Assembly (NCBI GenBank): GCA_031283185.1
Contig: JAITCH010000009.1
Location: forward strand, 1,190 to 65,189
Direction: 5' to 3'
Source of the DNA: Rickettsiales bacterium
GTDB lineage: Bacteria; Pseudomonadota; Alphaproteobacteria; Rs-D84
Length of the DNA: 64,000 nt
Shown here: positions 1-64,000 of the stretch, piece by piece
How the letters are laid out: each line of letters begins with the position of its first letter
Position numbering within the stretch: the stretch's first letter is position 1
Made by a program: the position numbers and the translations under genes
The notes under the pieces: model-generated
Database searches by the model: none
Seen by the model: only the letters and a program-made list of their open reading frames with translations
Told to the model about the DNA's origin: nothing

Positions 1-3000
1 TCCCATCGCCAGCGCAACGGAATCCGTCTTCGCATTGCACGCATTGCGTTCCGCCCGCCGATACATAGAATGGCGCGGGGCAAACCAGCCAAGTTGATTG
101 ACCCGGTGCGGATTGATAATTTGATCCGCTTGCCGCCGTGCAACCGGACGCGGTCGTTAAATTTGCGCCCGTTCCGATTGTTCCCGCCGGGCATTGTTTG
201 GGCGCAGTTAAATTCGCACCATCGCAATAATTACCCGCCCCGCAGTTGCGGCGTGTGCCGTCTCCGGGACAATAATATCCAACTCCGCAGTCCACAATCG
301 CGCCAGTTATGCCGTCAGTCCAATATCCGGGTGCGACTGCATTCGGCGCACACTGAGATTTCGCAGTTGAACCCGCCGCCGACCAAGTCCCCGCCGGACA
401 TACCGCACAATTCGCCGCCGAAGATGCCGTTGCAGATTCGCCATATCTTCCTGCCGGACATTGTTCGCGTGCCGTGCCGCCCGCGCAATAATACCCTGCC
501 CCGCAAGTTGTAATTTTGCCGTCCGCGCAGACATATCCTGCCGGGCAGTTGTCGGCGCAGTTCGCGCCCCATTTGCCCGCCGGACATTTGGCGCATTCAT
601 CCGCGCTCACCAAACCAATTGCGCCGTTATGATATGTTCCCACCGGGCAGGCGGTCGCAACGCTTGACCCTGCCGGGCAATATCCGCCCGAACACGGCAC
701 GCGATTCACACCCAAAGCGCACATATATCCTGCCGCGCAGACGGACTTTGTGCCATCAGTGCAGTGATTGCCGACTCCGCATTGTGTGGCATTACAGGCC
801 GCGGCATTTGCCGCACCTGCCAACGACCAAGTATTCGCCGGACAATAAGTTGATAATGCGGATCCGGCCGGACAATAATGACCTTCGGGACAATGGACGC
901 GCCGTCCGATGCCCGGGCAGTAATATCCGGCGGTGCAGGCATCCTTTGCAAAATTTTCGCACCAGTTGCCCGCTCCGCAAAGTTCCGCGGTGCAACTCGC
1001 CGCGCCGCTTGCGCCGGGCTCTGACCAAGTCCCCGCCGCGCAAGGTGTTGGCGCGCGCACATTTTCAGGGCAATACGCGCCAGCCGGACAAATTACAGAA
1101 AGTTCATCAACCGGGCAATACCGACCCGCGGCGCAAGGCGATTTTGATCCGCCAGCGCAAAGTTCCGTTTCGCCGCACAGCGCGACCTTGCAGTCGGATG
1201 CGGCGGAAGCATTTTTATAAGACCAGGTTCCGGCAGGACAGGTAGTCGCCGCATCGCTTCCCTCTGGGCAGTAATGACCTGCGGGGCAGTCGACGCGCGT
1301 GCCGTCCCCGGAACATACAAAGCCTGCGGGGCAAATTATTTTTGATCCGTCCGCGCACCAGTTGGCCTTGCCCGCCCATATTGGGTCGGCGTTGCATTCA
1401 AGGACGGAACAGGAACTTTCCCCTGCGATTGACCAGCGACCTTGGGGGCAGTTGCGCTGAACCGAAGACCCTGCCTCGCAGAATTTGCCTGCGGTGCAGT
1501 CGGCCAAAATTCCATTGCCAGCACAGAATTTTCCCGGCGAGCAAGTTTGGCGCACGCCGTTTCCGGGGCACCAGTTTCCGATTCCGCAGATTTCATTGGT
1601 GCACTCCGCCGCGCTTTTCGCGCCCTGTAATGACCAAGTGCCGACCGGGCAGTTTTCTTCGCCCTTACCGGTCTCGCAGAATTTACCCTCTGGACATTCG
1701 GTTTTTACGACCACATCATCCGCGCTTATAATGCAATAGAATCCTGCCGGGCATTCTTGTATTGCCGCATTTGTCCCCTCGCACCATTTGTTGTTCCCGC
1801 AAAGCGCACCAATGCAGTCGGCTTTTTTGACCGAGCCGATTGCCGACCAAGTTCCGTCTGGACAAGAAGTTTTCTTCGCTACGCCCGCCGCGCACCAACT
1901 GCCTGCTGGACAATCTATCTTTGTTCCATTGCCCGCGCAAAATGACCCGGCGGGGCATTCGGATTTAACGCCGTTTTCACACCAGTTGCCTGCGGCACAG
2001 ATTGCGGTTTTGCAGTCGGATGCGAGGGACGCGCCGGGCAAAGACCAAGTTCCGGCTTCGCAGACGGCGGGCGCGGATGATCCGGCCGGGCAGTAATATC
2101 CCGCCGGACATTCGGTAATTTTCCCATCTCCGGCGCAAATGCTGCCCGCGGGGCAAGGCCATTGCACTCCGTCCGCGCACCAGTTCCCTGCGGGACAAGC
2201 GGCGCAGTCTGATGCCTTGGTCGCGCCTGCGGCCTTTGCGGCGACCGCAAATCCGTCAAATGAAACGCTGCCAGCCGCAGACCAAGTTCCGACTGGGCAA
2301 GCGAATGAATCGCGCCCATCGCAATAATATCCTTCGGCGCATTCGCGGATGTTCGCGCCGCCATTCGGGCAAATAAAGCCGGGCGCACATTTGGTGCAGT
2401 CTTCGGATTTGCCGGGGCATTTGCCGGTTATGAAAACTTGATTGCGATATGTGTCGCCGTCTGCCAAGGCGGATACTTCACAGGTCGCGCCCGCCCAATG
2501 TCCAGCAGGACATACGACCTTGCCCACGCCATCCGGGCAGTAAAAGTTCCAACCTGCGTCCCCTTGGCGTTGTTCATTGCACGGACGGCAGACATTGTGG
2601 AAGGTTCGCGCGACAGAATTATCCGCAGGCTTTACATAATAGAATCCCGCGCCGCAGTTAATTATTTTCCCGTCTTCACAATAAGACTCTTCCGGGCAAA
2701 AATTCGGCGCGCAGTCGGATGCGGCGGACGCGCCATTCAAAGACCATTTTCCAACAGGGCAAAGGGTGGGCGCGGATGATCCAGCCGGACAATATGAACC
2801 TGCGGGGCATTCGGTCTTTTTTCCATCTCCGGCGCAAGTGAATCCGCTTGGGCATTGGGCGGCGCAAGCCATTCCCATAAATTCGCTGCGGCGCGGATTG
2901 TATCCCTTGGATTTCATAAACGCGTCCAGTGCGTCAATCAGTGTGTCTTTGGAAACCGACCAAGTCCCCGCCGGACAACTTTCAATACTGCCGGGATCGA

Positions 3001-3694
3001 AACAGAATGAACCTTCGGGACACATCATACATTCGGCGATGGATTGCGCTTTGTTGGTTTCGGTTAGCGTTCCCATCGGACAAGGCGCGCGGGCAGATCC
3101 GCCGATGCAGTAATAACCTTTGCCGCAAGGCGAGCAGGTGCCGTTGTCGAATCCGAATGAAACGCGATTGTATGTGCCGGGCTGACAGCACATTACAGGT
3201 GCGAAGTATAAATTCACATAGTCGTCCATTGATTTCACCGGGACTTTTTTGCCCCAGATTGTGGATGATATTTCGCGGGCGAGTTTCCACATCTCGTTCA
3301 AGTATTCCATATCTTGGGCGACGGTGTCGGTTTGGGGGATAGTGCTGTAAGAATCAAAGCGCGGCAGTTCGTCATTGAAATATGGCGAGCAAGATCCAAG
3401 CATAGCGATGTTGTGTGCATACCAAGAATCGGCGGGTGAAAGGCTGATTGGGATTCCCATATTTTGCGCGTGGCCGATTACGACATCGTAGAGTTTGTCC
3501 TTGGTGTCAGCGATTTTTTGGATTTCTGGTGCGATGTTTTGCGGGTCAAGCGCGGGGTATGACGAGACCGCGATACAGTTAGGTCCTTGGCAGAAAGGTC
3601 TACCTGAAATATCGACGGCTGCTGACGCGTTTAGGGTGCAAAAGCATAAGCCTATAAAGGCTTGAATTTTGATAAAATTCCAAGTCCGAAGCAA
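1..3694 (-). CDS. Very large secreted cysteine-rich repeat protein (GCC2_GCC3 / ephrin-receptor-like CPAGTWS / CPAGxYC repeats), 3' end beyond window
   Basis: Minus-strand frame is open from TTG at 3694 to position 1, which is why the ORF track (which needs a stop) does not list it. A GAGGAAGGA Shine-Dalgarno lies 7 nt upstream. The N-terminus reads LLRTWNFIKIQAFIGLCFCTLNASAAVD, a signal peptide with AXA cleavage. A unique domain of about 150 aa follows, then dozens of tandem CxxC...CPAG(T/S)WS / CPAGYYC units seen as the DNA repeat gaccaagtccccgccgg. All plus-strand ORFs here are shadows of this gene. Confidence 0.6.
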   Translation of the reverse strand, partial: MLRTWNFIKIQAFIGLCFCTLNASAAVDISGRPFCQGPNCIAVSSYPALDPQNIAPEIQKIADTKDKLYDVVIGHAQNMGIPISLSPADSWYAHNIAMLGSCSPYFNDELPRFDSYSTIPQTDTVAQDMEYLNEMWKLAREISSTIWGKKVPVKSMDDYVNLYFAPVMCCQPGTYNRVSFGFDNGTCSPCGKGYYCIGGSARAPCPMGTLTETNKAQSIAECMMCPEGSFCFDPGSIESCPAGTWSVSKDTLIDALDAFMKSKGYNPRRSEFMGMACAAQCPSGFTCAGDGKKTECPAGSYCPAGSSAPTLCPVGKWSLNGASAASDCAPNFCPEESYCEDGKIINCGAGFYYVKPADNSVARTFHNVCRPCNEQRQGDAGWNFYCPDGVGKVVCPAGHWAGATCEVSALADGDTYRNQVFITGKCPGKSEDCTKCAPGFICPNGGANIRECAEGYYCDGRDSFACPVGTWSAAGSVSFDGFAVAAKAAGATKASDCAACPAGNWCADGVQWPCPAGSICAGDGKITECPAGYYCPAGSSAPAVCEAGTWSLPGASLASDCKTAICAAGNWCENGVKSECPAGSFCAGNGTKIDCPAGSWCAAGVAKKTSCPDGTWSAIGSVKKADCIGALCGNNKWCEGTNAAIQECPAGFYCIISADDVVVKTECPEGKFCETGKGEENCPVGTWSLQGAKSAAECTNEICGIGNWCPGNGVRQTCSPGKFCAGNGILADCTAGKFCEAGSSVQRNCPQGRWSIAGESSCSVLECNADPIWAGKANWCADGSKIICPAGFVCSGDGTRVDCPAGHYCPEGSDAATTCPAGTWSYKNASAASDCKVALCGETELCAGGSKSPCAAGRYCPVDELSVICPAGAYCPENVRAPTPCAAGTWSEPGASGAASCTAELCGAGNWCENFAKDACTAGYYCPGIGRRVHCPEGHYCPAGSALSTYCPANTWSLAGAANAAACNATQCGVGNHCTDGTKSVCAAGYMCALGVNRVPCSGGYCPAGSSVATACPVGTYHNGAIGLVSADECAKCPAGKWGANCADNCPAGYVCADGKITTCGAGYYCAGGTAREQCPAGRYGESATASSAANCAVCPAGTWSAAGSTAKSQCAPNAVAPGYWTDGITGAIVDCGVGYYCPGDGTRRNCGAGNYCDGANLTAPKQCPAGTIGTGANLTTASGCTAASGSNYQSAPGQSTWLVCPAPFYVSAGGTQCVQCEDGFRCAGDG

Positions 3695-3875
3695 TTGATT
3701 TCCTTCCTCTGCCAACAAGTCTAGCAAATCAAACCAAGGTCAATCAAGTGAGTTTTATTGCCTAAATATTATTTTGAAACGTTATATGCAGAACTTAAAA
3801 ATTCAAATAATAAAATAATTTTGATTTGCTTTTACATACAGGACAATATAATATAAATATGGAGGAAAGCCAAAT

Positions 3876-4859
3876 ATGATGCGTTCCATAGAAATATGTG
3901 CAGGTGCTGGTGGTCAGGCTATTGGACTTGAACAAGCAGGTTTTTCACATACCGCACTTATAGAGATTGAAAAACTAGCATGCGATACCTTACGCACAAA
4001 TCGTCCAAATTGGAATATAATTGAAACAGATTTGCATAATTGGTCAGCCAAACAATATGAGGGTATTGACCTGTTCGCAGGTGGCATTCCATGTCCACCA
4101 TTTTCTGTCGCAGGAAAACAGTTAGGAAAAGATGACCCCCGGGATCTTTTTCCAACCGCATTACGGCTTATATCCGAATGCGATCCAAAGTCCATCTTGC
4201 TTGAAAATGTAAAAGGGCTTTTTAGTTCCAAATTTGACGAATATCGTGAACACATAAAATCACAACTAGAATCCATGGGGTATGTTTGCTTTTGGAATTT
4301 GATAAATTCCTGTAATTATGGTTTGCCTCAGTTGCGTCCGAGAACAATTCTAATCGCATTAAAAAAAGAATATGCTCAACATTTTAGATGGCCATTGGGC
4401 ATCATCGCCCCACCTCCAACCATAGGTGATTTATTAAAGGAAGAGCTCGCTTCCAATGGCTGGCTTGGCGCGGAAGAATGGGCAAAAAAGGCGGATTGGA
4501 TTGCCCCTACATTAGTCGGTGGAAGCAAAAAACATGGTGGTGCCGATCTAGGGCCAACTCGCGCCAAAGAAGCATGGGCAAAGCTTGGAATAGATGGTTG
4601 TGGGTTGGCGGATAAAGCGCCGGAAAAAAATTTTGTGGGAATACCACGGCTTACCATACAAATGGCGGCTTTGGTGCAAGGATTTCCGAAATGTTGGCAA
4701 TTTTCAGGCAAAAAAACACCTGCATACAGACAAATAGGCAACGCTTTTCCTCCACCCGTTGCAAAAGCAATGGGCAAAGCGATAATGAGGGCTTTGATAG
4801 CCGGAGAAGAAATAAAAGAAGGTGAAGAATATGGTAAAAAACTTAGGCTCGCGAGCTAA
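3876..4859 (+). CDS. DNA cytosine-5 methyltransferase (Dcm family)
   Basis: Motif I EICAGAGG, motif IV PCPPFS, motif VI ENVKGL, motif X QIGNAFPP. AT-rich context. Confidence 0.85.
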   Translation: MMRSIEICAGAGGQAIGLEQAGFSHTALIEIEKLACDTLRTNRPNWNIIETDLHNWSAKQYEGIDLFAGGIPCPPFSVAGKQLGKDDPRDLFPTALRLISECDPKSILLENVKGLFSSKFDEYREHIKSQLESMGYVCFWNLINSCNYGLPQLRPRTILIALKKEYAQHFRWPLGIIAPPPTIGDLLKEELASNGWLGAEEWAKKADWIAPTLVGGSKKHGGADLGPTRAKEAWAKLGIDGCGLADKAPEKNFVGIPRLTIQMAALVQGFPKCWQFSGKKTPAYRQIGNAFPPPVAKAMGKAIMRALIAGEEIKEGEEYGKKLRLAS

Positions 4860-5394
4860 ACTGCGTCAATATTTATTTGATAATATAGGAAAAGTGTTGT
4901 CTTCCAATGAACTGCGTGAAGTGGCTGGGACTTCAGAATGGGGGCAGCGTGTCCGTGAATTACGCGATGAAGAAGGTCTACAAATCTTAACACACAATGA
5001 CAGATCCACATTAAAACCCGGTCAATATATTTTGGAAACAGAGAAACCAAAACCTGCATTCGCTCGTGAAATCAGCAAAGAAACCCGCGCATATGTCTTG
5101 GATCGGAATGGCTTTACTTGTCAAATGTGCGGTGCTGTTGCCGGGGAGCCACACCCTTATGATACCACCAAGAAAACACGCCTTCATATTGGACACATAA
5201 TAGATAAAAGCATGGGTGGCACAGATGATTATTCTAATTTGCGCGCAATTTGTAGTATATGTAATGAAGGGGCATCAAATATCACACTTGAACGACCATC
5301 TTATGAAAAATTATTAATACAAATTCGTCGTGCCAATGGCGGAGATCAAAAGAAAATCTTAGAATGGCTAAAAAATAAGTTTCAAGATTTCTAA
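4822..5394 (+). CDS. HNH endonuclease (candidate restriction or nicking partner of the methyltransferase)
   Basis: CQMCG...HIGHIID...NLRAICSICN bba-Me/HNH signature. Overlaps the methyltransferase 3' end by 38 nt (translational coupling). Confidence 0.65.
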   Translation: MKNMVKNLGSRAKLRQYLFDNIGKVLSSNELREVAGTSEWGQRVRELRDEEGLQILTHNDRSTLKPGQYILETEKPKPAFAREISKETRAYVLDRNGFTCQMCGAVAGEPHPYDTTKKTRLHIGHIIDKSMGGTDDYSNLRAICSICNEGASNITLERPSYEKLLIQIRRANGGDQKKILEWLKNKFQDF

Positions 5395-5509
5395 GATTAA
5401 AAAGGATTTTCCATGGAAACTAAGGGCAATGCTTTTATAGCATTTATAAATCTTAAAAACTATGATTTTAAACCATATAGTTTTTAAGGAATAAAAAAGA
5501 TTTGAAATT

Positions 5510-5902
5510 ATGAGCACAAAATTTATCGAATATAAAAATTTTATAAAGATTTCAGCGCATCTTGTGAACCACGGATATATAACCCACTGGAATCGGGTTG
5601 ATGATAATGGGGCCGATTTTATTTGTATCCACAACAGGACTTGCGCCATATTCAAGATTCAGTTGAAGTCACGAATCACCGTGGATCCCAAAAAATATGC
5701 AGGCAAGAATATATTTATGGCATTTCCTAAAAGAGAAAAATTCCCCAATAAGGATTGGGTAATTGTCAAACATGATGCATTGTTAAAAATTTATCATAAT
5801 ATGATCACACCTAATAAAATCAGAAGTTCACCCAATGTTCCGAACAAAGATTGGAACGCCATAAAGAAAATATCTATTATTCCACCATTTGATTTTTCTT
5901 AA
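5510..5902 (+). CDS. Hypothetical protein, possible small PD-(D/E)xK-like nuclease
   Basis: 130 aa, AT-rich island. Weak D...QxK pattern (GADFICIH...AIFKIQLK). No confident homology from sequence alone. Confidence 0.35.
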   Translation: MSTKFIEYKNFIKISAHLVNHGYITHWNRVDDNGADFICIHNRTCAIFKIQLKSRITVDPKKYAGKNIFMAFPKREKFPNKDWVIVKHDALLKIYHNMITPNKIRSSPNVPNKDWNAIKKISIIPPFDFS

Positions 5903-5918
5903 AAAGTAATTCGATCGT

Positions 5919-6446
5919 CTAAATCTCTGAGTCTGGATTGATTTTAATGGCATAGCGGTTCAGAACATTGAAAAACTTCTGCTCGCTCTTTTCATCCCTA
6001 AATCCCATCAGCATATTTCCGTATTTTTCACGCGCCCGTTTAATGCGCCACTCCGCCAATCGCTTTATCCCGAATTTATAATCTTTGACCTTATAAACAT
6101 CCACGATTTTGGATAAGTCTTCCAAATGGAATGTAATTTTATTTATAACTTTCACAGGCGCGTTATTGCGATAATGGCATTCGTTATCTTCGCCGCAGAA
6201 ATACCAGTTGTCATTGTTTTCCAGTTCATAAACTTCGCCGTTGATTTCCGAAGAAAAAACATAAAGCGGCCTATGCCCAAAGGTATCTATTAGGGCGACT
6301 TTGGGCAAAGTCCTGGCCTTAATATACATTGGCTGTCGAATTTTAATCGAAGCATTAACATCTTCGTGCGTCTTAAATTGCGGGATGAGTTCATCGCCGA
6401 CTTCCAACTTTTCTTGCGTTCCGTGAAAAAATCTTAAATTTTCCAT
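5919..6446 (-). CDS. Hypothetical protein (island cargo)
   Basis: 175 aa ORF convergent with the island genes. AT-rich codon usage. R...SS...ExE-like residue order noted but unproven. Confidence 0.4.
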   Translation of the reverse strand: MENLRFFHGTQEKLEVGDELIPQFKTHEDVNASIKIRQPMYIKARTLPKVALIDTFGHRPLYVFSSEINGEVYELENNDNWYFCGEDNECHYRNNAPVKVINKITFHLEDLSKIVDVYKVKDYKFGIKRLAEWRIKRAREKYGNMLMGFRDEKSEQKFFNVLNRYAIKINPDSEI

Positions 6447-6488
6447 AAAATGATTATATCACAAACCCGGAAATTTTTCTATTTATAG

Positions 6489-7478
6489 TTATCTTGTTTT
6501 CGCCAAATACCATTTGATTGTTTTGACGATCCCGGTATCAAAATTTTCTTTTGCGCGCCAGCTCAATTCCTTTTCCAACTTGGTCGCATCAATCGCGTAT
6601 CTGCGGTCGTGTCCTAATCTATCCGCGACAAATGAAATCTGATTTTTATATGAAACGCCATCCGCTCGCGGCTGTTCCCTATCTAGAAGTCCGCATATAG
6701 TATTCACAATCTGCAAATTATTCCGCTCATTTCGTCCGCCGACATTATAAACCTCGCCAGCAACTCCGTTATGATAAATCAAGTCAATCGCCTTGCAGTG
6801 GTCGGCGACATAAAGCCAGTCGCGCACATTTTTCCCATCGCCATAAATCGGAATTGGTTCGCCCGCCAACGCCTTGCGGATTATGGTTGGGATTAGTTTC
6901 TCCGCGTGTTGTTTCGGTCCATAATTATTGGAACAATTTGAAGTCGTTATATTCATTCCATATGTATGGAATGCGGCGCGAACTATGTGGTCGCTTGCGG
7001 CCTTAGATGCGGAATAAGGGCTGTTCGGTGCGTATGGCGTGGCTTCGGTGAAAAGTCCAGTTTCCCCCAAAGATCCATAAACTTCATCAGTTGATATATG
7101 ATGGAATCGCGGCGTTTTATCTTCGCCCCAGTGCGCCCTCGCGGCCTCTATTAAATTCGCTGTTCCGATGACATTGGTTTCATAAAATCCCAGCGGCGTT
7201 TTAATGGATCTATCAACATGACTTTCTGCTGCGAAGTGAATCACCCCTTGAATATTATAATGTTCAAAGTGGGTTTGAAGCATCCCAAAATGGCAAATGT
7301 CGCCCAACACGAATTGATAATTTGGAACGCCGTCCATTTCGGCGAGATTGCTTTTATCGCTGCCCTGCACCATAGAATCCAAACAAATGATTTTGTATTT
7401 CGGATGTTTTTTTGCGAAGTAAGGAATGAAGTTAGAACCGATAAATCCCGCGCCGCCGGTTATAAGAATTGGTTTCAT
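6489..7478 (-). CDS. rmlB: dTDP-glucose 4,6-dehydratase
   Basis: ILITGGAGFIGSNF Rossmann motif and the YxxxK catalytic region. ATG at 7478 overlaps the rmlD stop (ATGA); the track ORF extends to 7499. Confidence 0.9.
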   Translation of the reverse strand: MKPILITGGAGFIGSNFIPYFAKKHPKYKIICLDSMVQGSDKSNLAEMDGVPNYQFVLGDICHFGMLQTHFEHYNIQGVIHFAAESHVDRSIKTPLGFYETNVIGTANLIEAARAHWGEDKTPRFHHISTDEVYGSLGETGLFTEATPYAPNSPYSASKAASDHIVRAAFHTYGMNITTSNCSNNYGPKQHAEKLIPTIIRKALAGEPIPIYGDGKNVRDWLYVADHCKAIDLIYHNGVAGEVYNVGGRNERNNLQIVNTICGLLDREQPRADGVSYKNQISFVADRLGHDRRYAIDATKLEKELSWRAKENFDTGIVKTIKWYLAKTR

Positions 7479-8305
7479 CGCACTAACTCCTTTATGCATT
7501 CTTTAAGGCTGACGCGCCATTCTGGAATTTCTATGCCTAGGGTCTTTATGATTTTGGATTTGTCCAGGACGGAGTATTCCGGGCGTTTTGCCTTGGTCGG
7601 ATATTGGGCGGTGGTTATGGGATTGACATTGCAGTTCAGTCCAGATAATTTCATAATGTTTTTTGCAAATTCATACCAACTTACATAGCCTTCGTTTGTG
7701 TAGTGAAAGATCTCCTTGAACCCGCCATTGACCATTGGCGCGATTTTAAGAATTACATCAGACAGGTCGCGTGCATTTGTCGGCGTTCCGTGCTGATCGT
7801 AGACAACATTTATTTCATCTTTTTGCGAACCGAGTTTCAGCATTGTCTTAACAAAGTTATTTCCATAAGGACTGTAAAGCCAAGCCGTCCGAATGATCGC
7901 GGCGGATTCGGCATTTTCCATCACGGCAAGTTCACCCGCAAGTTTTGTCGCGCCATATACGGATTGCGGATTGCAGTTTGATGTTTCCGAATATAGAGAA
8001 TTTGCAAGCCCGTCGAATACATAATCTGTGGAAAGGTGAATGATGTTCCGTCCGTATTTTGCAAGATTACCCGCGCCGATATGGTTGACGGCGTTGGCGA
8101 TTTCTGGTTCGTCTTCGGCCTTGTCGACTGCGGTGTAAGCGGCGCAGTTGACGACGCAGTCATATTTGTCGGACTTGAAAAAATCCGCGACTGCTTTTTC
8201 GTTTGTTATGTCCAGTTCGTCCATATCAACATAGCGGGCTGTGTCGCCCAAAATGTCTTCCAAACAAGTTCCAAGTTGTCCGCGTGCACCTGTGATTAAA
8301 AGCAT
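7475..8305 (-). CDS. rmlD: dTDP-4-dehydrorhamnose reductase
   Basis: MLLITGARGQLG..., typical RmlD length and motifs. Confidence 0.85.
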   Translation of the reverse strand: MLLITGARGQLGTCLEDILGDTARYVDMDELDITNEKAVADFFKSDKYDCVVNCAAYTAVDKAEDEPEIANAVNHIGAGNLAKYGRNIIHLSTDYVFDGLANSLYSETSNCNPQSVYGATKLAGELAVMENAESAAIIRTAWLYSPYGNNFVKTMLKLGSQKDEINVVYDQHGTPTNARDLSDVILKIAPMVNGGFKEIFHYTNEGYVSWYEFAKNIMKLSGLNCNVNPITTAQYPTKAKRPEYSVLDKSKIIKTLGIEIPEWRVSLKECIKELVR

Positions 8306-8844
8306 CTTCCTAACTCCTTTAATAATGGATGGCGTTTGTCTTTTTCAGATAGAATTTCTTCGCCGGCCGGGATTTGCCAGTCAATGCCCAAAGCGGGATC
8401 GTTGTAAATCAAGCCGCCGTCAGCGGAAGGATCGTAAAAGTTGTCGCACTTGTATGCGAAGACTGCGGACGCGGAAAGGACGGCGAATCCGTGCGCGAAC
8501 CCGCGCGGAATCATCAACATACAATTATTTTCACCAGTTAGTTTTGCGGATATGTGCCGTCCGTATGTTGGAGATCCGGGGCGGAGGTCAACCGCAACAT
8601 CCAGGACAGAGCCTTCCAAACAGCGCACAAGTTTTGCCTGGGCGGACGCGCCGCGTTGAAAATGCAAACCGCGGATTGTGCCGTAATAGGATTGCGATTG
8701 GTTGTCTTGGACAAAGTTGTATTTCAAGCCTGCGTTTTCAAATGTTTTTTGATTGTATGTTTCGACGAAGTATCCGCGGACATCTGCGAAGACGCGCGGC
8801 TTTATCAAGATTACACCATCTATTTTAGTTGGTTCAAATTGCAT
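8296..8844 (-). CDS. rmlC: dTDP-4-dehydrorhamnose 3,5-epimerase
   Basis: 182 aa cupin. FVQDNQS...RGLHFQ motif. Confidence 0.85.
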   Translation of the reverse strand: MQFEPTKIDGVILIKPRVFADVRGYFVETYNQKTFENAGLKYNFVQDNQSQSYYGTIRGLHFQRGASAQAKLVRCLEGSVLDVAVDLRPGSPTYGRHISAKLTGENNCMLMIPRGFAHGFAVLSASAVFAYKCDNFYDPSADGGLIYNDPALGIDWQIPAGEEILSEKDKRHPLLKELGRCF

Positions 8845-9718
8845 TTTGATGATCCTTTAATACTTTGCGGAGATAGTCGGCGTATCCGCCGCGCTTGAAC
8901 TTTGCGATTTGCAATTCCATTCCGCATTCGTTGATGAATCCTTTTTCAAGAGCGATTTCTTCGGGACAGGATATTTTTATTCCGCGGGTTTCTTCAATCG
9001 CGCCTATAAAATTTGATGCCAGCATCAGACTTTTTTCCGTGCCTGCGTCAAGCCAAGTCGCGCCATATCCCAAATCCATAGTTTTTAAGCGACCTTCGGC
9101 GAGATATAAATTTGACAGGTCGGTTATTTCATATTCTCCGCGTGCGGATTTTTTAACCTTTTTTGCATATTGTGCGACATCGCCTGGATAACAATAAAGT
9201 CCGATTGCGGCGAAATTTGATTTTGGTTTTGCGGGCTTTTCTTCAATAGAAATTACATTTTTTTGTTTATCAAATTCCACGATACCAAATCGTTGCGGGT
9301 CGCTGACCTTGTATGTAAAAATGGTTGCATGGTTTGGGGTTGCTGAGAGTTTTTTTCCAGTATCGCTAAGGTATCCTGTATGAATTATATTGTCGCCCAA
9401 AATCATTGCAGTCTGTTCGCCGTTTATAAAGTCTTCACCAATAACGAATGCTTGGGCGATACCTTCGGGTTCTGGTTGCTGTGCATATTCAATATGGATA
9501 CCCCATTGCGATCCATCGTGAAGAAGATCGCGGAACATTGGGATGTCGCGCGGAGTTGAAATCAGTAATATATCGCGGATACCGAACATCATTAATGTTG
9601 ATAAAGGGTAATAGATCATCGGCTTGTCATAGACCGGCAGCATCTGTTTAGAGATGGAAAATGTCATAGGGTGAAGACGCGTGTTTAGGCCACCGGCAAG
9701 AATTATGCCCTTATTCAT
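8834..9718 (-). CDS. rmlA: Glucose-1-phosphate thymidylyltransferase
   Basis: MNKGIILAGGLNTRLHPMT... G-x-G-T-R-L signature. Confidence 0.9.
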   Translation of the reverse strand: MNKGIILAGGLNTRLHPMTFSISKQMLPVYDKPMIYYPLSTLMMFGIRDILLISTPRDIPMFRDLLHDGSQWGIHIEYAQQPEPEGIAQAFVIGEDFINGEQTAMILGDNIIHTGYLSDTGKKLSATPNHATIFTYKVSDPQRFGIVEFDKQKNVISIEEKPAKPKSNFAAIGLYCYPGDVAQYAKKVKKSARGEYEITDLSNLYLAEGRLKTMDLGYGATWLDAGTEKSLMLASNFIGAIEETRGIKISCPEEIALEKGFINECGMELQIAKFKRGGYADYLRKVLKDHQNAI

Positions 9719-9796
9719 TTTTACCTCGTATTTGATTCTTATCAGGATTTTACAACAAAGAATTAATTTGTCAACAGGTAATTTCGCAAATTAATT

Positions 9797-10615
9797 CTAA
9801 AACATATCAATGTGTGGACGCGAGCCATCAATTAAATAAGCGGCGGGCTGATTTGCATCCCAATCAATGCCAGTCTTTTTTACTGACGCGGGATTGCCAG
9901 CAATAAGGCAATTTGGCTCTATAAATTTTTTCGTAACTACTGAACGCACTGGAACGATGCAATGATCCGGAATGCCTGCCTTGGCAGTAAGAATCACATC
10001 GTGCCCGATCCATACATGGTTTCCAACGGATACGGGTTCTGTCGGCACATTAATGCATTCCCTAGTTTTTGCATCCAATACTGCGTGTCCATCGCAAAGT
10101 ATAAATACTTGCGCCAACATTAAATCATTTCCGATTTTTATTTGATTTCCACAGGACAGGACATTAAGTTTCGAGCCTGCTCCATTTTCCCCTACGATAA
10201 AACGATTGTTATCATAGAAAAGATCCAAATGCGCGTATTTCATATGAAAGTTTCTGCCTAATTCCACATAGTTATTGCAACCGCCATAATTGAACTTAAC
10301 ATTTATATTTCCGTGGCAGGGAAGATGAATGACTATTTTATTGTTTTTGTAAATGCTTCTATCTTTGGTATAGACATTATCAAAACCTACATTCAAAGAA
10401 AAGTTTCGGACTAATTCGCGGTATTTTTTCGATAGAACCATCGCCGGCGACATTATAAATTCGTGCGAATTACCCGACTCGTCAATTATTATAACAACAT
10501 TATCATTGTTGTGGGGGGGGGCGGACAATTGACCTCTAAGACTTCTCCGCATGCGTTTTGATGGAATGAACAGACACACTAATTTAATAAAGGTTTTGCG
10601 TTTGATTCTAAACAT
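9797..10615 (-). CDS. Sugar O-acetyltransferase (left-handed beta-helix, hexapeptide repeats) with 5' poly-C tract
   Basis: C-terminal hexapeptide-repeat region (VWIGHDVILTAKAGIPDHCIV...). A C9 tract encodes APPH at codons 31-34. Confidence 0.7.
   Translation of the reverse strand: MFRIKRKTFIKLVCLFIPSKRMRRSLRGQLSAPPHNNDNVVIIIDESGNSHEFIMSPAMVLSKKYRELVRNFSLNVGFDNVYTKDRSIYKNNKIVIHLPCHGNINVKFNYGGCNNYVELGRNFHMKYAHLDLFYDNNRFIVGENGAGSKLNVLSCGNQIKIGNDLMLAQVFILCDGHAVLDAKTRECINVPTEPVSVGNHVWIGHDVILTAKAGIPDHCIVPVRSVVTKKFIEPNCLIAGNPASVKKTGIDWDANQPAAYLIDGSRPHIDMF
10513..10521. repeat. Homopolymeric G9 (C9 on coding strand) inside the acetyltransferase CDS
   Basis: gtgggggggggcgg read directly. In-frame at this length. 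Confidence 0.9.
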
Positions 10616-10623
10616 TTGCAGTC

Positions 10624-11760
10624 CTATTCGATTTCACAATTCAAAGTCAATTCATGGACTGGGAACCAACCATAATTTGAATCCGTAAGGCTAAATTTAT
10701 ACCCCAAACCAAGCGAATCAATCATTGGCAGAATGTGCATCAGGTCATCATAATTATGATAAATGCTTAAAATTAATGTCGGTTTTTGTTCGCGTATAGT
10801 TTGCAGCGCACCTTTAAGGAAAAGTTGTTCTGCCCCTTCAATATCGACCTTTATCAAACCAACCTTGATTTTGTTTTCTTTAACATAATTATCCAAAGTT
10901 TCCATCTTGCATTTCAATTGTCCCGGCGCATCGAACGCCGCGCAATCCATATAACCCGTGCTGTCCGAAAAACCGACATTAATTGGAACAATGTTTTTTG
11001 CATTATTAAGCGCAATGTTGCGTTTCATTTCTTCAAAATTTCCCGTCAATACTTCCGCTGCATAAATTGGATTATTAGAGAAATGTCTAGCGAATATAAG
11101 TGCAGAATCCCCAACATAAGCCCCCACATCAAAAATCGCAAGACCTTCTTTTATAATTCTATCTTTTGACTTTAATCCATCCAATCCGTATTCATCAACA
11201 AATATGGATGGCTCAAAAGTATTTTTATATAGCTTATATCCATTCAATTCAAAATATTTTCCATTCATATCAGTCGCTTTCATGGAATGCATTTTTTCAA
11301 ACTTCTTTATTTGTGTTTCATCATAAAAAATACACCACGGCGCGCAATTTGGTTTTTGATTTATCGGACGAGCTCCATTAACAAGCAAATTATTCGCCTT
11401 AACTAATCTGTAAAGATTGCAGTCAAAAATTTCTTTGCTTTGTTTATCCAATCCATTCAACATAGTTTTAGCGTCCGAATCAAATTGTTGTTGAGATATG
11501 CCAAGCAAACTTGGTAAAAATCCGAAACTAACAAAGTTGATCTTGCCTGCTGCATCATATAGTTCAGGCGATATGCTGGCATATTGTATTTTCACAACAA
11601 TAGAGAGAGGGGGGGGGGTGAATTTGCGCTTGATTATCCGTATACCGAACAAATATGTCCGCGAAACAGAATTGCTGCGTTTTTTGCTTAAAATTGGCAG
11701 ACCGAAAAAGAAGTATTTTTTATCGCCATTTGGGTATCTTTTTTTGCCTAAAACTTTCAT
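10624..11760 (-). CDS. FkbM-family methyltransferase (glycan modification) with internal poly-C tract
   Basis: C-terminal FkbM domain (FDVGAYVGDSA...IKVDIEGAE). The N-terminal part contains a C10 tract encoding TPPP. Confidence 0.65.
   Translation of the reverse strand: MKVLGKKRYPNGDKKYFFFGLPILSKKRSNSVSRTYLFGIRIIKRKFTPPPLSIVVKIQYASISPELYDAAGKINFVSFGFLPSLLGISQQQFDSDAKTMLNGLDKQSKEIFDCNLYRLVKANNLLVNGARPINQKPNCAPWCIFYDETQIKKFEKMHSMKATDMNGKYFELNGYKLYKNTFEPSIFVDEYGLDGLKSKDRIIKEGLAIFDVGAYVGDSALIFARHFSNNPIYAAEVLTGNFEEMKRNIALNNAKNIVPINVGFSDSTGYMDCAAFDAPGQLKCKMETLDNYVKENKIKVGLIKVDIEGAEQLFLKGALQTIREQKPTLILSIYHNYDDLMHILPMIDSLGLGYKFSLTDSNYGWFPVHELTLNCEIE
11609..11618. repeat. Homopolymeric G10 (C10 on coding strand) inside the FkbM methyltransferase CDS
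   Basis: gagagaggggggggggtg read directly. ORF is open at this length. Confidence 0.9.
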
Positions 11761-12792
11761 TTACAAAGTTCCCTTTTTCGCGCGGGCCAGGTCGGCATCC
11801 ATCATCATTTTCGCCAGTTCGGCGAATTTGACTTTTGGCGACCAGCCTAATATATCCTTGCCCTTGGCTGAATTGCCCAGCAGTTGTTCAACTTCGGCGG
11901 GACGATAAAATTTAGGATTGACCTTGACGACGACGCGCCCGGAATTTTTATCTGTTCCGATTTCGTTTTCGGCTTCGCCGCTGAATTCAATGTCCCACCC
12001 CAGTGCCTTGCCGGCTTCGGATATAAATTCGCGGATGGAATGCATTTCATTTGTAGAAATGACATAAGTATCGCCGTGTTCGTGTTGCAGCATCCGCCAC
12101 ATAAATTCAACATAGTCGCCTGCGAATCCCCAATCGCGTTTTGCGTTCAGGTTGCCCAATTCAACAGGTTTGTCCGTTTCGCCGACGGCGATGCGTGCGA
12201 AATGCTGGGTAATTTTGCGCGTAACGAATTCCTTGCCGCGGAAAGGGGATTCGTGATTGAATAGAATGCCTGAACAGGTGAAAACGCCAAAACTCTCGCG
12301 GTAATTGGTTGCCGCCCAGTGCGCCATAAGTTTTGCCACGCCATAGGGCGAACGCGGCCAAAATGGAGTTTTTTCAGTCTGCGGCACTTCTTGCACCTTG
12401 CCGAACATTTCGGATGTGGACGCTTGATAAAACCGGGTCTTCGGACTGAACTGGCGAATGGCTTCCAAGATATAAAGAACGCCCATACCATCGGCTTGGG
12501 CGGTATAAATTGGTTCTTCAAACGAAGCGGCGACAAATGATTGCGCGGCCAAGTTATAAAATTCATCCGGCTGATATTTTATAAGCAAACGGCAAATGTT
12601 GGTAAATTCAAGCAGGTCAAAATCCACCATTTCGATTTGGTCAAGTATTCCGTGTTCTTTAAGTTTTTCGAATGTATCGGTCGCGCCACGGCGGAATGCG
12701 CCGATGACCTTGTAGCCCTTGGACAGAAGAAGTTTTGCAAGGTATCCTCCATCTTGACCTGTTATCCCAGAAATGATTGCTGTTTTCGCCAT
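11761..12792 (-). CDS. gmd: GDP-mannose 4,6-dehydratase
   Basis: MAKTAIISGITGQDGGYLAKLLL... Start trimmed to the internal ATG (track ORF begins at 12858). Confidence 0.85.
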   Translation of the reverse strand: MAKTAIISGITGQDGGYLAKLLLSKGYKVIGAFRRGATDTFEKLKEHGILDQIEMVDFDLLEFTNICRLLIKYQPDEFYNLAAQSFVAASFEEPIYTAQADGMGVLYILEAIRQFSPKTRFYQASTSEMFGKVQEVPQTEKTPFWPRSPYGVAKLMAHWAATNYRESFGVFTCSGILFNHESPFRGKEFVTRKITQHFARIAVGETDKPVELGNLNAKRDWGFAGDYVEFMWRMLQHEHGDTYVISTNEMHSIREFISEAGKALGWDIEFSGEAENEIGTDKNSGRVVVKVNPKFYRPAEVEQLLGNSAKGKDILGWSPKVKFAELAKMMMDADLARAKKGTL

Positions 12793-12899
12793 ATTTATCC
12801 TCATATCTAAAAATGCTTTATTATTACATAATTTTAATTTAATAACGCACAAAGTCAATCACTTTATAGAGAAATCCGTGAATAGATCATTCATCACGC

Positions 12900-13739
12900 T
12901 TAAAACGCATATTGTTTTGACTTAAATCGTTCCAGCGCATCGTCTAAATTCTCTTGATCATCGTCCCAATATAATCCCCAATCGATCAGGGTTAACTTGC
13001 CATAGCCCGCATCCATCAACGGATCGGTAGGTAGATCCGAAGAAATCCAACGCCCCTGTCCAGAATTCGGCGTGCCGTATTTCTGTAAAACCATTTGCCA
13101 GAATGCGAGAACTTTTTTATCGCGCTGATTGGTGAATTTTTCAGCATCGCCTGGAATGTCGTCCACATCATTGGTGTAGATTATTTTCCAAACAAGATTA
13201 TCGGTTGCATTTGATGTAAAATGCACACTGATTTTTTCACCAGTTGACGGGCGTTCCAGCCGCATTTCCGAAGGGTATAAAAATCCCCGTTTGCGCGCGG
13301 CGGAATTGATGCACTTTTCCAATTGCGCGGGCGCATTGATTTTTTGTTGCCTGCATTCATAGTCCAGGTTGGACTTCCATTCTTTTGGTATGGTGTATGT
13401 TATAGCATTGCGGGTAGCGGGGCGATAAATGGCGGCCTCGCGGAAGAACAGAATACGAACGGATTCGAACGGCATACCCAGCATTATGCTGGAAATATCA
13501 AAGTCGTGAACATTGGCAAAGGATTCGCCGGCGTTAAGTGCGAGGGTTTCACCCAGCATTTCAAAGTCGATATTTTCGGATGATGAAGTAATATCTCCTT
13601 CAAGGTATTCGCCGCCTGCATCTGCGCCAATGTCGAAGCCGCTGTCGAAAAATTCATCTTCTGCCCGCGACAGAAATGGCACGATGCATAAGGCGAATAT
13701 GATTATAAAAATTTTCCTACTCTTCCACATAATTTTCAT
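12900..13739 (-). CDS. Secreted hypothetical protein
   Basis: Signal peptide MKIMWKSRKIFIIIFALCIVPFLSRA. The track ORF is extended upstream through a palindromic repeat array, so the start is trimmed to the signal-peptide Met. Confidence 0.5.
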   Translation of the reverse strand: MKIMWKSRKIFIIIFALCIVPFLSRAEDEFFDSGFDIGADAGGEYLEGDITSSSENIDFEMLGETLALNAGESFANVHDFDISSIMLGMPFESVRILFFREAAIYRPATRNAITYTIPKEWKSNLDYECRQQKINAPAQLEKCINSAARKRGFLYPSEMRLERPSTGEKISVHFTSNATDNLVWKIIYTNDVDDIPGDAEKFTNQRDKKVLAFWQMVLQKYGTPNSGQGRWISSDLPTDPLMDAGYGKLTLIDWGLYWDDDQENLDDALERFKSKQYAF

Positions 13740-13772
13740 TCTAGTAAATATCTTACCCCTTACGCAAACGAA

Positions 13773-14070
13773 AAATTCCCCCTCTGCTTGATGTGGTCGC
13801 ACAATAGTCCCCTTCGCTGGCGAAGGGGTGGATGCCGAAGGCAGACGGGGTAGTGGTAATAATTGCCTCGCCCGGCTTTGCCGGGAGAGGAACGAAGCCC
13901 GGCAACTTGTTGCCGTAGGCTGAGTGGTGAGGGCAAGCGCAAAAGCCCTCACCGGATTTTCTAAATTCGCCTTGCTCATTAATAAAATCCTCCTCTCCCA
14001 CCTTCGGCGGGCAAGGCTATTATTAACACCCACCCCCATACCCCACCTCATCCTCCACACCCCCACCCCA
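13773..14070. repeat. Array of nested palindromic (RPE/REP-like) elements
   Basis: Units such as gtccccttcgctggcgaaggggtg...cggggtagtggt and gcctcgcccggctttgccgggagagg, shared with more than 20 other loci in the window. Confidence 0.8.
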
Positions 14071-14117
14071 AACGCATTTTATCTTGACAAAATCAGTATT
14101 AGGGGTTAGAATGCAGT

Positions 14118-15008
14118 ATGATTATCCCGAAAACCGCCTTAAAACATATATATATTCAAGCCGCCTGGTGGCTCGCTTGGGCGATTTTCTGCACAATTTT
14201 CCTAGGAATTGCCTTCAAATTCAACATATTTTCCGCCCGCCATTGGGCAATCGTTAGCAAATATGGATTTCACGGATTTCGCGGCACGGCATTATTAATC
14301 AGCATTGCCGCCGCCCTGCCGGTTGGCGCGGCACTCGCCGTTTTGTTCTGGCGGCAAGGTGGTTTCAAAAAGCCTCCGAAAAAGCCCGAAACCCCTGCAA
14401 ACGCGCATTCGGACTTTGCAGAAATTGCTGAAATCATAGAGACAAAAAAGGATCTGCCGGAAGAACTTCGTAATGCTTATGTCCGAATGAGGCGCGATGC
14501 ACATCCTGCGAAAAACCAGATGCCCGCGCCGATGCAGCAGAAATCAAAACCGAAAGCCGATGATTTGTTTGCGATGGACGATTTTGACCCTGCGCCAAAT
14601 GCCGCGCCCAACAACGCGCCCGCGCCGAACACCCAGGCTCCGACCTTTGAGAGCCTAGATTTCAAGCCGCTTGAATTCGGCAAAAACAAAAAAGATAAAG
14701 ACGAAGGGGAATCCAAACTTTTCCTGCGCGAGACGAATGACACGATCCGCATTATTGCGAAACACGATGATGAAGGGTCTTGGTTTGCGGATGAAAAGGA
14801 GCAACCCGGGCAAACTCCGCAGTGGTTTTCCGAAGGCGGGCAAAAGACTTCGCCGGTGTATTTGGCATTGCAAAAGGCGGCGGATTTGCGCGCGACCAAC
14901 CCGGATAAGAAAGTAGTTGCTGTTCTAAAATTGTATAAAGATAATATAATTAATAAGGCAGCTATGCTGCCGATCTGGACCGAACTGGGCATTGTTGTAG
15001 AAGATTAA
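14118..15008 (+). CDS. Membrane protein with proline-rich disordered linker
   Basis: Two N-terminal TM helices, then a PKKPETPANA...APNNAPAPN low-complexity segment. Confidence 0.5.
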   Translation: MIIPKTALKHIYIQAAWWLAWAIFCTIFLGIAFKFNIFSARHWAIVSKYGFHGFRGTALLISIAAALPVGAALAVLFWRQGGFKKPPKKPETPANAHSDFAEIAEIIETKKDLPEELRNAYVRMRRDAHPAKNQMPAPMQQKSKPKADDLFAMDDFDPAPNAAPNNAPAPNTQAPTFESLDFKPLEFGKNKKDKDEGESKLFLRETNDTIRIIAKHDDEGSWFADEKEQPGQTPQWFSEGGQKTSPVYLALQKAADLRATNPDKKVVAVLKLYKDNIINKAAMLPIWTELGIVVED

Positions 15009-15041
15009 TCATAGCAAATGATAATACTCAGTCCGGCGACG

Positions 15042-15941
15042 CTATAAAACACTTGCCCATTTCTTTTTGAACACAATGCTATTTTTTTTGCATCGCTCAC
15101 TAAGATATTTAGTAATGGACAGATTTTCAAAATGAATGATTTCCGATTTCGGCTGCAATACAACCCTCAACCCCTTTTCTTCCCGAACCCGGAATGCCAA
15201 ATCCGTATCTTCAAAATATGATGGGGCAAATGTCTCGTCAAATCCGTCCAATTCGCGCCACAACTTTCTGGAAATCATAATTGATGCGCCACAAACATAC
15301 GCAACATCCTTGCCATCAGTGCAATCCGAATGTTGGCGTGCAAGTTTATCATTGACGCGTTTAAGCATTTTTCCTGATCTTCCAGATGATTTAATTATCT
15401 TACCATCAATATCAATGCATTCCGAGCCCACAAGACCAATAGTGGAATTCCCATCCAAAGTTTTAACCAAAGATTCCAACCAATTCTGGCAAACAATCGT
15501 ATCATTATTAAGAAGGGCTATATATTTGCCTTTTGCCTTTTTCGCCGCGTTATTACAATTTTTCAGAAAGCGCAGATTCTTCTTATTCCGAACATGAACG
15601 ATATTTTTTATGCGCTGTTTGACATTCTTAGTTTCGTCAGTGCTGCAATCGTCTGCTAGGATTACCTCGTAACTCGCGCCCTTTACATTTTTTAGAACTG
15701 AATGAATGCAAGCGTGCGTAAATTCATACTGATTATATGCCGGGATAATTATAGAAACCAGCGGATTGGCTGTTTTCGGAAGCGCGAAATTCTGCGGAAC
15801 ATTTTTTTGGAACTTTGCCATCCATTTCGCCTGGATGCCGACATCTCCATTATTGGACTCAAATCGTTTATGAACGCGAATGCCGAACACATAATAGCGC
15901 ACACATAGCCCCCTTCTCCGCTGGCTGAAAAATATGGACAT
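15042..15941 (-). CDS. Glycosyltransferase family 2
   Basis: VSIIIPAYNQYEFTHACIHSVL...VILADDCSTDET, a DxD-type GT-A fold. The true start may be an internal Met near 15821. Confidence 0.75.
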   Translation of the reverse strand: MSIFFSQRRRGLCVRYYVFGIRVHKRFESNNGDVGIQAKWMAKFQKNVPQNFALPKTANPLVSIIIPAYNQYEFTHACIHSVLKNVKGASYEVILADDCSTDETKNVKQRIKNIVHVRNKKNLRFLKNCNNAAKKAKGKYIALLNNDTIVCQNWLESLVKTLDGNSTIGLVGSECIDIDGKIIKSSGRSGKMLKRVNDKLARQHSDCTDGKDVAYVCGASIMISRKLWRELDGFDETFAPSYFEDTDLAFRVREEKGLRVVLQPKSEIIHFENLSITKYLSERCKKNSIVFKKKWASVL

Positions 15942-15942
15942 C

Positions 15943-16494
15943 TTAAACCTTTTTCCTAAACTTCGTTATATCAATTATATTATCTGGGGTGTGGGGCAAG
16001 GGCGTTTCGCTGCCGCCTTCTAATGGCAATGGCTGATCCGCAGCCGCTTCGTCATTCGCACTTTCATTCGGAACAAAGCCCAGAACAAAATTCACACTCG
16101 GATCTTTGAACTCTATCAATGAATCAAACGGCACAATTATATAAAACGGCTGGCCGTTAAACGCCAAACTTACCCCAAAGTCCGTATCCGAAACATTCAG
16201 ATTCGCAAACGAATGCTGCATAACAATCGTCATCGTATCAGGATAACGCGTCCGAAGAAAGTCCGGAATCTTGACGCCGCGGAAACCAGTCTTGAAAGTA
16301 ATATAAAAATGCGTATTATCCCCTAAGCCATTTTCGCGGACATAGTTTAATGCCTCGCGCACAACATAGATTTTGGAACGCTCGATTATTTCTTCATAAT
16401 TTACTTTATTTCCCATATGACGAGTATAGAAACTTTCGCCATACTTTTGCAAGAACAAAAACCCAGCGACAAAGCCGACAGATGGTTTTGCCAT
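15943..16494 (-). CDS. sspB: ClpXP adaptor SspB-like protein
   Basis: 183 aa. IPDFLRTRYPDTMTIVMQHSFANLNV...LAFNGQPFYIIVPFDSLIEFKDP resembles the SspB fold, with an acidic C-terminal tail. Confidence 0.5.
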   Translation of the reverse strand: MAKPSVGFVAGFLFLQKYGESFYTRHMGNKVNYEEIIERSKIYVVREALNYVRENGLGDNTHFYITFKTGFRGVKIPDFLRTRYPDTMTIVMQHSFANLNVSDTDFGVSLAFNGQPFYIIVPFDSLIEFKDPSVNFVLGFVPNESANDEAAADQPLPLEGGSETPLPHTPDNIIDITKFRKKV

Positions 16495-16566
16495 AAAGGG
16501 GACTTTTAGGGGTTGTTTGCAGGGTTGAAATATGATAAAATAAGGGAATAGGGAGAATTCTACTCA

Positions 16567-17469
16567 ATGTTCCGCAAGGTCGCATTCTTGGCAATCATTT
16601 TATCTGCATCAGTTTTTGCAAGCTCGTCTTTCGCCGCCTGCACTGACGCCACATCCTGTAAATCCGAGGCACAAACAGCATATAATGCCGCCGCAGAAAA
16701 ACTCGCCGAAGCAAAGAAAAAACTTGAATCCGCTCAACGCACGCAGCAAGCACTTGGCGTTGCCGCAATGGGTATCGGCGGTATGCAACTTGCACAGGGT
16801 CTTGCCCAAAACGCGGCGGAAGAAGAAGGCAAAAAACGGCTTGAAGATTACCAGAAAACCTGGATGTGCGGCGTTGGATCTGCATCTGCCACAGACGAAG
16901 GCCGCATCAACTGGTTCGGCGCAACCGTCGGCGCAGGTCAGGTCGGAACGGTGCCCGCGCCCAAAGGATTGCCGCGCTTAATAGCCGACTTTACCGCCAA
17001 ACAAAATCAGATAAAGGCCGCAAAGGGCGAAATGGATATGGTCTTGACCGAAGAAGAACAAATGACATTCGCCGCTAACAATTTATACGGCCGCGATGAC
17101 GGATTGGCAGAAGGCGAACTTGCCACACAATCCACAGGCGGCGGAAATACGCGTATCGCAATCGGCGCAGGCTTGGCGGGCGCGGGCGCAATGCTGTCAA
17201 TGGGCGATGGTTCGTCCGGTGTATATAAAAATGCGCTGGGGGCTGGCTTGATTACAGGCGGCGGCGCGGGCGCGCTGGTTGCCAAGGATACGAAAGGCCA
17301 GGTTATAGGCGGACTGACGGCAGTCGGCGGAGCAGGCGTTCTGACAAATGGATTTGGATTAATAGGGGCTGGAAAAAAAGATGAGGACGGCAATAAATTG
17401 GGTGTTCTCGGAAATATGGGTAGCGGTCTCAGCGATGTCGCAAAGAATTTAGGAATCGTCGGGAAGTAA
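16567..17469 (+). CDS. Secreted glycine-rich protein
   Basis: Signal peptide, then GAGLAGAGAMLSMGDG...GGGAGALVA Gly-rich repeats. Confidence 0.55.
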   Translation: MFRKVAFLAIILSASVFASSSFAACTDATSCKSEAQTAYNAAAEKLAEAKKKLESAQRTQQALGVAAMGIGGMQLAQGLAQNAAEEEGKKRLEDYQKTWMCGVGSASATDEGRINWFGATVGAGQVGTVPAPKGLPRLIADFTAKQNQIKAAKGEMDMVLTEEEQMTFAANNLYGRDDGLAEGELATQSTGGGNTRIAIGAGLAGAGAMLSMGDGSSGVYKNALGAGLITGGGAGALVAKDTKGQVIGGLTAVGGAGVLTNGFGLIGAGKKDEDGNKLGVLGNMGSGLSDVAKNLGIVGK

Positions 17470-19314
17470 TTAATCTTCTTCTGCGACTTTATCCTTCTTT
17501 GCCAGTTGCATTTGCTTTAATGCAAAGTATTCTCCGCCCAATGCCGTCAATTCGTCATCCGTTCCGCGCTCCGCAATTACTCCGTTTTTAATCACACAAA
17601 TTATATCAGAATTCACAATCGTCGACAACCTATGCGCTACAACAAATGTCGTCCGCCCAACCATCAACTGCGCCAATGCGTCTTGCACCAATCTTTCTGA
17701 CCGAGTATCCAATGCACTGGTCGCTTCGTCCAGCAACAACAACGGCGCATTCTTTAATACCGCCCGCGCAATCGCCACGCGCTGCCGTTGTCCGCCGGAC
17801 AACAACACTCCGCGTTCACCGATAATTGTATCAAATCCCTGCGGCATTTTATCCACGAATTCCGATACATTCGCTGCGTCCGAAGCCTTGCGGACTTCAT
17901 CCATTGTCGCATTGGGCTTGCCCATTTTGATATTGTCGGCAATTGTCCCGTCAAACAAGAACACATCTTGCGAAACCTCTGCAATGTTCGCACGCAAGGA
18001 CTCCAAGGTATAGTCGCGCATATCCAACCCGTTAACCAAAATCGCGCCCGCCGTGGTATCATAAAATCGCTCTAATAAATGCACGATGGTGGTCTTGCCG
18101 CCGCCGGACGCGCCGACCAAGGCGCACATCTGCCCGGGCTTTACAACTAGGTTGATATTGTCCAAAATTTTTCGTCCAGGCTCGTCATCATAATGAAATC
18201 CGGCATTCTTAAATTCAACTGTTATGCCGTTTGGCGCATCAAGTTTGACAGCGTCCGCTTTGTCCTTTATGCCGGAGTCGGAATCAAGAAATCCGAATAA
18301 CCCCTCGGCCGCAATCAGCCCCTGTTGAACACCGCCACCGATATTGGTCAATGATTTTGCGGGTTTGTATGCGGCGGTCAGCGCGAGTAAGAACGCCATA
18401 AAATCGCCGATGGTCATTATGCCGCGCGAGATTAAAGTTCCGCCGACCACGAGGGACGCGGCAAGCCCGACGCTGATCATCACTTCCATCAGCGGACTGC
18501 GAAGCCCGTCCAGTTGAATGTTTTTATATTGCACGCCGATAGCCTTGTCCTCAATCTCGCCCATCCGTTGGCGCGAAGGTGCTTCGGCGTTATAGCCCTG
18601 AATGGTCTTGATGCCTTGGATGCTTTGTAAAACCCACGAAGCAGAATTCGCCGCGATGCCGAAGTATTTGCGCGTGTTCTTTGCGCGCTTGCGAAGAATT
18701 AAAACCAAAGGAATGAACACGGCCGGCACGATGAATAATAGAACGATACATAATGGACCCGCATACCACATCATCAATGCGAACATCATCAGCATCGTGG
18801 CGGAGTTGCGGATCAGGTTGACAAGCGAACTGGTTACAAGATCCAAAACGGCATTGCTTTGAAGCGAGAAAAGATTCATCAGCAAGCCGGAATTGGTCTT
18901 CTTAAATCGCGTCATATCTTGTTCAATTATGTGCGCGTAAAGGCGGCGGCGCAGCCGTGTTGCGGCGTGCAGTCCGACATGACCCATTATCAAAGTATTG
19001 GAATATCCGAATGCGCCTTTCAGAAAGAACGCGGCGATTACTTGCGCGCCCAGCAGATATAGGACTTGGATGGATGAAGTCGTTATAAATCCTTCGTCGA
19101 TTATTTTGCGAACGATTGTTATTGTCCAGGCTTCGGCGGCGGCGGCGATCAGCATACAGGCGACACCGGCGATGATTCCGAAAAGTTGCGGACGACCGAT
19201 TTCGCGCCATACGCGTGCGTATAGCGAGAATTTTATTTTAGATTCCGCATCATCGTTGCGAATGAACGATTTGCATTTCTTTCCGACCTTGCAAAATGTT
19301 TTTATCATAAACAT
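17470..19314 (-). CDS. ABC transporter permease/ATPase (MsbA-like lipid exporter)
   Basis: Six-TM domain followed by Walker A GASGGGKTT, ABC signature LSGGQRQRVAIAR and Walker B LLLLDEATSALD. Confidence 0.85.
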   Translation of the reverse strand: MFMIKTFCKVGKKCKSFIRNDDAESKIKFSLYARVWREIGRPQLFGIIAGVACMLIAAAAEAWTITIVRKIIDEGFITTSSIQVLYLLGAQVIAAFFLKGAFGYSNTLIMGHVGLHAATRLRRRLYAHIIEQDMTRFKKTNSGLLMNLFSLQSNAVLDLVTSSLVNLIRNSATMLMMFALMMWYAGPLCIVLLFIVPAVFIPLVLILRKRAKNTRKYFGIAANSASWVLQSIQGIKTIQGYNAEAPSRQRMGEIEDKAIGVQYKNIQLDGLRSPLMEVMISVGLAASLVVGGTLISRGIMTIGDFMAFLLALTAAYKPAKSLTNIGGGVQQGLIAAEGLFGFLDSDSGIKDKADAVKLDAPNGITVEFKNAGFHYDDEPGRKILDNINLVVKPGQMCALVGASGGGKTTIVHLLERFYDTTAGAILVNGLDMRDYTLESLRANIAEVSQDVFLFDGTIADNIKMGKPNATMDEVRKASDAANVSEFVDKMPQGFDTIIGERGVLLSGGQRQRVAIARAVLKNAPLLLLDEATSALDTRSERLVQDALAQLMVGRTTFVVAHRLSTIVNSDIICVIKNGVIAERGTDDELTALGGEYFALKQMQLAKKDKVAEED

Positions 19315-19326
19315 CTTTGTTCCTAT

Positions 19327-19380
19327 AATTCCCCGCCAATGGTGGCGGGGTGGCGGCTATGCCGCCGGGGTGGTTAGATT
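19327..19380. repeat. Palindromic element (aattccccgccaatggtggcggggtg family)
   Basis: ccccgcca/tggcgggg stem, then the gcggctatgccgcc hairpin and the ggggtggtt tail. Confidence 0.8.
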
Positions 19381-19416
19381 ATCTTACATCTTCCATTTAA
19401 GAAAATCAAAATGATT

Positions 19417-20451
19417 TTATCTCGCTCTCTGAGCCGGGCGACAGACGCGGTATTGCATAAATTTCGGGGTATTTCGCATAGCCATCATATGTTGGACGCT
19501 GACATTTGATACGCGTTTGATTTCGTTGCCGTCTGCGAATTTTGGATCTACCACGCGGTTTTTAATATATACATTTATTGGTGCCCACGGACAACCCATC
19601 TGCATATTTGCTTCGGGCGGGCGGTTCAGCGCGTGAAGATATTTCCGAATTACTCCGTCTGTCCTAGCGGCACATTTAAGGTCTGTTATGATGGCGTCAT
19701 CGCCGTATTTCCAAAGGTCTTCGCGTTTTACATAACCCTTAGAGATGGCATAAGATAACATTTCGCCGTTCAGTCCGAACATTACGGCGTCCTCAAAATT
19801 TGCATATGCGATTTCATTCATCACTTGAAAGTTTTCGACAAATCGGCGCGCTGGTTCAACGCTATTAAAAATTATTTCATTGTCCCGAATGACCAGCGCG
19901 TCAATAATGGCGGAGAAATATGACGGGGCACCATCTTCTTGGCGAAGGCGCATTCCGCCGACCAGCGAATAATCAATTCGGTCGGCGCAAATGTCGGGCA
20001 GATTGTTTTCCAATAACGGGAAGTTCGCCGGGTTTAATATGTATTCGGTGTCCATTTTGTGATGCTCGAAAATTTCGGGCAGTTCGGATTTCAAGACGAA
20101 ATCGCGGTGAAACGGGTCGTGTCCGGGCTGGGCTTTTTGATTGTCAAGGGTGGAATCTATGTAATCAATCGTGTGGGATAATGCGGGGTGGGACACATCG
20201 TGGATTAAACCGGCGGCTTGTTCTTCCAGACGCGCGCCCAAGCGGCGCAGTAAAAGGAATACGCCGATCGAATGTTCCAGGCGATTGAACGGGAAGTCTT
20301 TTTGCGCGCCGGGGTAATAGCCACCCATCTGAATTTTGCCCAGACGACCAAGGGATGGCGATGCCATCAGGTCGATAAGGACTTGTTCGGTTATGTTAAA
20401 ATCGCCGTAAAGAGGATGGTTGATTTTGACCATAGTGTTGCATTCTGCCAT
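19417..20451 (-). CDS. HD-domain phosphohydrolase
   Basis: HSIGV...IHDVSH...DRID metal-binding motifs. Start trimmed to MAECNT; the track ORF is extended through the repeat array to 20637. Confidence 0.65.
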   Translation of the reverse strand: MAECNTMVKINHPLYGDFNITEQVLIDLMASPSLGRLGKIQMGGYYPGAQKDFPFNRLEHSIGVFLLLRRLGARLEEQAAGLIHDVSHPALSHTIDYIDSTLDNQKAQPGHDPFHRDFVLKSELPEIFEHHKMDTEYILNPANFPLLENNLPDICADRIDYSLVGGMRLRQEDGAPSYFSAIIDALVIRDNEIIFNSVEPARRFVENFQVMNEIAYANFEDAVMFGLNGEMLSYAISKGYVKREDLWKYGDDAIITDLKCAARTDGVIRKYLHALNRPPEANMQMGCPWAPINVYIKNRVVDPKFADGNEIKRVSNVSVQHMMAMRNTPKFMQYRVCRPAQRAR

Positions 20452-20474
20452 AAATTCCCATTTTGTCAAGCCCC

Positions 20475-20640
20475 AAATTCCCCCTCCAATTAATAAGTCA
20501 TCCCCCGGCTTGACCGGGGGATCTCGGCAAATAAATTCCCCTCCAAGGTGGAGGGGTGCCGCGCCGTAGCGAAGCGTAGGCGGACGGGGTGGTTGGTGTT
20601 TACCAACACACTTGCCCAAATCACCCTCCCCTTGCACAAG
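20475..20640. repeat. Composite palindromic element array
   Basis: gtcatcccccggcttgaccgggggatc, then aattcccctccaaggtggaggggtg...cgtagcgaagcgtaggcggacggggtggtt. Confidence 0.8.
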
Positions 20641-20666
20641 GACATTTTACCTTTTATAATCCGCCT

Positions 20667-21995
20667 ATGTTTCAGCCCCAAATCACTTTCATAATTCCAT
20701 TCTATAATGTTGAAAAATACTTTGATAAATGTATTGCTTCCGTTTGCGGGCAGACTCTGAATGACATAGAAATTCTGTTGATAGACGACTGCGGCACTGA
20801 CGGCTCTCGCGCGATTGCCGATAAATGGGCTGCGCGGGATTCGCGCATTCGCATAGTGGAAAATCCGAAAAACATCGGCATTGGCAAATCATATAATGCA
20901 GGGATTGCGAACGCGTCCGGCGAATATATTGCATTTGTTGACAGCGATGACTTCATAGCGAATAACTATGCCGATACTTTGCTTTACGCCGCATCGAAAA
21001 CCGGGGCGGAGATGGTCTTTGGCCGCGCCATTGCGGTGGACGAAGACGGCGGGAACCAGCAAAATTATTATCCGTTCGGACTTGCTCCGTGCCGTGGATT
21101 GTTTATGCATCCGAACGATTGCCGTCATTTGACTATTTGGGGAGTTTTGTTCAGCGCGGACTTGCTGCGCCGCCATTCTGGCATTCGGTTTGAATCGGAT
21201 GGCAGCGCGATATGGAACGAAGATACGGGTTTCGCGTTTATGTTCGCCGCGCTGAGCAATTATGTGGCGGAGATTCCGCAGGCGGTTTATTATTATCGGC
21301 AAAGGGCGCACAGCGTTCAGTCGCAGTTTTTTACGGACGGGGCGAATTACGCGCTTGCGGAATTTGTCCACGCGAATAAAGTGTTGGAATGGTTCAGGAA
21401 TGTTTATCTTGGCGCGTGCAAATCGGAATGGGTGTATCAGGCCGAGGCATTGTTTCTGACCGGGTGCTTCAAGCCGATGTTTTTTAATCAATGTTCGGAT
21501 CGGGAGCAAACATTTCAGTTGTTCAAGAAAGTTGTGAAGACAATCCACAAATCGTATAATCCGCGTCTTTATAAATTGGCGCAGCGAGTTCTGAGAATCA
21601 CACGAAGGGCGAAAACGCATCAGCAGTTTTTGCGATTGGTAGCGCGAAGGATTCGGCTTAGAACGAGTTTGCTGTCAGACATACTTTATAATGATGCGGC
21701 AATGCGGGTTCGTAGAGGACATCCGATTGATTGGTTGATTTATAAATTGAATATGTTGTGGCAGAATTGGTTTGATGACAAGGATATTTCGATACAGAAT
21801 TTTGAGACGCACGATGAATCGTCCGTGCAAAAGCATATGACATTTGAAGAATTTACGGCGGGCATAGAGCCTGATGCGGAAGAGGTTAATTTATATTATA
21901 CGGGTGATTTATTTGGGAATAAGGATTTAAGGAAGATGATGAAGTTTGCGAAACAGAATTCATTTATTCTAACGATCCGCGAGGCGCGGGCCTAA
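20667..21995 (+). CDS. Glycosyltransferase family 2
   Basis: ITFIIPFYNVEKYFDKCIASV...LLIDDCGTDGS. Start trimmed to the ATG at 20667. Confidence 0.75.
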   Translation: MFQPQITFIIPFYNVEKYFDKCIASVCGQTLNDIEILLIDDCGTDGSRAIADKWAARDSRIRIVENPKNIGIGKSYNAGIANASGEYIAFVDSDDFIANNYADTLLYAASKTGAEMVFGRAIAVDEDGGNQQNYYPFGLAPCRGLFMHPNDCRHLTIWGVLFSADLLRRHSGIRFESDGSAIWNEDTGFAFMFAALSNYVAEIPQAVYYYRQRAHSVQSQFFTDGANYALAEFVHANKVLEWFRNVYLGACKSEWVYQAEALFLTGCFKPMFFNQCSDREQTFQLFKKVVKTIHKSYNPRLYKLAQRVLRITRRAKTHQQFLRLVARRIRLRTSLLSDILYNDAAMRVRRGHPIDWLIYKLNMLWQNWFDDKDISIQNFETHDESSVQKHMTFEEFTAGIEPDAEEVNLYYTGDLFGNKDLRKMMKFAKQNSFILTIREARA

Positions 21996-22007
21996 ACTTC
22001 CCTCTTC

Positions 22008-22212
22008 TTTTTTCTTGTCAGCCCCGCGCAGGCGGGGCTAGGGCTAAAAATCGCGGGCACAGCCCGCCACCAAAACGGCACCAAAGGTGCCGTCATCCCC
22101 GTGAAGACGGGGATCTCAAATTGGATAGTGCCGAATTAATTGGATTTTTTTACAATCTGAGATTCCCGCCTTCGCGGGAATGACAAAAATGAAAGGGGGC
22201 ATTCGCCCCCGA
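22008..22212. repeat. Palindromic element cluster (dRS3-like ATTCCC-N8-GGGAAT hairpins)
   Basis: gtcagccccgcgcaggcggggct, ggcaccaaaggtgccgtcatccccgtgaagacggggatctc, gattcccgccttcgcgggaatgac. Confidence 0.8.
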
Positions 22213-22216
22213 TTGA

Positions 22217-24382
22217 TTAACTGGGTCTTTCATCTGATTGTTGGCCTATGGCATCAACCAATATCTCTGGCTTTGATGATGGCGGATTACCTGGAATAAA
22301 GGTTATATCAACGCGTCGAAATTGTTTTCGTAATTCTTCCAAATCCTTTCTAGATAATTTTCCGGCTTTCGCTACTGCGGCTTTTGCCGCGTTAGATCCC
22401 TTCCCCTCGTGTTTCATTCTTTTCTGCATTGTTTCACCAGCTCTTTGCAATTCAGACCCCGTAGCAAACAATTGTTGGCCCAGTTCTTCTTTTATCTTTC
22501 GTGCTCGGTCTTCTGATAATTTATCATTAGTTTTATCAGTTCCTGTGTCATCAGCATAACCTTCAACATTTATTTTCCAATCTTTATATCCAGCGGCTTC
22601 TGCTGCTTTAATTTTCGCACTCAATTTTCCTCTCTGGCAAGTTAAGAATTTAATTTCATACCCCATTACATTATTATTTTCGTCTTTACATTCGTTCATC
22701 CATCTTGCGTGTTCATTTATATCAGATTTGCCAACCTCAAAAAATCCACCTTCAAAATCTGAGTCAATAAGTTTATATGTAACGATTTCCGGTGCGGCAA
22801 CCGTTTGCTCTGTTAATGCAGGTGTCGGTAGTTCTGGTTGAGACGCGCTAACAAGTCTGACATATACACCGCAGTCATCAATTTTCTTTGAGGCTGATAC
22901 TGTCTCGCCGGTTGCACAAGTTGCACCTTCTTCTACCATTTCCTTTGCGTTTGTTATACACGCATTAAATCTCACAACTTTACCTTCACCCGGCAGTGCG
23001 TTTTTGGCTTTGCAATCGCAATCACATTCCTCACTCTCGGTGCTTGCTGGAGCCGGAGCGTCTTGTTTCTGCTCCTCCATTGCATCCTTTACACCTTCCA
23101 ACATCCCTGCTGCCTTATCCAACTTCTCTCCTGGCAATCCATTTTTAAGCATATCCAATCCTACACTTGCGCCGATACCGAGTCCTGCGCCCATAAGTGC
23201 TGCGACGGAAGATTTCTGCTGAATGGTAGAGTATATAGCATTTTGTAAGTATTGTGTAACATCCACCCCAAACCATTGATCCGTGCATTGATATTGCGAA
23301 CCGGGCATAACCATTTTGGATGCCGGTGTATATCTGCGCCCTTGCGCCTCTACTGACAAAAAGGCCGTAAATACGCAATTACCCGACCGCTCGTCAAAAC
23401 TCGCGCCGGAATCGCGGCACAACTGACGCATTTGCGGCAGCATTACATCCAGTTCTTTTTGTAATTCGGCGATGCGCTTTTCCTTTTCCACGCGAAGTGT
23501 CGCCATCATATTAGTGAACCGCGCTTGAATTCCGCTATCATAAGGGCGGCATCTGTCATAAACCGGCTTGCAGTAATTCAGTGCGGAATTAATTTTTGCT
23601 TGCGTTACGCATCCGTTAAAGCCGACTACTGCGCCGCCGCCGATCAAGCTCCGCGCGTCCGTGGTGGCGCATTGCGTTTGCAAGCAGTTGCTGTATTCGT
23701 TGTTGCAACTGATAATAAGGTTCATCAACGAAATTTTTGCATCCACGCGGATGTCTTCTTTTATAATGTCGCCATAGACGCCGATTTCCGCGCCTGTGCA
23801 ACTGGTTTTCGCGCGGCACTTTTGGAATCGGGCTGACCAGATGGCATCGGTATCATCGTTGCATTTTTGAAGGTCGGAACCGCAATCACCGATCACGCAG
23901 GTATTAAGTTCGGTTTCACATTTTGACCGCGAAGCATTGGCAACCCCGCGCAAGAATTCGGATTCGGACGCATCGGCCTTGTCGCGTTCAGCGATGCGAA
24001 GCCGCGCGGCGGTGCGGGCGTCGACATTGTTGTCGCCGCCAACCAAAGAATCCATACTTTCTACGAACGAGTTGTCTACTTCGGGCGATTCGGTTGCGCG
24101 TTCGGGCTCAACGAAGACGGCCTCGGGTTCTGCAACTGGTGCTTGAACGGCGGGGGTTAATGTGTTGCGGGCTGTGGAGGCGCGCGTTGGAGTAACGGGT
24201 GTTCCGCCCAAAACTGCTCGGGGCGAGCCGCCGGCGGCGGGCGCAGTTGCGGCGACTGTGTTTGCGGCGGCGGGACCACGCGCAGCCGAACGGGCGCGCG
24301 CTGGCGCATCTGCTGCGAATGCTCCGCCGATGACCATAACGGACATCAAATTCGCTAATAAAATTTTATCCAATATCTTCAC
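22217..24382 (-). CDS. OmpA-family protein with large cysteine-rich N-terminal domain
   Basis: Signal peptide. Cys-rich region of about 500 aa. C-terminal OmpA-like peptidoglycan-binding motif NVEGYADDTGTDKTNDKLSEDRARKIKEEL. Confidence 0.7.
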   Translation of the reverse strand: MKILDKILLANLMSVMVIGGAFAADAPARARSAARGPAAANTVAATAPAAGGSPRAVLGGTPVTPTRASTARNTLTPAVQAPVAEPEAVFVEPERATESPEVDNSFVESMDSLVGGDNNVDARTAARLRIAERDKADASESEFLRGVANASRSKCETELNTCVIGDCGSDLQKCNDDTDAIWSARFQKCRAKTSCTGAEIGVYGDIIKEDIRVDAKISLMNLIISCNNEYSNCLQTQCATTDARSLIGGGAVVGFNGCVTQAKINSALNYCKPVYDRCRPYDSGIQARFTNMMATLRVEKEKRIAELQKELDVMLPQMRQLCRDSGASFDERSGNCVFTAFLSVEAQGRRYTPASKMVMPGSQYQCTDQWFGVDVTQYLQNAIYSTIQQKSSVAALMGAGLGIGASVGLDMLKNGLPGEKLDKAAGMLEGVKDAMEEQKQDAPAPASTESEECDCDCKAKNALPGEGKVVRFNACITNAKEMVEEGATCATGETVSASKKIDDCGVYVRLVSASQPELPTPALTEQTVAAPEIVTYKLIDSDFEGGFFEVGKSDINEHARWMNECKDENNNVMGYEIKFLTCQRGKLSAKIKAAEAAGYKDWKINVEGYADDTGTDKTNDKLSEDRARKIKEELGQQLFATGSELQRAGETMQKRMKHEGKGSNAAKAAVAKAGKLSRKDLEELRKQFRRVDITFIPGNPPSSKPEILVDAIGQQSDERPS

Positions 24383-24394
24383 TTTTCTTCCTTC

Positions 24395-24470
24395 GTCATC
24401 CCGGCGCAGGCCGGGATATTTGCATAAGTCATTGCCCGGCTTGACCGGGCAATCCCGGCCGCTTAAAACT
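24395..24470. repeat. Palindromic elements
   Basis: gtcatcccggcgcaggccgggat and gtcattgcccggcttgaccgggcaatc. Confidence 0.8.
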
Positions 24471-25443
24471 TAAAATTCGCCGCCCTTTGTATTTTACACA
24501 CTTCGTCGTCGACATATCCGCAAAGGGTTTCCGCCATTGCGCGCGATGCCTGGAATTTGCAACTGGTGGTTCCCATTGTTTTTGCCGAAGTCGTTCCATT
24601 CACGCCGAGTGCCTCGTCAAACATCCAGCAGTAATTTTCCACGCATTTGCTGCGAGCCTCGTGGCTGTTGCTGCACGATTGCGCCCAAGTTTCCCAGCGT
24701 GCTTTGCGTGCATCGGCGGCATTTTGTTTCGCATCGGCCAACCGCTTGTCAATTATGTCATCGACGGATTTCGCCATAGTTTTAAGTTCGGCAAGTATTG
24801 CGCCGCCCTTGTCCGCGCACCCGGAATCCAACAAGCACGAAGAATAGAATTGATCAAACGCGGAATCCGGCATATTGGCTTTGCAGTTGACCCACCCTGC
24901 TCCGCAGCGCGCCTCATTGGTCATACAAGAACCGATAAGAGTCTTGCATTCGTCCTTGGATTTTTCCGCGGCGACTTTGCTGGTGGCGGCGTCATATTCT
25001 TCGGCAGTCATAAATGCGCGGCAAGATTCCTTAATAAGTTTATCGTATTCGTCTCGCGCATCATCGTTGGTGCAGTTTGGAACTTTGCCGATGCACATAC
25101 CGATTGACCAGGCGTATCGTTCGTCCGGCGCGTCCGGCGCATTTTTCATTTCACGATCGCTGATAAGAAGTTTTGGATTGCCCGCACCGATCGACAGAGA
25201 TTGGAAGGTCGGCGCAAAGCCCGCGCCTATATAAGTATCTTTTTTAGATTTTGCAATATTGGAAGCGCGTTCGGAACCGCATAGAGTGCAGCGCGAGCCT
25301 GGGTCGGTAGAGAGATCTTTGGCGCAGGCGGAGTCGATGCAGTTAGTAAGGTCGGGGATACGGCAAACGGCCTTAGGTGCGCCGAAAGCGGGTGCACTTA
25401 TAATGATAGCTGCCAATGAAAAGTATAATGATTTCATAAACAT
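24463..25443 (-). CDS. Secreted cysteine-rich protein, paralogous to the N-domain of the adjacent OmpA-family gene
   Basis: Signal peptide MFMKSLYFSLAAIIISAPAFG. Shared NCIDSACA / CxxC motifs. C-terminal NFKF. Confidence 0.6.
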   Translation of the reverse strand: MFMKSLYFSLAAIIISAPAFGAPKAVCRIPDLTNCIDSACAKDLSTDPGSRCTLCGSERASNIAKSKKDTYIGAGFAPTFQSLSIGAGNPKLLISDREMKNAPDAPDERYAWSIGMCIGKVPNCTNDDARDEYDKLIKESCRAFMTAEEYDAATSKVAAEKSKDECKTLIGSCMTNEARCGAGWVNCKANMPDSAFDQFYSSCLLDSGCADKGGAILAELKTMAKSVDDIIDKRLADAKQNAADARKARWETWAQSCSNSHEARSKCVENYCWMFDEALGVNGTTSAKTMGTTSCKFQASRAMAETLCGYVDDEVCKIQRAANFKF

Positions 25444-25539
25444 TCTCTGTTAATGATTTATTTTATCATATTTATATCCCTCCACCAAGCAAAAAAATGT
25501 CCCCTCAAAGGCGAAACCATCTGGACGGCGCAGCCGGAC

Positions 25540-25690
25540 GGGGTAGTGGACAATAAATTCCCCTCTCATGTGGAGGGGTGTCGCGCCGTAGCGAAGCGTA
25601 GGCGGACGGGGTGGTTGGCGCTTGTTAATCGCACAAATTTTAGCGGGGCGGGGTCTCCCGACCCCGCCCCGAACATTTTATCAACTTTCC
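25540..25690. repeat. Composite palindromic element plus terminator-like hairpin
   Basis: aattcccctctcatgtggaggggtg...ggggtggttggcgcttgttaatcgcacaaa, then gcggggcggggtctcccgaccccgccccgaacattttatc. Confidence 0.8.
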
Positions 25691-25754
25691 ATTTGGAACC
25701 ACTTCTTTTTTATGATATAATGACTACAAATTAAGACCAAAAAGGGAGTCTGAA

Positions 25755-27596
25755 ATGTATAAAATTGCTGGTGTTCTGTCGCTTTTTGCAATGATGCCGA
25801 TAAGTGCGGCGGTGGCTGCGACTGCGTTTGGCGGCGGTTCTGCGCCGACGACTGCGCCGATATATAATGCCGAGGCGGTAGTTCCGCTTGATGTGCCTGC
25901 GGCTCAGGTTGCGGCTCCTGCGGCGAATGTTTCAACGGCGCGTGCGGCGGCGAATGGTGCGGGCAATGCGCGTGCGGTATTTGCAAGTCCGCGTGCGATA
26001 ATCAGCGGCAGTTTTGGTGTCAGTCCTGCTGGCGTGAATGCGCCAGTGTATCAGACGAATACCAGTGGCGGCACGACCACAAGACCGACTACGCCGGTTG
26101 ATCCTACGACTCCGCCTGTTACGACAGAGCCGGAATGGGAACCAGATATGACGATTCCCCAGTGTATGAGCAGGATTGAAAGTTGCGTAAATTCGCAACT
26201 TCCAGGCGGCATAAGGAATATGTTTGATGAAAATATGCGGACATCTATATTGAACGGCGCGAATTATTGCCAGGAAGAATTGGATGCCTGTAAAAGGATG
26301 GTTACGGCGCGGGTTCCCAAATCTGATGGTTCAAATGATTTTGATATAGTTCAGTTATATCATAATAATGTTGAATTATGGGTAGACTTTAATTCGCGTG
26401 TAATTCAGCCGCAGTATTATACATGGACATTGCAGCGGACTGGCTTGACGCCAAGACAGGCGGAGGGTGTGTGTAAGTTGCTGGATCGGAATACATTCGG
26501 GTCTTCGTTTGCGGCGGTTGGCGAAACTAACAAGGTTACGACAGAATATAATCAGAATGTGAATGCATATAATGATCAAACTGGCGCGAGTGGTTATAAG
26601 CAAAGTTCTTCGGACCAGCCGATGGGCGCGGATCTGAACAAGAACAGGGTTGATGCCAATCGTGGATATTATGCGCGTTGGGATGCGGAACAAGCGGTTT
26701 GCGAAGTTCGCGTTGCGGCATATAATGGCGATAATTTGATACATAATAATTGGGGTGGCGCGCACCAGTGGGCTGGTGATAGTTCGGACACGGGTCTGAT
26801 AAATATCGGGACTAAGGAGCCCGCAGAGGTTTGGAAACTTGCAGGTGATAATTTCAAGTGTAATTCTGATTTGTTCCCATTCAATCTGTTTAATTCGACC
26901 AAAACGGCCGCATTGTGGGGCACAGTCGGTGGCGCAGGCGTAGGTGCCGGCATCGGCGCACTTGCCGCCAACGCCTCAAGTACCACCTATGTTAGCGGGA
27001 TAGATTGTAATGACAAGAGCAACTGGAAGGCGGTTGCGAAAGCAACTGGGAAAACTGTTGGTGATGTAAACGCTTGCAAAGCACTACAAGCAGACAACTC
27101 CTCAGACAAAAACACGCCTGTCTACAAAGAAACCAAGGTAGGCACAGGCGCATTGATTGGCACAGGTGTTGGCGCGGTTGGCGGTTTGGGTCTTGCTGCG
27201 GGAATTACTTATGCATTGGAATCGCAGGCAGTAAATTGCCGTGTTGGTGATAATCTTGAAAAGGTTGCATATAATAAAGACTTCACGATCCCAACGATCA
27301 AGGATTTCTATGTGAAATGGGCATTAAAGTTGCAGGACGAACGCGGCAGTATGCCATTGCCGATTATGAGCAAATCTGATTGGACAAAGGCTTGCACTGA
27401 TAATACTATGATTACGGACGAGGCAAGTTGCACAGGTCTGAAAGTCAATTATCGCCGCGAGGGCTTGATCCAAGGTATGGTAATTGAGAATGCGTGTTCT
27501 TGGACGGTCAAAGGCAGCAAAGAGACTTGCGGGATAAATATGGTTTCGTGCTTGTCGCAAGGCATCTGTTCTCTCAGCGATGTCCAACGCCCCTAA
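25755..27596 (+). CDS. Secreted protein with Cys-containing N-domain and Gly-rich segments
   Basis: Signal peptide MYKIAGVLSLFAMMPISAAVAA. GTVGGAGVGAGIGALAA and GTGVGAVGGLGLAAG Gly-rich blocks. Confidence 0.55.
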   Translation: MYKIAGVLSLFAMMPISAAVAATAFGGGSAPTTAPIYNAEAVVPLDVPAAQVAAPAANVSTARAAANGAGNARAVFASPRAIISGSFGVSPAGVNAPVYQTNTSGGTTTRPTTPVDPTTPPVTTEPEWEPDMTIPQCMSRIESCVNSQLPGGIRNMFDENMRTSILNGANYCQEELDACKRMVTARVPKSDGSNDFDIVQLYHNNVELWVDFNSRVIQPQYYTWTLQRTGLTPRQAEGVCKLLDRNTFGSSFAAVGETNKVTTEYNQNVNAYNDQTGASGYKQSSSDQPMGADLNKNRVDANRGYYARWDAEQAVCEVRVAAYNGDNLIHNNWGGAHQWAGDSSDTGLINIGTKEPAEVWKLAGDNFKCNSDLFPFNLFNSTKTAALWGTVGGAGVGAGIGALAANASSTTYVSGIDCNDKSNWKAVAKATGKTVGDVNACKALQADNSSDKNTPVYKETKVGTGALIGTGVGAVGGLGLAAGITYALESQAVNCRVGDNLEKVAYNKDFTIPTIKDFYVKWALKLQDERGSMPLPIMSKSDWTKACTDNTMITDEASCTGLKVNYRREGLIQGMVIENACSWTVKGSKETCGINMVSCLSQGICSLSDVQRP

Positions 27597-27639
27597 GGCG
27601 AGTGCTATCTCTAAATAAACCAATGGCGGCTTTCCCCCG

Positions 27640-28025
27640 CCATTTTTTATTCCATGCCCTCTTGAGGGGCGGGGTTAGGGGTGGGGGTAATTCCCCTCTG
27701 TTTTTCTTTTGTCATTCCCGCGAAGGCGGGAATAGGGCTAATAAATGGTCGCCTCCGGCGACTCAAAATAAATTCCCCTTCAAGGTGGAGGGGTGTCGCG
27801 CCGTAGCAAAGCGTAGGCGGACGGGGTGGTTGGTACTTGTTAATCGCACAAAAGTCCCCTTCGCTGGCGAAGGGGTGCCGCGGAGCGGCGGGGTAGTGGT
27901 AAAAAATTCCCCGCCAATGGTGGCGGGGTGGCGGCGCAGCCGCCAGGGTGGTTAGAAAGCCTCGCCCGGCTTTGCCGGGAGAGGAGGAAACCTCGGTGGC
28001 TCTGCCGCCAAAGGTTTCCGGCGAG
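27640..28025. repeat. Long array of palindromic element units
   Basis: At least five consecutive units (tgtcattcccgcgaaggcgggaat; aattccccttcaaggtggaggggtg; gtccccttcgctggcgaaggggtg; aattccccgccaatggtggcggggtg; gcctcgcccggctttgccgggagagg). Confidence 0.85.
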
Positions 28026-28037
28026 GGCACGCACCTC

Positions 28038-28403
28038 TTACCCTTTCTTCTTCTTAATCCTATGATGGACTTCGGCCTTCTTTATATCTCTGCAATGCTC
28101 GCACCGAAATTCGGGGTTCTTGTCATCTTTGCGATTATATCCCATCCATTCCGCAATGCGATAACCATCGCCTACCTTGCCGCAATCCGCGCATTTAACA
28201 TCATCCCGAATTTCCCACAGCGGATTATGCGACATACTGCGGAAAATAAATCTGTCGACCCAAAAGAATATCAATCCGCCAATAAGATTCGCAATAATCG
28301 TCGCCCAAATCGTGCTCATATTGCTCAGCACTATCAGCACCACCGCAAGAATCGGGGTACTCAGCTGCCACCTTATCAAATAAAGCGCGTATTTTTTAAT
28401 CAT
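28038..28403 (-). CDS. GtrA-like membrane protein with C-terminal zinc-ribbon
   Basis: TM helices (ILAVVLIVLSNMSTIWATIIANLIGGLIFFWV), then a CADCG...CEHC ribbon. Start trimmed to MIKKY so as not to overlap the upstream gene. Confidence 0.5.
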   Translation of the reverse strand: MIKKYALYLIRWQLSTPILAVVLIVLSNMSTIWATIIANLIGGLIFFWVDRFIFRSMSHNPLWEIRDDVKCADCGKVGDGYRIAEWMGYNRKDDKNPEFRCEHCRDIKKAEVHHRIKKKKG

Positions 28404-28404
28404 A

Positions 28405-30006
28405 TTATCTGGTTCTTGTGTTTTGCAAAGCAAAGGAAATTTTTTGCATCGCGTCATCCAAGTTCGAATACTCCGCCTTTTCCGCCCCGGAATTATCATA
28501 ATTCGCGCGAACAATTCCTGCGTATGTTTTTATCCAATTCCAGCTGTCAGCCTGTTTGAACTGCTCCATTTGTCCGCTTTCAATTATATAATCGGCAATC
28601 GCATTATGATTATCGGTCTGCGGATCATTCAATGCAACATTATATGCGCCGCTAACATTCCGCAGATTATAAGGCAGCGACATCACGGCCTTTAACTGCG
28701 CGACTTTTTCGTCTCCGCCAATCTCGCGCACCTTGGGCGCAAGCGCGTCCGCCAAACTAATCGCCTCGCCGCGATAGTCGGACGAAAATTTAGATTCCAT
28801 AGAATATTTTTGCACCAACGAATAAATTTCCTTGTTGTCCCCGCCGGAAAAATTGGTCGCAATAAAATCCTTGGCCGCGCCGGCATAAACAAAGTCGCCA
28901 TACTTATTGATATTCCGCAATGCTTGAATCGGGAACACGCCCATACCATTCACAACCGAAGTCATTTTCTTGGCCAGATGCTCCATAGTCTCGAAAAGTT
29001 CCGGGATGATGTGGCGCACGACTTGGAATGAATTGGAAATGTCCCGTTCGCGCAATGTCAGCGTCGCATCCATAAGTTCCGAATAAAGGCCCTTTATCTT
29101 TCGCGCCGCGCCAATAACATTTTCCAAATTAATCGGATTCTGTTTGAATGTCATAACCGAACTGCCGGTCTGACCCTTGGCAAAACCTTCCTTGACTTCG
29201 GCCAGGTCGCCGGACGAAAGGCACAGGCTGTAAGCCAGATTCTGCACCTTTGAAGCGATAACCGGGAACGGATGGAAAAAGTTCAGCATATCTTCAATCG
29301 GCAAAATCTGCGTGGCGGTTTTGGAAACGCTTTGTTCTAAAATCGCAGCGACCATCGTTTCAAACTGCGGAGATAGCGAGCCGGAATATATCCCGGTCGC
29401 GCCCTTGATCTTGCATTGATTGATTTGATCAATTTCATACGCAAATCTGCTACTTTGTTCGTCAATGCCAACCGCCGCATCCAAAAACCGCTTGCCAATC
29501 GTAATCGGTTCGGCAATTTGCGAATGCGTATATCCATTGCAAGGCGCGTATTTGAATGTTTTCGCCTTTTGCATCAGCGCGTCGCTAAGTTTCCAAAGGC
29601 TTTTTTGCATATCTTTGCCCGCCGCCGTTAGCAGCAGCGATTGCGCGGTGTCTTCGGTGTCGTATGAAGTAATGCCTTGGTGAATAAGGCGGCCATAATT
29701 TTTGCCGGGATTTTGCGCGTCAACTTGTTCGGACATCGCGCGGATGGCGGCGACCAAATCGTGCTTGGTTTCTTTTTCAATTTCTTCTTTGCGCGCGACA
29801 TTCACATCGCCGATAGCCGATAATGCGCGTGCGGCGGCCTCGAATTCCGAGTTGTCTGGTTCGGCACTGGCCTTTGCACGCAGGACGGCGACTTCGGCAT
29901 CGCGCCAAGCGTTCAGGATGTTTTGATCTGAGAATGCATTGGAAGCATTGTTTTTGTATCGTGGATTCAGGGACATAGTTAAGGCCTTTTGGTTATCTCT
30001 CTCCAA
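28405..30006 (-). CDS. Fumarate-lyase superfamily protein (adenylosuccinate lyase-like) with C-terminal extension
   Basis: GSSVMTFKQNPINLEN matches the GSSxMPxKxN lyase signature. ITSYDTEDTA motif. About 80 aa of C-terminal extension beyond typical PurB length. Confidence 0.65.
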   Translation of the reverse strand: MERDNQKALTMSLNPRYKNNASNAFSDQNILNAWRDAEVAVLRAKASAEPDNSEFEAAARALSAIGDVNVARKEEIEKETKHDLVAAIRAMSEQVDAQNPGKNYGRLIHQGITSYDTEDTAQSLLLTAAGKDMQKSLWKLSDALMQKAKTFKYAPCNGYTHSQIAEPITIGKRFLDAAVGIDEQSSRFAYEIDQINQCKIKGATGIYSGSLSPQFETMVAAILEQSVSKTATQILPIEDMLNFFHPFPVIASKVQNLAYSLCLSSGDLAEVKEGFAKGQTGSSVMTFKQNPINLENVIGAARKIKGLYSELMDATLTLRERDISNSFQVVRHIIPELFETMEHLAKKMTSVVNGMGVFPIQALRNINKYGDFVYAGAAKDFIATNFSGGDNKEIYSLVQKYSMESKFSSDYRGEAISLADALAPKVREIGGDEKVAQLKAVMSLPYNLRNVSGAYNVALNDPQTDNHNAIADYIIESGQMEQFKQADSWNWIKTYAGIVRANYDNSGAEKAEYSNLDDAMQKISFALQNTRTR

Positions 30007-30028
30007 ATAGGACGATCAGACGAATGAG

Positions 30029-30095
30029 TGGTGGGAGTGGATGGAGTCGAACCATCTAAGGCAAAAGCCAACAGATTTACAGTCTGCCCCGGCTC
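30029..30095 (-). tRNA. tRNA-Tyr (anticodon GTA), class II with long variable arm
   Basis: The reverse complement gives GGGCGTG...GCAGA-CTGTAAA-TCTGT anticodon stem-loop (anticodon GUA, U33, A37), T-arm GATGGTTCGACTCCATC, and the 3' end CACTCCC-A-CCA. Ends are approximate; one C-U mismatch in the acceptor stem. Confidence 0.75.
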
Positions 30096-30180
30096 TCCGA
30101 CTCCGGCGCACGCCCAATATGTTCGCTTATTCTAAGGGCAAGTCGGGCAAATGTCAATGAAAAGGTAGCGCAGGCGGAAT

Positions 30181-30648
30181 TTACCTTATTGTGCCGCGAA
30201 GCAATCGGCGGGTCATCATCAAAATTCGCCCCAAATTATTCTCGCCCCGCCCTTCGCATACGCCCCAATATGTATCGCCCCAAGTATTGCCCTCGACCAA
30301 TTCTTGCTCACCCGTCGCCAATAACATTTTCGCCAATTCAAGATTCCGACGGAACTTTTGCTGCACCAGATTAATCATAACCGCCATCCGAACATCGTGC
30401 CAATCCGATCGGATTTTAAGGCCTCCATCATCCACAAATTTCTTCGCCCAAAACGGAGTATTAAAAACAAATTGGCGCATATCGACCTCGTTCGCCGCCT
30501 TGGCCGCCTGATACGCATTTTCCACGCAATCAAAATCAAGGCCGTTATACGACACGACCACTTTATGCGGATATAATTCGCCGTTGTTTTTATGAGGATA
30601 AAAGTTCGACAAAAACCGGGTCTGCGGAGTTATAAAATTATCAATCAT
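30181..30648 (-). CDS. NADAR-domain protein (YbiA-like)
   Basis: 155 aa. LSNFYP...VENAYQAAKA...W motifs typical of DUF1768/NADAR. Confidence 0.65.
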   Translation of the reverse strand: MIDNFITPQTRFLSNFYPHKNNGELYPHKVVVSYNGLDFDCVENAYQAAKAANEVDMRQFVFNTPFWAKKFVDDGGLKIRSDWHDVRMAVMINLVQQKFRRNLELAKMLLATGEQELVEGNTWGDTYWGVCEGRGENNLGRILMMTRRLLRGTIR

Positions 30649-31978
30649 TTTTTCTTAAAATATCCTCTGTCTTTTTATATTCAGGCGAATTCGCATCTAA
30701 TTTTTTCTTTGCTCGTTCTGCAAATTTCTTTGCGTCTTTCTTTTTATCATTTGCCCAATAATATTCCGCCATCGCCCAATCTGACAAGCCGTTTTCCTGA
30801 ACCGCCGCATACGCGCGCGCCAGAACGAAATAAAGGAATGGATATTCGCCGCCGCCGGACACCAACGCCTTTTTCAGAATTTTAACTGCGTCCCGCGCAT
30901 CATTTTTCCCCGCGCGTTCCACCATTGCAAGTGCCATTGATCCGCTGATTTGCGGCGAATCCGCGCCAAGTGTCGCAAGCGATTTTTCATATGCCTTTAT
31001 TGCGTCCGAATAATTTCCGCGTTGCGATTCTATGTCGCCGATTAATTCATAAAAATATGGATTTTTTTTATTCGCATCGGAAAGTTCCTTTGCGAGTTTC
31101 AATGAGTCATTTAATTTGTTTCCGCGTAATGCTGATATTGCGAATGCGTATTTTGCAGGATCGCTTTTTCCAGAAGCATACATATCGCGCACCGCTCGTT
31201 CCGGCATTAAATATCCTGCCAGTTTCGCGCGCGCCATCAGATACCGCCGCGTCAAATCTGCATCCAATGCGCCATCTCGCCCGCCGTTTTTTGCGACCCA
31301 TTCTTTTGCGTGCATCAATCGTTCGGTAGTGGTAGGATGGCTGATGTCATTAGTATTTATGCGGCTTTCCAAGTATTGCGTCCGCCCCTGCATAATCTCC
31401 ATCATATCAATAAATCCGCCGAGCGGAAGTCCCGCATCCTTCATAAATTTCATACCCGTTGCATCGGCCAGCCGTTCTTCATCGCGCGAGAATGACATTA
31501 GGTTTTGTTTTGTAACGCCTGCCGCGCCCGCCATTACGCCCATACCCGCTTCGGGATTTGCAACCATAACCGCCGCGCCCAGGGTTTGCATTATGATTGC
31601 GCCGACAATTTCAGTTTTTATACGCGCCATCATTCCGGCATAATGCCCACCGACTATGTGCCCCATTTCGTGCGCGACTACGGCCTGAACGGCATTGGGA
31701 TTTTCAAGATTCATTATAAGTCCGGCATAGACATAAACATCTTCGCCACTGGTCACGAAGGCGTTGAAATCGCTGCCCGACAGGATATGGATGCGAAGCC
31801 GTCCGCGCGGCATTTTCGCAGCCTTTTCGATCGGACGAATAAGGTCGGACATAACGGATTCAATTTCGGTATCGCGTATTTCGCGTGTCGCGCCGAACGA
31901 AGAAAGTGGAGTTAAGAGAATTAAAAAAATGAATAATATCTTTTTCATTATTTCCACTCTTAACTCGGCACTCTCCAC
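30641..31978 (-). CDS. Periplasmic M48-family zinc metallopeptidase with TPR domain (BepA-like)
   Basis: Signal peptide, HEMGH zinc motif (VVAHEMGHIVGGH), C-terminal TPR repeats. Confidence 0.8.
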   Translation of the reverse strand: MESAELRVEIMKKILFIFLILLTPLSSFGATREIRDTEIESVMSDLIRPIEKAAKMPRGRLRIHILSGSDFNAFVTSGEDVYVYAGLIMNLENPNAVQAVVAHEMGHIVGGHYAGMMARIKTEIVGAIIMQTLGAAVMVANPEAGMGVMAGAAGVTKQNLMSFSRDEERLADATGMKFMKDAGLPLGGFIDMMEIMQGRTQYLESRINTNDISHPTTTERLMHAKEWVAKNGGRDGALDADLTRRYLMARAKLAGYLMPERAVRDMYASGKSDPAKYAFAISALRGNKLNDSLKLAKELSDANKKNPYFYELIGDIESQRGNYSDAIKAYEKSLATLGADSPQISGSMALAMVERAGKNDARDAVKILKKALVSGGGEYPFLYFVLARAYAAVQENGLSDWAMAEYYWANDKKKDAKKFAERAKKKLDANSPEYKKTEDILRKND

Positions 31979-31980
31979 TT

Positions 31981-33789
31981 TTAACCAAAGAGTTTTTTAA
32001 TCAAACTTTTCTTTTGTGGCTTGTTGCGGTTGTTGCGATTGCGGCGGCTTGAACGATGCACCGGCGTATCAACAACGACTTTGCGCGCCATCTGCTGTTC
32101 CGGGGATTTCTTACGCGGGGCTTCACGAACCGGCTCGAAACTATGTAGCGCATCATCAGACTTATAATCAAGCGGAACGCTCATAATCTGATATGACGCA
32201 AGCCCGGTCAAGGAATCATCGCCCAACACTACGACATCCACATCAAATTCCGCCTCCATTTTCGACAGGTCTTCGCGTTTTTGATTCAGCATATATATTG
32301 CGACATCGTTTGGAACACTGACGACAATTTTCTTCATCATCTTGGACATCATTTTTTCCTGCAAATGCCGGAAGATTATGACGGCCGCGGTTTGGATGGA
32401 CGGCACAACGCCCGTGCCAGTGCAGTGCGGACATTGCACATAGGAACTTTCGATAACGCTGCTCCTCAGCCGCTGGCGGGATAACATCAAAACGCCAAAG
32501 TTATTAATTTTCGCAACTTGCGTGCGGGCGCGATCGCGTTTCATTAATTCGCGCACACGGGCCTCGATCTTGCGGCGATTTTTTTCTTCTTCCATATCAA
32601 TGAAGTCGATCGCCACGATGCCCGCCATATCGCGCAGACGAAGTTGAATTGCAATTTCTTCGGCTGCTTCCAGGTTGGTGTTCAGCGCGGTTTCTTCAAT
32701 GTTCTTTTCTTTTATCGCGTGGGAAGAGTTCACATCAATCGTGACCATCGCCTCGGTTTGATTGACGACGATGGATCCGCCGGATGGCAAAGCGACTACG
32801 GGCTTATGCAAACCTTCCAATCGCTGTTCAATGTTGACCTTCATAAAGAGCGGCATTTTATCTTCGTATTTTATGATGCGTTCTTTGGGCGCGGTGCCGT
32901 GCATTAATTTGAAGTATTCGGTCGCCTGGTCAAACGCCTCGGAACCTTGGATGGTGAGGGTGTCGCCCTTGTCGGACATAAAGTCGCGGACAACGCGGCG
33001 CAGCAAAGAATCCTCGGTGTGAATAGTTGCTGGCGCGGTAGATTCCAGGGTTTGCTTGCGAATGTCGTTCCATAGACCAGTTAGATATTCGTAGTCTTTT
33101 TCAATCTCGCCTTTTTCTGCGCCCGATGCCGCCGTCCTAAGCACGACGGTCATCCCGCGCGGGATTCGCAAGCCGTGCAGAATGTCGCGGAGTCTTGCGC
33201 GTTCATCCTTGCCGCTGATTTTTTTGGAAATTCCGTAAAGGTTACGCTTGCGCGAATTTGGCATAAATACTGCGAACCGACCCGCCAATGACAGATAGGT
33301 GGTCATAGACGCGCCTTTTTGTCCGCGCTCTTCTTTGACGCCTTGGATCAGCATAATCTGTTTGGGTTTTATGACATCCTGAATTTTATATTCGCGCATC
33401 CGTTTCAGGATTTCTTTGTTGTCTTCGCCAGAGTTCGCATCGTCATATTCCACAAATTCGGAATTTTCCTCGTCCTGGTCGCCGTCATCGTCAATCATAT
33501 TGGCGTGTGCGGCTTCCATAAGGGCTTTCTTGTGATCGGCCTGGATTTGGTAGTAGTCGGGGTGGATTTCGGAAAATGGCAGGAATCCATTTTTCTCCGC
33601 GCCATATTCAACGAAGGCCGCTTGTAATGACGGCTCTACGCGGATGACTTTTGCGAGGTAGATATTGCCCTTTATTTGGGGCTTTGTGGTAGTTTCAACA
33701 TCAAAATCGATTACTTTGTTGTTGTTATCAACGGAGGCTACTCGGATTTCCTCCGGGTGGACAGCGTCCACATAGACTTGCTTTTGCAT
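31981..33789 (-). CDS. rne: Ribonuclease E/G
   Basis: N-terminal S1 domain (IYLAKVIRVEPSLQAAFVEYG), then DNase-I-like catalytic region and a CPHCTGTG zinc link. Short basic C-terminal tail. Confidence 0.85.
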   Translation of the reverse strand: MQKQVYVDAVHPEEIRVASVDNNNKVIDFDVETTTKPQIKGNIYLAKVIRVEPSLQAAFVEYGAEKNGFLPFSEIHPDYYQIQADHKKALMEAAHANMIDDDGDQDEENSEFVEYDDANSGEDNKEILKRMREYKIQDVIKPKQIMLIQGVKEERGQKGASMTTYLSLAGRFAVFMPNSRKRNLYGISKKISGKDERARLRDILHGLRIPRGMTVVLRTAASGAEKGEIEKDYEYLTGLWNDIRKQTLESTAPATIHTEDSLLRRVVRDFMSDKGDTLTIQGSEAFDQATEYFKLMHGTAPKERIIKYEDKMPLFMKVNIEQRLEGLHKPVVALPSGGSIVVNQTEAMVTIDVNSSHAIKEKNIEETALNTNLEAAEEIAIQLRLRDMAGIVAIDFIDMEEEKNRRKIEARVRELMKRDRARTQVAKINNFGVLMLSRQRLRSSVIESSYVQCPHCTGTGVVPSIQTAAVIIFRHLQEKMMSKMMKKIVVSVPNDVAIYMLNQKREDLSKMEAEFDVDVVVLGDDSLTGLASYQIMSVPLDYKSDDALHSFEPVREAPRKKSPEQQMARKVVVDTPVHRSSRRNRNNRNKPQKKSLIKKLFG

Positions 33790-33992
33790 TATTTAATCCT
33801 TTGTATTTAACTGGTTTTTCTTGTGAAGATGGGCTAATAACACGACCGCCTCGGACGATTGTCATTCCGGCGATAAGCGCGATAAATTGCGCCGATGCTA
33901 TATTACAACAGGTCATTTCTGACATTTTGTAGTCCCTTTTGTTCACGGGTTCACAATATCACGGCGAGTTGAAATTGGCAAGTGAAAAATTT

Positions 33993-34580
33993 TTATCTAT
34001 GTTGTCTTGGTTGTATAGACACCATTTGACGGATGAGGTGGTCTATTTCGGCGTTATAGCGTTTATTTCCAAGTTCGGTGTAGTTGTAGATAGTTTGGCG
34101 GGAAACGGCGCGGCGGATAAGTTCGGGCAAGGCTTCATAGAATGCGATTATTGAAGAGTAATGGTTTCCGGTCAGGGCATCGCAGCCGCATTGGACGGCA
34201 AGTTTTGTGTCCATTGTGTTGGCGACGCTCCGCAGGTTTTGGAAATATCCGTCTGGCAACAGCGGGCTAAGGATTTCAACGATGTATGGGTCGAAAAGGT
34301 TGCGACCTTTGTTGCCGGTTTTGACCTTGTCGTGGGTTTTCAGGAAAAGGGTGTTGTATTTGATAGAGGGGTTTATTTTTATGATTTCTTTGTGAATAGC
34401 CCAAAGATTCTTGAATTTTTTGTCTGGATTCAGGTGGATAAGTTCAGCGATAACGGCTTCAAATCGCATCGTCCAGGCGCGATAGCGGTCTTCGCGGTTC
34501 AGCGCGATGATTTTGCTGGTGTCATAGGCGGTAAAGTCCTTGATGTCGATGTCCATACTGGGATTATAGTATAATTCCAA
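33993..34580 (-). CDS. Hypothetical protein
   Basis: 195 aa ORF with no recognisable motif. Confidence 0.4.
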   Translation of the reverse strand: MELYYNPSMDIDIKDFTAYDTSKIIALNREDRYRAWTMRFEAVIAELIHLNPDKKFKNLWAIHKEIIKINPSIKYNTLFLKTHDKVKTGNKGRNLFDPYIVEILSPLLPDGYFQNLRSVANTMDTKLAVQCGCDALTGNHYSSIIAFYEALPELIRRAVSRQTIYNYTELGNKRYNAEIDHLIRQMVSIQPRQHR

Positions 34581-34594
34581 TAATTGTCAACCCA

Positions 34595-34760
34595 TATTAT
34601 CCCTGCCCCCTTGAGGGGCGGGGCGGTCGCCTGTTATGGCGACCGGGGTGGGGGTTAAAAAATGTCGCGGCTTTCGCCGCGACTACTTATTAATTCCCCG
34701 CCAATGGTGGCGGGGTGTCGCGCCGTAGCGAAGCGTAGGCGGACGGGGTGGTTAGACCTT
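34595..34760. repeat. Nested palindromic elements
   Basis: ccctgcccccttgaggggcggggcggtcgcctgttatggcgaccggggtgggggtt; gtcgcggctttcgccgcgac; aattccccgccaatggtggcggggtg...ggggtggtt. Confidence 0.8.
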
Positions 34761-34761
34761 A

Positions 34762-35136
34762 TTACTCCGCCACTGGCTGCGCCTCATCGGCTTCGGCCTC
34801 AACCGCGGCGACTTGTTCAGCAACTGCTGCCGACCCATCAATTTCGCTGTCGAATGCGGAAAGCATTTCTGTATCCGCGGCGACTTTTTCTTCGGTAAAT
34901 TCTTCTGCCGGTGCGGATGTCTTGTAAGACTGCACTAACTCGCGCCGTAATCCTTCAATATCCAACTTCCCGCTTGCGATTTCACGAAGGGCGCGCACGG
35001 TATTGCGATCGCCGCTTGCGGGCAAGACGCTTTCCATTCCGGCATTCAGGTCGCGGACGCGTTGCGCGGCGAGCAGGTTCAGTTCATATTTATTACCGAC
35101 ATATTTCAGGGTATCGCTATTTGTAGTGCGTGCCAT
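34762..35136 (-). CDS. rpoZ: DNA-directed RNA polymerase subunit omega
   Basis: KYELNLLAAQRVRDLNAG core motif. Acidic C-terminal tail. Confidence 0.8.
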   Translation of the reverse strand: MARTTNSDTLKYVGNKYELNLLAAQRVRDLNAGMESVLPASGDRNTVRALREIASGKLDIEGLRRELVQSYKTSAPAEEFTEEKVAADTEMLSAFDSEIDGSAAVAEQVAAVEAEADEAQPVAE

Positions 35137-35189
35137 AATTTTCTTTCCTTTTTGGTGATGTTCCTTATAATGGGATAAAGGTTTAGAAA

Positions 35190-36578
35190 ATGCAAGAAAA
35201 AATAATCGTCAAATCGTTTGGGTGCCGATTGAACACGGCCGAAGGGGAAAAACTGCGAATTGTGGCTGCCCGCGCGGGTCTGACGAGCGCGGTTATTTTT
35301 AATACTTGCGCCGTTACGGCCGAGGCAGAGCGGCAGGCAAAACAAGCGATTCGTAAGACAGCCCGCGAAATGCCGGATATGCCGATATATGTGGTAGGTT
35401 GCGCCGTAGATAATAATTCAGATGAATTCGCCACCCTACCCAATGTCGCCGCCACCATCAAAAACTCCAATAAATTTGATATAGACGCATTTAAGTCCCC
35501 TTCGCTTGTGTCGCGCACAAAAGTCCCCTTCGCTGGCGAAGGGGTGGCACGAAGTGCCGGGGTAGTGGTCAATCGGCCAAATAAAATCCCCCCCCAAAAT
35601 AATAAAGTCATCCCGGGGCTTGACCCCGGGATCTCGCCGAATCATTCTCTTTCCGAATCCATAATCATCCAGTCCTACCCAACTCTCACCAAAGGCTTTG
35701 TGCAAATACAGAACGGCTGCGATCACGCGTGCACATATTGTATAGTGCATAAGTTGCGCGGCAAGTCGCGTAGTTTCCCCTACTCTGCGATTTTGGAACA
35801 AACAAGGCGTTTGGTAGAAAATGGTTATTCTGAAATTGTCCTGACCGGCGTCGACATCGCCAGCTATCAAATAGCGGGTGGGGGTCTCCCGACCCCCACC
35901 CGAACATTTTCTGTGGTTGACCTCATTCGCCAACTCCTAACCGACATCCCCGAAATAAAACGCCTCCGCCTGTCCTCGCTAGACCCGGCAGTGGATTGGA
36001 CGCCCTTATTCCAATTAATGCAAGAAGACTCCCGCGTCCTGCCACATATCCATTTATCAATGCAATCCGGGAGCGATGAGATTTTGCGCCTTATGGCTCG
36101 CCGCCACCGCACCGCAAATTTAATTTCCCCCCAAAATAATAAAGTCATCCCGGTGCTTGACACCGGGATCTCGCCGAATATAACCACCTCCGTCGACATA
36201 ATCTGCGGCTTTCCAGGCGAAACAAAGGAACGATTCGCGGAAACGATTGAAACACTCAAAGCCTTGCGCCCAATAAAGATCCACGCATTTCCATTTTCGC
36301 CGCGCCCCGGAACACCGGCGGCGGACTTCCCCGGCCAAGTCCCACGCGCCACAGCGAAAGAGCGCGTGCGTATATTAAACGACCTCGGCGCGCAGTTTTT
36401 GCACGAATTTATGCAAAGCCGAATCGGTTCAACCGCCCAAGTTCTAATGGAAAATAACAACCTCGGCCGGGATGAACACGACATAGAATGCGCCGTCCCC
36501 GACCTCCCCCACAATACGATTGTTAATGTTGTCCTCACCGACATCCAAAACGGAATATTTATCTGTAAAAAACAATAA
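35190..36578 (+). CDS. Radical-SAM methylthiotransferase (MtaB/MiaB family) carrying three in-frame palindromic-element insertions
   Basis: FGCRLNTAEGE N-domain, radical SAM CDHACTYC, TRAM-like C-terminus. Three inserts read in-frame: KVPFAGEGVARSAGVVVNRPNKIPPQNNKVIPGLDPGISPN, AGGGLPTPTRTF and ISPQNNKVIPVLDTGISPN. Confidence 0.8.
   Translation: MQEKIIVKSFGCRLNTAEGEKLRIVAARAGLTSAVIFNTCAVTAEAERQAKQAIRKTAREMPDMPIYVVGCAVDNNSDEFATLPNVAATIKNSNKFDIDAFKSPSLVSRTKVPFAGEGVARSAGVVVNRPNKIPPQNNKVIPGLDPGISPNHSLSESIIIQSYPTLTKGFVQIQNGCDHACTYCIVHKLRGKSRSFPYSAILEQTRRLVENGYSEIVLTGVDIASYQIAGGGLPTPTRTFSVVDLIRQLLTDIPEIKRLRLSSLDPAVDWTPLFQLMQEDSRVLPHIHLSMQSGSDEILRLMARRHRTANLISPQNNKVIPVLDTGISPNITTSVDIICGFPGETKERFAETIETLKALRPIKIHAFPFSPRPGTPAADFPGQVPRATAKERVRILNDLGAQFLHEFMQSRIGSTAQVLMENNNLGRDEHDIECAVPDLPHNTIVNVVLTDIQNGIFICKKQ
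35500..35640. mobile_element. Palindromic elements inserted in-frame in the methylthiotransferase CDS (insert 1, includes a C8 tract)
   Basis: gtccccttcgctggcgaaggggtggcacgaagtgccggggtagtggtc...atccccccccaaaataataaagtcatcccggggcttgaccccgggatctcgccgaat. Identical units occur intergenically elsewhere. Confidence 0.8.
35872..35912. mobile_element. Terminator-like palindromic element inserted in-frame in the methylthiotransferase CDS (insert 2)
   Basis: gcgggtgggggtctcccgacccccacccgaacattttctg. The same hairpin follows clpB, Slam and other genes. Confidence 0.8.
36118..36182. mobile_element. Palindromic element inserted in-frame in the methylthiotransferase CDS (insert 3)
   Basis: ccccccaaaataataaagtcatcccggtgcttgacaccgggatctcgccgaat, a near-duplicate of the insert-1 tail. 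Confidence 0.8.
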
Positions 36579-36765
36579 ATCCCCCCACTTCCCCGTCATC
36601 CCGGCGAAGGCCGGGATATTTGTATAATGCAAAATAAATTCCCCGCCAATGGTGGCGGGGTGGCGGTGATGTCCCCGCACTTTCCCCTTTACAACTCATA
36701 TCAAAGTGCTATAATACGACAACTTTCCGGGATTTGCGCCCGGAATGACATATTAAAGGAACAAA

Positions 36766-37815
36766 ATGTCTGTCCAGGTCAAACGGCTATTCAAGAAATT
36801 GGTCTCCATTTCCGGCATCGTATTCTTCGCCATCGCAGCGGGAATGCTGTATTGGCAACTATCTAAGTTCTCGCTCTCCGACATATTCCACATTGTTTTC
36901 AACATACCGCTTGATCACTTGCTGATGGCGGGCGCGCTCTGCCTTGCGGGCTATGTGGTGCTGTCATTTTATGATTACCTCGCGCTGCGCTATCTGGGCA
37001 GGATGGTGTCGTGGTGGCGATGGATGCTCGGCGGAATGCTTGGGTTCGCAATCAGCAATAACGCAGGCACGGCCGTCATTTCCGGCGGGTCAATCCGATA
37101 TCGCCTTTATACCCGCTGGCGAATTAAGGCCTCTGAAATCGTCAAGATGATGACATTTATAGGCATTACATATTTCCTTGGCGCGTCCGCTGTGTTGGTG
37201 GGCGGCTATTTCTTTATCCCGCAGGGCTTGTTTGATAGTTCGTCAGTTATCGGACACGGAATTAATGTGCTGATGATATTTTGCGCGACCGCGCTGACGC
37301 TGTGCTATGGCTTTTCGATTTTTTATCGGCGCACAATCCGCGCATTCGGACTCAACTTCAAGATGCCGCATATCAAGATGGCATTGGCGCAGACAGCGAC
37401 CGGCGCGATGGATAGCATCTTGGCAGGACTGGTGCTTTATTCAATTATCTCGGCATTTATAGAAGTTCCATTCGGAACATTTATCGCAGTGTTTTTGGTG
37501 GCGCAGACAACTGGAATTTATAGCCAGGTTCCCGGGGGACTTGGAGTGTTCGAGAGTATTATGGTGGCGGCACTTCCAGCCGGGACAGGAAACGAAGCGA
37601 CAATTTTCGCCAGCCTTATCGCATTCCGCGTGATTTATTATGTTATGCCGTTGTTCTTGTTCGGCGGATTGTTCTTTATATATGAACACGGATTAAAATT
37701 GAGAATGAAGAGATGGGCGGACGAAGCGCGCGCCTTGGCGCATATGGTATCGCATCCGCATATCCATATGCCACATCCGCATATGCCCCACATCCGCAAG
37801 AAAAAACCCGCATAA
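36766..37815 (+). CDS. YbhN/UPF0104-family (MprF flippase-like) membrane protein with His-rich tail
   Basis: Multiple TM helices. C-terminal HMVSHPHIHMPHPHMPHIRKKKP. Confidence 0.55.
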   Translation: MSVQVKRLFKKLVSISGIVFFAIAAGMLYWQLSKFSLSDIFHIVFNIPLDHLLMAGALCLAGYVVLSFYDYLALRYLGRMVSWWRWMLGGMLGFAISNNAGTAVISGGSIRYRLYTRWRIKASEIVKMMTFIGITYFLGASAVLVGGYFFIPQGLFDSSSVIGHGINVLMIFCATALTLCYGFSIFYRRTIRAFGLNFKMPHIKMALAQTATGAMDSILAGLVLYSIISAFIEVPFGTFIAVFLVAQTTGIYSQVPGGLGVFESIMVAALPAGTGNEATIFASLIAFRVIYYVMPLFLFGGLFFIYEHGLKLRMKRWADEARALAHMVSHPHIHMPHPHMPHIRKKKPA

Positions 37816-37870
37816 AGTCCCCTTCGCTGGCAAAGGGGTGCCCGGCTCCGCCGGGCGGGGTAGTGGCAAT

Positions 37871-39256
37871 TCACAAAATCTCATTCAATGGCTGTGCCAA
37901 TTTTTTAATCGCATTAAATGCTTTTTTCGCACGGGCAATTTCGCGTTTGTTCATTGTCGCATAACCGCGCGATTCACCTTTCGCGCTCGGCGGAAGATCC
38001 ACCAGCAGAACATCATCGTTAATTCCAACCCATCCGTCTCCAAGCGCGCCGAATGCTTCCGGCTCGCGCTGCACCACTTCATCCAGGTCTGCCCACATTG
38101 CGTTAACTTGTTTGTTGGTCGCGTATGTTATGATATTCGGATTATTTTTCAATTTCCGCGCATCGCGTTTGCGGAATAGAAATACGCGCGACAATTTCAC
38201 GCCGCGCTGCACCGCGTCAAGGTTGTCTTGCTTGAATTGCCGTTCCATCGCATCGTCCGTCCATTCGTTGTTCATCATTGTGGAAGTCGCCCAAATGTGA
38301 TCGCCTTTTTTTGTTTCGGTGAAAAACTTGTGCAGCCAGACATAGAATTTTCCAGTGCCCAAATCTTCGGAACGCGATTGCTCGTCAAAGGCCAAGTATC
38401 CGCCGTCAGAAATCAGACTTGCGCCGGTGGTATATTTGTGGCGCGTCAGCATCAGGAAAATATCGTCTGCGATTTCGTCAGGCTGTCCCAGGCGTTTCAG
38501 CGCGGTTGATTGCCGCCCTTGGACGAACGAAGCATCGTCTTGCACGCCGCTTATCCAGCCCGCCATAACGGAGTTGATGCGAACGCCGTAAAGTTCGGAA
38601 AACACATTAGCAAAGGTCTTTATTAAATTTTCTTTGGCGGCTTGGGTGGCGGCATATGCGGACGCGCCGAATGAACCGCGCATTGCTTCAATGGAATTTT
38701 GGATAACGATGGATGATTGATAGTTCATTTTTTTGACCAGTTCGCGCACCAAGATGTTCATTGCGAAGACATTACCTGCGAATGATTTCTCGAATTCGTC
38801 ATAATCAAAGTTCAATACATTTTCCATATTGAAGAAAATTTCTAGGAATACAAAGCCATCCAAATGCCCGCCGATTTGATCGGTTGCGGACATTAAAGAT
38901 TCTCGGTTGAAATAGTCGACGGGCATCAAGGTTATTTCTGGACGCCGCAACTCGACGGGGATTTCGGATTTGTGATCGTAAAGTCCAATGATGGAGTATC
39001 CAGCATCTAGTAAGATTTTTGTCAGCGCGAGCCCGATTGATAAATTGATTCCTGCGACTACGATGCGCCGTTGTTGTTTTTCATAAACGGAATATCTGGC
39101 GCGCTTGTCGTATGGCTTTATTGCATCTATTGGAATTTGCCAGGCATTGCCATTGCGATTTGCGCCGACTATGCGACCTGCGCGAATTAATGAGATGATA
39201 CGGCGCGTTGTTATGCCCCATTTTTCCGCCGCTGATTTCACATTTATATATTGCAT
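37871..39256 (-). CDS. Fusion protein: N-terminal HTH (MerR/excisionase-like) plus SDR oxidoreductase plus C-terminal domain of unknown function
   Basis: AAEKWGITTRRIISLIRAGRI HTH. SDR glycine-rich VVAGINLSIGLALTK, catalytic YAATQAAK and PDEIADDIF. About 150 aa of unassigned C-terminus. Confidence 0.6.
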   Translation of the reverse strand: MQYINVKSAAEKWGITTRRIISLIRAGRIVGANRNGNAWQIPIDAIKPYDKRARYSVYEKQQRRIVVAGINLSIGLALTKILLDAGYSIIGLYDHKSEIPVELRRPEITLMPVDYFNRESLMSATDQIGGHLDGFVFLEIFFNMENVLNFDYDEFEKSFAGNVFAMNILVRELVKKMNYQSSIVIQNSIEAMRGSFGASAYAATQAAKENLIKTFANVFSELYGVRINSVMAGWISGVQDDASFVQGRQSTALKRLGQPDEIADDIFLMLTRHKYTTGASLISDGGYLAFDEQSRSEDLGTGKFYVWLHKFFTETKKGDHIWATSTMMNNEWTDDAMERQFKQDNLDAVQRGVKLSRVFLFRKRDARKLKNNPNIITYATNKQVNAMWADLDEVVQREPEAFGALGDGWVGINDDVLLVDLPPSAKGESRGYATMNKREIARAKKAFNAIKKLAQPLNEIL

Positions 39257-39380
39257 CTCTCACCTCGTCATCCCGGCGCAGGCCGGAATATTTGTAAGAA
39301 CCTGTCGGCGAAGCCGACACTTTTTAATTCCCCGCCAATGGTGGCGGGGTGTCCGGCTATGCCGGACGGGGTGGTTAGAC
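39257..39380. repeat. Palindromic elements
   Basis: gtcatcccggcgcaggccgga; aattccccgccaatggtggcggggtgtccggctatgccggacggggtggtt. Confidence 0.8.
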
Positions 39381-39540
39381 CCCTTTCAGAACAATTATAG
39401 GAACAATACACCAAAATTTCAAGCAATTTCTGCAAAATACCCCCAAATTTCCAACAGCATTATTCCGAACTCAGAATAATGCCTTGACAAATGCTTTTTC
39501 CGCGCTATTATTTGCGTGTAAATAACAAAGGAGGCCTACT

Positions 39541-40245
39541 ATGGCGATTTATTTATCAGGCGACAAGAAAATGACTGGCTTGGTGCGCCAGTATTTGGAT
39601 AACAACAAAAAACTACCCACATCCATTCCGGGTCTGAGGTGGATGTTAAAGCGCGGACTTATTAAGCAAGGCTTACCGACCCGCGAGGTTAATCCGAATA
39701 AAAATCTAGCGGTAATTTGCGATGCGGGGTTAGAACCATTTGACCGCTTCTTTTTTGTGCCGCCCATTCCGTTTATTGCGGACATTCATTTACCGGATGC
39801 GCTCGGACGCGGCCGATATGCGATTGACTGGGAGTTTTATAAAAAGGCAGCGATTATATCGACGGATTCGGACACATTAAGGAAGATTGGTATAGAGCCG
39901 GGATGTCTTATAGAGAAATACGAATTACGGAGTTTGCTTGTGCATAATAAATTGCACAGCATTTGGTTCACGGCGTTGGATGTTTTTTGTCGCAATGCTG
40001 TGCATATCAAGGACTTTAAGTATGAGGATGGCACGGAGAACGAGGCGAATTTCGAAACCAAGCGCGAGATAGTTGCGGGTCTTGCGGCAGAATTTGTTTT
40101 GAATGATTACACGATGTTGTATGAAGGTGTTGATACGGTATTCAGACAATACTGGTATCCACATTTAGAATCCAGCAAAAACATATCATACCTAGACGCA
40201 TTGAAATTTTTAGAATTGAAAGCGTGCAAATGCCCATGCAAATAA
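39541..40245 (+). CDS. Hypothetical protein
   Basis: 234 aa, divergent from the HTH-SDR gene. Ends CKCPCK. Confidence 0.4.
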   Translation: MAIYLSGDKKMTGLVRQYLDNNKKLPTSIPGLRWMLKRGLIKQGLPTREVNPNKNLAVICDAGLEPFDRFFFVPPIPFIADIHLPDALGRGRYAIDWEFYKKAAIISTDSDTLRKIGIEPGCLIEKYELRSLLVHNKLHSIWFTALDVFCRNAVHIKDFKYEDGTENEANFETKREIVAGLAAEFVLNDYTMLYEGVDTVFRQYWYPHLESSKNISYLDALKFLELKACKCPCK

Positions 40246-40249
40246 TTCC

Positions 40250-40870
40250 CCTCCGTGGCTATCGAGCTCAATAGTCCCCTTCGCTGGCGAAGGGGTGGAC
40301 GGCATAGCCGGACGGGGTAGTGGTAATAAGTCATTGCCCGACTTGATCGGGCAATCCCGGCCGAATAAAATTCCCCTCCAAGGCTTGTCTCGCCGTAGCG
40401 AAGCGCAGGCGGATGGCGGGGTGTCTGCGAAGCAGACGGGGTGGTTGGCACTTGTTAATCGCACAAAGTCCCCTTCGCTAGCGAAGGGGTGGACTGCGAA
40501 GCAGGACGGGGTGGTTAGAAAACCCTGCCCCCTAATTTTTTTGTCATCCCCGCGCAGGCGGGAATTGAGCCGTAGAACTAGTTAGATTTCAAGTGGCAAC
40601 GCAGAAATCTTACGAGTTCAAGGCGAACATCCCCCGAAAGGCAATCGCAAACATTTCGGCGCACGCTAACGAAGGGGAATCTCAAATTGTAAAATGCAAA
40701 ATAAAATTCCCCTCCAAGGCTTGTCGCGCCGTAGCGAAGCGTAGGCGGACGGGGTGGTTGGTGCTTGTTAATCGCACAAAGTCCCCTTCGCTGGCGAAGG
40801 GGTGTCCGGCATAGCCGGACGGGGTAGTGGTAATAAAAATAATTTTCCTGCCCCGTTGTCAGGGTGGGGG
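40250..40870. repeat. Array of composite units about 150 nt long
   Basis: The composite unit is: aattcccctccaaggcttgtcgcgccgtagcgaagcgtaggcggacggggtggttgg-cacttgttaatcgcacaaa-gtccccttcgctggcgaaggggtg...cggggtagtggt. It is repeated and interleaved with gtcattgcccgacttgatcgggcaatc and gtcatccccgcgcaggcgggaat. Confidence 0.8.
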
Positions 40871-40873
40871 TAA

Positions 40874-41242
40874 TTATTCCCCCGGAGTCAACGCGAACCT
40901 AGCCTCCAAGGGATCCGCCGATAAAATTTCTATGCGTAATACATCTTTGCCGCGCGAAAACTCTTGTAATTTGGATTCGTCCTTAACTTCTTTCCACCCG
41001 AGACCGCGCAGGGCATCCCGATAGAATCGTTGAAATTGGCGACGGGATACGGAATTGGAAACGACGAATGTTTCGACAATGCGACCCTCTGGCACTGAAA
41101 AGAGGAATCCTTCGTGGTCTGCGGCTTCAAGGCCGTCCTGCATTGGGACATCTTCAAAGTTGGGAAGGAATCCGTTTGCGCGCGCGACACTGGCGACACC
41201 GACCAAGATCAAAAATCCAAATCCAATTAATATCTGTTTCAT
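40874..41242 (-). CDS. Small secreted protein (downstream of the T4SS genes)
   Basis: 122 aa. Signal peptide MKQILIGFGFLILVGVASVARA. Confidence 0.45.
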   Translation of the reverse strand: MKQILIGFGFLILVGVASVARANGFLPNFEDVPMQDGLEAADHEGFLFSVPEGRIVETFVVSNSVSRRQFQRFYRDALRGLGWKEVKDESKLQEFSRGKDVLRIEILSADPLEARFALTPGE

Positions 41243-41254
41243 TTCATACTCCTT

Positions 41255-41420
41255 ATTAATTCCCCTCCAAGGCTTGTCGCGCCGTAGCGAAGCGCAGGCG
41301 GATGGAGGGGTGCCGCCTTAGGCGGCGGGGTGGTTGGTGCTTGTTAATCGCACAAAGTCCCCTTCGCTGGCGAAGGGGTGCGCCCGAAGGGCACGGGGTA
41401 GTGGTCATAGTCCCGCGTCA
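41255..41420. repeat. Composite palindromic unit (same 150-nt family)
   Basis: aattcccctccaaggcttgtcgcgccgtagcgaagcgcaggcggatggaggggtgccgccttaggcggcggggtggttggtgcttgttaatcgcacaaagtccccttcgctggcgaaggggtg... Confidence 0.8.
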
Positions 41421-41478
41421 GCGGGCAATAACCCTCAAATAGACCGCAAACGAAAAATTGGCCTTGCATTTTTTGTCC

Positions 41479-43953
41479 TTACTTCAACGGCGGGAAACAT
41501 GTTTCTTCGTCCCCTTTATTCAGATTGACGCAACATATCTCACTACCATCAGCTTCTTTAACATATTGTTCACCGACTGACGGGCAGCAACCGAAAGCGT
41601 CGGTTTGGCTGCCGTCATCACAGGTTAGTCCTGCGCCGAAAGCGGCGGCGGACTCGGGCTGATTGGGATTGGAAAAGATCTGTTGTTCCAGTGTTGGAAG
41701 TGCGGCGGCTGGTGCAGTGCCGGGCTTCATAATGTTTCCTGCGGCATCGTATTGCAGACCCAGGTATTTATTGTTTCCGTGGGCGTCAAGGTTATTTCCT
41801 GCGGCTTGGGCATTCTGTTGCTGCTGATATGCTTTTTGTTGCGCGACATATTGTGATTCATACATACTTGATTTATCCAAAAATTCTCTAAGAAATGGTG
41901 AGTTTGCATTATATTCAATTTTCCCTGTGGCAGGATTAACATTTGTTCCGCGCACCTGCCCAACCCAATCCGGATCACTGGCTTTGCCTTTAAGAGTCGT
42001 AGCCATTGCTGTTGCATCATCCAAATTAAAGTCTTTGCGCCCTCTATATGAAGTAGGCGTCAAACCTGCCGTTTGATCAATATTGCTCCAATTTACAATA
42101 ATATCTTTATTGGACAGAACTGTGATGCGGGTTCCTGCTGGTATGGTGAATGGAGGCGTCATATTATCCATCATATCAACAAATAATTTCTGCGTTACTT
42201 TGTCCCACGACTTTATAATTTCCTGTTTGGCCAATTCGGACGAACGAAGTTGCCCGCTCTGCGTAACAGTGTTATTGTTCAGGTCGATTTGATTAACAAA
42301 CTTATCAGATATTGGCGCGACAAGATTGACTGCGGCAGGGACAAGTGATGCCGCCATTGGCATAACGATTTGTTCCAAATAATCTGTGGAACCGCGCCCT
42401 GGAATACCCATTCGTCCCTGTGCATCCGCGGAATATACACTTTTATTAGGCAGATAAAATTCCACTCCATCTGGCCGTATCATTTGATACCATTCAACTT
42501 GTATTCTTCCTATGGTCTTATATGGTCCTGGATATTCTGACCCTGTAACAAATCCATAAATAACCGTTCCTGTCGGAATAATTATATTGCGTTCGCTGTC
42601 GGAGAATACATTTCTGTCGACAACCGCACGAACTGGCAGTTCATGTATTCTGGCATCAACACGAATATCACTGACTATTGTTGCTGGTATGGACTTGAAA
42701 GCGCGCATAACGAACTTACGATTAAAAGTTGTTGCCGTAGATATAATTGCATCATTGTTATCAGCAGACAAAGGCTTCAATACACTCTGCTCCTTAGGTT
42801 TTTCAAATGGTCGTCCTGCCGAACCGATTTGCAAACCACCCAAATCCGCTGTTTCAAGTTGTCTTGCCTTGTTGACTGCGCGTGGTACCGAACCAGAACC
42901 ACTCAGTTGCGGGATACCGCCTTTTGATCGGATTGCTCCACGGGTAGAATTGACATGTTCCGCGTCCGAGCCGATTTTTTTATTTTTATCGCGCAGGTCG
43001 TATATAAAGCCGGTTTCTATATTATATTCGCCAGTGGGTTTTTGGCAGTCGTTGTCGGCAAAAGGATGCGCCTTGAAAGTTCCGTTATCCGGGCGAATAA
43101 AGAATGCTTGTTGACCTGACAGGTTGTATCCGACGAAGGCATATTTATAACAATCCTCCACCGCCGAATCAAATGAATAGTCATCTTCTAAATTCCCCGC
43201 CAAGGGTGGCGGGGTGGCGGCATCGCCGCCGGGGTGGTTCGATGTTCCCCCTCCAAGTTGTATTGGCTCCGCAACCGCCGGACTGCTTACCACTTCCTCA
43301 GCATCTGTCATTCCCGCGAAGGCGGGAATCTCAGATTGTTCAGAAACTATCGGCGCAGCCGGCTCCGATGAATTCCCCGCCAAGGGTGGCGGGGTGGCGG
43401 CATTGCCGCCGGGGTGGTTCGACTCATCCGTCGCCTTCACCGACTCCACATTTTCACTTTTAACTTTTGATTCTTCACTCTTAACTCTCAGCGCAATCGG
43501 CACGACGAATTTCTTTGCGGCCTCCGCGGGCGCGCCGACATCGCTGTGTGCGATGATGATTTTTGCATTGCCGCTTTTCGCGCCTTTTGCGGGTTTCCAA
43601 ATCAGGTTAACATTGCAAGGAATTCCAGCGGCGATGCGTTGAAGTCCCGCGCAAGTATTGGTCATAGTCAAACTGGAATCTTTGGATTCCAAAGATACGC
43701 CGTGTATTGCGATTTCCTGTTCAGAAGAAATGACGATGGATTCTTTGACTTCCTGCCCGGATACCGATGCGATGGATATATCAGACGGAGTGGCTTTTAT
43801 GATGGAATTGCTTGCGCCCAGCCCGCCGCCTTTGCCACCTGCGCGTGGTAGGATTACGACTGCGAATATCAGGAGTAGCATTGCGGCGATACCAAGTAGA
43901 GTCCAGCGCAAGTATGCGGGACTAGACTTTTTGATATTCTGAATATATTGCAT
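41479..43953 (-). CDS. Type IV secretion system VirB10/TrbI-like protein (possibly DotG/IcmE-like), with in-frame palindromic-element inserts
   Basis: TM helix. C-terminal IPTGTVIYGFVTGSEYPGPYKTIGRIQVEWYQMIRPDGVEFYL...GIPGRGSTDYLEQ matches the VirB10 beta-barrel domain. Inserts encode EIPAFAGMT and NHPGGDAATPPPLAGN. Start trimmed to MQYIQNIKK at 43953. Confidence 0.65.
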   Translation of the reverse strand: MQYIQNIKKSSPAYLRWTLLGIAAMLLLIFAVVILPRAGGKGGGLGASNSIIKATPSDISIASVSGQEVKESIVISSEQEIAIHGVSLESKDSSLTMTNTCAGLQRIAAGIPCNVNLIWKPAKGAKSGNAKIIIAHSDVGAPAEAAKKFVVPIALRVKSEESKVKSENVESVKATDESNHPGGNAATPPPLAGNSSEPAAPIVSEQSEIPAFAGMTDAEEVVSSPAVAEPIQLGGGTSNHPGGDAATPPPLAGNLEDDYSFDSAVEDCYKYAFVGYNLSGQQAFFIRPDNGTFKAHPFADNDCQKPTGEYNIETGFIYDLRDKNKKIGSDAEHVNSTRGAIRSKGGIPQLSGSGSVPRAVNKARQLETADLGGLQIGSAGRPFEKPKEQSVLKPLSADNNDAIISTATTFNRKFVMRAFKSIPATIVSDIRVDARIHELPVRAVVDRNVFSDSERNIIIPTGTVIYGFVTGSEYPGPYKTIGRIQVEWYQMIRPDGVEFYLPNKSVYSADAQGRMGIPGRGSTDYLEQIVMPMAASLVPAAVNLVAPISDKFVNQIDLNNNTVTQSGQLRSSELAKQEIIKSWDKVTQKLFVDMMDNMTPPFTIPAGTRITVLSNKDIIVNWSNIDQTAGLTPTSYRGRKDFNLDDATAMATTLKGKASDPDWVGQVRGTNVNPATGKIEYNANSPFLREFLDKSSMYESQYVAQQKAYQQQQNAQAAGNNLDAHGNNKYLGLQYDAAGNIMKPGTAPAAALPTLEQQIFSNPNQPESAAAFGAGLTCDDGSQTDAFGCCPSVGEQYVKEADGSEICCVNLNKGDEETCFPPLK
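43190..43460. mobile_element. Palindromic elements inserted in-frame within the VirB10-like CDS
   Basis: aattccccgccaagggtggcggggtggcggcatcgccgccggggtggttcga (two copies) and gtcattcccgcgaaggcgggaatctc. Confidence 0.8.
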
Positions 43954-43974
43954 TACATCCGCCAATTCTATCTC

Positions 43975-44095
43975 TCTAAATTCCCCTTCGCTGGCGAAGG
44001 GGTGTCCGCCTTCGGCGGACGGGGTAGTGGAATTCCCCGCCAAGGGTGGCGGGGTGTCCGGCGTAGCCGGACGGGGTGGTTCGCTACAATTACTC
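43975..44095. repeat. Palindromic elements
   Basis: aattccccttcgctggcgaaggggtgtccgccttcggcggacggggtagtgg; aattccccgccaagggtggcggggtgtccggcgtagccggacggggtggttcg. Confidence 0.8.
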
Positions 44096-44112
44096 GCCAG
44101 GATTTTTTGTCA

Positions 44113-45624
44113 TTACTGAATCCTCACCACATTGCACGCAGTGTTCTGGAACTTGGAAAGTTTCTCACACAACTGCTGCGCTTCATCAATGGACGACAGC
44201 GGACCTACTCGCAACCGATATAACCGCCCTGCGGACGCGCTGGTTCCAAGCGGCCCCACGCCTTGTTCATCAACGGCGAAGAACACTTTGGACGCATATG
44301 GTCCCAAAATACCTTGTCCGCCACCAGCCGAGAAATTCGCCAATAATTTATTCCAGTATTCGCTGAGTGCCTTGACCGAGGTGTCGGATTGAAGTTCAAC
44401 GGCGACACCTTTTTGATTGCTGGCGATTATCGGGACATCTCGGTTTGGCAAGTATGCTCCGGCGGTCAGGCGCGGCGCGGCTCCACCACTGCCGATAAAG
44501 GCATCGTGATCGGTTCCACCACCGCCGCCACCCATCATCATCACGGGCGCGCCATACATAGACGAAGTATCAATAGTTCCATACATCATATTTTGATCCA
44601 TCATCATTCCGCCGCCCATATAGGCATTGTTCAACGAAGTGTTGGAATTCATGCGTTGCATAACATTTGCCTCGGCAAGTGCCATCACGGACGCGGAGTC
44701 GGATATAAGGAATGGCTTGGCGCGTTTCTTTATGCAAACTAACCGCTGACCAGAGCGCAAGACCATATCGCCAACTGCTTCAACTATCAGCAAGCGGCCA
44801 TCGGGGCCATCAGTGCGGAATCCGACCGGGGATTCGCCGCCCTCTATTAATACGCTAACGACTGGCCGTTGAGTCATTGCGATTACCTTGTCGCCGAAAT
44901 CAATGTAAGTGAAAATTCGGTCGCGCCATACGCGTTCCGGGGCGATGACATAGTCGTCTGGGTTGGGGACGAAGATGTCGAGGTCAAAGCGGAATTCGGA
45001 CGGGTCGATTTTCATACTTTTTATCCAACCATAGTCTTCGCCATCAAAGCTGACTGCCGGGGCGGAAGATTTGCCTTTGTTGATTAATGACTTGCTGCCG
45101 AATCCGTTTGAGCCATTAGAGCCGCCGGATATAAGACCCTGACGACCTTCAATGGTTATGTCGACTTGCGAGTATGTTATTTCGGACGCGTTTGCGGGTT
45201 CCGAGCGAAGATAGAAAACATACTTGTTTCCAGATTTTCCTTCAACGATCATATTGGTATCCGAACCTTGATTTTCTGCCTTTGGAGAAATAGATATGGT
45301 TCGTTTTCCAGTCAAATTATTTAGGAATTCGAATAGCGCATTGTTTCCGATAATGGCATCTGCGATTTCCTCACCTTCTGGAAGATTGATTATTGTTACC
45401 ATACCTTGGCGTAGGCGGATTGTCAAAATTGTTCCTGGCGACCAAGATAGTTGTGCATATCCGGGGCGGGACGAACCGGCGGCCATATTGGCTTCGGGAT
45501 TATCCCAAGCATTTTGGACACCGAATTCGTTGGCCATTGCGTTTGACGCGGCGAATAGCATAACCGCCACCATTAACATTGCCGTCAATTCCCCTCCGAA
45601 TAAAATCTTTTTAACTTTCATCAT
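44113..45624 (-). CDS. VirB9/TrbG-like (possibly DotH/IcmK-like) secretion protein with Gly/Met-rich linker and C-terminal SPOR-like domain
   Basis: Signal peptide. Central beta-rich domain. GGGMMMDQNMMYG...MMMGGGGGG low-complexity linker. C-terminal RLYRLRVGPLSSIDEAQQLCEKLSKF is SPOR-like. Confidence 0.5.
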   Translation of the reverse strand: MMKVKKILFGGELTAMLMVAVMLFAASNAMANEFGVQNAWDNPEANMAAGSSRPGYAQLSWSPGTILTIRLRQGMVTIINLPEGEEIADAIIGNNALFEFLNNLTGKRTISISPKAENQGSDTNMIVEGKSGNKYVFYLRSEPANASEITYSQVDITIEGRQGLISGGSNGSNGFGSKSLINKGKSSAPAVSFDGEDYGWIKSMKIDPSEFRFDLDIFVPNPDDYVIAPERVWRDRIFTYIDFGDKVIAMTQRPVVSVLIEGGESPVGFRTDGPDGRLLIVEAVGDMVLRSGQRLVCIKKRAKPFLISDSASVMALAEANVMQRMNSNTSLNNAYMGGGMMMDQNMMYGTIDTSSMYGAPVMMMGGGGGGTDHDAFIGSGGAAPRLTAGAYLPNRDVPIIASNQKGVAVELQSDTSVKALSEYWNKLLANFSAGGGQGILGPYASKVFFAVDEQGVGPLGTSASAGRLYRLRVGPLSSIDEAQQLCEKLSKFQNTACNVVRIQ

Positions 45625-46252
45625 TTGAACTATGCTCCTCGGTTGCCGTATCAAGGTTTTCGATTCTGTAATCTGCTACTTGCACTCCAAAGGGGTTATC
45701 CAGTCGGTCATTCCAACGAATGTTCCTGCTGTCTTCAAAGTGTAGTTTCAGTATTATTGTAGCCTCTTCTTGGGTGGTGTGTCCAGCGACAAGTTCCTTT
45801 ATTTTTCGGACACGGATTGCGTATCGGTCTTGCCCTCGGGGCGTTGGATTTTCAAGGAAAACTATACGCGTAGTCCAGAATGGTTCAGCGGCCAGGACTT
45901 CCTTTGTCAAGGGTTCTGCGGAGAATTCACGAAAAACTTCTGATGTTGACCAGGCGCGAACACGGCCTGTCATACCCCAGCGGCGGGACATAGTGCGCGA
46001 TGATGGGTAGACGCTGAGGCGTTCGACGACATATTGGCGGATGAAGTTTTGTTTGAATAGCTCTAGGTTTTTGGCGTCTGGGTAGTATGGGGCGACGGCT
46101 ATGTAGCGTTCAGATTCTGCGGCGAAGAAGACTTGTTTTTTAACGAGCGGGAATAGTCCGTCGAGTGTTGCCCACAGGACGAATATGACGACGAGTTGGG
46201 CTGCGAGTGCAAAGCCCATGATACGGGACATAATGAATCCCGGAGTAATCAT
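45611..46252 (-). CDS. Type IV secretion VirB8/DotI-like protein
   Basis: N-terminal TM helix, then NTF2-like domain ending in ...NPFGVQVADYRIE (compare the VirB8 C-terminal NPLGFQVTSYR). Confidence 0.65.
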   Translation of the reverse strand: MITPGFIMSRIMGFALAAQLVVIFVLWATLDGLFPLVKKQVFFAAESERYIAVAPYYPDAKNLELFKQNFIRQYVVERLSVYPSSRTMSRRWGMTGRVRAWSTSEVFREFSAEPLTKEVLAAEPFWTTRIVFLENPTPRGQDRYAIRVRKIKELVAGHTTQEEATIILKLHFEDSRNIRWNDRLDNPFGVQVADYRIENLDTATEEHSSNDES

Positions 46253-46324
46253 TTTGTATAGTTCTCCCTACTTTGAGCAAGGGTAGCAATTTTGGAACAC
46301 CTAACGCAAGCATAAAAATACGGC

Positions 46325-46510
46325 TAAAAATTCCCCACTTTTCTTTTGTCATTCCCGCGCAGGCCGGGATATTTGTAATAAGTCATTGCCCGACTTGATC
46401 GGGCAATCTCGGCAAAAAATTCCCCTCCAAGGCTTGTCGCGCCGTAGCGAAGCGCAGGCGGATGGAGGGGTGTCGCGCCGTAGCGAAGCGCAGGCGGACG
46501 GGGTGGTTAG
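46325..46510. repeat. Palindromic element array
   Basis: tgtcattcccgcgcaggccgggat; gtcattgcccgacttgatcgggcaatc; aattcccctccaaggcttgtcgcgccgtagcgaagcgcaggcgga (two copies)...ggggtggtt. Confidence 0.8.
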
Positions 46511-46524
46511 AAAATTTTCTCACC

Positions 46525-47310
46525 TTATTTAACTGTTATCCCAATTTTTTCCATAGAGGCCTTAAAGTTGGCAAGGTCCTGTTCCCATTTATCAATCAGT
46601 TCCTTTTTCTTTTCAGGCGGGAGTTTCATATTATCATCATCCGCCACCCATTTAGCTGATTGTTCTAAAAGCTCTTTCATCCTCTCATCAAAATAACTTT
46701 GATTCCATTCTGTATTTGACTTTTGAGCCTGCTCGGTTTGATTCTGATTGTCTGCTTGCTCTGTGCTTTCCGAAGCTTTCGCCTGACAATCCGACCATCC
46801 GCTCTTTTGGCAAACTTGGACTTTGTCGTCTTGGCAACTTCCACCATAAGTATTCTTATTTTTAGAGCCGTGCCCAAAAACATTTTTACCATCATCAAAC
46901 CTAACATCGCAGCAGTGATATACTTTTTTGCCATCCTCTGGAATACATTTTTTTGCACCCGCATCCTCGGCCTGTTTCAATATTTTTTCTATTTTTTTAC
47001 TATCTTTATCGTTCGCCCCACTTTCCGAGGAAACTTTTGCCTTTTTATTATTTTTACATCCTGCTTTTTTGTTTTCGAAGAAAACATCTTTTTGAGACTT
47101 GCATTCTAACACTTTATTGAATTCTGTCCTTAACTGTTCGGGACTAACATTGTCGCCAAGAAGAATGTCAAAAGATGTTGGACTCTTATCTCTCAATTCT
47201 TTTAACAAATCTTTGGTATCTCTCATGTCTTCTGCAGATGCCGGATATGCTATACCTAGGCATAATGACGAAATAATAATGGAGCGAAATAATGCGCGCA
47301 TTTTCAACAT
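46525..47310 (-). CDS. Secreted lysine-rich cysteine-motif protein (CC...WSDC family)
   Basis: Signal peptide MLKMRALFRSIIISSLCLGIAYPASA. YHCCDVRFDDG...SGWSDCQAK motif shared with the 811-aa neighbour. Confidence 0.6.
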   Translation of the reverse strand: MLKMRALFRSIIISSLCLGIAYPASAEDMRDTKDLLKELRDKSPTSFDILLGDNVSPEQLRTEFNKVLECKSQKDVFFENKKAGCKNNKKAKVSSESGANDKDSKKIEKILKQAEDAGAKKCIPEDGKKVYHCCDVRFDDGKNVFGHGSKNKNTYGGSCQDDKVQVCQKSGWSDCQAKASESTEQADNQNQTEQAQKSNTEWNQSYFDERMKELLEQSAKWVADDDNMKLPPEKKKELIDKWEQDLANFKASMEKIGITVK

Positions 47311-49739
47311 TTTCTCTCATCTCCGCTTTGAATGGCATTTATCTCACATTGTATTGATTTCAATATCTCTTTTATTTCTATCTGTGTCTGAACCAAAACT
47401 TCGCTATAACCTTCATCATCCGCATCTGTCGGGTCGTCCTTTTTATTCGGCTCATTGCTATCTTTTTGTGTCTTGCATTCCGACCAACCATCTTTAAGGC
47501 AATGGCTTTGCTGACCGGATTCGCATTTTCCATTTTTATCAACGGCCCTGCCATTTATACCAAGAATATCTCCAGTTTTGCGAGAATATAACCAAGCACC
47601 AATAACTGGTCCATCCGTAGTAATAATCGCCAAATCCCCTTCTTTTAATTTTGAATTGCAGCAATACATATCTCCGCTTTCATTTGGCATTGGATCGGCA
47701 AAACAGTGTTCTAAATCCTCATTAGCTTTTTTTCTAAGCTCTTCCGCAGCGGCTATTTTTTGTTTATCTTTTTCTTCCGCTTTCGGAGTTTTGGAAGAAC
47801 ATCCCGTCCAGCCGTCTTTTGCACAATAATTCTTACTTCCCTCGTTGCACTTATCTGCATTTATATCATAGTCAATAGTTGCATTATTTTTATATTCACT
47901 AAGCCATTTTGTGCAATTTTTACCATTTTGGTCACAAACCTTTTCTTCTTTAAGATCAGAGTTGCAACAATAATATTCTCCAACCTGCTGTCCTTTGTTA
48001 TTTTTCAGCTGAATACATTTTTTAGTCATTGCCTGTGCTTTGGATTCATTGGATTGTTCACAGTCTGACCAATGAGATTTGAAACCACCTCTGCCAGAAC
48101 CGACACATTTGCGCTCATATCCATTTTTTTCACAGATGTCTCGGGCTTCCCCGATTTTATTATAAGATATATATGCTTTAAGTTCGGCTCGAATTTCATC
48201 ATATTTTTTATCTTTTATTCCGCAACACTCATACACATAATATTCGTCCGGACGGTCATTTTGGTAGCCTGCCGCCAGACAAACTCCCCCATCTATATCC
48301 GCCTTAAATTCTTTTTCTAATTTTTCATCCTTTGCTATATTTTTTTGCAAATCTTTAATTTCTTTATCTAATTTTTTTTGTTTATCTTCACACTTTGACC
48401 ATTTGCCGCCGCTTTGACAAGTCCGTTCTTGATCTTCGCTCTTGCAATTCGTTTGGTCCACACCACCCGTCCGAATATCTTTAATTGGATATGCTCCGGC
48501 TATTAATGACACTCCTTCATCTTGACTTAAATCACAGCAGAAATGGTAAATATCGCTATCCTTTCCTTTTACGCATTTATTTTTAAGTATTTTTTCAAGA
48601 TCTGCTTCTTTTTGATTTTGTCCCTTGGTATTTTTGCAATCCGACCATTTCCATTCTCCACCATAAGATGAATTTCCAGTATCGGAGGTATCTGCGACGG
48701 CACTTCCTCCTTGATACATACAAGTTCTTTCTTGTCCTTCATAGTTGCAATCTATTTTATTGCTTTTGCCTTGTTTATATGTTTGCGCCAATCCTGCAAA
48801 TTTTTCACCGCAGCAATGGGTTTTCCCATCAAGACCTTTCTTGCACGATTGCGAGTTTGCGAATTGTTCTCTTTTGTTCGCATCGTTCTTTGCTTGATTT
48901 TCAACTGCTATTCTGTCTTTCTCTGCTTGTATTTTCGCAGCCTCGTCTGCCTTTCGTTTGTCCTCAGCTACTTTGGCCAGTCGCACAAGTTCTTTATCTT
49001 CCTTGCATACCCATGTTTGGGATTCGCAAGTTAATGCCGCTGTATTTTTGCAAAAAGTATCTTTTGGATCGGTCAGAATTCCGCCGTTTCCAATTTGCAT
49101 AACCACCCTTCCGAGACCTAATTCTAGCCTTGTCCAATGATGCCCCACGCCAATTCCACAACAAGTATAAGAGCCGGATGTTAATTCTTTGCATTTTTGG
49201 TCGGCTTTCATTTTCTTTATTTCGTTTTCGTTTTCCGCTTTTGTTCTGGCAGCTTGGCTTGCTTGCTGTGATGCTTGGTTTGCTGCTGCGGAATCGGCGG
49301 CGGAAAAATTGGAATTTGCGGCTGCGGCACCTTGATTATCATCTCTCGCACGATTGACCTGTTGTTCTGATTTTACTGGGCACGAACAAATTACGGATTT
49401 TCTGTCGGCCGATCCTGATCTAGACTCACAATATTTTTCTAAAATTTGTTTTCGCCAAGCATCCTCAGCCATTGAGAATTTAGTATATTCTTCTATTACT
49501 GCTCTTGATGGATATTTATCTGTTTCACTTTTTTCTAATGAAATTTGTTTTCCACATTCAGCAAATGCGATCGCCTGGGAAATTTGTAAATTCAGAGTTA
49601 AAAAAACAAAGGCAGAGCAAAATAACCTAATAGAGTTTATAGGTGTGTGTGTGTGTGTGTGTGTAGGTTTCTGCCATTTTTCATTGTCTCGCCTGTTTTT
49701 CTTATGTCTAATTATATCAGATTCCAATCCTATTTCCAA
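47304..49739 (-). CDS. Large secreted repetitive lysine-rich cysteine-motif protein (HxCC...WSxC repeats); 5' end runs through an (AC)11 tract
   Basis: Signal peptide LFCSAFVFLTLNLQISQAIAFA immediately 3' of the THTHTHT-encoding (AC)11 tract. Repeated HCCGEK/HFCCDL/YECCGI/YYCCNS/MYCCNS and WSDC/WSKC/WTGC/WSEC motifs. The track start is a TTG overlapping the -35 box, so the true start is uncertain (see findings). Confidence 0.6.
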   Translation of the reverse strand: MEIGLESDIIRHKKNRRDNEKWQKPTHTHTHTPINSIRLFCSAFVFLTLNLQISQAIAFAECGKQISLEKSETDKYPSRAVIEEYTKFSMAEDAWRKQILEKYCESRSGSADRKSVICSCPVKSEQQVNRARDDNQGAAAANSNFSAADSAAANQASQQASQAARTKAENENEIKKMKADQKCKELTSGSYTCCGIGVGHHWTRLELGLGRVVMQIGNGGILTDPKDTFCKNTAALTCESQTWVCKEDKELVRLAKVAEDKRKADEAAKIQAEKDRIAVENQAKNDANKREQFANSQSCKKGLDGKTHCCGEKFAGLAQTYKQGKSNKIDCNYEGQERTCMYQGGSAVADTSDTGNSSYGGEWKWSDCKNTKGQNQKEADLEKILKNKCVKGKDSDIYHFCCDLSQDEGVSLIAGAYPIKDIRTGGVDQTNCKSEDQERTCQSGGKWSKCEDKQKKLDKEIKDLQKNIAKDEKLEKEFKADIDGGVCLAAGYQNDRPDEYYVYECCGIKDKKYDEIRAELKAYISYNKIGEARDICEKNGYERKCVGSGRGGFKSHWSDCEQSNESKAQAMTKKCIQLKNNKGQQVGEYYCCNSDLKEEKVCDQNGKNCTKWLSEYKNNATIDYDINADKCNEGSKNYCAKDGWTGCSSKTPKAEEKDKQKIAAAEELRKKANEDLEHCFADPMPNESGDMYCCNSKLKEGDLAIITTDGPVIGAWLYSRKTGDILGINGRAVDKNGKCESGQQSHCLKDGWSECKTQKDSNEPNKKDDPTDADDEGYSEVLVQTQIEIKEILKSIQCEINAIQSGDERKC

Positions 49740-49760
49740 AGCATTTTTTCCTTACCCCCT
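49600..49760 (-). promoter_or_regulatory. Conserved promoter/leader module with (AC)n tract, copy 1
   Basis: On the coding strand: TTGGAA, 17-nt spacer, TATAAT, then ATGAAAAATGGCAGAAACCTAC(AC)11. The same module is found at 60764-60897 and 63785-63925. Confidence 0.6.
49643..49664. repeat. Dinucleotide repeat tract (GT)11 / (AC)11
   Basis: Read directly: aggtgtgtgtgtgtgtgtgtgtgtagg. Confidence 0.95.
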
Positions 49761-49769
49761 CTTGTCGCG

Positions 49770-49830
49770 CTCAAAAGTCCCCTTCGCTGGCGAAGGGGTG
49801 CGCCCGCAGGGCGCGGGGTAGTGGTTAAAA
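49770..49830. repeat. Palindromic element
   Basis: gtccccttcgctggcgaaggggtgcgcccgcagggcgcggggtagtggtt. Confidence 0.8.
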
Positions 49831-50015
49831 CCCGCAAAAAACATTAGGGGTATCGCAACGGCACGGCAGGCCGTCCAATACCAAGAAACGGCAGGGCGCG
49901 GTGGGCTGGATGCCCATAAGTTTCCCTGCCGTTCCGCCGCGTAGTGGGCGGAAATGACGCGGCGGGATGAAAAACACCCCTTATGTTTTTTGTCCTTTTA
50001 TGTTATAATACCTTT

Positions 50016-51278
50016 ATGAAACTCCAATTGGTGGCATTGTCCGCCCTGCTTTTAACAGCCTGTGATGTGCGGGAAAAGATTACCGGGCGCGCCACAGAAC
50101 CCGACCGCGCCACTGGCGACTTTTGGGAAATTCCCCTCCAAGGTGGAGGGGTGCCGCGTAGCGGCGGGGTGGTTGAGGATTACGGCACATTCCAACCCAC
50201 ATACCTTGCAACGGCTAACCCAAGCGAATACCACCAAACGGCGAATATGGCGGATTATATTCCACCAACCCCACCTGCGCCGGTCATAACGCAGGATGAA
50301 GAGCCCGAAGATACATTGCTAGTGCCGAAACGCGCCGCGCCGACACCTGCGCCTGCTGCGGTCGCGCCCAAACAAGATTTGATCAAGGTCGCACCGGGCG
50401 ACACGCTTTATTCCATTTCGCGGAAATATAATGTGCCACTCCGCGACCTTATTACATCGAACAAGTTGGAAGCACCTTACGCGTTGAAACCGGGGCAAAC
50501 GCTTTATATGCCATCTCAGTTTGTGCATACGGTTGCGAAGGGCGAAACGCTGTATAGCATTTCGCGGCTGTATCAAATGGATACGAATAGTTTGGCTACG
50601 ATGAATAGTTTGAAGGAGCCGTATTCGCTGAAAGTTGGTCAAAAACTCATCCTCCCCGCCCAGATTCAGTTAACAGATACTAAGTCCCCTTCGTCTGGCG
50701 AAGGAAATAATAAGTCATCCTCCGACTTGATCGGGGGATCTCGGCCGACTTCTCCTGCCCCCGTAGCCGGGGGCGGGATGTCCGGCCCTGCCGGACAGGG
50801 TGGGGGTAATGTCCCCGCGGCAGAACCCACCCGCACACCCGAACCAAAGGTCGTGAAGAAATCCACACCGGTTTCAAGCCTGGCCAAGGCACCCGCACGG
50901 AGCAGTAGTAAGTTTGCCTGGCCAATCCGCGGGACAATACTCTCGCCATTCGGGGCGAAACCGAATGGCCTTTATAATGACGGAATTAATATCAAAGGCA
51001 CCAAGGGCGCACCGGTTTCGGCGGCGGAAAACGGAGTTGTCGCATACGCCGGGAACGAGATAAAAGGTTTAGGCAACCTCGTCATAATTAAACACGCGGA
51101 TGGCTTTATGAGCGTGTATGCCCATCTTGACACGATATTGGTTGAACGCGGGAAACAAGTATCAGTTGGCGCGAAAATCGGCTCAGTCGGACAAACGGGC
51201 AAGGTCAATTCACCACAATTACACTTCGAAGTCCGTAAAGGCACGAAAGCCTTCAACCCCACCAGTTATCTCCGATAA
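50016..51278 (+). CDS. LysM-domain M23 murein endopeptidase lipoprotein (NlpD-like) with in-frame palindromic-element inserts
   Basis: Lipobox LLTAC. Two LysM motifs (DTLYSISRKYNV; ETLYSISRLYQM). C-terminal M23 domain (HADGFMSVYAHL...GQTGKVNSPQLHFE). Inserts encode IPLQGGGVPRSGGVV and KSPSSGEGNNKSSSDLIGGSRP...GGGNVP. Confidence 0.8.
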   Translation: MKLQLVALSALLLTACDVREKITGRATEPDRATGDFWEIPLQGGGVPRSGGVVEDYGTFQPTYLATANPSEYHQTANMADYIPPTPPAPVITQDEEPEDTLLVPKRAAPTPAPAAVAPKQDLIKVAPGDTLYSISRKYNVPLRDLITSNKLEAPYALKPGQTLYMPSQFVHTVAKGETLYSISRLYQMDTNSLATMNSLKEPYSLKVGQKLILPAQIQLTDTKSPSSGEGNNKSSSDLIGGSRPTSPAPVAGGGMSGPAGQGGGNVPAAEPTRTPEPKVVKKSTPVSSLAKAPARSSSKFAWPIRGTILSPFGAKPNGLYNDGINIKGTKGAPVSAAENGVVAYAGNEIKGLGNLVIIKHADGFMSVYAHLDTILVERGKQVSVGAKIGSVGQTGKVNSPQLHFEVRKGTKAFNPTSYLR

Positions 51279-51280
51279 AG

Positions 51281-51340
51281 TCCCCTTCGCTGGCGAAGGG
51301 GTGGATGCCGAAGGCAGACGGGGTAGTGGTAATAAAAAAT
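51281..51340. repeat. Palindromic element
   Basis: gtccccttcgctggcgaaggggtggatgccgaaggcagacggggtagtggtaat, identical to the unit at 13800. Confidence 0.85.
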
Positions 51341-51357
51341 AGCAGCCAACAATATAA

Positions 51358-51600
51358 TTAAAACAAATTTTTAACAAGTGCCAAAATTTCTTTCTGAGGA
51401 ATTCCTAGTGCTTTGCATACATCTATCAGTTCCACGACATCCAGTCGTCTATCCTTGACTTCAAATCTTGAAACATAAGATCGGGGCACTTTTAAGATCT
51501 CGGCCAATTGGCGTTGAGTTATACCTTTGGCTATGCGAAAACTTACCACTTGTTTAATCAAGTGTTTATATCTGTCATCAAAAATCGTTTTTGCCCTCAT
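51358..51600 (-). CDS. XRE-family helix-turn-helix transcriptional regulator
   Basis: 80 aa. ITQRQLAEILKVPRSYVSRFE HTH. Confidence 0.7.
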   Translation of the reverse strand: MRAKTIFDDRYKHLIKQVVSFRIAKGITQRQLAEILKVPRSYVSRFEVKDRRLDVVELIDVCKALGIPQKEILALVKNLF

Positions 51601-51747
51601 AATGAGGACATACTACTCGTCTTGACTTATGCACTCATATTGCGGGCGAATTGTATTGACCGCGTTGGAATAAAAACCTATAATTGCACTCAATATGCGG
51701 GCATACCGCCCCATATAAACTTAATAACAAAACCAAAGGATTGTAAA

Positions 51748-52779
51748 ATGAAAAAGTTAATTTTGTTATTACCATTTATGCTTGCCTCCTGTGGTGGAGG
51801 CTTGTTCAGCTATCCCAATGATCCCAACAAACTTCCGCAAATTTCAAGGGTAAGCACGGCAACGGCGGCCAACAATGCGAAAATAACAGGAATGGTGTCC
51901 GAGATAGGCGTTGATACCGAAGGCAATCATACCAATTTGGCGCGTTCTGCATCCGGCACGGCCAATATAAGTGGCAAGACATATAAATTATACAGATTAG
52001 ATGACGCCAATTTCAAGGCTGCAATGGGCAATGGAAAGCCCGACACAATGAAATTTGTTATTGATAAGAACGGAAAAATAACTGGCATTCATTTTGTTGA
52101 AGAAGCCGTTTTCAAAGGCGAATTGAAACGACAAAATGACACAGGCAATTTTATAGTTAACGCGGCGGCGAACGGAAATGCGACAGGTTCTTTTGCTTAT
52201 GACAGCATTGGGAAACAACTTGGACTTTCGTATTCAGATTTTGGAACGATGACTTTCAACGGATCTGTTGGCGGAGAAAATTTTACCAATGTCAAAGTTC
52301 CTTTTGCTGGCGGATATGAAATAAAAAAAATTAACAAAGGCGATATTGCCGGCGAAGCAAAATTTACAGGACGAGCCATAGGATATATTGAAGCACAAGG
52401 CCAGGGTCTGCACAACCTTATCCCTGCGAGCGCAAAAAATGCCACTCTTACATTTAACGCGGGCAAGGAAACCTTGGAAGCGAATTTCAGCAACTGGTAT
52501 GATGTGAAGATTAGCACATTTGCCTACAATGATATTTCCGTGCAGTTTATCGGCAACGGGAAAAACGCGCCACAGGCATATAAAGATGGTTTTACTACAA
52601 ATGAAGGCGATGTCAGATATTTTGACACAAACTATTATGGCGACAAAAAAATCCCAAGCGAAGCCACGGCATTATTTGAGTATAGCGTTCTAGCGACAGA
52701 ACAAAATGGCGCGCCTCGGAACGACCCGAATTATGATTGGAATTTGACGCTTGGTTTTGGCGGAACAAGAACTCAATAA
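51748..52779 (+). CDS. Surface lipoprotein (TbpB/fHbp-like beta-barrel lipoprotein; putative Slam substrate)
   Basis: Lipobox MLASCGGG. LSYSDFGTMTF and AKFTGRAIGY motifs typical of Slam-dependent surface lipoproteins. Stop codon abuts the next gene's ATG. Start trimmed from the track ORF. Confidence 0.55.
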   Translation: MKKLILLLPFMLASCGGGLFSYPNDPNKLPQISRVSTATAANNAKITGMVSEIGVDTEGNHTNLARSASGTANISGKTYKLYRLDDANFKAAMGNGKPDTMKFVIDKNGKITGIHFVEEAVFKGELKRQNDTGNFIVNAAANGNATGSFAYDSIGKQLGLSYSDFGTMTFNGSVGGENFTNVKVPFAGGYEIKKINKGDIAGEAKFTGRAIGYIEAQGQGLHNLIPASAKNATLTFNAGKETLEANFSNWYDVKISTFAYNDISVQFIGNGKNAPQAYKDGFTTNEGDVRYFDTNYYGDKKIPSEATALFEYSVLATEQNGAPRNDPNYDWNLTLGFGGTRTQ

Positions 52780-54120
52780 ATGAAAAGAATAATTGTTGTT
52801 TTAATATACTTGATTCTGCCGACCTTTGCGTCGGCAGAATCTTCTACTACAAGCGAAATAACAATGTCGGCGGTTGACGCGCTTAAACTGGCGGGGGCGT
52901 TTGTCGAGCGCGAAGATTTCAATAGCGCGGAACAAATTCTTACAAAAATGCCACCGCTTGATAATGGAGTGTTGGAAGTAGAGCGTTGGTTTTTGATGGG
53001 CAGGATTTCTGCATTTCGCGGGGATTTTGACACAGCGATAAAAATATATCGTCGGATTCTTGACGCGCAGCCGAATCTTGCAAGGGTTCGCTTTGAATTG
53101 GCCGTTTGTTATACAAAACTGGGACAATGGTGGCGCGCGGATTATCATTTACGGCTTGCTATGGCCGGGGATGATTTACCTGACGAAGTTAAAAATATAA
53201 TGAATTATTTCCGATATTTTGTGCGACAAAACAAGAATTGGAATGCTTGGTTCAGTTTCGGAGCCGCGCCTGATAACAACATAAACTCAGCGGCAGGCGG
53301 CGAAGAATGCGTAATGACGATATTCGGTTTGATGTGTCGACAATTGCCAGAACCGGAACGCGCGATAGGATATAACTTTGTCCTTGGCGGCAATTACGAA
53401 TTCAAGTTATCCGACCAATGGCGATGGAAGTCCGAGGGAAACATTTACACAAATGCATATGACAAATCCAAATACGATGATTTATATTTATCCGCCAGCA
53501 CAGGCCCGCGCTATGTTTGGAAATATGGCGATGTTTGGCTGGCTGGAATCGCTGCTCGTCGTTGGTATGGCTGGGAAGGTTATAATTGGTCAACAGGCGC
53601 AAAAATAGATATAAATTACGATTTCTCACGCAAGTTATTAGGAGGGCTGTCATTGCTCGCGTCAAAAAATATCTATGATAATTTCAGTGAATATATGGAT
53701 GGCGAAACATATGGCGCGAATGCGCGGCTGACATATTACATAGATGCGGATATGTATATTATTTTGCGTAGCGGACTTGATAGGGAAATCACAATTGACT
53801 TGATTTATTCCAATTGGCGACCAAGTGTTGGCGCGGGATTTGGGATTGAATTACCGGCACGATTCAGCGTATATTTTGACACTAATTTCTATTGGCAGGA
53901 TTATGATGGGCAAAGGTGGATTGTTAAGGACAATTCATTTTCACAGGTTGCAGAACATAACTTTACGCATAGATATGCGGTGTCGGTATCAAATAGCAAG
54001 TTCAGGGTTTGGGATTTTGCGCCGATGCTTACATTCAGTTATACCAGGCGCGATTCTAACATCTGGCAGCGGGAGTATGACAAATGGGCAATTGAATTTT
54101 CAATGCAACAGCGATTTTAA
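52780..54120 (+). CDS. Slam-like outer-membrane protein (N-terminal TPR plus DUF560 beta-barrel)
   Basis: Signal peptide. TPR-like helices (AEQILTKM...YRRILDAQPNLARVRFELAVCYTKLGQW). Tyr/Trp-rich beta-strands. C-terminal ...FSMQQRF aromatic terminus. Confidence 0.6.
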   Translation: MKRIIVVLIYLILPTFASAESSTTSEITMSAVDALKLAGAFVEREDFNSAEQILTKMPPLDNGVLEVERWFLMGRISAFRGDFDTAIKIYRRILDAQPNLARVRFELAVCYTKLGQWWRADYHLRLAMAGDDLPDEVKNIMNYFRYFVRQNKNWNAWFSFGAAPDNNINSAAGGEECVMTIFGLMCRQLPEPERAIGYNFVLGGNYEFKLSDQWRWKSEGNIYTNAYDKSKYDDLYLSASTGPRYVWKYGDVWLAGIAARRWYGWEGYNWSTGAKIDINYDFSRKLLGGLSLLASKNIYDNFSEYMDGETYGANARLTYYIDADMYIILRSGLDREITIDLIYSNWRPSVGAGFGIELPARFSVYFDTNFYWQDYDGQRWIVKDNSFSQVAEHNFTHRYAVSVSNSKFRVWDFAPMLTFSYTRRDSNIWQREYDKWAIEFSMQQRF

Positions 54121-54149
54121 TATCCCTGCCTCCTTGCTCGGCGAAAATA

Positions 54150-54252
54150 CCCTGCCCCCTTGAGGGGCGGGGCGGTCGCTTTTATGCGACCGGGGGTGGG
54201 GGTTAATAAAAGCGGGTGGGGGTCTCCTGACCCCCACCCGAACATTTTATCA
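54150..54252. repeat. Nested palindromic elements plus terminator-like hairpin
   Basis: ccctgcccccttgaggggcggggcggtcgcttttatgcgaccgggggtgggggtt; gcgggtgggggtctcctgacccccacccgaacattttatc. Confidence 0.8.
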
Positions 54253-54264
54253 ACTTAATTATAC

Positions 54265-54702
54265 TTACTCAGCAACTTCTTCGCTGGCTGCTTCTTCTGC
54301 GACATCCGCATCGGCGGCAGCGGCTTTATCGCCTTTCTTAGATTTCTTGCCTTTGTTGTCTTTTGATTTATCACCTTTGGACTTTTTGGCTTTGGCCTCG
54401 GGCGCAGCGGCGGTTTCAACTTCCACCACAGCAACTTCTTCTACCCCGGCTTCTTTGGTCTCGACTACGACCACGGCCTCTTCAACGACTTCGGCATTTT
54501 TGTTAAATTTGCCAGCGCGCTTGGCATCTTTATTTTTCTCAAACTTCGCGCCACGGGCATCTTTACCGGACTTATCGGCTCTTTCGGACTTTTCCGCACG
54601 CACTTTTTTAGAAGTCTGGGCGGTTCCATCATTTGCCGGAAGGTTAATAGTGCAGCCTGCTGCCAAGATTGCGGCGATAAGTAGTGCTAATGATTTTTTC
54701 AT
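54265..54702 (-). CDS. Lys/Ala/Glu-rich low-complexity lipoprotein
   Basis: Lipobox LAAGC. KKSKGDKSKDNKGKKSKKGDK histone-H1-like tail. Confidence 0.5.
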   Translation of the reverse strand: MKKSLALLIAAILAAGCTINLPANDGTAQTSKKVRAEKSERADKSGKDARGAKFEKNKDAKRAGKFNKNAEVVEEAVVVVETKEAGVEEVAVVEVETAAAPEAKAKKSKGDKSKDNKGKKSKKGDKAAAADADVAEEAASEEVAE

Positions 54703-54787
54703 AATATTTTCCTTTTTGTTTTGGGTTTGCGAATAAGATTTTAGATTATCTTCCTGCCCGGAATCAAGGATATTTTTTCCGGCGGCT

Positions 54788-54822
54788 CCACCCCTTGAAA
54801 AAGCGCGCGATTCCCACTATAT
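54788..54822 (+). promoter_or_regulatory. Putative sigma32 heat-shock promoter upstream of clpB
   Basis: ctccaccccTTGAAAaagcgcgcgattCCCACTATatg, compare consensus CNCCCTTGAA-N13-17-CCCCATNT. Spacer is slightly short. Confidence 0.4.
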
Positions 54823-54879
54823 GAATATTATCCAGGCGGGAACCCACCGCGCCTGTGGTAAAATATCTCAGTCATCACC

Positions 54880-54915
54880 CGGCTTGACCGGGTGATCTCG
54901 GCCGAATAAAAAAGG
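54880..54915. repeat. Palindromic element in the clpB 5' UTR
   Basis: gtcatcacccggcttgaccgggtgatctcggccgaat. Confidence 0.8.
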
Positions 54916-54923
54916 ACAACGCA

Positions 54924-57020
54924 ATGGAACCAGAACAGACATCTTCACCGACCGAAGCACTAAAAAAGTTCACGACGGATTTCACGGAACTTGCGGCGGC
55001 GGGCAAACTTGACCCAGTAATCGGGCGCGATGACGAAGTCCGCCGCGCTATCCAGGTCTTGACGCGCCGCACGAAAAATAATCCAGTGTTAATCGGACAG
55101 CCGGGCGTGGGTAAAACGGCTATTGCCGAAGGCCTCGCCCACCGCATCATCGCAGGCGATGTGCCGGAAAATTTATTGGGGCGCAAAATCCTGTCGTTGG
55201 ATCTTGGGGCATTAATTGCGGGCGCAAAGTATCAGGGTGAATTTGAAGAAAGGCTGAAAAATGTGCTCCGCGCGGTCAAGGAATCGGATGGGAAAATCAT
55301 CCTATTTATAGACGAACTTCATATGGTGGTGGGCGCGGGCAAAACAAGCGGCGCGATGGACGCGGGGAATCTGTTGAAACCAATGCTTGCCCGCGGCGAA
55401 TTGCATTGTATGGGCGCGACGACATTGGACGAATACCGCGAGTATATAGAAAAAGACCCTGCTCTCGCCCGCAGATTTCAGCCAGTTTTCGTGGACGAGC
55501 CAAGCGTGGAAGACACCATTTCGATTTTGCGCGGATTAAAAGAAAGATACGAAGGCCACCACGGCGTGCGTATTTCCGATGCCGCATTGGTAGCGGCGGC
55601 GAGGCTGAGCGACCGCTATATCCAGGATAGATTTCTGCCCGACAAAGCGATTGATTTAATTGACGAGGCGGCCGCGCGTGTCCGCATTACGATTGCTTCA
55701 AAGCCGGAAAAATTGGACGAGATTGATCGCAGATTGACGCAGATGAAAATAGAGCGCGAGGCATTAAAAAAAGAAAAGGACGCGGATTCCAAAAAGCGGC
55801 TTGCCGAAATTGAAACCGAATTGACCGACATAGAAAAGCAGTCCGCAACTATGAACGCGGAATGGAAAACAGAGCGCGAAAATATGAAATCATTAGCGCG
55901 TGCGATTGAAGAACTTGATGCGGCGAAAGCGGAAATGCAAAGTGCCGTGCGCCGCGGCGATTACGCGGCGGCAGGCAGTTTGCAAAACGGGCGCATTCCA
56001 GAACTCAACACACAAATTGCGGAACTTGAAAAGACTAATACCGAAGACTTAAAAACCGTATCCACCGCGCATATTGAACAGGTGGTGTCGAAATGGACGG
56101 GGATACCCGTGCAGAAATTGTCCGCGGATGAACAGACAAAATTGCTTGGGATTGAAACCGAACTTGGCAAGCGCGTAGTTGGCCAAGACGAGGCTCTCGG
56201 CGTTATCGCGCGTGCTATACGCCGTAGCCGCGCGGGATTATCCGACAGCCGCCGCCCGCAGGGATCGTTTATGTTCTTGGGTCCAACTGGGGTCGGAAAA
56301 ACGGAATTGGTAAAGGCGGTTGCGGAATTGTTGTTTGACGATGATGCCGCAATGACCAGGATTGATATGAGCGAATATATGGAGCCGCATTCGGTGTCGC
56401 GTTTGATCGGCAGCCCTCCGGGTTATGTTGGATATGAGCAAGGCGGGACTCTGACGGAATCGGTTCGCCGCCGCCCGTATCAAGTGGTGCTGTTTGATGA
56501 AATTGAAAAAGCGCACCGCGATGTTTTTAATGTCCTGCTCCAAGTTTTGGACGACGGGCGATTGACTGACGGACAGGGTCGCACTGTTAATTTTTCTAAT
56601 ACGATAATTATTATGACATCAAACCTCGGCTCGGATTTATTGTTGGAAGACGCGACAAATACGGACGGGGTTATGGCATTGTTGCGAAGCACGCTCCGCC
56701 CAGAATTCTTAAATCGTATTGATGAAATAATAATGTTCAAGCCGCTTGCGCGCGAAGTAATGGATAAGATAGTAGAGATACAACTTAGCGATCTCACCCG
56801 TCGACTTCAATCACGCGGCTTTGGTTTGCATACATCAAAAAAGGCAATCGATTGGCTCGCGGACAAGGGCTATGATCCGATGTTTGGCGCACGCCCATTG
56901 CGGCGTTTGATTATGTCAGAGGTTGAAGACAAAATCGCCGACTTGATATTGTCGGACAAATTAAAACCCGGCAGCACCATAGATATAGATACCAAATCCA
57001 ACAATTTAATTATAGCATAA
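54924..57020 (+). CDS. clpB: Chaperone ClpB lacking the N-terminal domain
   Basis: Begins directly at the NBD1 pre-Walker region ([16 protein letters not shown]...GQPGVGKT). M-domain coiled coil, NBD2 [14 protein letters not shown] sensor. No upstream coding sequence (promoter within 130 nt). Confidence 0.85.
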
Positions 57021-57060
57021 AGCGGGTGGGGGTCTCCCGACCCCCACCCGAACATTTTAT
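57021..57060. terminator. GC-rich hairpin element after clpB (terminator-like palindromic element)
   Basis: gcgggtgggggtctcccgacccccacccgaacattttatc. The same element occurs at 35872, 54212, 59030 and as a variant at 25648. Confidence 0.55.
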
Positions 57061-57064
57061 CACC

Positions 57065-64000: not shown

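Follow-up and report, generated by a model that had tools for sequence, protein, structure and literature searches.

A family of giant, putatively exported cysteine-hairpin proteins with Ephrin_rec_like/GCC2_GCC3-type repeats in gut Alphaproteobacteria

The window analysed here, a stretch of 64,000 nt, opens with the 5′ part of a gene for a giant cysteine-repeat protein, in which a predicted signal peptide is followed by a helical head domain and a long array of cysteine hairpins. Judged from sequence, this combination represents a new bacterial family. On modelled structure, and with a disulfide pairing that is predicted, the repeats belong to Ephrin_rec_like/GCC2_GCC3 (PF07699), in the TNFR-like fold class of disulfide-stapled beta-hairpins. 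The public record gives the protein as hypothetical, without annotation, and labels it loosely as "Rickettsiales". The relatives of the source genome are gut Alphaproteobacteria (Candidatus Enterousia and MAGs from termite guts) and not the classical Rickettsiales. On balance, we favour the view that this is a giant exported structural protein, oxidised in the periplasm to a rigid fibre or stalk that presents a lineage-specific head.

The gene lies on the minus strand, where positions 1..3694 form one open frame of 1,231 sense codons without a stop that leaves the window at base 1. An earlier, sequence-only reading of this DNA had described a minus-strand frame of at least 1,230 codons running off the window, and this was confirmed. 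The encoded protein is 100% identical to P0001 (NCBI MDR2685465.1, locus tag LBB23_01675), which is at least 1,627 aa long. The window covers residues 1-1231; the C-terminal end lies beyond it and is then cut by the end of the contig. Neither a search with the off-window tail nor metagenome scans recovered the missing C-terminus, and the two loci returned were chance matches. The start codon is a TTG (3694-3692, minus strand), the codon at which the NCBI record also begins. Upstream of it are an in-frame TGA (3742-3740) and, at a distance of 7 nt, a putative Shine-Dalgarno-like sequence, GAGGAAGG (3702..3709, minus strand). Other frames hold many spurious ORFs, as had also been pointed out; the gene is overlapped by 26 that are 60 aa or longer. 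The frame itself is uninterrupted and is corroborated by four divergent homologs from independent assemblies (35-38% identity), which align with it colinearly over about 1,250 residues.

The gene is contiguous with rml, msbA, virB, clpB and parE genes on a bacterial contig of 194.6 kb. Codon preferences are like those of the neighbouring genes, and GC3 is 0.555 versus 0.475±0.081 in the neighbours. The GC excess at codon position 2 (0.645) is a consequence of the Ala/Gly/Pro/Cys composition of the protein, and high GC content was rejected as a sign of horizontal transfer for this reason. Codon usage and GC3 are thus native, with no compositional sign of recent transfer. No tandem repeats were found at the DNA level, indicating that the array is old and diverged and not an assembly artefact.

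The N-terminus, MLRTWNFIKIQAFIGLCFCTLNASA|AVD, was judged by eye to be a Sec-type signal peptide from its n/h/c layout and A-x-A site, in agreement with the bacterial signal peptide recognized earlier. It would comprise residues 1-25 (3620..3694, minus strand), with predicted cleavage after NASA, and equivalent N-termini are seen in an alignment with the homologs P0002, P0003 and P0123. The unique domain of about 150 aa in the sequence-only reading corresponds to the non-repetitive residues 26-168 (143 aa; 3191..3619, minus strand), which the AlphaFold model folds into four helices with a pLDDT of about 85. This head domain is restricted to the lineage. A profile search of 1.84 billion representative proteins returned seven matches (P0001, P0003 and P0126-P0130) and no eukaryotic counterpart, and cysteine arrays follow the head in every match long enough to show it. 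No match was found in Pfam, NCBIfam, PDB sequences or PDB folds, and a pattern scan of 185,579 species-representative genomes found no members. Conserved motifs of the head in the alignments (A1, A2 and A4) are ...LYxxN..ML.ACS.YY... and ...LEYL...M...A..I.GG..G..LP...Y.DYV.IF....CC, and the hairpin modules start directly after them.

From residue 169 onwards the protein is a cysteine-hairpin array, as the near-continuous cysteine repeats reported earlier had implied. The in-window protein includes 122 Cys in 1,231 aa (9.9%) and 39 CxxGx[W/Y/F] motifs. Its base period is 15-16 aa, and the dominant super-period is 66 aa, with eight Cys at spacings of 16-5-6-8-6-9-6-10. The first modules, residues 169-496 (2207..3190, minus strand), are irregular and are modelled as hairpins with pLDDT above 90. 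They include a helical insert at about residues 249-276 (helices at residues 224-251 of the model) that is unique to P0001 among the paralogs. Eight regular super-units of about 66 aa, each with eight Cys, make up residues 497-1033 (596..2206, minus strand). They are supported by the unit listing, the 66-aa period, the repeat model and its fold match to Mst1, and their pattern is C-x4-C-x2-GNWC...CPAGxxC...CPAGxYCPAGS...CPxGTWS. Residues 1034-1231 (2..595, minus strand) are again less regular, and continue outside the window as canonical PF07699 units. Short beta-hairpins occur throughout the AlphaFold model of the repeat region (pLDDT 90.1). The regular pairing pattern and the modelled hairpin fold indicate structural disulfides rather than free thiols.

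In the family alignment, 106 of 121 Cys in the repeat region are invariant, versus 102 of 820 residues other than Cys and Gly. Together with the colinearity of the four homologs, this places the array far beyond chance. The same MAG carries a paralog, and orthologs of the paralog were found in three samples from a single sequencing project, where synteny is conserved (HTH, gene, rubrerythrin). The paralogs and orthologs sit inside bacterial contigs in four independent assemblies. The C-terminal domain of the complete paralogs had no match, in a sequence search that missed even the parent proteins.

Assignment to PF07699 depends on which part of the protein is compared. The 1,231 in-window residues do not match the Pfam model at E≤1, and in pieces they reach 14.8 bits, below the gathering threshold of 23.1 bits. 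However, the off-window residues 1232-1627 of MDR2685465.1 score 28.4 bits (E 1.4e-6) over four stretches. By profile score, the whole protein would be classified as a PF07699 member and the window part alone would not. The ephrin-receptor-like/GCC2_GCC3 kinship proposed earlier is upheld by homology, fold and the off-window tail, though not by the Pfam score of the in-window sequence. Pfam yielded nothing for the in-window protein scanned whole, and a piecewise rescan gave sub-threshold matches only (Ephrin_rec_like, TNFR_ELAPOR1, Lustrin_cystein, Furin-like_2 and Dickkopf_N); TNFR_c6 gave no match and TNFR_ELAPOR1_6th reached 17.9 bits against a threshold of 33.2. Precomputed tables label P0001 as PF27023 '6BHPP', and no paper mentioning PF27023 was found. 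A likeness to Giardia VSPs, also suggested earlier, was not borne out. VSPs end in a transmembrane segment and a CRGKA tail. No VSP family was among the Pfam matches at E≤10, and the known 1,627 aa, which lack the true C-terminus, have no membrane-spanning segment besides the signal peptide. The Myxococcus cysteine-rich repeat, the purely bacterial alternative named earlier, is a Cys-rich repeat of bacterial secreted proteins, and neither it nor any other NCBIfam model matched the whole protein or four repeat pieces at E≤10.

Among solved structures, Chlamydomonas reinhardtii Mst1 (PDB 8tx1, 8wa2 and 9b4h), an Ephrin_rec_like protein, is the best match by both sequence profile and fold. It was the only match in the PDB sequence-profile search (E 5e-8) and ranked first when the repeat model was compared using Foldseek (E 2e-8, probability 1.0), followed by ELAPOR1, TNFR and Eph ectodomains. 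The Mst1 fold match is local, with a TM-score of 0.25-0.54 on the query and 17-19% identity. TNFR matches had E-values of 0.05-0.2 and EphA4/EphB2 matches of 0.2-0.3, and a viral fold search gave no significant match.

In the reading that we favour, the Sec signal would direct the chain into the periplasm. The 120 Cys in paired spacing imply periplasmic oxidation, and about 60 or more disulfides would form there, stapling the hairpin modules into a stiff, protease-resistant rod in the way that a disulfide ladder stiffens Chlamydomonas Mst1. At the disulfide spacing of about 11 Å seen in Mst1, the rod would measure tens of nanometres. The N-terminal four-helix head on this rod would be the likeliest specificity or binding element. 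Export beyond the inner membrane would yield a surface or extracellular fibre, an adhesin-like stalk whose Cys/Gly scaffold is strongly constrained while exposed residues may vary freely. Extracellular display of this module in the lineage is consistent with P0131, a type-IV-pilin-like protein of a related gut alphaproteobacterium. In P0131, which is 40% identical to residues 1472-1627 of P0001, PF07699-type repeats are fused to a type IV prepilin N-terminus. Pfam and NCBIfam scans revealed no anchor, no secretion signal and no route across the outer membrane, and no Dsb, type II secretion or pilus machinery is encoded within the window. A C-terminal autotransporter beta-barrel, an N-terminal TPS domain or RTX repeats with a C-terminal signal were absent from both the complete paralogs and the 1,627 known residues of P0001, which stop short of its C-terminus.

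A horizontal transfer of the array from a eukaryote, with a present role as an adhesin or effector that mimics the host and binds its receptors or ligands, is unlikely; the sequence-only reading had suggested such mimicry from the eukaryote-like repeats. PF07699 is predominantly eukaryotic, and the best matches outside the five-member family are long PF07699 arrays. Beyond the close family there are about 490 matches at E≤1e-5 (25-29% identity over 75-86% of the query); among the matches listed, most carry PF07699, and every one with a named source is eukaryotic (animals, apicomplexans, oomycetes and ciliates). The HMM of the window's unit also aligns full-length to eukaryotic-type arrays at 30-48 bits, and scores only 5-12 bits against the PF07699 proteins of Gemmatimonadaceae. 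The genome lives in animal guts, and virB8, virB9 and virB10 are present. However, this ranking of matches favours long arrays, and the Gemmatimonadaceae lipoproteins P0133, P0136 and P0137 are bona fide PF07699 proteins (65-127 bits) of bacteria. GC3 and codon usage are native, the array is old with positions conserved across paralogs, and the head has no eukaryotic homolog. The best eukaryotic-type matches come from unrelated samples and no donor lineage stands out; a co-resident eukaryotic donor was rejected, as these matches are not from the samples that yielded the bacterial family. For host mimicry in particular, no host-ligand-binding module such as the Eph ligand-binding domain was found, and the relatives of the genome are gut-lumen Alphaproteobacteria. 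Effectors of type IV secretion (VirB/Rvh) are expected to be cytoplasmic substrates with a C-terminal translocation signal and no Sec signal; the Sec signal predicted here, and the roughly 60 disulfides, would argue against delivery by a T4SS into the reducing host cytosol.

That the protein stays in the envelope, as a periplasmic or outer-membrane-associated scaffold or spacer or as a thiol/redox or metal buffer, is rather improbable. Its extreme Cys content, the Sec signal unaccompanied by a recognizable outer-membrane secretion or anchoring domain, and the lack of adjacent dedicated secretion genes would all fit. However, with more than 1,400 residues the rod, if extended, would measure tens of nanometres and far exceed the width of the periplasm, and a thiol or metal buffer is at odds with the structural disulfides indicated by the pairing pattern and hairpin fold. 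In addition, the same module is found on the pilin-like protein of the lineage, and every structurally characterized relative found is extracellular.

A bolder extension of the surface-fibre reading is a speculation that we consider improbable in its entirety. In this scenario, a small clade of gut Alphaproteobacteria took up a eukaryote-type disulfide-ladder module through an ancient inter-domain transfer, in either direction, and came to display it in several formats (Sec-exported head-and-rod and pilin-fused). The product would be an undescribed bacterial surface filament, made of mastigoneme-like rigid hairs tens of nanometres long that might fix the bacteria to fibre particles, to gut protists or to the cuticle or epithelium of the host, with the helical head as a ligand-binding tip.

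The position of the gene at a contig end, the tendency of repeats to hamper assembly and the eukaryotic origin of the closest long matches might raise the suspicion that contaminating eukaryotic DNA was binned into the MAG, or that the repeat is a chimera or an assembly error. This is effectively refuted. Within the window the gene is contiguous with 60 kb of other, bacterial genes, and it has a putative bacterial ribosome-binding site, a TTG start, a signal peptide, no introns and native codon usage. Its paralogs and orthologs are interior to bacterial contigs of four independent assemblies, and DNA-level repeats able to cause collapse are absent.

Extended arrays of Ephrin_rec_like repeats are taken to mark the extracellular proteins of eukaryotes. 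In this poorly known lineage of gut Alphaproteobacteria, such arrays make up most of giant, apparently exported proteins, and the head that caps them is almost unique in sequence space. Should these proteins indeed form surface fibres, their architecture would set them apart from the usual beta-helix, Ig-like and RTX giants among bacterial adhesins and filaments, and about 80 disulfides per chain would put periplasmic oxidative folding to an extreme test. Given that Gemmatimonadaceae also carry bona fide PF07699 proteins and that the composition of the gene gives no hint of recent transfer, we recommend that "eukaryote-like domain" should not be equated with "host mimicry".

A search of the literature on bacterial GCC2/GCC3 proteins found nothing relevant. 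The bacterial PF07699 proteins found here (P0131, P0133, P0136 and P0137) resemble P0001 in being exported and in carrying Ephrin_rec_like repeats. However, they are much shorter (560-670 aa), their N-termini have either a lipobox and a beta-rich domain or a prepilin motif, and the Gemmatimonadaceae units, which score so low against the window's unit model, have fewer Cys. Eukaryotic PF07699 arrays, for example those of MEGF6-like proteins and of the Toxoplasma 'GCC2 and GCC3 domain-containing protein', are similar in their CPxG[TS][WY]S hairpin motif, in a Cys content of about 10% and in running on for long stretches without interruption. Their periods are also alike, with a base of 15-18 aa and super-periods of 33-78 aa that include 66 aa in some animals and ciliates. 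Unlike them, the window protein has its own 8-Cys super-unit of 66 aa with a GNWC element, its repeats follow a bacterial signal peptide and a head without a eukaryotic homolog, and the EGF, kinase, transmembrane or other partner domains of the metazoan proteins are absent. TNFR cysteine-rich domains and ELAPOR1 repeats are in the same class of disulfide-stapled hairpins, but are weak fold matches (E 3e-3 to 0.2), and none of the profile scores, those for PF23091 included, reaches its threshold. A TNFR binds trimeric ligands and consists of 3-6 modules; the window protein has dozens of modules in what would be a rod. The closest likeness among solved structures is to the tandem Cys-rich region of Mst1 in its extracellular filament, a disulfide ladder to which the authors tie the robustness of the filament (PMC10602792), although the nine Ig-like domains, polyproline-II helix, heavy glycosylation and polymerization of Mst1 are not evident in the window protein.

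The giant gene lies on the minus strand at 1-3694, where 1,231 codons are open without a stop and the frame exits the window at base 1. It is preceded by an in-frame TGA (3742-3740), and the likeliest start is a TTG at 3694-3692 with GAGGAAGG (3709-3702) 7 nt upstream; the NCBI annotation uses the identical start codon. The product, P0001, is 100 % identical to MDR2685465.1 ('hypothetical protein LBB23_01675, partial', 1,627 aa), recorded on a 194,574 bp contig of a metagenome-assembled genome (MAG) labelled Rickettsiales bacterium. It runs 396 residues past the window before the contig end cuts the gene, and the C-terminal end beyond that point was not recovered in protein and metagenome searches. 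The N-terminus, MLRTWNFIKIQAFIGLCFCTLNASA|AVD, has the features of a Sec-type signal peptide as predicted by eye (basic n-region, hydrophobic core and A-x-A site), and the known part of P0001 has no other membrane-spanning segment. Residues 26-168 contain no repeats; the CC doublet at 169-170 then opens an unbroken series of short units framed by Cys, and the in-window part includes 122 Cys (9.9 %) and 39 CxxGx[W/Y/F] motifs. The base period is 15-16 residues, with a clear higher-order period of 66 residues (Cys spacing 16-5-6-8-6-9-6-10) that forms eight regular super-units at residues 497-1033. No tandem repeat was found in the gene at the DNA level, and 26 shadow ORFs of at least 60 aa overlie its GC-rich coding strand. 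The sequence-only reading had described a minus-strand frame running off the window, a signal peptide followed by a unique domain and a near-continuous Cys array, and many spurious ORFs arising from GC-rich repeats. This description is confirmed in all particulars.

The head domain (residues 26-168) is predicted to form four helices (pLDDT about 85) that abut the first hairpins, and has no match in Pfam, NCBIfam, PDB sequences or PDB folds. Searched exhaustively with HMMER, using a profile of this domain built from four sequences, 1.84 billion representative proteins yielded only seven matches, two of them from the MAG that carries P0001. Four others have a recognisable head sequence, and the three of these that are long enough show a signal peptide and downstream Cys-rich repeats; the seventh is a marginal match that touches the profile at its hairpin end. 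When 185,579 species-representative genomes and JGI metagenome contigs were scanned by pattern, no additional member turned up. Proteins built as signal peptide, helical head and Cys-hairpin rod thus make up a bacterial family of very few members. The complete homologs P0002-P0004 carry an additional non-repeat C-terminal domain of about 150 residues, with no relatives detectable in Pfam or NCBIfam.

The whole in-window P0001 has no Pfam or NCBIfam match, even at E≤1. When it was scanned in pieces, Ephrin_rec_like (PF07699, GCC2_GCC3) reached 14.8 bits (cut-off 23.1), TNFR_ELAPOR1_6th 17.9 bits (cut-off 33.2) and Lustrin_cystein 22.8 bits (cut-off 27), all below cut-off. The off-window tail passes PF07699 (28.4 bits, four stretches), as do P0127 and P0128, which are distant members of the family (about 34 bits). 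We conclude that the in-window units are a divergent variant of the ephrin-receptor-like class that Pfam does not recognise. The class assignment in the sequence-only reading therefore stands at the level of superfamily and fold, but not at that of the Pfam cut-off for the in-window units. The likeness to Giardia VSPs also proposed there was not borne out, as no VSP-type match appeared, and neither the Myxococcus Cys-rich repeat, which had been put forward as a possible alternative, nor any other NCBIfam model matched the whole protein or its pieces. Precomputed tables assign Pfam PF27023 '6BHPP' to P0001, P0051, P0107, P0003 (a paralog in the same MAG) and several bacterial PF07699 proteins, marked 'faint' wherever a strength is shown; nothing on this family was found in the searchable literature.

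A database search with P0001 returned about 490 proteins beyond its four close relatives (25-29 % identity, 75-86 % query coverage), in a ranking that is inflated by array length. Among the matches listed, most carry PF07699 and all those with a named source are eukaryotic. They include MEGF6-like proteins of a hemichordate, a mollusc and a fish, a Toxoplasma 'GCC2 and GCC3' protein, and proteins from Phytophthora, Stylonychia and Intoshia. The genomic contexts checked for PF07699-type matches look eukaryotic or giant-virus-like. An HMM of the 66-residue unit matches eukaryote-type proteins end to end at 30-48 bits and the bacterial family at 64-81 bits, and the periods of the eukaryote-type matches (16-18 base; 33, 36, 54, 66, 72 and 78 higher-order) overlap those of P0001.

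The module is mostly, but not exclusively, eukaryotic. A search with the off-window tail recovered Gemmatimonadaceae lipoproteins in ordinary bacterial neighbourhoods with strong PF07699 matches (65 and 127 bits). These proteins, P0133, P0136 and P0137 (the last at 7001-8701 of locus L087), consist of a beta-rich N-domain, 6-8 strong, low-Cys PF07699 repeats and a helical, FIMAH-like C-terminal end, and they show that Ephrin_rec_like repeats exist in bacteria outside the gut alphaproteobacterial lineage. The same search found P0131 (560 aa; L086 7001-8683), encoded on a 221 kb MAG contig (BRZ_AG) from a gut alphaproteobacterium whose broad lineage is that of the P0001 genome. It starts with a type IV prepilin N-terminal methylation motif (23.5 bits, against a cut-off of 21.2), continues with Cys repeats of the Ephrin_rec_like type (21 bits, slightly below cut-off) and ends in a long Gly-rich tail, and is 40 % identical to residues 1472-1627 of P0001. 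A pilin or pseudopilin bearing such repeats appears to be undescribed so far.

Scored per unit, the P0001 repeats resemble the long eukaryotic arrays and P0131 (about 30-48 bits) more than they do the Gemmatimonadaceae proteins (5-12 bits), and, judged from these scores, an ancient inter-domain transfer of the module is therefore possible. However, we regard it as doubtful that P0001 is a horizontally derived, host-mimicking factor, and the host-mimicry proposal of the sequence-only reading is not supported. No donor lineage is prominent, and the best eukaryote-type matches come from samples unrelated to those of the bacterial family. GC3 of the giant gene (0.555) is within one SD of that in 32 neighbouring genes (0.475±0.081) and its synonymous codon preferences resemble theirs, so there is no compositional trace of recent transfer. 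The high local GC (58 %) arises because an Ala/Gly/Pro/Cys-rich composition raises codon position 2 (0.645 vs 0.40).

The remainder of the window is a typical Gram-negative chromosome. Immediately upstream of the giant gene and divergent from it, at 3876-5394 on the plus strand, is a type II restriction-modification pair (PADLOC MTase_II and REase_II), in which the gene for a DNA cytosine-5 methyltransferase (327 aa) overlaps that for an HNH endonuclease (190 aa). This pair is probably a recently acquired island because its GC3 (0.31-0.32, window mean 0.475) and local GC (39 %) are low. A 175-aa ORF (5919-6446, minus strand) falls just short of the threshold for rifampin ADP-ribosyltransferase (Arr-ms; 24.1 bits, cut-off 25). 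The surface-glycan cluster that follows (6489-16000, mostly minus strand) includes rmlB, rmlD, a probable rmlC, rmlA, gmd (GDP-mannose 4,6-dehydratase), an FkbM-family methyltransferase and family-2 glycosyltransferases, with msbA beyond it at 17470-19314. It lies next to the giant gene and may serve in O-antigen synthesis or in glycosylation of a protein such as the fibre considered below. For a 613-aa ORF (25755-27596, plus strand), Pfam, NCBIfam and PADLOC gave no match. The type IV secretion block (41479-49739, minus strand) comprises genes for an unusually long VirB10 (854 aa; 41479-44043), a VirB9/CagX protein with a C-terminal SPOR domain (44113-45654) and a VirB8-like protein (45611-46252), adjoined by an 811-aa ORF (47304-49739) that matches no family and whose GC3, at 0.298, is the window's lowest. 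ClpB (698 aa; 54924-57020) matches its model only from position 149 onward and is without the N-terminal domain; this truncation is genuine and not a frameshift, since the space upstream holds an ORF of lipoprotein type, read from the other strand (54265-54702; LAAGC lipobox, Lys/Glu/Ala-rich). Genes for an OmpA-like protein, RNase E/G and ParE are also present, and no stretch of the 64 kb reached the threshold of an Rfam family.

The window ParE is 83-84 % identical to those of two 'Rickettsiales bacterium' MAGs (isolates Coa324 and Cyl330). It is 72-75 % identical to those of three more MAGs so labelled, of Nt197P3 and Lab288P3, which are higher-termite gut sample codes (PMC7024585), and of dozens of Candidatus Enterousia and other alphaproteobacterial MAGs from chicken, horse, ruminant and other guts. 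We therefore place the organism in a gut-associated lineage of Alphaproteobacteria, and no evidence was found for a classical intracellular rickettsia. The NCBI label looks loose; of the 80 genomes kept as related by ParE, only 5 carry it, and the others are MAGs of Candidatus Enterousia, termite-gut bacteria and other gut Alphaproteobacteria, along with two labelled Muribaculaceae.

With modest confidence, we favour a surface fibre as the role of P0001. The chain would leave the cytoplasm through Sec and have its cysteines oxidised by the periplasmic Dsb system, giving about 58 disulfides within the window and about 80 over the known protein. It would fold to a rod that is stiff and resists proteases, with a probable length of tens of nanometres if the spacing seen in Mst1, a Chlamydomonas mastigoneme protein, applies. 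Its way to the cell surface would have to accept folded substrates; type II-like secretion is the obvious candidate and pilin-type machinery evidently exists in the lineage, but nothing in the window shows such a route. At the surface it would serve as a stalk or fibre of adhesin type, and the lineage-specific head would probably do the binding. That P0001 is instead retained in the cell envelope seems to us rather improbable. A role as a type IV secretion effector is unlikely, because that pathway is at odds with a Sec signal and with folding that depends on oxidation.

P0001 has a complete paralog in the same MAG, P0003 (1,407 aa), and its orthologs P0002 and P0004/P0123 come from three runs of one sequencing project and from JGI metagenomes. 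Starting at the signal peptide, the five proteins are colinear over about 1,250 residues (35-38 % identity). Invariant positions in the repeat region comprise 106 of 121 Cys and 102 of the 820 residues that are neither Cys nor Gly, and the array is thus old and positionally stable, with a disulfide scaffold under strong selection. An assembly artefact or eukaryotic contamination is ruled out for practical purposes by this scaffold and by the colinear homologs, as the P0002, P0003 and P0004 genes lie within bacterial contigs. A small HTH_3/Xre-type regulator gene is divergently upstream of each complete paralog and of P0131 (L001 2629-3090, L002 9432-9848, L092 89-505 and, for P0131, L086 6613-6855), which suggests dedicated regulation, and rubrerythrin is downstream where the contig extends (P0002 and P0003). 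At the P0001 gene, the restriction-modification pair takes the upstream position held by the regulator in the paralogs.

The fold class was already known and P0001 had been deposited as an unannotated hypothetical. What is new is the bacterial family, its nearly unique head domain, the 66-residue, 8-Cys super-unit missed by Pfam, and the use of an Ephrin_rec_like-type module by a gut alphaproteobacterial lineage in more than one display format. The family is worth note, and perhaps a study of expression and localisation, and is no categorical surprise. P0001 is a bacterial chromosomal gene product with a Sec-type N-terminus, a helical head and dozens of disulfide-type hairpin modules, of which the scaffold is conserved and the surfaces are variable. 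The AlphaFold model built for four units (pLDDT 90.1) shows short beta-hairpins throughout. Its best match in the PDB is Mst1 (E 2e-8, probability 1.0), followed by ELAPOR1, then TNFR family members and, weakly, Eph ectodomains, and Mst1 was the sole match in a PDB sequence-profile search (E 5e-8). The Cys-rich tandem of Mst1 is a ladder of disulfides about 11 Å apart, which its authors compare to the Eph-receptor Cys-rich domain and tie to the robustness of an extracellular filament (PMC10602792). On the model, the hairpin modules of P0001 are predicted to share this ladder-like fold.

Follow-up and report, generated by a model that had tools for sequence, protein, structure and literature searches.

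Type II restriction-modification (R-M) systems can consist of an m5C methyltransferase and an endonuclease of the HNH (ββα-metal) type, Hpy99I being an example. A related arrangement is found in E. coli dcm-vsr, in which the 3′ end of dcm overlaps vsr, and Vsr is the usual repair companion of m5C methylases. Two further described proteins bear on the locus analysed here. These are the DREN nuclease domain of SPARDA, whose catalytic triad in NbaSPARDA (D41/Q60/K62) is placed on strands β2 and β3 (PMC12205087), and the rifampin ADP-ribosyltransferase Arr, a member of the ARTD class (PMC8883491).

The locus lies within a stretch of DNA of 64,000 nucleotides (the window). In particular, it contains a methyltransferase gene, M, followed by a gene for an HNH-family protein, and this pair resembles type II m5C/HNH R-M systems in several respects: the two genes are adjacent and co-oriented, the Dcm-type methylase is complete, the HNH nuclease is small (about 190 aa) and has CxxC zinc ligands, a Vsr companion occurs occasionally, and copies are carried on plasmids or beside integrases or transposases. 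It differs from them in that no close homology to a solved or gold-standard restriction enzyme was detected and in that its HNH protein is unusually well conserved, at 70–86% identity across phyla, among loci that were selected by HNH similarity. As in E. coli dcm-vsr, a small nuclease gene overlaps the 3′ end of a cytosine-5 methylase gene at this locus, but the downstream gene here encodes the HNH protein and not Vsr. The initial annotation had placed four ORFs in this part of the window, all of which are real, and the features are as follows.

Upstream of M, − strand: Cys-rich repeat gene, with an unusual GC content of 58–62%.
3666–3875: divergent, AT-rich spacer (28% GC) between the Cys-rich repeat gene and M, the presumed promoter region of M-HNH.
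3876–4859, + strand: M, predicted cytosine-5 DNA methyltransferase of 327 aa, identified by Pfam and motifs (NCBI MDR2685466.1).
4831–5394, + strand: HNH-family endonuclease of 187 aa, ATG start (NCBI MDR2685467.1).
4822–5394, + strand: maximal HNH ORF of 190 aa, GTG start.
4831–4859, + strand: 29 nt shared by the end of M and the beginning of the HNH gene.
5395–5509: spacer of 115 nt (23% GC) between the M-HNH pair and orf130, with an imperfect 31-nt inverted repeat at 5433–5507.
5510–5902, + strand: orf130, 130 aa (NCBI locus tag LBB23_01690).
5919–6446, − strand: orf175, 175 aa (NCBI locus tag LBB23_01695).

orf130 and orf175 are convergent with a 16-nt gap between them, and orf175 forms the tail of a string of rml genes (rmlBDCA). 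The region had also been described as an AT-rich island in which GC drops sharply to about 35%. The GC content is indeed low, but the mean over 3700–6480 is 38.4% (M 43%, HNH 40%, orf130 34%, orf175 40% and the spacers 23–28%), compared to 47% for the whole window, and the sharpness of the drop is mostly a matter of contrast with the 58–62% GC repeat gene upstream. The polysaccharide genes at 9.0–11.8 kb are as AT-rich as 3700–6480. No flanking direct or inverted repeats marking an insertion were found beyond short, chance-level matches. A weak sigma-70-like match is present in the 3666–3875 spacer at 3774–3802, which is no better than those in shuffled controls, and a promoter-like site for orf175 is located at 6481–6453 on the − strand; over the region, the promoter scan did not outperform shuffled sequence, and terminators exceeded the shuffled count by less than 2 standard deviations.

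M matches the Pfam DNA_methylase family (PF00145) over its full length with an E value of 5e-68 and TIGR00675 (dcm) with an E value of 3e-48. All five diagnostic cytosine-5 methyltransferase motifs are present, namely motif I (AGAGG, residue 9), motif IV (PCPPFS, residue 72), motif VI (ENV, residue 110), motif VIII (QLRPR, residue 152) and motif X (GNAFP, residue 288), and by these hallmarks M is predicted to be a complete cytosine-5 DNA methyltransferase. We place the variable region roughly at residues 190–260, between motifs VIII and X. The start annotated in MDR2685466.1 is one codon after the 3876 start. The nearest solved structure is M.HaeIII, with an alignment limited to the catalytic half. 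M is also matched by the PADLOC model DruM2 (E 2e-145). We rejected Druantia type II, in which DruM occurs with DruF, DruG and the large DruE helicase, as the partner genes are absent: the neighbours of M are the genes for the Cys-rich repeat protein, the HNH protein, orf130, orf175 and rmlBDCA, and the Dru models of PADLOC gave no match to the HNH protein, orf130 or orf175.

The HNH protein is matched by the Pfam families HNH (PF01844; E 2e-9) and HNH_5 (E 6e-8), and its core, CxxC...H-N-N...CxxC, is intact. At least 98% of 121 homologues retain these three elements, and 52% of all positions reach the same level of conservation (≥98%), including positions in the N-terminal domain. Two PADLOC models give weak and partial matches, REase_II PDLC03503 (E 4e-10, 38 bits, residues 20–144) and PDLC03478 (E 1e-6), and the PADLOC type II REase models extend over the N-terminal domain as well as the HNH domain. 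The conserved N-terminal domain may bind DNA. The 190-aa protein and the 38-nt overlap with M that were initially annotated hold for the maximal ORF from GTG 4822 and not for the start that we favour, ATG 4831, which gives 187 aa and 29 nt; this start is supported by the public annotation and by a Shine-Dalgarno-like AAGGTG at 4819–4824. The overlap of the two reading frames is consistent with translational coupling. A literature search for characterised homologues of M-HNH found none. An HNH enzyme from Paracoccus (PMC11473606) was considered as a relative and set aside, being a different, 16-kDa enzyme. A homing endonuclease was likewise rejected, given the lack of an intron or intein context and the strict pairing with M.

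The HNH family is very large (7797 matches). Our genome scan confirmed 525 HNH relatives, from which the best 80 loci by HNH match were kept; the pairing described here thus covers close relatives only, with HNH identities of 68–86% at loci selected by HNH similarity. A homologue of M (52–82% identity) is found directly upstream of the HNH gene and on the same strand in 80/80 of these loci (the best 80 of the 525 relatives). The HNH start could be placed in 70 of them, and in 69 of the 70 it either overlaps M (44 loci) or follows it at 0–20 nt (25 loci). M and the HNH protein are therefore co-inherited as a unit in unrelated genomes, as sampled among close HNH relatives, and the two identifiable genes, each with intact motifs, are strictly paired. 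The cassette is present in Bacillota, Pseudomonadota, Spirochaetota, Cyanobacteriota, Bacteroidota and Acidobacteriota and in one archaeon, as well as on a 14-kb Acidithiobacillus plasmid, where it adjoins an integrase. Its closest relatives are in termite-gut genomes of very different phyla. Nucleotide similarity to the cassettes of other genomes is confined to about 3846–5390. The only recurrent third gene is vsr, which occurs in 8–10 of the 80 loci, usually 19–58 nt downstream of HNH; no Vsr was detectable anywhere in the 64,000-nt window.

The M-HNH pair had been proposed to be an R-M system, and the constant M-then-HNH order in all 80 kept loci, usually overlapping or within 20 nt, bears this out. 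The 80/80 pairing, the lack of orf130 and orf175 relatives at those loci and the end of similarity at the cassette edges lead us to consider it likely that 3876–5394 is a type II-like R-M cassette that is self-contained and horizontally mobile, and that orf130 and orf175 are independent of it. In such a cassette, M would methylate C5 of a cytosine within a short target and so protect the host DNA, and the HNH protein would be translated from the start that overlaps the end of M. The HNH protein would then bind the same target in its unmethylated form, presumably via its conserved N-terminal domain, and cut it with a zinc-stabilised H-N-N ββα-metal site, so that cleavage would be site specific and blocked by methylation. 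The expected outcome is that incoming DNA would be restricted and the host would become addicted to the cassette. Palindrome avoidance provided a weak lead to the target, GGWCC. AvaII, which cuts GGWCC, was rejected as a relative because it is an unrelated PD-(D/E)XK enzyme. The M-HNH pair of this locus is a further copy of a methylase/HNH restriction cassette that is very widespread, and the public record already annotates it as such.

We next consider the two remaining genes. orf175 matches the Pfam family Arr-ms (PF12120) with an E value of 4e-5 over profile positions 1–97 of 99, its 24.1 bits being 0.9 bits below the family cut-off of 25, and NCBIfam rifampin_ARR with an E value of 1e-4 (21.6 bits versus a cut-off of 130). 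Residues 6–105 align over nearly the whole profile with Arr-ms (2HW2) and Arr-2 (9IBA) at about 23–27% identity. Invariant in this alignment are H8, G9, T10, Y41, E67, G70, N77, Y92, R93 and P97, which fall in the HGT, Y and E..G/N/YR..P blocks of Arr. In Arr-ms, we take H19, Y49 and D84 to be NAD+-site residues, having checked their positions on the 2HW2 sequence, and Baysarowich and colleagues are said to have placed them in the lining of that site in 2008. H8 of orf175 aligns with H19 and Y41 with Y49, but L75, with E74 and E76 on either side, falls in the D84 column, so that the acidic catalytic position is off by one alignment column. orf175 further differs from Arr in length, 175 aa compared to 143–150 aa, owing to an internal insertion of ~26 residues and a helical C-terminal region. 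The initial suggestion of an ADP-ribosyltransferase was thus correct in kind but not in clade: the residues correspond to the H8/Y41/acidic 74–76 pattern of Arr (ARTD) and not to R...S...ExE, and R-S-E (cholera-toxin-like, ARTC) families gave no match to orf175 in Pfam, NCBIfam or PADLOC, the only match being to Arr.

An alternative, which we regard as unlikely although it is the strongest of those considered here, is that orf175 is not an Arr-family enzyme and that the sub-threshold profile match arises from chance or from a shared small β-rich fold. In its favour, the Pfam score is under the gathering cut-off, and searches of solved structures reach Arr only at E values of about 1 (0.5–1.3), beside chance matches, to TRAP when single sequences were the query and to rotavirus VP4 with the profile. 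An AF2 model built from a two-sequence alignment shows no fold (pLDDT 47), and only two sequences of the orf175 type exist among 5.8 billion. A chance match is, however, difficult to reconcile with coverage of 97 of the 99 profile positions, with the recurrence of the match both in NCBIfam and for the other member of the family, with the signature blocks shared with Arr-2 and Arr-ms (xHGT...L..G..L, h-Y-h, E..G, N and YR...P) or with a pairwise BLASTP E value of 3e-6. We therefore read orf175 as a predicted divergent Arr-like ADP-ribosyltransferase domain (residues 6–105) with a helical C-terminal extension, which is not part of the cassette; the protein would be a lineage-restricted, NAD+-dependent enzyme.

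For orf130, the initial annotation had noted a D...QxK arrangement and proposed a PD-(D/E)xK-like fold, and both proposals are borne out. Among 79 relatives, no columns other than D36, Q51 and K53 are invariant, and in the AF2 model (pLDDT 81, pTM 0.76) they lie on strands 34–41 and 47–52 (β2 and β3). A Foldseek search of the PDB with this model returned as its top match the DREN-APAZ protein of SPARDA (9qbq_C; probability 0.99, TM 0.54, E 0.03), with PvuII and HamA also among the matches and none at an E value of 0.001. The modelled fold resembles that of DREN/DUF4365. At the sequence level, orf130 itself has no Pfam match at E values up to 1, PF14280 (DUF4365) included, and searches of solved-structure sequences with the single sequence and with a 79-sequence profile returned nothing; among the relatives, 8 of 79 weakly match DUF4365 (best E 9e-4) and 1 of 79 matches Mrr_cat_2. 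The family has no Pfam or PADLOC model of its own, the weak matches to DUF4365 or Mrr_cat_2 being confined to a minority. With the DREN domain of SPARDA, orf130 shares the D...QxK triad on β2/β3 (D36/Q51/K53 versus D41/Q60/K62 in NbaSPARDA), but it is a free-standing protein of 130 aa without APAZ and without an Argonaute gene nearby. A SPARDA system, in which a DREN-APAZ fusion is encoded beside a short Argonaute, was for this reason rejected, the neighbours of orf130 being the HNH gene and orf175. On the strength of the model, orf130 is predicted to be a stand-alone DREN/DUF4365-like protein of the PD-(D/E)xK nuclease fold, a neighbour and not a member of the cassette, and it probably acts as a Mg2+-dependent nuclease via D36, Q51 and K53.

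The orf130 family comprises about 390 clusters at 50% identity and occurs in varied mobile and defence contexts. Relatives adjoin type I hsdMS, two Dam-like genes and, on a Paracoccus plasmid, an overlapping MmeI-like (type IIG)/helicase/T5orf172 operon. A narrower alignment yielded 6 loci from metagenomes and 1 from a virus, a number that does not allow neighbourhood statistics. We consider it a rather remote prospect that these proteins form an unnamed family of stand-alone DREN-like mini-nucleases, with the signature E7...D36...Q51-x-K53, that serves as an independent or plug-in defence effector beside methyltransferase systems of several classes. On that reading, orf130 might even fill, at this locus, the slot that is held by Vsr in other copies of the cassette.

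Instead of being the cognate restriction enzyme of M, the HNH protein could be no more than a neighbouring nuclease, either non-specific or dependent on methylation (type IV, McrA-like); we judge this very unlikely. Searches of solved structures with the HNH protein matched no restriction enzyme, the best match being the HNH domain of E. coli McrA (6ghc; E 0.017); one JGI record names an HNH homologue McrA, and no characterised type II enzyme is strongly matched by the HNH protein. However, the 6ghc alignment is confined to the HNH region (residues 71–163), and the N-terminal domain lies outside it and has no match to McrA, so that no McrA-type 5mC-reading domain was found there. Moreover, the 80/80 pairing with a single methyltransferase family, usually with overlapping genes, is the signature of a cognate pair, and coupling a 5mC methylase to a nuclease that depends on 5mC would be lethal to the host.

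The R-M or novel defence module suggested initially holds for M and the HNH protein as an R-M pair but not for the four genes together. That all four form one defence module, with orf130 (nuclease) and orf175 (ADP-ribosyltransferase) as additional effector or immunity parts, appears highly improbable. The four genes are adjacent within a single AT-rich stretch, and orf130 has a predicted nuclease fold and relatives that often stand beside DNA methyltransferases of other classes. Against this, a relative of orf130 or orf175 is found within 7 kb in 0/80 of the cassette loci examined, the similarity to other cassettes stops at the HNH stop (about 5390), and a 115-nt spacer of 23% GC separates the cassette from orf130. 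orf175 is encoded on the other strand and runs in tandem with rmlB; its sole homologue is located among housekeeping genes, with GIY-YIG, His_Phos_1 and Mur-ligase genes around it and no R-M genes in the vicinity, and no plasmid or phage relatives of orf175 were found. Neither orf130 nor orf175 matches a PADLOC model. Both are instead conserved at unrelated loci, an observation that had been named beforehand as one that would speak against a module.

Equally implausible is a solitary methylase with a repair enzyme and no R-M, in which the HNH protein would replace Vsr and nick T:G mismatches arising from deaminated 5-methylcytosine: the HNH gene does occupy the vsr slot of E. coli dcm, overlapping the methylase end, and its family is strongly conserved, but a true vsr gene accompanies the pair in 8–10 of the 80 loci and a protein of a Pandoraea plasmid joins Vsr and this HNH module in a single fusion; two enzymes with one job would be redundant.

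The R-M cassette formed by M and the HNH protein belongs to a family that is present in hundreds of species and of which we found no characterised member, and knowledge of its target sequence would annotate many genomes at once. Its relatives in termite-gut genomes provide a clear example of habitat-wide gene exchange. The orf130 family is the sole lead of the region that is mildly novel, and it suggests that nuclease domains of the SPARDA type also occur in free-standing form, as an uncurated family encountered repeatedly in mobile and defence contexts.

An ORF scan of the AT-rich segment recovered all four reading frames as described in the initial annotation, which had proposed that they form a four-gene defence module. 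The genes and their surroundings are arranged as follows.

From beyond the window start to about 3680, minus strand: a protein longer than 1200 aa built of Cys-rich 'CPAG.YC' repeats, upstream of M
3876-4859, plus strand: M, a cytosine-5 DNA methyltransferase of 327 aa
4822-5394, plus strand: HNH, a nuclease gene overlapping M, 190 aa counted from GTG
5510-5902, plus strand: orf130, a 130-aa protein with a D...QxK arrangement
5919-6446, minus strand: orf175, a 175-aa protein convergent with orf130 (gap 16 nt)
Downstream of orf175, minus strand: rmlB, rmlD, rmlC, rmlA, then sugar-modifying genes

The public annotation of this metagenome-assembled genome lists the four genes as a DNA cytosine methyltransferase, an HNH endonuclease and two hypothetical proteins. 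NCBI places the HNH start at ATG 4831, preceded by AAGGTG at 4819-4824, which yields a protein of 187 aa and an M/HNH overlap of 29 nt; the 190 aa and 38-nt overlap first reported thus apply only to the maximal GTG ORF. The segment is AT-rich, but its mean GC content is 38.4% over 3700-6480 (47.3% across the whole window) rather than about 35%, with 43% for M, 40% for HNH, 34% for orf130, 40% for orf175 and 23-28% for two spacers. The fall in GC, initially described as sharp, is largely a contrast with the GC-rich repeat gene (window 1-3680, minus strand; 58-62% GC vs 47% for the window). Low GC is also not unique to this segment, since the stretch at 9.0-11.8 kb is AT-rich to the same degree (38% GC). 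The latter, just beyond rmlA (9000-11800), encodes an FkbM-type methyltransferase of 378 aa and an unassigned protein of 272 aa. The Cys-rich repeat protein, which had no match in Pfam, is composed of 'CPAG.YC...C..G.WS' units and has an apparently signal-like N-terminus. The spacer that separates HNH from orf130 (23% GC) contains an imperfect 31-nt inverted repeat at 5433-5507, 74% complementary with a 13-nt loop, that could be a terminator or operator.

Along its entire length M aligns with Pfam DNA_methylase (E 5e-68); it also matches TIGR00675 dcm and contains motifs I, IV (PCPPFS), VI (ENV), VIII (QLRPR) and X (GNAFP). Its nearest solved structures are M.HaeIII and M.HhaI; because the alignment is confined to the catalytic half, nothing about specificity can be read from the target-recognition region. 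The HNH protein matches Pfam HNH and HNH_5 and, weakly, two PADLOC type II restriction-enzyme models (E 4e-10 and 1e-6), both of which reach into its N-terminal domain. This is a very large family: 7797 sequences were matched, the best 120 of them, spread over many phyla, sharing 75-86% identity with the window protein. In the alignment of 121 members, 52% of positions show at least 98% conservation, including an N-terminal 'SEW..R.RELR.EEG..ILT' block and the CxxC / H-N-N / CxxC core.

We scanned one genome per species, confirmed 525 HNH relatives and retained the 80 loci that matched HNH best. An M homologue (52-82% identity) lies directly upstream of HNH on the same strand in 80/80 loci. 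Where an ATG start could be placed (n=70), the two genes overlap in 44 cases, are separated by 0-20 nt in 25 and by 29 nt in one. At the DNA level the window resembles these loci solely between ~3846 and ~5390, exactly the cassette, and within 7 kb none of the 80 loci encodes anything related to orf130 or orf175. The proposed four-gene module is not supported; the restriction-modification (R-M) reading holds for its first two genes. When all neighbouring ORFs were clustered, the sole companion to recur was Vsr, counted in 10 loci this way and in 8 with tblastn; six of these genes lie 19-58 nt downstream of HNH, and no Vsr was found in the window. Vsr is the enzyme that repairs T:G damage arising from 5mC. 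The Pandoraea oxalativorans plasmid pPO70-1 encodes, downstream of a Dcm gene, one protein of 452 aa in which Vsr forms the N-terminus and this HNH module the C-terminus (37% identity to the window HNH protein), a repair-restriction fusion. Other neighbours are transposases, integrases and unrelated genes, and on a 14-kb Acidithiobacillus plasmid the cassette adjoins an integrase. The M pairing, the cassette-limited similarity and the mobile and Vsr contexts are together the hallmark of a mobile R-M cassette that is self-contained, type II-like and in some loci joined by Vsr, and we regard the assignment of M-HNH to the R-M type as very probable.

Other readings of the pair fare less well. The best solved-structure match of the HNH protein is McrA (HNH core only, E 0.017), yet a methyl-dependent enzyme of the McrA type is unlikely given that HNH is so strictly coupled to a methylase making 5mC. 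A role for HNH as a Vsr substitute is opposed by its co-occurrence and fusion with Vsr. M matches PADLOC DruM2 strongly (E 2e-145), but no Dru partner genes of a Druantia type II system are present and the match reflects methylase similarity only. A homing endonuclease, a possibility raised at the outset, is dismissed as there is no intron or intein context.

The comparisons above establish what the genes are, that their motifs are intact, that M and HNH are closely and conservedly paired, that the two move as a unit and that both neighbours are independent of it; the mechanism is inferred. In an R-M cassette of this kind, M would methylate a short target and the HNH protein would read the same target when unmethylated, via its conserved N-terminal domain, and then cut; the M/HNH overlap may couple translation such that no nuclease is made without methylase. 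Compared with maximal-order Markov expectation, several short palindromes in the window are extremely avoided (observed/expected: ACGT 1/88, GTAC 4/61, CATG 32/228, AGCT 27/78, GGCC 130/297, GGWCC 15/91, GGCGCC 0/37.5, TGCGCA 0/31, GATATC 1/23, TCGCGA 1/22.5), which suggests that the lineage has long been exposed to many type II specificities. When the cassette flanks of the 80 loci are combined, no 5-mer is more depleted than GGWCC (O/E 0.63), with O/E <0.5 in 33/75 loci, vs 0.83 in a small, not taxon-matched control of 14 cassette-free loci (108 kb). GGWCC is a suggestive but weak candidate for the cassette target. AvaII, the classic GGWCC enzyme, is a PD-(D/E)XK nuclease unrelated to the HNH protein.

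By sequence, the orf130 protein had no match in Pfam, NCBIfam, PADLOC or the PDB, and a word-index search retrieved only itself and one 43%-identical protein. An AF2 model from this two-sequence alignment was reasonably confident (pLDDT 81, pTM 0.76) and consists of a helix, five strands and a helix. Foldseek against the PDB placed the DREN-APAZ chain of SPARDA, a short-Argonaute system, first (prob 0.99, TM 0.54, E 0.03), with PvuII and the Hachiman HamA nuclease lower in the list. At E <=0.001 an exhaustive profile search yielded 393 representative clusters, 57 of them at E <=1e-10; most are free-standing proteins of 120-160 aa. Across 79 aligned relatives D36, Q51 and K53 are the only invariant columns, bearing out the initial D...QxK guess, and E7, D31, R55, K62, Y63, H88 and D89 are nearly invariant; the triad has the same arrangement as that of DREN (D41/Q60/K62, in strands beta2 and beta3; PMC12205087). 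Among these relatives DUF4365, which the SPARDA literature equates with DREN, was matched weakly in 8, and Mrr_cat_2 and Mrr_N in one each.

The genomic contexts of orf130 relatives are varied. One lies upstream of type I hsdM-hsdS and an integrase, and another has two Dam-like methylases, an IS66-like transposase and part of an integrase in its vicinity (read from translated sequences). On a plasmid of Paracoccus sp. Arc7-R13 the gene sits inside an overlapping four-gene operon encoding an MmeI-like type IIG enzyme of 914 aa, the orf130-like protein of 137 aa, a 682-aa DEAD/ResIII helicase and a 396-aa T5orf172/MUG113 nuclease; none of the three after the MmeI-like enzyme matched a PADLOC model, and this is possibly an uncharacterised defence operon. 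A relative on an Enterococcus plasmid adjoins a type I toxin and an IS3 element, and those on two other plasmids precede overlapping unknown genes that have recombinases or Tn3 alongside. No phage relatives were found. We read orf130 as an independent small predicted nuclease gene of mobile or defence-island habitat and not as a cassette component.

The orf175 gene lies behind rmlB, which has the same orientation; the 42-nt gap between them contains the region's best promoter-like match. Pfam Arr-ms, the rifampin ADP-ribosyltransferase profile, aligns to residues 6-105 over 97/99 profile positions (E 4e-5, 24.1 bits vs a 25-bit cut-off), and NCBIfam rifampin_ARR matches weakly. The sole other family member, a 65%-identical homologue in another genome of similar GC, gives the same Pfam match. 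We aligned both members with Arr-ms (sequence of 2hw2 from the same search) and Arr-2 (checked against PDB 9iba, one residue differing). Invariant in all four are H8 (Arr-ms H19), G9, T10, L14, G17, L20, Y41 (Y49), E67, G70, N77, G85, Y92, R93 and P97; the Arr-ms D84 column holds L75, between E74 and E76. Pairwise BLASTP against Arr-2 gave 23% identity (E 3e-6), solved-structure sequence searches returned Arr only at E ~1, and the AF2 model (pLDDT 47) was not usable. From these sequence matches orf175 is a probable but not secure Arr-like ADP-ribosyltransferase. The ADP-ribosyltransferase assignment made initially is thus retained in substance but not in its R...SS...ExE motif, a mark of the cholera-toxin-like ARTC class, since PMC8883491 places the Arr enzymes in the ARTD (H-Y-E-like) class. 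GIY-YIG, histidine-phosphatase and Mur-ligase genes surround the homologue, R-M genes are absent from its vicinity, and no plasmid or phage relatives were found. Both neighbours are therefore encountered at unrelated loci, an outcome the initial annotation had named as contrary to its module.

Taken as a whole, an R-M cassette with independent neighbours is the likely picture. Many of the closest cassette relatives bear isolate names styled like those of termite-gut metagenome-assembled genomes, the habitat being inferred from the names, in Rickettsiales, Clostridium, Spirochaetaceae, Chitinispirillales, Coriobacteriaceae, Azoarcus and the archaeon Methanofilum; such names over distant lineages point to cassette exchange within one habitat. 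The cassette is not new in kind, and the public record already carries its generic annotation. Mild novelty is confined to orf130, whose family of free-standing DREN-like nucleases is uncurated.

Follow-up and report, generated by a model that had tools for sequence, protein, structure and literature searches.

Two adjacent and probably glycan-modifying genes in the window, as we call the whole 64,000-nucleotide stretch of DNA analysed here, each carry a long cytosine homopolymer in their 5' coding segment, and it is likely that the two tracts are simple-sequence contingency switches, although switching as such is something that we infer. The first, a C9 tract on the minus strand (G9 on the plus strand) at 10513-10521, occupies nucleotides 95-103 of the coding sequence of an O-acetyltransferase gene (9797-10615, minus strand, 272 residues), and the second, a minus-strand C10 tract (G10 on the plus strand) at 11609-11618, occupies nucleotides 143-152 of a gene for an FkbM-family SAM-dependent methyltransferase (10624-11760, minus strand, 378 residues; NCBI MDR2685475.1). 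A preliminary description had located both tracts correctly, including the C10 position, but its codon numbers for C9 (31-34) were off by one, the run actually spanning codons 32-35 (gCC CCC CCC Cac, encoding A-P-P-H); the C10 tract spans codons 48-51 (aCC CCC CCC CCt, encoding T-P-P-P). The open reading frames at 9797-10615 and 10624-11760 confirm that both tracts are in frame, as had been proposed.

When slippage was simulated, any change of 1 or 2 nt in either tract left a stub of 36-65 residues: lengths of 7, 8, 10 or 11 nt at the acetyltransferase tract gave products of 36-42 residues, and lengths of 8, 9, 11 or 12 nt at the methyltransferase tract gave products of 55-65 residues. Both tracts are thus intragenic and truncate the product upon a change of one unit, as contingency loci do, and C9 and C10 exceed the repeat length from which slippage becomes frequent (poly-G/C of at least 7-8; PMC6321876), the cut-off of PhasomeIt being at least 7 G/C and all poly-G/C tracts of at least 8 being variable in C. 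jejuni NCTC 11168 (PMC6321876). In the consensus sequence both genes are ON, and a gene that does not switch would look identical.

Runs of this kind are rare in the window. The G9 and G10 are its only G/C runs of at least 9, where about 0.3 would be expected per window and about 0.003 for the two genes, and the next longest run is a C8 within a repeat element at 35588. Runs of 6-7 are depleted approximately 9-fold window-wide (2 observed versus about 15 extrapolated for length 6, and 0 versus about 3.6 for length 7), which argues for selection against such runs elsewhere. The Pro-Pro(-Pro) sites of other ORFs are encoded by mixed codons and avoid CCC CCC, the sole exception being the repeat element within the radical-SAM ORF at 35190-36578. 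We considered the C8 (35588-35595) as a third switch and rejected it, as it is part of a repeated palindromic element inserted in the radical-SAM gene. The run scan also bore out the earlier claim that gmd and rmlABCD lack such tracts, and the rmlABCD region (6489-9718) holds no G/C run of 6 or more.

This rarity bears on the alternative that the runs are incidental homopolymers coding for proline in tolerant linkers of two low-GC genes gained by horizontal transfer, and that they mutate too rarely to switch or are unselected, with loss-of-function slips being purged. In keeping with it, the only population seen has both genes in frame, the tracts occupy disordered linkers whose sequence can drift freely, and the GC content of the two genes is 36-38% versus 44-50% in their neighbours, so that they may be recent imports. 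We nevertheless regard this explanation as unlikely, given how seldom two runs of at least 9 are expected in such a gene pair, the depletion of 6-7 runs and the avoidance of CCC CCC at other Pro-Pro sites; moreover, runs recur independently in the 5' segment of both families, with OFF and polymorphic cases nearby (see below).

Tract lengths taken from a metagenome-assembled genome (MAG) could in principle be an assembly or sequencing artefact, the true runs being shorter or interrupted or the genes being frameshifted pseudogenes. Some platforms make homopolymer errors, and two assemblies of a related MAG contig indeed differ at one site (A5 in one and A6 in the other; L005 versus L006). However, the Logan assembly of SRR14710906 is 100% identical across positions 624-13825 of the window, both run lengths included, so that two assemblies, the MAG contig and one built from k-mers, show no base difference over 13.2 kb. 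Both runs also keep open long reading frames that match homologues upstream as well as downstream, an unlikely outcome at the wrong length, and we judge an artefact to be extremely improbable. Exact-protein look-ups with the methyltransferase, the acetyltransferase, RmlA and Gmd led to a single sample, SRR14710906, and the contig there has the same sequence as the window; no related loci were found in metagenome contigs, and genome contigs gave only relatives of 36-44% identity.

The acetyltransferase (NCBI MDR2685474.1, annotated as 'hypothetical protein') falls among the left-handed beta-helix (LbH) sugar O-acetyltransferases of NeuO/OatWY/MAT/WbbJ-like type, which upholds the activity first proposed for it. 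The NCBIfam models for MAT, WbbJ and WcaF match it at E values of 1e-11 to 1e-12, all below their equivalog cut-offs and therefore not indicative of orthology to any named enzyme, and its PDB matches are OatWY (2wlc, E 7e-15), NeuO (3jqy, E 8e-14) and MAT (3srt, E 1e-9). The family assignment comes from these NCBIfam and PDB matches, as Pfam Hexapep gave no match. In the alignment, H177, W202, M166 and W252 correspond to H121, W145, M108 and W195 of OatWY, which provides the protein with the catalytic His and Trp as well as the active-site Met of the members that act on oligo- or polysaccharides (roles from PMC3046976), and H177 and W202 do not vary among 16 homologues. Fifteen homologues share an N-terminal motif, F.KL.CLFIPSK..R..LR. 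An alternative JGI call of 218 residues, starting from M55 and placing the tract upstream of the start, was rejected as a mis-start, residues 6-31 being conserved in 15 homologues. The AlphaFold model (mean pLDDT 66) displays a repeated short-strand pattern, with the C9 position just past the predicted N-terminal helices at a pLDDT of about 55.

The methyltransferase is likewise the FkbM enzyme that had been supposed, scoring 38.7 bits against PF05050 (cut-off 22.7) and 78.1 bits against TIGR01444 (cut-off 37.7), and with the family profile PDB 2py6 ('Methyltransferase FkbM') was matched at E 3e-10. Its N-terminus, MKVLGKKRYPNGDKKYFFFGLPIL, is conserved in the homologues P0002, P0005, P0006, P0012 and P0014. 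The model has pLDDT values above 90 over the Rossmann domain, and the C10 tract falls within residues 27-80, where pLDDT is below 50. Both tracts are preceded by N-terminal peptides that homologues (25-48% identity) have conserved, so they lie within the coding sequence and are translated. Both are situated in linkers of gappy alignment and low pLDDT between the N-terminal leader and the catalytic domain, in which an in-frame proline run is tolerated. Judging by its position between gmd and rmlACDB, the methyltransferase would O-methylate a sugar acceptor of the encoded glycan.

The closest homologues, P0002 (44% identity, with MLVPA) and P0125 (48%, with LTGGFKK), have no run at the site, and both are too distant to be counted as relatives in which a tract is interrupted. 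Because these homologues lack the run and CCC CCC is avoided at the other Pro-Pro sites of the genome, the runs are recent lineage-specific gains and not a requirement of the protein. Tracts of G9 to G17 were found in distant homologues of both families in other, unrelated metagenomes and in the same 5' segment: FkbM homologues carry G17 (L013, gene nucleotides 141-157), G9 (L015, nucleotides 150-158), G10 (L016, nucleotides 190-199) and G10 at the start (L014), and acetyltransferase homologues carry G9 at nucleotides 84-92 (L019, L020 and L021) or at nucleotides 3-11 (L017 and L018). As these runs encode Gly rather than Pro, they must have arisen independently. All homologues picked for an N-terminal GGG motif (6/6) have a G run of at least 9; this choice by motif biases any frequency for the family, in which tract-bearing members make up at least 5 of the approximately 121 FkbM matches listed. 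In L013, a C11 run marks the exact point at which a neighbouring GT2 glycosyltransferase gene is split (the two parts covering Pfam profile positions 2-49 and 59-166); C10 or C13 in its place would restore a GT2 of 314-315 residues, and the split gene represents an OFF state. A WavE-like gene near the acetyltransferase homologues has C14 in one contig versus at least C18 in another (L019/L020) that are otherwise 100% identical, where the longer allele, in L020, lies at the edge of its contig and may have been produced by the assembly. Recurrent tracts in homologues, together with rarity, intragenic position and truncation on slippage, support the slipped-strand on/off interpretation that the preliminary description had advanced.

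The homologues also speak to a mechanism at the level of RNA or translation, in which RNA-polymerase slippage or ribosomal stalling or frameshifting on CCC-CCC-CCC would tune the amount of full-length enzyme with no heritable switch. The tracts do encode PP and PPP, transcription can slip on long homopolymers, and translation is slowed by consecutive prolines. However, poly-G, and hence Gly, takes the same position in homologues, so stalling at prolines is not what the loci have in common, the GT2 gene of L013 split at C11 reveals a DNA-level frameshift in such loci, and the best-documented cases of transcriptional slippage concern A/T runs. We thus consider such a mechanism very unlikely, and the preferred reading continues to be that of heritable DNA-level switches. 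A broader and more doubtful proposal, which we put forward tentatively, is that the N-terminal leader-plus-linker of both enzyme families is a recurrent landing site for repeatedly evolving homopolymer switches, in which case combinatorial glycan decoration driven by simple sequence repeats would be widespread in uncultured commensals and symbionts, a lineage labelled Rickettsiales among them. Of the families concerned, one is a NeuO-like LbH acetyltransferase clade, whose leader is F.KL.CLFIP.K..R..LR, and the other an FkbM clade, whose leader is a beta-hairpin; the window has poly-C tracts, whereas at least six unrelated lineages associated with gut or termites have poly-G.

Upstream of the two genes is gmd, encoding a GDP-mannose 4,6-dehydratase (11761-12792, minus strand, 343 residues; PF16363, E 1.7e-124). 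Because its stop abuts the start codon of the methyltransferase gene, gmd is probably the first gene of a gmd-methyltransferase-acetyltransferase unit, with a promoter-like site at 12858-12831 (minus strand, 10/12 consensus matches). Downstream on the same strand are the dTDP-L-rhamnose pathway genes rmlA (8834-9718), rmlC (8296-8844), rmlD (7475-8305) and rmlB (6489-7499), identified by Pfam. The acetyltransferase stop and the rmlA start are 78 nt apart, and the gap contains another promoter-like site (TTGACA-16-TAAAAT, 9747-9774, minus strand, 11/12 consensus matches), which, as a match to the consensus, could shield the rml genes from polarity. An early stop in the methyltransferase gene could also lower expression of the acetyltransferase gene downstream. 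Since the promoter/terminator scan yielded site counts in the region no higher than in shuffles, these operon boundaries are tentative. Within about 10 kb there are, in addition to gmd and rmlABCD, two GT2 genes and msbA; no wzx, wzy, wzm, wzt or kps genes were recognised over the same distance, where the ORFs at 12900-14066, 14118-15008 and 16567-17469 had no family match. Polysialic acid is an unlikely acceptor for the acetyltransferase, because no sialic-acid genes were seen and the neighbours are rml and gmd. The tracts would, as first suggested, provide variable decoration of a constant backbone.

Several known systems resemble this locus in part. The poly-G/C contingency genes of Campylobacter likewise contain intragenic G/C runs of 8-11 nt in surface-glycan modification genes (capsule, LOS and flagellar glycan), lose the frame upon a 1-nt change and can provide several independent switches in one glycan locus. 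SAM-dependent methyltransferases are among the putative phase-variable Campylobacter genes, and the tract lengths observed here are within the range reported to vary in that genus (PMC6321876). In contrast, Campylobacter is a Campylobacterota pathogen in which switching has been demonstrated, whereas here we infer it for an uncultured alphaproteobacterial MAG, and the enzymes encoded here are, at best, distantly related to those of Campylobacter. The uncultured host, a MAG that carries the label Rickettsiales, is not a known pathogen; a full-text literature search found no report of homopolymer phase variation in Rickettsiales, a separate one found no publication linking FkbM with phase variation by homopolymers, and the accession SRR14710906 did not turn up in the literature.

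Closer to the acetyltransferase is NeuO, the phase-variable polysialic-acid O-acetyltransferase of the E. coli K1 prophage CUS-3 (PDB 3jqy; PMC3046976), which belongs to the same LbH branch; the match spans residues 90-265 (E 8e-14) and preserves the catalytic His, Trp and Met. The proposed switch, like that of NeuO, lies in the 5' coding region ahead of the catalytic domain, the N-terminal extension is disordered in both, and the OFF state would likewise be a truncated peptide. The NeuO switch is a heptanucleotide VNTR (AAGACTC, 2-93 copies) 2 nt after the start codon, and its repeat number also tunes catalytic efficiency (PMC3046976), whereas in the acetyltransferase gene the repeat is a mononucleotide tract, C9, which follows a conserved helical leader and spans codons 32-35. 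OatWY, the capsule O-acetyltransferase of N. meningitidis serogroups W and Y, is the best PDB sequence match (2wlc, E 7e-15), but only about 100 residues align and the N-terminal leaders differ, and no homopolymer switch in oatWY was described in the literature found. A homopolymer switch in meningococcal oatC was not confirmed by the texts consulted and does not serve as a precedent here. The lgtA, lgtC and lgtG genes of Neisseria and the poly-C-containing futA and futB genes of Helicobacter pylori encode homopolymer-switched LOS/LPS glycosyltransferases and fucosyltransferases, which share with the present locus 5' poly-G/C tracts in glycan genes and combinatorial surface-glycan variation. 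These are glycosyltransferases that change the sugar backbone, unlike the methyltransferase and acetyltransferase, which would add non-sugar decorations.

In the mechanism that we propose, the C9 and C10 tracts would mispair during replication by slipped-strand misalignment, with a base being gained or lost. The frame would then shift after codon 35 of the acetyltransferase gene or codon 51 of the methyltransferase gene, producing a stub of 36-65 residues that lacks the catalytic domain (OFF), and a second slip would restore the frame (ON). As the two switches would be independent, a clonal population could comprise up to four surface-glycan states, with or without methyl and with or without O-acetyl groups, on a target that may be a 6-deoxyhexose-containing LPS or capsule-like polysaccharide (rhamnose and/or GDP-mannose-derived). 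Such mixed glycan states could hedge against recognition by phages, antibodies or lectins, or hosts. Among the tract lengths that switch fast in repair-proficient species, C9 and C10 are near the lower limit, and how often a tract switches depends on mismatch repair and on the properties of the polymerase; on the reading proposed here, tract length would vary at a useful rate in this organism.

The on/off principle of slippery tracts is textbook knowledge, of which the present case is a credible but ordinary example. It also calls for caution in MAG annotation, as the acetyltransferase was given a wrong start, downstream of the tract, by one pipeline and the label hypothetical by another. If the tracts switch, one genotype would give rise to up to four versions of the surface polysaccharide, and recognition by phages, hosts or antibodies would be affected. 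Because 5' G/C runs recur in homologues from human-gut and other metagenomes, these comparisons suggest that glycan methylation and acetylation are subject to homopolymer phase variation well beyond the classical pathogens.

Only two G/C runs of nine or more nucleotides occur in the 64-kb window, a G9 at 10513-10521 and a G10 at 11609-11618 on the plus strand, which read as C9 and C10 on the coding strand because both overlapped ORFs lie on the minus strand. Both are in frame, as the preliminary description had noted. The C9 lies within an O-acetyltransferase gene (AT, 9797-10615, minus strand) at CDS nt 95-103, where gCC CCC CCC Cac encodes A-P-P-H at codons 32-35; the run had correctly been placed inside this gene, but one codon off (31-34). 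The C10 occupies CDS nt 143-152 of an FkbM family methyltransferase gene (MT, 10624-11760, minus strand), with aCC CCC CCC CCt encoding T-P-P-P at codons 48-51. Approximately 0.3 G/C runs of at least nine are expected per 64 kb and ~0.003 in AT and MT together; the two runs are thus more than chance. Shorter runs, of length 6 and 7, are far fewer in the window than extrapolated (2 and 0 observed versus ~15 and 3.6), the next-ranking run is a C8 in a repeat element, and the Pro-Pro(-Pro) sites of other window ORFs use mixed codons, except for a CCC CCC pair in that repeat element within a radical-SAM ORF. This depletion of shorter runs and the avoidance of CCC CCC elsewhere in the window are hard to square with incidental proline-coding runs that do not switch, as are the convergent tracts in homologues (see below), making such an explanation unlikely. 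That the tract lengths are an assembly artefact is very improbable: the Logan assembly of SRR14710906 is identical to window positions 624-13825, both tract lengths included, and therefore counts against an assembler error, although it and the MAG probably share one read set, and the ORFs match homologues on either side of each run.

The identities proposed earlier for the two genes, which lie on a 194,574-bp contig of an NCBI MAG with the label 'Rickettsiales bacterium', are borne out by profile and structure comparisons. MT (378 aa, MDR2685475.1) matches PF05050 and TIGR01444 above both cut-offs, and its predicted model contains a confident Rossmann domain. AT (272 aa, MDR2685474.1, LBB23_01720) has no Pfam match, matches the NCBIfam models for maltose O-acetyltransferase, WbbJ and WcaF at E ~1e-12 (under the equivalog cut-offs), and has as its closest solved structures the polysialic-acid O-acetyltransferases OatWY (2wlc, E 7e-15) and NeuO (3jqy, E 8e-14). 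AT residues H177, W202 and M166 align with OatWY H121, W145 and M108, which are catalytic or active-site residues according to the NeuO structure paper (PMC3046976), and H177 and W202 are invariant across 16 homologues.

The pair is flanked on one side by gmd (11761-12792), whose stop abuts the MT start codon, and on the other by rmlA-rmlC-rmlD-rmlB (6489-9718), with two GT2 genes and msbA farther along; AT and MT have a GC content of 36-38% versus 44-50% in their neighbours. No wzx, wzy, wzm, wzt or kps gene was recognised in the AT/MT neighbourhood, and the encoded glycan is a candidate LPS or capsule. Since gmd, MT and AT are tightly packed (gaps of 0 and 8 nt), an early stop in MT could lower AT expression by polarity, which qualifies the earlier idea of a constant backbone. 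A promoter-like site in the 78-nt gap ahead of rmlA, a consensus match only (11/12), may insulate the rml genes. Directly downstream of rmlB, a 175-aa ORF (5919-6446, minus strand) matches the rifampin ADP-ribosyltransferase family PF12120 just below threshold (24.1 versus 25 bits). A low-GC stretch adjoining the cluster holds a C-5 cytosine DNA methylase gene (3876-4859, PF00145) overlapping an HNH endonuclease gene (4822-5394), likely a restriction-modification pair.

Both tracts are intragenic, because the N-terminal leaders directly ahead of them are conserved: AT residues 6-31 (F.KL.CLFIPSK..R..LR) in 15 homologues at 25-46% identity, and the MT N-terminus (MKVLGKKRYPNGDKKYFFFGLPIL...) in five homologues (P0002, P0005, P0006, P0012 and P0014). 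Annotations of AT disagree, with NCBI calling 272 aa ("hypothetical protein") and JGI/IMG starting a 218-aa product at M55, past the tract; we rejected the latter start, which would leave the run upstream of the gene, given the conserved residues 6-31. The homopolymer probably misleads start-site prediction. Alignment columns at both tracts are rich in gaps and model confidence is low there (~55 for AT residues 31-40, <50 for MT residues 27-80), marking a predicted linker in which an in-frame proline run would be harmless. Simulated tract lengths of -2, -1, +1 and +2 yield products of 36-42 aa (AT) and 55-65 aa (MT), and the first in-frame restart codons lack a Shine-Dalgarno-like context.

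Exact-protein look-ups and related-locus searches in metagenome_contigs and genome_contigs found no close relatives of the source organism. The nearest homologues of MT (P0002, 44%) and AT (P0125, 48%) have no run at the homologous site, so both runs are lineage-specific gains. The homologue set was searched for proteins with a GGG or PPP motif at the N-terminus, and the DNA of six was examined; all six of these motif-selected homologues carry G runs of at least 9 in the 5' segment. Among FkbM genes these are G17 at gene nt 141-157 (P0078; L013 4141-4157, the same 5' position as the window C10), G9 at nt 150-158 (P0053, L015), G10 at nt 190-199 (P0114, L016, human gut) and G6TG10 where the FkbM gene meets a GT8 gene lying upstream of it (P0109; L014 4003-4019); G8 or G11 there would join both ORFs into ~650 aa, so that this run may control whether the enzymes are made separately or as a fusion. 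Among acetyltransferases they are G9 at nt 84-92 (P0249; L019, L020 and L021, three samples) and G9 at nt 3-11 (P0235; L017 and L018). The homologue runs encode Gly, the window runs Pro; they therefore share no common ancestral tract, and the equivalent device has evolved independently in these distant homologues.

Other genes in related loci also carry long runs. The contig with the closest MT homologue (L005, MAG GCA_009782315.1) holds another FkbM gene, of 276 aa, with a G11 (813-823) in frame at codons 124-128 and with an N-terminus (MRKLFVNIVCLFIPNQRLRRELR) that is the window AT family leader motif; just upstream of this gene, an A6/A5 difference separates the ENA version of the contig from the NCBI one (L005 412-417 versus L006). 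In L013 (ENA contig ERZ27258104, 353 kb), a GT2 gene beside the FkbM homologue is broken at a C11 (5962-5972) into 116 aa and 190 aa, which match PF00535 positions 2-49 and 59-166; a run of C10 or C13 would bring back a product of 314-315 aa, and the split gene reads as a textbook OFF state. L019 and L020, which stem from separate samples, share 4,923 nt at 100% identity, and yet a WavE-like LPS gene has near its 3' end a poly-C of C14 (L019 5903-5916) versus at least C18 (L020 4910-4927), the latter treated with caution because the contig ends inside the run. L019 and L021 show an A6/A7 difference at L019 position 264. Tuning at the RNA or translation level fits poorly with DNA-level frameshifts in related loci and with homologue poly-G that encodes Gly, and is improbable. 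L003 contains, at 7781-9007, a LarC-type nickel-insertion gene (PF01969) in two pieces, ORFs of 278 aa and 128 aa (profile positions 1-254 and 260-374), with an A17 ~60 nt into the second ORF; this bears no relation to the AT and MT tracts.

Elsewhere in the window, the C8 (35588-35595) belongs to a ~65-nt palindrome-containing element (...AAATC(6-8)AAAATAATAAAGTCATCCCGGGGCTTGACCCCGGGATCTCGCCGAAT), reminiscent of the in-frame Rickettsia palindromic elements, with two in-frame copies (35575-35650 and 36113-36185; C8 and C6) in a 462-aa radical-SAM/UPF0004 (MiaB/MtaB-like) ORF (35190-36578), a partial copy just past its stop (36581-36620) and the core again at 58862-58887. A gene predicted to encode 1,662 aa reaches into the window with its 3' 1,231 codons (1-3694, minus strand); it has no Pfam match, and its GC content of ~59% compares with a window value of 47% and with 36-38% in AT and MT. 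A sharp compositional boundary lies near 3,000-3,700.

Slipped-strand frameshift switching, as the preliminary description proposed, is the best-supported reading of tract anatomy and convergent comparative evidence, the switch itself being putative. Mispairing at C9 and C10 would independently and reversibly switch O-acetylation (AT) and O-methylation (MT) of a rhamnose- or GDP-mannose-derived glycan, with both genes ON in the consensus. The tracts fit the definition and length cut-offs applied in Campylobacter, where a run of at least 7 G/C serves as working threshold, every tract of 8 or more varies in C. jejuni NCTC 11168 and SAM-dependent methyltransferases are listed as putative phase-variable genes (PMC6321876), and the AT tract parallels the 5' heptanucleotide repeat of NeuO that switches capsule O-acetylation (PMC3046976). 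The AT/MT pair would thus be a further example of a known switch type; the principal addition is that putative 5' homopolymer switches recur in both enzyme families among uncultured bacteria, one of them represented by the MAG that carries the Rickettsiales label.

Follow-up and report, generated by a model that had tools for sequence, protein, structure and literature searches.

Hairpin repeats of the REP/RPE type as probable in-frame inserts in intact genes of an uncultured alphaproteobacterium

The Rickettsia palindromic elements (RPEs) are palindromic repeats that, according to later accounts of the original work, are found between genes as well as in-frame within functional genes, where they are translated as extra peptides at positions that the protein fold tolerates (Ogata et al., 2000, Science 290:347; Ogata et al., 2002, Genome Res 12:808; via PMC10969869, PMC3733652). 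Intragenic REPs have been reported from many bacteria, and in-frame insertion is known well beyond Rickettsia (Di Nocera, De Gregorio and Rocco, 2013, PMC3733652). The peptides VIPGLDPGI, VIPVLDTGI and IPAFAGMT are listed as products of intragenic REPs in Starkeya, Wolbachia and Sphingomonas (PMC3733652). The CGTC REPs predominate in alphaproteobacteria, have no linked transposase and include dRS3 of Neisseria (PMC3733652). For IS200/IS605 elements, an orientation bias tied to the lagging-strand template has been described (PMC6006769).

Here, we describe hairpin repeats in a 64,000-nt stretch of DNA (hereafter the window) from an uncultured alphaproteobacterium. The window contains 92 perfect hairpins whose stems measure 7 bp or more, compared with 11-24 in five mononucleotide shuffles. 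The repeats are stem-loop modules of 25-65 nt that are often chained into mosaics, and they are assigned here to families F1 to F5. Their cores cover 1529 of 7840 intergenic bp (~20%) but only 483 of 52660 bp in ORFs (0.9%). According to our analysis, 9-10 of the ~54 modules lie inside three apparently intact genes and the others are intergenic, among them the following two arrays:

58833..59071, + strand: intergenic array F2-F1c-F1-F4, which holds the closest sister copies of the MtaB modules
40246..40600, + strand: dense intergenic mosaic of F1, F2, a nested F1 whose loop holds an insert, F1 and F3, all head-to-tail

F1 is a double hairpin flanked by (A/T)AGT on one side and GG on the other; between them stand CCCCTTCG-CTGG-CGAAGGGG, TG, a hypervariable C-GNA-G mini-hairpin and GGGGTAGT. 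The flanks (A/T)AGT and GG are kept in 46-49 of 49 copies, and no target duplication is visible. C-GNA-G triloops are present in 28/49 second hairpins, and 47 distinct second-hairpin arms were counted among 85 copies. The F1 stem bears neither a GTAG nor a CGTC tag; GTAG sits 3' of the second hairpin, within GGGGTAGTGG. F2 has 9-bp stems starting with AT, which occur in six fully compensated versions, the loop CTTGA (10/10 copies) and a tag that is mostly AGTC and once TGTC. F3 combines an 8-bp stem (ATCCCGGC/ATTCCCGC) and the loops GAAG or GCAG with the tags CGTC (5), TGTC (5) and AGTC (1; n=11). Tails are CTC/CCC in F2 and ATA/CTC in F3. When folded as single-stranded DNA, the segments inserted in genes reach z-scores of -3.2 to -6.3. 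Rfam yielded no match at gathering thresholds across the whole window, so the repeats do not represent a curated RNA family. The F1 core sequence gave no match in a full-text literature search, and F1, F4 and F5 are apparently undescribed families; we regard the F1 double-hairpin family with its hypervariable second hairpin as new here. The ORFs 25453-25734, 27647-28030, 40295-40585 and 58863-59144 were taken as spurious frames across repeat arrays.

The original prediction had placed such units inside an MtaB-like gene, an M23 lipoprotein gene and a VirB10-like gene, and all of its coordinates hold. The MtaB-like gene carries four repeat modules at three sites:

35190..36578, + strand: apparently intact gene for an MtaB-like (MiaB/RimO family) radical-SAM methylthiotransferase of 462 aa, with Pfam UPF0004 and Radical_SAM domains
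35503..35642, + strand: insert site 1, aa 105-151, in the linker that joins the N-terminal MTTase domain to the radical-SAM core; encodes SLVSRTKVPFAGEGVARSAGVVVNRPNKIPPQNNKVIPGLDPGISPN
35867..35913, + strand: insert site 2, aa 227-241, an F4 element whose 12-bp G+C-rich hairpin (35875-35902) precedes AACATTTT; encodes IAGGGLPTPTRTFS
36115..36179, + strand: insert site 3, aa 310-330, a second F2 element (CGTC-3/4-type); encodes NLISPQNNKVIPVLDTGISPN

The gene is divergent from rpoZ (34762-35136, minus strand), and this synteny is kept in the relatives L018-L020. The best NCBIfam model for ORF 35190-36578 is that of MtaB, the tRNA ms2t6A methylthiotransferase (TIGR01579), with 324 bits, below the equivalog cutoff of 357, while the subfamily model TIGR00089, at 281 bits, exceeds its cutoff of 251; the inserts plausibly explain the TIGR01579 shortfall. 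The nearest public homologues are 53% identical and come from MAGs labelled Rickettsiales or Alphaproteobacteria, and an exact-sequence look-up of the protein returned no record. The original prediction counted the gene among essential and conserved ones; MtaB is conserved but is not known to be essential.

MtaB was aligned with its orthologues in one set of 19 and one of 61 sequences. Excess length is confined to the three variable sites (+39, +5 and +9 residues at sites 1, 2 and 3, relative to the median of 60 homologues), and all 68 of 68 invariant columns in the alignment of 61 are kept. Likewise retained are the six Fe-S cysteines, C12/C40/C71 and C177/C181/C184, the latter forming the radical-SAM CxxxCxxC motif. 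The AlphaFold (AF2) model has a pTM of 0.82 and predicts a confident core with the inserts in low-confidence loops; pLDDT falls below 50 only in inserts 1 and 3.

Site 1 is made up of a short hairpin/linker, an F1 double hairpin (35517-35572) and, preceded by an A/C-rich leader, an F2 hairpin (35578-35642 with the leader). Its F1 part is 100% identical over 48 nt to intergenic positions 58971-59018, and its F2 part 97% identical over 36 nt to 58862-58897. The hypervariable second hairpin (GGCACgaaGTGCC) and the 3' flank GGTCAAT of the array at 58833..59071 are likewise identical to the MtaB F1 copy. The segment spans 66 aa compared with a median of 27, and most of its columns are occupied in just 1-6 of the 60 homologues; aa 113-146 have pLDDT values under 50, and the DNA fold has a z-score of -4.0. 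An exhaustive HMMER search of 1.84 billion representatives with the 47-aa site-1 peptide gave 0 matches. At site 2, the F4 element matches intergenic positions 57021-57058 at 100% over 38 nt and both 54211-54248 and 59023-59060 at 97%. Central columns here are filled in 2-7 of 60 homologues, the block 231-240 has a pLDDT of 63, and the fold z-score is -6.3. Over 65 nt, the F2 element of site 3 shares 91% identity with the copy in site 1 (35578-35642), with a compensatory stem change from GGG/CCC to GTG/CAC. An ancestral helix is partly replaced at this site, and pLDDT is below 50 for aa 320-328. Since the net gain at sites 2 and 3 (+5 and +9 aa) is smaller than the element, the element partly replaces ancestral residues and is not a pure insertion; with residues replaced rather than added, some functional cost at these two sites is conceivable. 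Overall, the MtaB segments share 91-100% identity over 36-56 nt with intergenic copies. In relatives with rpoZ-mtaB synteny, other repeat families are present at the same MtaB sites, and we consider this reuse of the same loops by different families in related lineages to be new here. Peptides predicted from the inserts of the affected genes include KVPFAGEGVAR, VIPGLDPGISPN, IAGGGLPTPTR and NHPGGNAATPPPLAGN.

The lipoprotein and VirB10-like genes, both for envelope proteins, each carry three modules:

49983..51278, + strand: NlpD-like lipoprotein gene with a lipobox, two Pfam LysM domains (best stretch 182-225) and Peptidase_M23 (332-426)
50125..50179, + strand: F1-type double hairpin with a CCCCTCCA stem, in the linker just past the lipoprotein signal peptide; encodes WEIPLQGGGVPRSGGVVED; fold z-score -4.35
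50691..50812, + strand: F2 element (50691-50750) and F5-like double hairpin (50752-50812), in the linker between LysM2 and M23; z-score -4.1
41479..43953, - strand: VirB10/TrbI-like type IV secretion gene with Pfam TrbI at aa 421-618
43187..43424, + strand: F1b (43187-43244), F3 of CGTC-1 type (43301-43337) and F1b (43367-43424), read antisense by virB10

In the NlpD-like gene, the F2 element is read in a frame that differs from that of the MtaB F2 and gives NNKSSSDLIGGSRP. The VirB10 modules encode SNHPGGNAATPPPLAGN, EIPAFAGMT and SNHPGGDAATPPPLAGN in the periplasmic linker that leads from the membrane helix to the TrbI domain; every peptide quoted in the original prediction, EIPAFAGMT included, was found. 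The two F1b copies share 98% identity with one another and 88-90% with the intergenic copies 19327 and 27905. virB10 adjoins CagX/VirB9 (44113-45654) and VirB8 (45611-46252), and its listed ORF extends to 44043, with the Met at 43953 as the likely start. A copy at the 5' end of the virB10 ORF was rejected as coding, because it precedes a plausible Met start or signal peptide. Similarly, in-ORF copies in 12900-14066 and 19417-20637 (HD-domain gene) lie upstream of likely real start codons and were treated as intergenic. All NlpD and VirB10 inserts are situated in linkers outside the Pfam domains. These linkers are poorly alignable.

F1 is also found in-frame in other contigs, where it affects Der/EngA, RsmH, the tail of ribosomal protein L3, a reverse transcriptase, an MFS loop, a Mur ligase and MltG; the contigs with Der, RsmH, the Mur ligase and MltG are from termite guts and rumens. 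Its VPFAGEGV frame recurs in at least seven ORFs (loci L007, L027, L036, L041 and L051 plus L039/L050), with Pfam-confirmed domains in L027, L036, L041 and L051.

The original prediction further held that several distinct families insert in-frame, which is confirmed, and that one of them doubles as a transcription terminator. The latter, concerning F4, is borne out less well, as it relies on a loose pattern match (on both strands) and as only two of the four intergenic copies are suitably placed, at the 3' end of + strand genes (54205 and 57015). One of these is the following:

57015..57066, + strand: intergenic F4 copy directly after the stop of the Clp ATPase gene 54924-57020, a position that would allow termination

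Of the other two, 25636 is in a divergent spacer and 59017 behind a - strand gene. Like intrinsic (Rho-independent) terminators and SPRITE-like repeats, F4 consists of a 12-bp G+C-rich hairpin and a short T run; unlike in intrinsic terminators, the T run begins 4 nt beyond the stem and is short, and one copy is within mtaB. We treat F4 as a candidate terminator.

The copies are almost uniformly oriented, with 53 of 54 modules on the + strand irrespective of gene direction. This near-total co-orientation is the most unusual feature of the repeats and had gone unmentioned in the original prediction; it has not been described for CGTC REPs or RPEs, and we report it as new. Repeated 14-mers in the window split 726:11 between the orientations, and module density is equal in convergent, divergent and tandem spacers. 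Regarding strand context, 70% of gene bp are on the - strand and the GC skew is ambiguous for replication direction. Polarity recurs in relatives, with 73:1 in L019 (21 kb) and a weaker 391:93 in L018. In other genomes, F1 occurs in both orientations, often as close inverted pairs. Pfam scans of 49 ORFs, MtaB among them, detected no transposase of any kind in the window. A profile built from 12 published RAYT/TIRYT sequences was used to scan all ORFs of at least 50 aa and found no RAYT/TIRYT-like ORF in 387 kb (the window and 51 related loci), although a single-copy RAYT may lie elsewhere in the genome.

We posit, with a probability of roughly 85%, that these sequences are selfish hairpin repeats of the REP/RPE type, belonging to several families and tolerated as inserts in intact genes. 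The hairpin families would have multiplied in this uncultured alphaproteobacterial genome, mostly between genes, and the in-gene survivors would be copies whose insertion point was a disordered linker or loop with tolerance for extra length, and which preserved the frame without running into a stop codon. The inserts would then be translated as neutral or near-neutral peptides in host proteins that remain functional. That intergenic palindromic units also lie within intact conserved genes with the frame kept, as originally proposed, is upheld by their DNA identity to intergenic copies, the MtaB orthologue alignments, the conserved catalytic residues and the structure model, in which the inserts fall into low-confidence loops. 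Because most module frames are stop-free anyway (60-90%), insertion without breaking the frame reflects survivorship rather than design. From the gene sequences and the predicted structure we infer that the MtaB gene is intact and that the host proteins probably stay functional, and the inserts in MtaB, NlpD and VirB10 are presumably translated.

Three other readings of the inserts were considered. They might have been domesticated, with peptides or RNA/DNA hairpins that provide a function as flexible linkers, interaction motifs or internal attenuators for mtaB, nlpD and virB10. The repeat inserts in the same MtaB loops of several lineages, the recurrence of the VPFAGEGV frame and the terminator-like F4 would be in line with this, but the presence of unrelated families at the same sites suits loops that are permissive better than a peptide that is required. 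The inserts are also predicted as disordered, the frame of F2 differs between MtaB and NlpD, and VirB10 reads the elements antisense. Moreover, the near-100% identity to intergenic copies speaks for recent arrival and not for long-term selection, which makes domestication improbable. Even less probable is that the affected genes are decaying pseudogenes whose frames are open by chance, since G+C-rich repeats rarely hold stops. The unbroken frame of 462 codons in MtaB, its 68 invariant columns, six Fe-S cysteines and confident AF2 core, the frame kept at three independent sites, and the intact domains of NlpD and VirB10, as of Der, RsmH and MltG elsewhere, all oppose decay, even though most module frames are open, MtaB scores under the equivalog cutoff and symbiont-like genomes accumulate pseudogenes. 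It is very improbable that the segments are ancestral low-complexity linkers that look like the repeats through compositional convergence, or that repeats were collapsed into genes during assembly. While the linkers are variable in all homologues, and the source is apparently uncultured with proteins absent from public collections, stretches of 38-56 nt are 97-100% identical to intergenic copies and the hypervariable second hairpin is shared together with its flank with 58963-59017. Mis-assembly would rarely keep the frame over three junction pairs, and the same phenomenon is seen in independent assemblies.

As to how REP/RPE-type repeats came to spread here, we tentatively suggest that copies may move as folded single strands in step with replication, on a balance of probability that leans against it. 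Single-strand, replication-coupled spread by an unlinked enzyme of the HUH/Y1 type, or by another enzyme acting on single strands, would account for the shared orientation of 53 of 54 copies. The support for such a step is limited to the polarity in one 64-kb window and one 21-kb relative; the C-GNA-G triloops and the conserved F1 flanks are hints of single-stranded DNA. A more specific version, which we regard as doubtful, reads F1 as the trace of a mobilisation system that is undescribed, acts on single strands and is strictly strand-polar. In this scenario, an unlinked enzyme of the host or of an element would cleave one strand after AGT at the replication fork and reinsert the folded unit, which would yield head-to-tail mosaics with one orientation per replichore. 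If this were true, the genome could help to show how CGTC/RPE-type repeats without a transposase move and enter proteins. The copies might instead arise by gene conversion or template switching between hairpins and not by transposition, with orientation due to selection against inverted copies (long cruciforms, SbcCD substrates) or to a chromosome-polarity function; this rival, which bears on the mobilisation step and not on the identity of the elements, is unlikely in our view. Perfect, fully compensated stem variants are what quasi-palindrome correction would produce, sequence at MtaB sites 2 and 3 was replaced and not added, and no transposase was found in the window and no RAYT/TIRYT-like ORF in the window and related loci, nor does the literature report a transposase for CGTC REPs. 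However, gene conversion needs a pre-existing homologous target, which is unlikely in the unrelated genes mtaB, der, rsmH and mltG, and the sharp F1 ends, (A/T)AGT...GGGGTAGT, GG, resemble cleavage sites.

Our findings carry the RPE phenomenon over to a second lineage of alphaproteobacteria, which is uncultured, has a moderate G+C content and has relatives in termite guts and rumens. The repeated colonization of the same MtaB loops by unrelated families provides a natural map of tolerance for 10-45 extra residues. For annotation, such repeats should be masked, as they lower family-model scores (MtaB falls under its equivalog cutoff) and create spurious N-terminal extensions. The co-orientation of more than 50 copies could constrain the mobilisation mechanism if it proves to be genome-wide.

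Compared with known systems, the repeats appear to resemble GTAG REPs/REPINs (RAYT, Y1 HUH) and IS200/IS605 elements, systems in which hairpins are recognised as single-stranded DNA, in their short hairpins, the lack of a visible target duplication and a conserved tetranucleotide at the junction. They differ from the GTAG REP/REPIN-RAYT type in that F1 has no 5' GTAG at the stem and that inverted doublets and a RAYT/TnpA were not found in the window. F2 and F3 fit the CGTC-tagged REP superfamily, the class of RPE-4/RPE-6 and dRS3. F3 is of the CGTC-1 type in its (C/T)GTC tag, its loop of 4 nt and its 8-bp stem, which begins with AT. F2 is of the CGTC-3/4 type, with a GTC tag, a loop of 5 nt and a 9-bp stem that likewise begins with AT, and shows the terminal CGTC/TGTC/CCTC only in part. 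Published CGTC REPs are mostly head-to-head dimers with a CCA tail, whereas the copies here are singletons or head-to-tail mosaics with CTC/ATA tails and often an AGTC tag, with no inverted dimers in the window; copies in the relative L019 have the canonical TGTC...CCA form.

The likeness to RPEs is closest. As in Rickettsia, intergenic copies coexist with in-frame copies in unrelated genes, and several families share one genome. RPE-4 and RPE-6 belong to the same structural class (CGTC-4 and CGTC-1) as F2 and F3, with matching peptides VIPxLDxGI and IPAxxGMT, as judged from published descriptions and peptides (PMC3733652); no counterpart of F1, F4 or F5 was found in these descriptions. The parallel that the original prediction drew therefore stands, with F2 and F3 sharing architecture and peptides with CGTC REPs including RPE-4 and RPE-6, while its reading of in-frame insertion as a hallmark of Rickettsia overstated the novelty, given the intragenic REPs of many bacteria (PMC3733652). 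Unlike in the RPE system, the host is not a Rickettsia but an uncultured alphaproteobacterium of ~47-50% G+C, the modules measure 25-65 nt as opposed to roughly 100-150 nt for RPE-1, and co-orientation is near-total. What we describe is thus a known phenomenon, that of Rickettsia-type palindromic repeats, in a new host and in an unusual, near-uniform orientation.

A repeat scan of the whole window recovered at least 60 direct-repeat families made of short stem-loops, and perfect hairpins with stems of at least 7 bp numbered 92, compared with 11-24 in five shuffles. The hairpin modules F1 to F5 are built as follows.

Layout of the module families, with copies in the window according to a pattern census
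F1 (27 copies): (A/T)AGT-CCCCTTCG-ctgg-CGAAGGGG-TG-second hairpin-GGGGTAGTGG; sub-types with first stem CCCCGCCA or CCCCTCCA
F2 (10 copies): GTC-ATCCCGGGG-cttga-CCCCGGGAT-CTCGCCGAAT
F3 (11 copies): (C/T)GTC-ATCCCGGC-gaag-GCCGGGAT
F4 (5 copies): AGCGGGTGGGGGTC-tccc-GACCCCCACCCG-AACATTTT
F5: CCCTGCCCCC...GGGGCGGG, a second hairpin and GGGGGTGGGGG

Element cores cover 19.5% of the intergenic DNA of the window versus 0.9% of its ORFs, and 60-90% of the reading frames of individual modules are stop-free. Since most frames are stop-free and the cores are far denser in intergenic DNA, in-frame survival is best read as a selective filter rather than a designed property. Copies within the ORFs 12900-14066 and 19417-20637 were rejected as coding, as they lie upstream of the likely true starts and are thus intergenic. 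In some F1-type units (40366-40460, 41250-41330, 46428-46510) the first-hairpin loop holds a nested further unit, CTTGTCGCGCCGTAGCGAAGCGTAGGCGGA, that contains a GCGAAGC mini-hairpin, so repeats insert into repeats. A loosely defined terminator pattern fits F4 on both strands; two intergenic copies lie directly 3' of plus-strand genes and two others do not, and a role as terminator is plausible but unproven.

Positions 3876-13000 contain no modules, compared with about 1 per kb in the remainder of the window. This region has a lower G+C content (38-46%) and encodes a C5 DNA methylase paired with an HNH endonuclease, as well as a dTDP-rhamnose/GDP-sugar (O-antigen-like) cluster, which is consistent with DNA acquired too recently for the repeats to have colonised it. 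Next to it, the frame 1-3739 (minus strand) stays open for at least 1246 aa and continues past the left end of the window; its G+C content of 58% is clearly higher than the average of the window, and it encodes a Cys-rich repeat protein with CPAG.../CxxG motifs.

The ORF 35190-36578 (plus strand, 462 aa) has UPF0004 and Radical_SAM domains. Among NCBIfam models the MtaB equivalog scores best (324 bits, cutoff 357), and the protein passes the MiaB/RimO subfamily model (281 bits, cutoff 251). The nearest public homologues reach only 53% identity and belong to MAGs labelled Rickettsiales or Alphaproteobacteria; an exact-sequence look-up returned no identical public record. Three relatives keep the divergent rpoZ-mtaB arrangement, and their mtaB genes are therefore orthologues. 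The inserts were measured between conserved anchors.

Inserts in mtaB (plus strand), with anchor-to-anchor length
35503-35642: site 1, F1 and F2; 66 aa, homologue median 27 aa
35867-35913: site 2, F4; 21 aa, homologue median 16 aa
36115-36179: site 3, F2; 29 aa, homologue median 20 aa

These four modules lie exactly where the original prediction had placed them, and intergenic copies resemble them closely: F1 at 58971-59018 (100%, 48 nt), F4 at 57021-57058 (100%, 38 nt) and F2 at 58862-58897 (97%, 36 nt). The F1 match identifies a sister copy because it extends through the second hairpin, which is otherwise hypervariable, and into the 3' flank. Folded as single-stranded DNA, the inserted segments have z-scores of -3.2 to -6.3. 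According to the alignments, site 1 is a clean insertion, some 40-46 aa long. The elements at sites 2 and 3 exceed the net length gain, so that some ancestral residues were replaced there. Most central insert columns are occupied in only 1-7 of 60 homologues.

Decay of mtaB into a pseudogene would offer another explanation for such inserts. Alignments of 19 and 61 sequences show every invariant column retained, including the three N-terminal cysteines and CxxxCxxC, and AlphaFold2, run on the alignment of 61 sequences, gave a confident model (pTM 0.82, mean pLDDT 83). Just two stretches of it drop under a pLDDT of 50, residues 113-146 (insert 1) and 320-328 (insert 3), and the block that holds insert 2 has pLDDT 63. 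The linker joining the N-terminal domain to the radical-SAM core is site 1, and sites 2 and 3 are core loops. With residues kept, a confident model and inserts confined to linker and loops, a pseudogene is unlikely. Together, the intergenic sister copies, orthologue alignments, retained residues and model support an interpretation of the mtaB inserts as similar to Rickettsia palindromic elements (RPEs).

The MtaB inserts of relatives likewise consist of repeats occurring elsewhere in their own contigs. In L019, the closest relative contig, sites 1 and 3 hold a CTCCCCC-ttgc-GGGGGAG hairpin and site 2 a canonical TGTC-ATGGTCGGG-(5-nt loop)-CCCGACCAT-CCA unit. In L018, the insert is a CDSPQGGS/TPPLGGV palindrome, which also appears to split a TatD_DNase gene (13895-15115, 406 aa, Pfam domain in two pieces, palindrome at 14738-14851). 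The sharing of sites by different repeat families argues that permissive loops were hit independently.

The presence of modules in the NlpD-like and VirB10-like genes was also confirmed.

Inserts in the NlpD-like and VirB10-like genes
49983-51278: NlpD lipoprotein with two LysM domains and an M23 peptidase domain; F1-type unit directly after the lipobox, F2 and F5-like unit between LysM2 and M23
41479-43953, minus strand: VirB10/TrbI, adjoining VirB9 and VirB8; F1b (an F1 sub-type), F3 and F1b between the membrane helix and the TrbI domain, read off the opposite strand

The F2 reading frame differs between NlpD and MtaB. The VirB10-like C-terminus (41479-41600; CCPSVGEQY...CCVNL...ETCFPPLK) is shared with a 404-aa F1-bearing ORF of L007, from Rickettsiales MAG Gsp477_bin73 (CCAGESLQY...CCPSGG...ECFPPLR), and forms a conserved Cys-rich tail that lies outside the TrbI model. 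A conserved unit of about 110 nt occurs in three minus-strand copies (49627-49677, 60785-60823, 63806-63853) upstream of minus-strand genes, including that of an 811-aa protein without Pfam match adjoining virB8/9/10. It has an extended -10-like TGATATAAT, followed some 30 nt downstream by a tiny ORF (MAETYTHTHTHT..., 12-16 codons) whose (AC)n/(GT)n tract varies in length among copies. Possible readings are a Thr/His leader-peptide attenuator and a phase-variable dinucleotide tract.

An F1 24-mer was found in 31 metagenome contigs and at 17 loci in species-representative genomes, which are MAGs of gut, rumen and termite origin with Candidatus Enterousia among them. It is mostly single-copy per locus elsewhere, which makes the module density of the window (about 1 per 1.2 kb) exceptional. 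Metagenome contigs L027, L031, L036, L041, L043, L051 and L023 carry in-frame F1 in Pfam-confirmed proteins.

Proteins with in-frame F1 (Pfam-confirmed except the last)
Der/EngA: between the two GTPase domains
RsmH
Ribosomal protein L3: C-terminal tail
Reverse transcriptase: one copy in each orientation, plus CGTC-1 units
MFS transporter: central loop
Mur ligase
MltG: N-terminus
VirB10-like protein: C-terminal resemblance only, no Pfam scan

In-frame palindrome insertion is already known in Rickettsia and beyond. The original prediction called it a Rickettsia hallmark; RPEs are indeed the classic case (Ogata 2000, 2002, as summarised in PMC10969869), but CGTC REPs have intragenic copies in many species (PMC3733652). 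Di Nocera et al. (2013) divided short palindromic repeats (REPs) into GTAG- and CGTC-tagged superfamilies, the latter commonest in alphaproteobacteria, with stems of 8 or 9 bp beginning with A-T pairs, loops of 4 or 5 nt and no dedicated transposase, and comprising Neisseria dRS3, RPE-6 and RPE-4 (PMC3733652). The insert peptides of MtaB and VirB10 (VIPGLDPGI, VIPVLDTGI, IPAFAGMT) match REP products in its supplementary table: VIPGLDPGI from Starkeya novella (CGTC-3), VIPVLDTGI from Wolbachia wRi (CGTC-4), and WMPAFAGMT and VIPAKAGI (CGTC-1). Judging from these peptides, F2 and F3 are members of this known class. F1 and F4 peptides have no counterpart in that table, and a full-text search for the F1 core sequence returned zero papers from the collection searched. 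Three features stand out: F1 as a double-hairpin family without earlier description, the repeated colonisation of the same loops in MtaB, and the strict co-orientation of copies.

In the window, 53 of 54 modules are on the plus strand, and repeated 14-mers that are not palindromic split 726 to 11 between the major and the minor orientation. Genes lie on both strands (34 minus, 14 plus) and module density is similar across convergent, divergent and tandem spacers (3.8-6.7 per kb); module orientation is therefore independent of transcription. L019 shows a 73:1 polarity with the same orientation relative to mtaB, L018 a weaker polarity than either, and more distant genomes often have their F1 copies in close inverted pairs. 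Across 85 F1 copies from about 50 contigs, the first hairpin is conserved and the second has 47 different arms, with a C-G closing pair in 46/49 and a G-N-A triloop in 28/49. Such C-closed G-N-A triloops are the motif of very stable DNA mini-hairpins of the d(GCGAAGC) type. The borders, (A/T)AGT before and GG after the element, are sharply conserved, with no target duplication among the copies compared. No HUH/Y1-type enzyme is encoded in the window or related loci (387 kb), and GC skew along the window is ambiguous as to the direction of replication. The polarity, mini-hairpins and fixed borders without target duplication of F1 resemble the single-strand, replication-coupled HUH/Y1 transposition of IS200/IS605 (PMC6006769), and we infer that the modules may have moved in a similar single-strand, replication-coupled manner.
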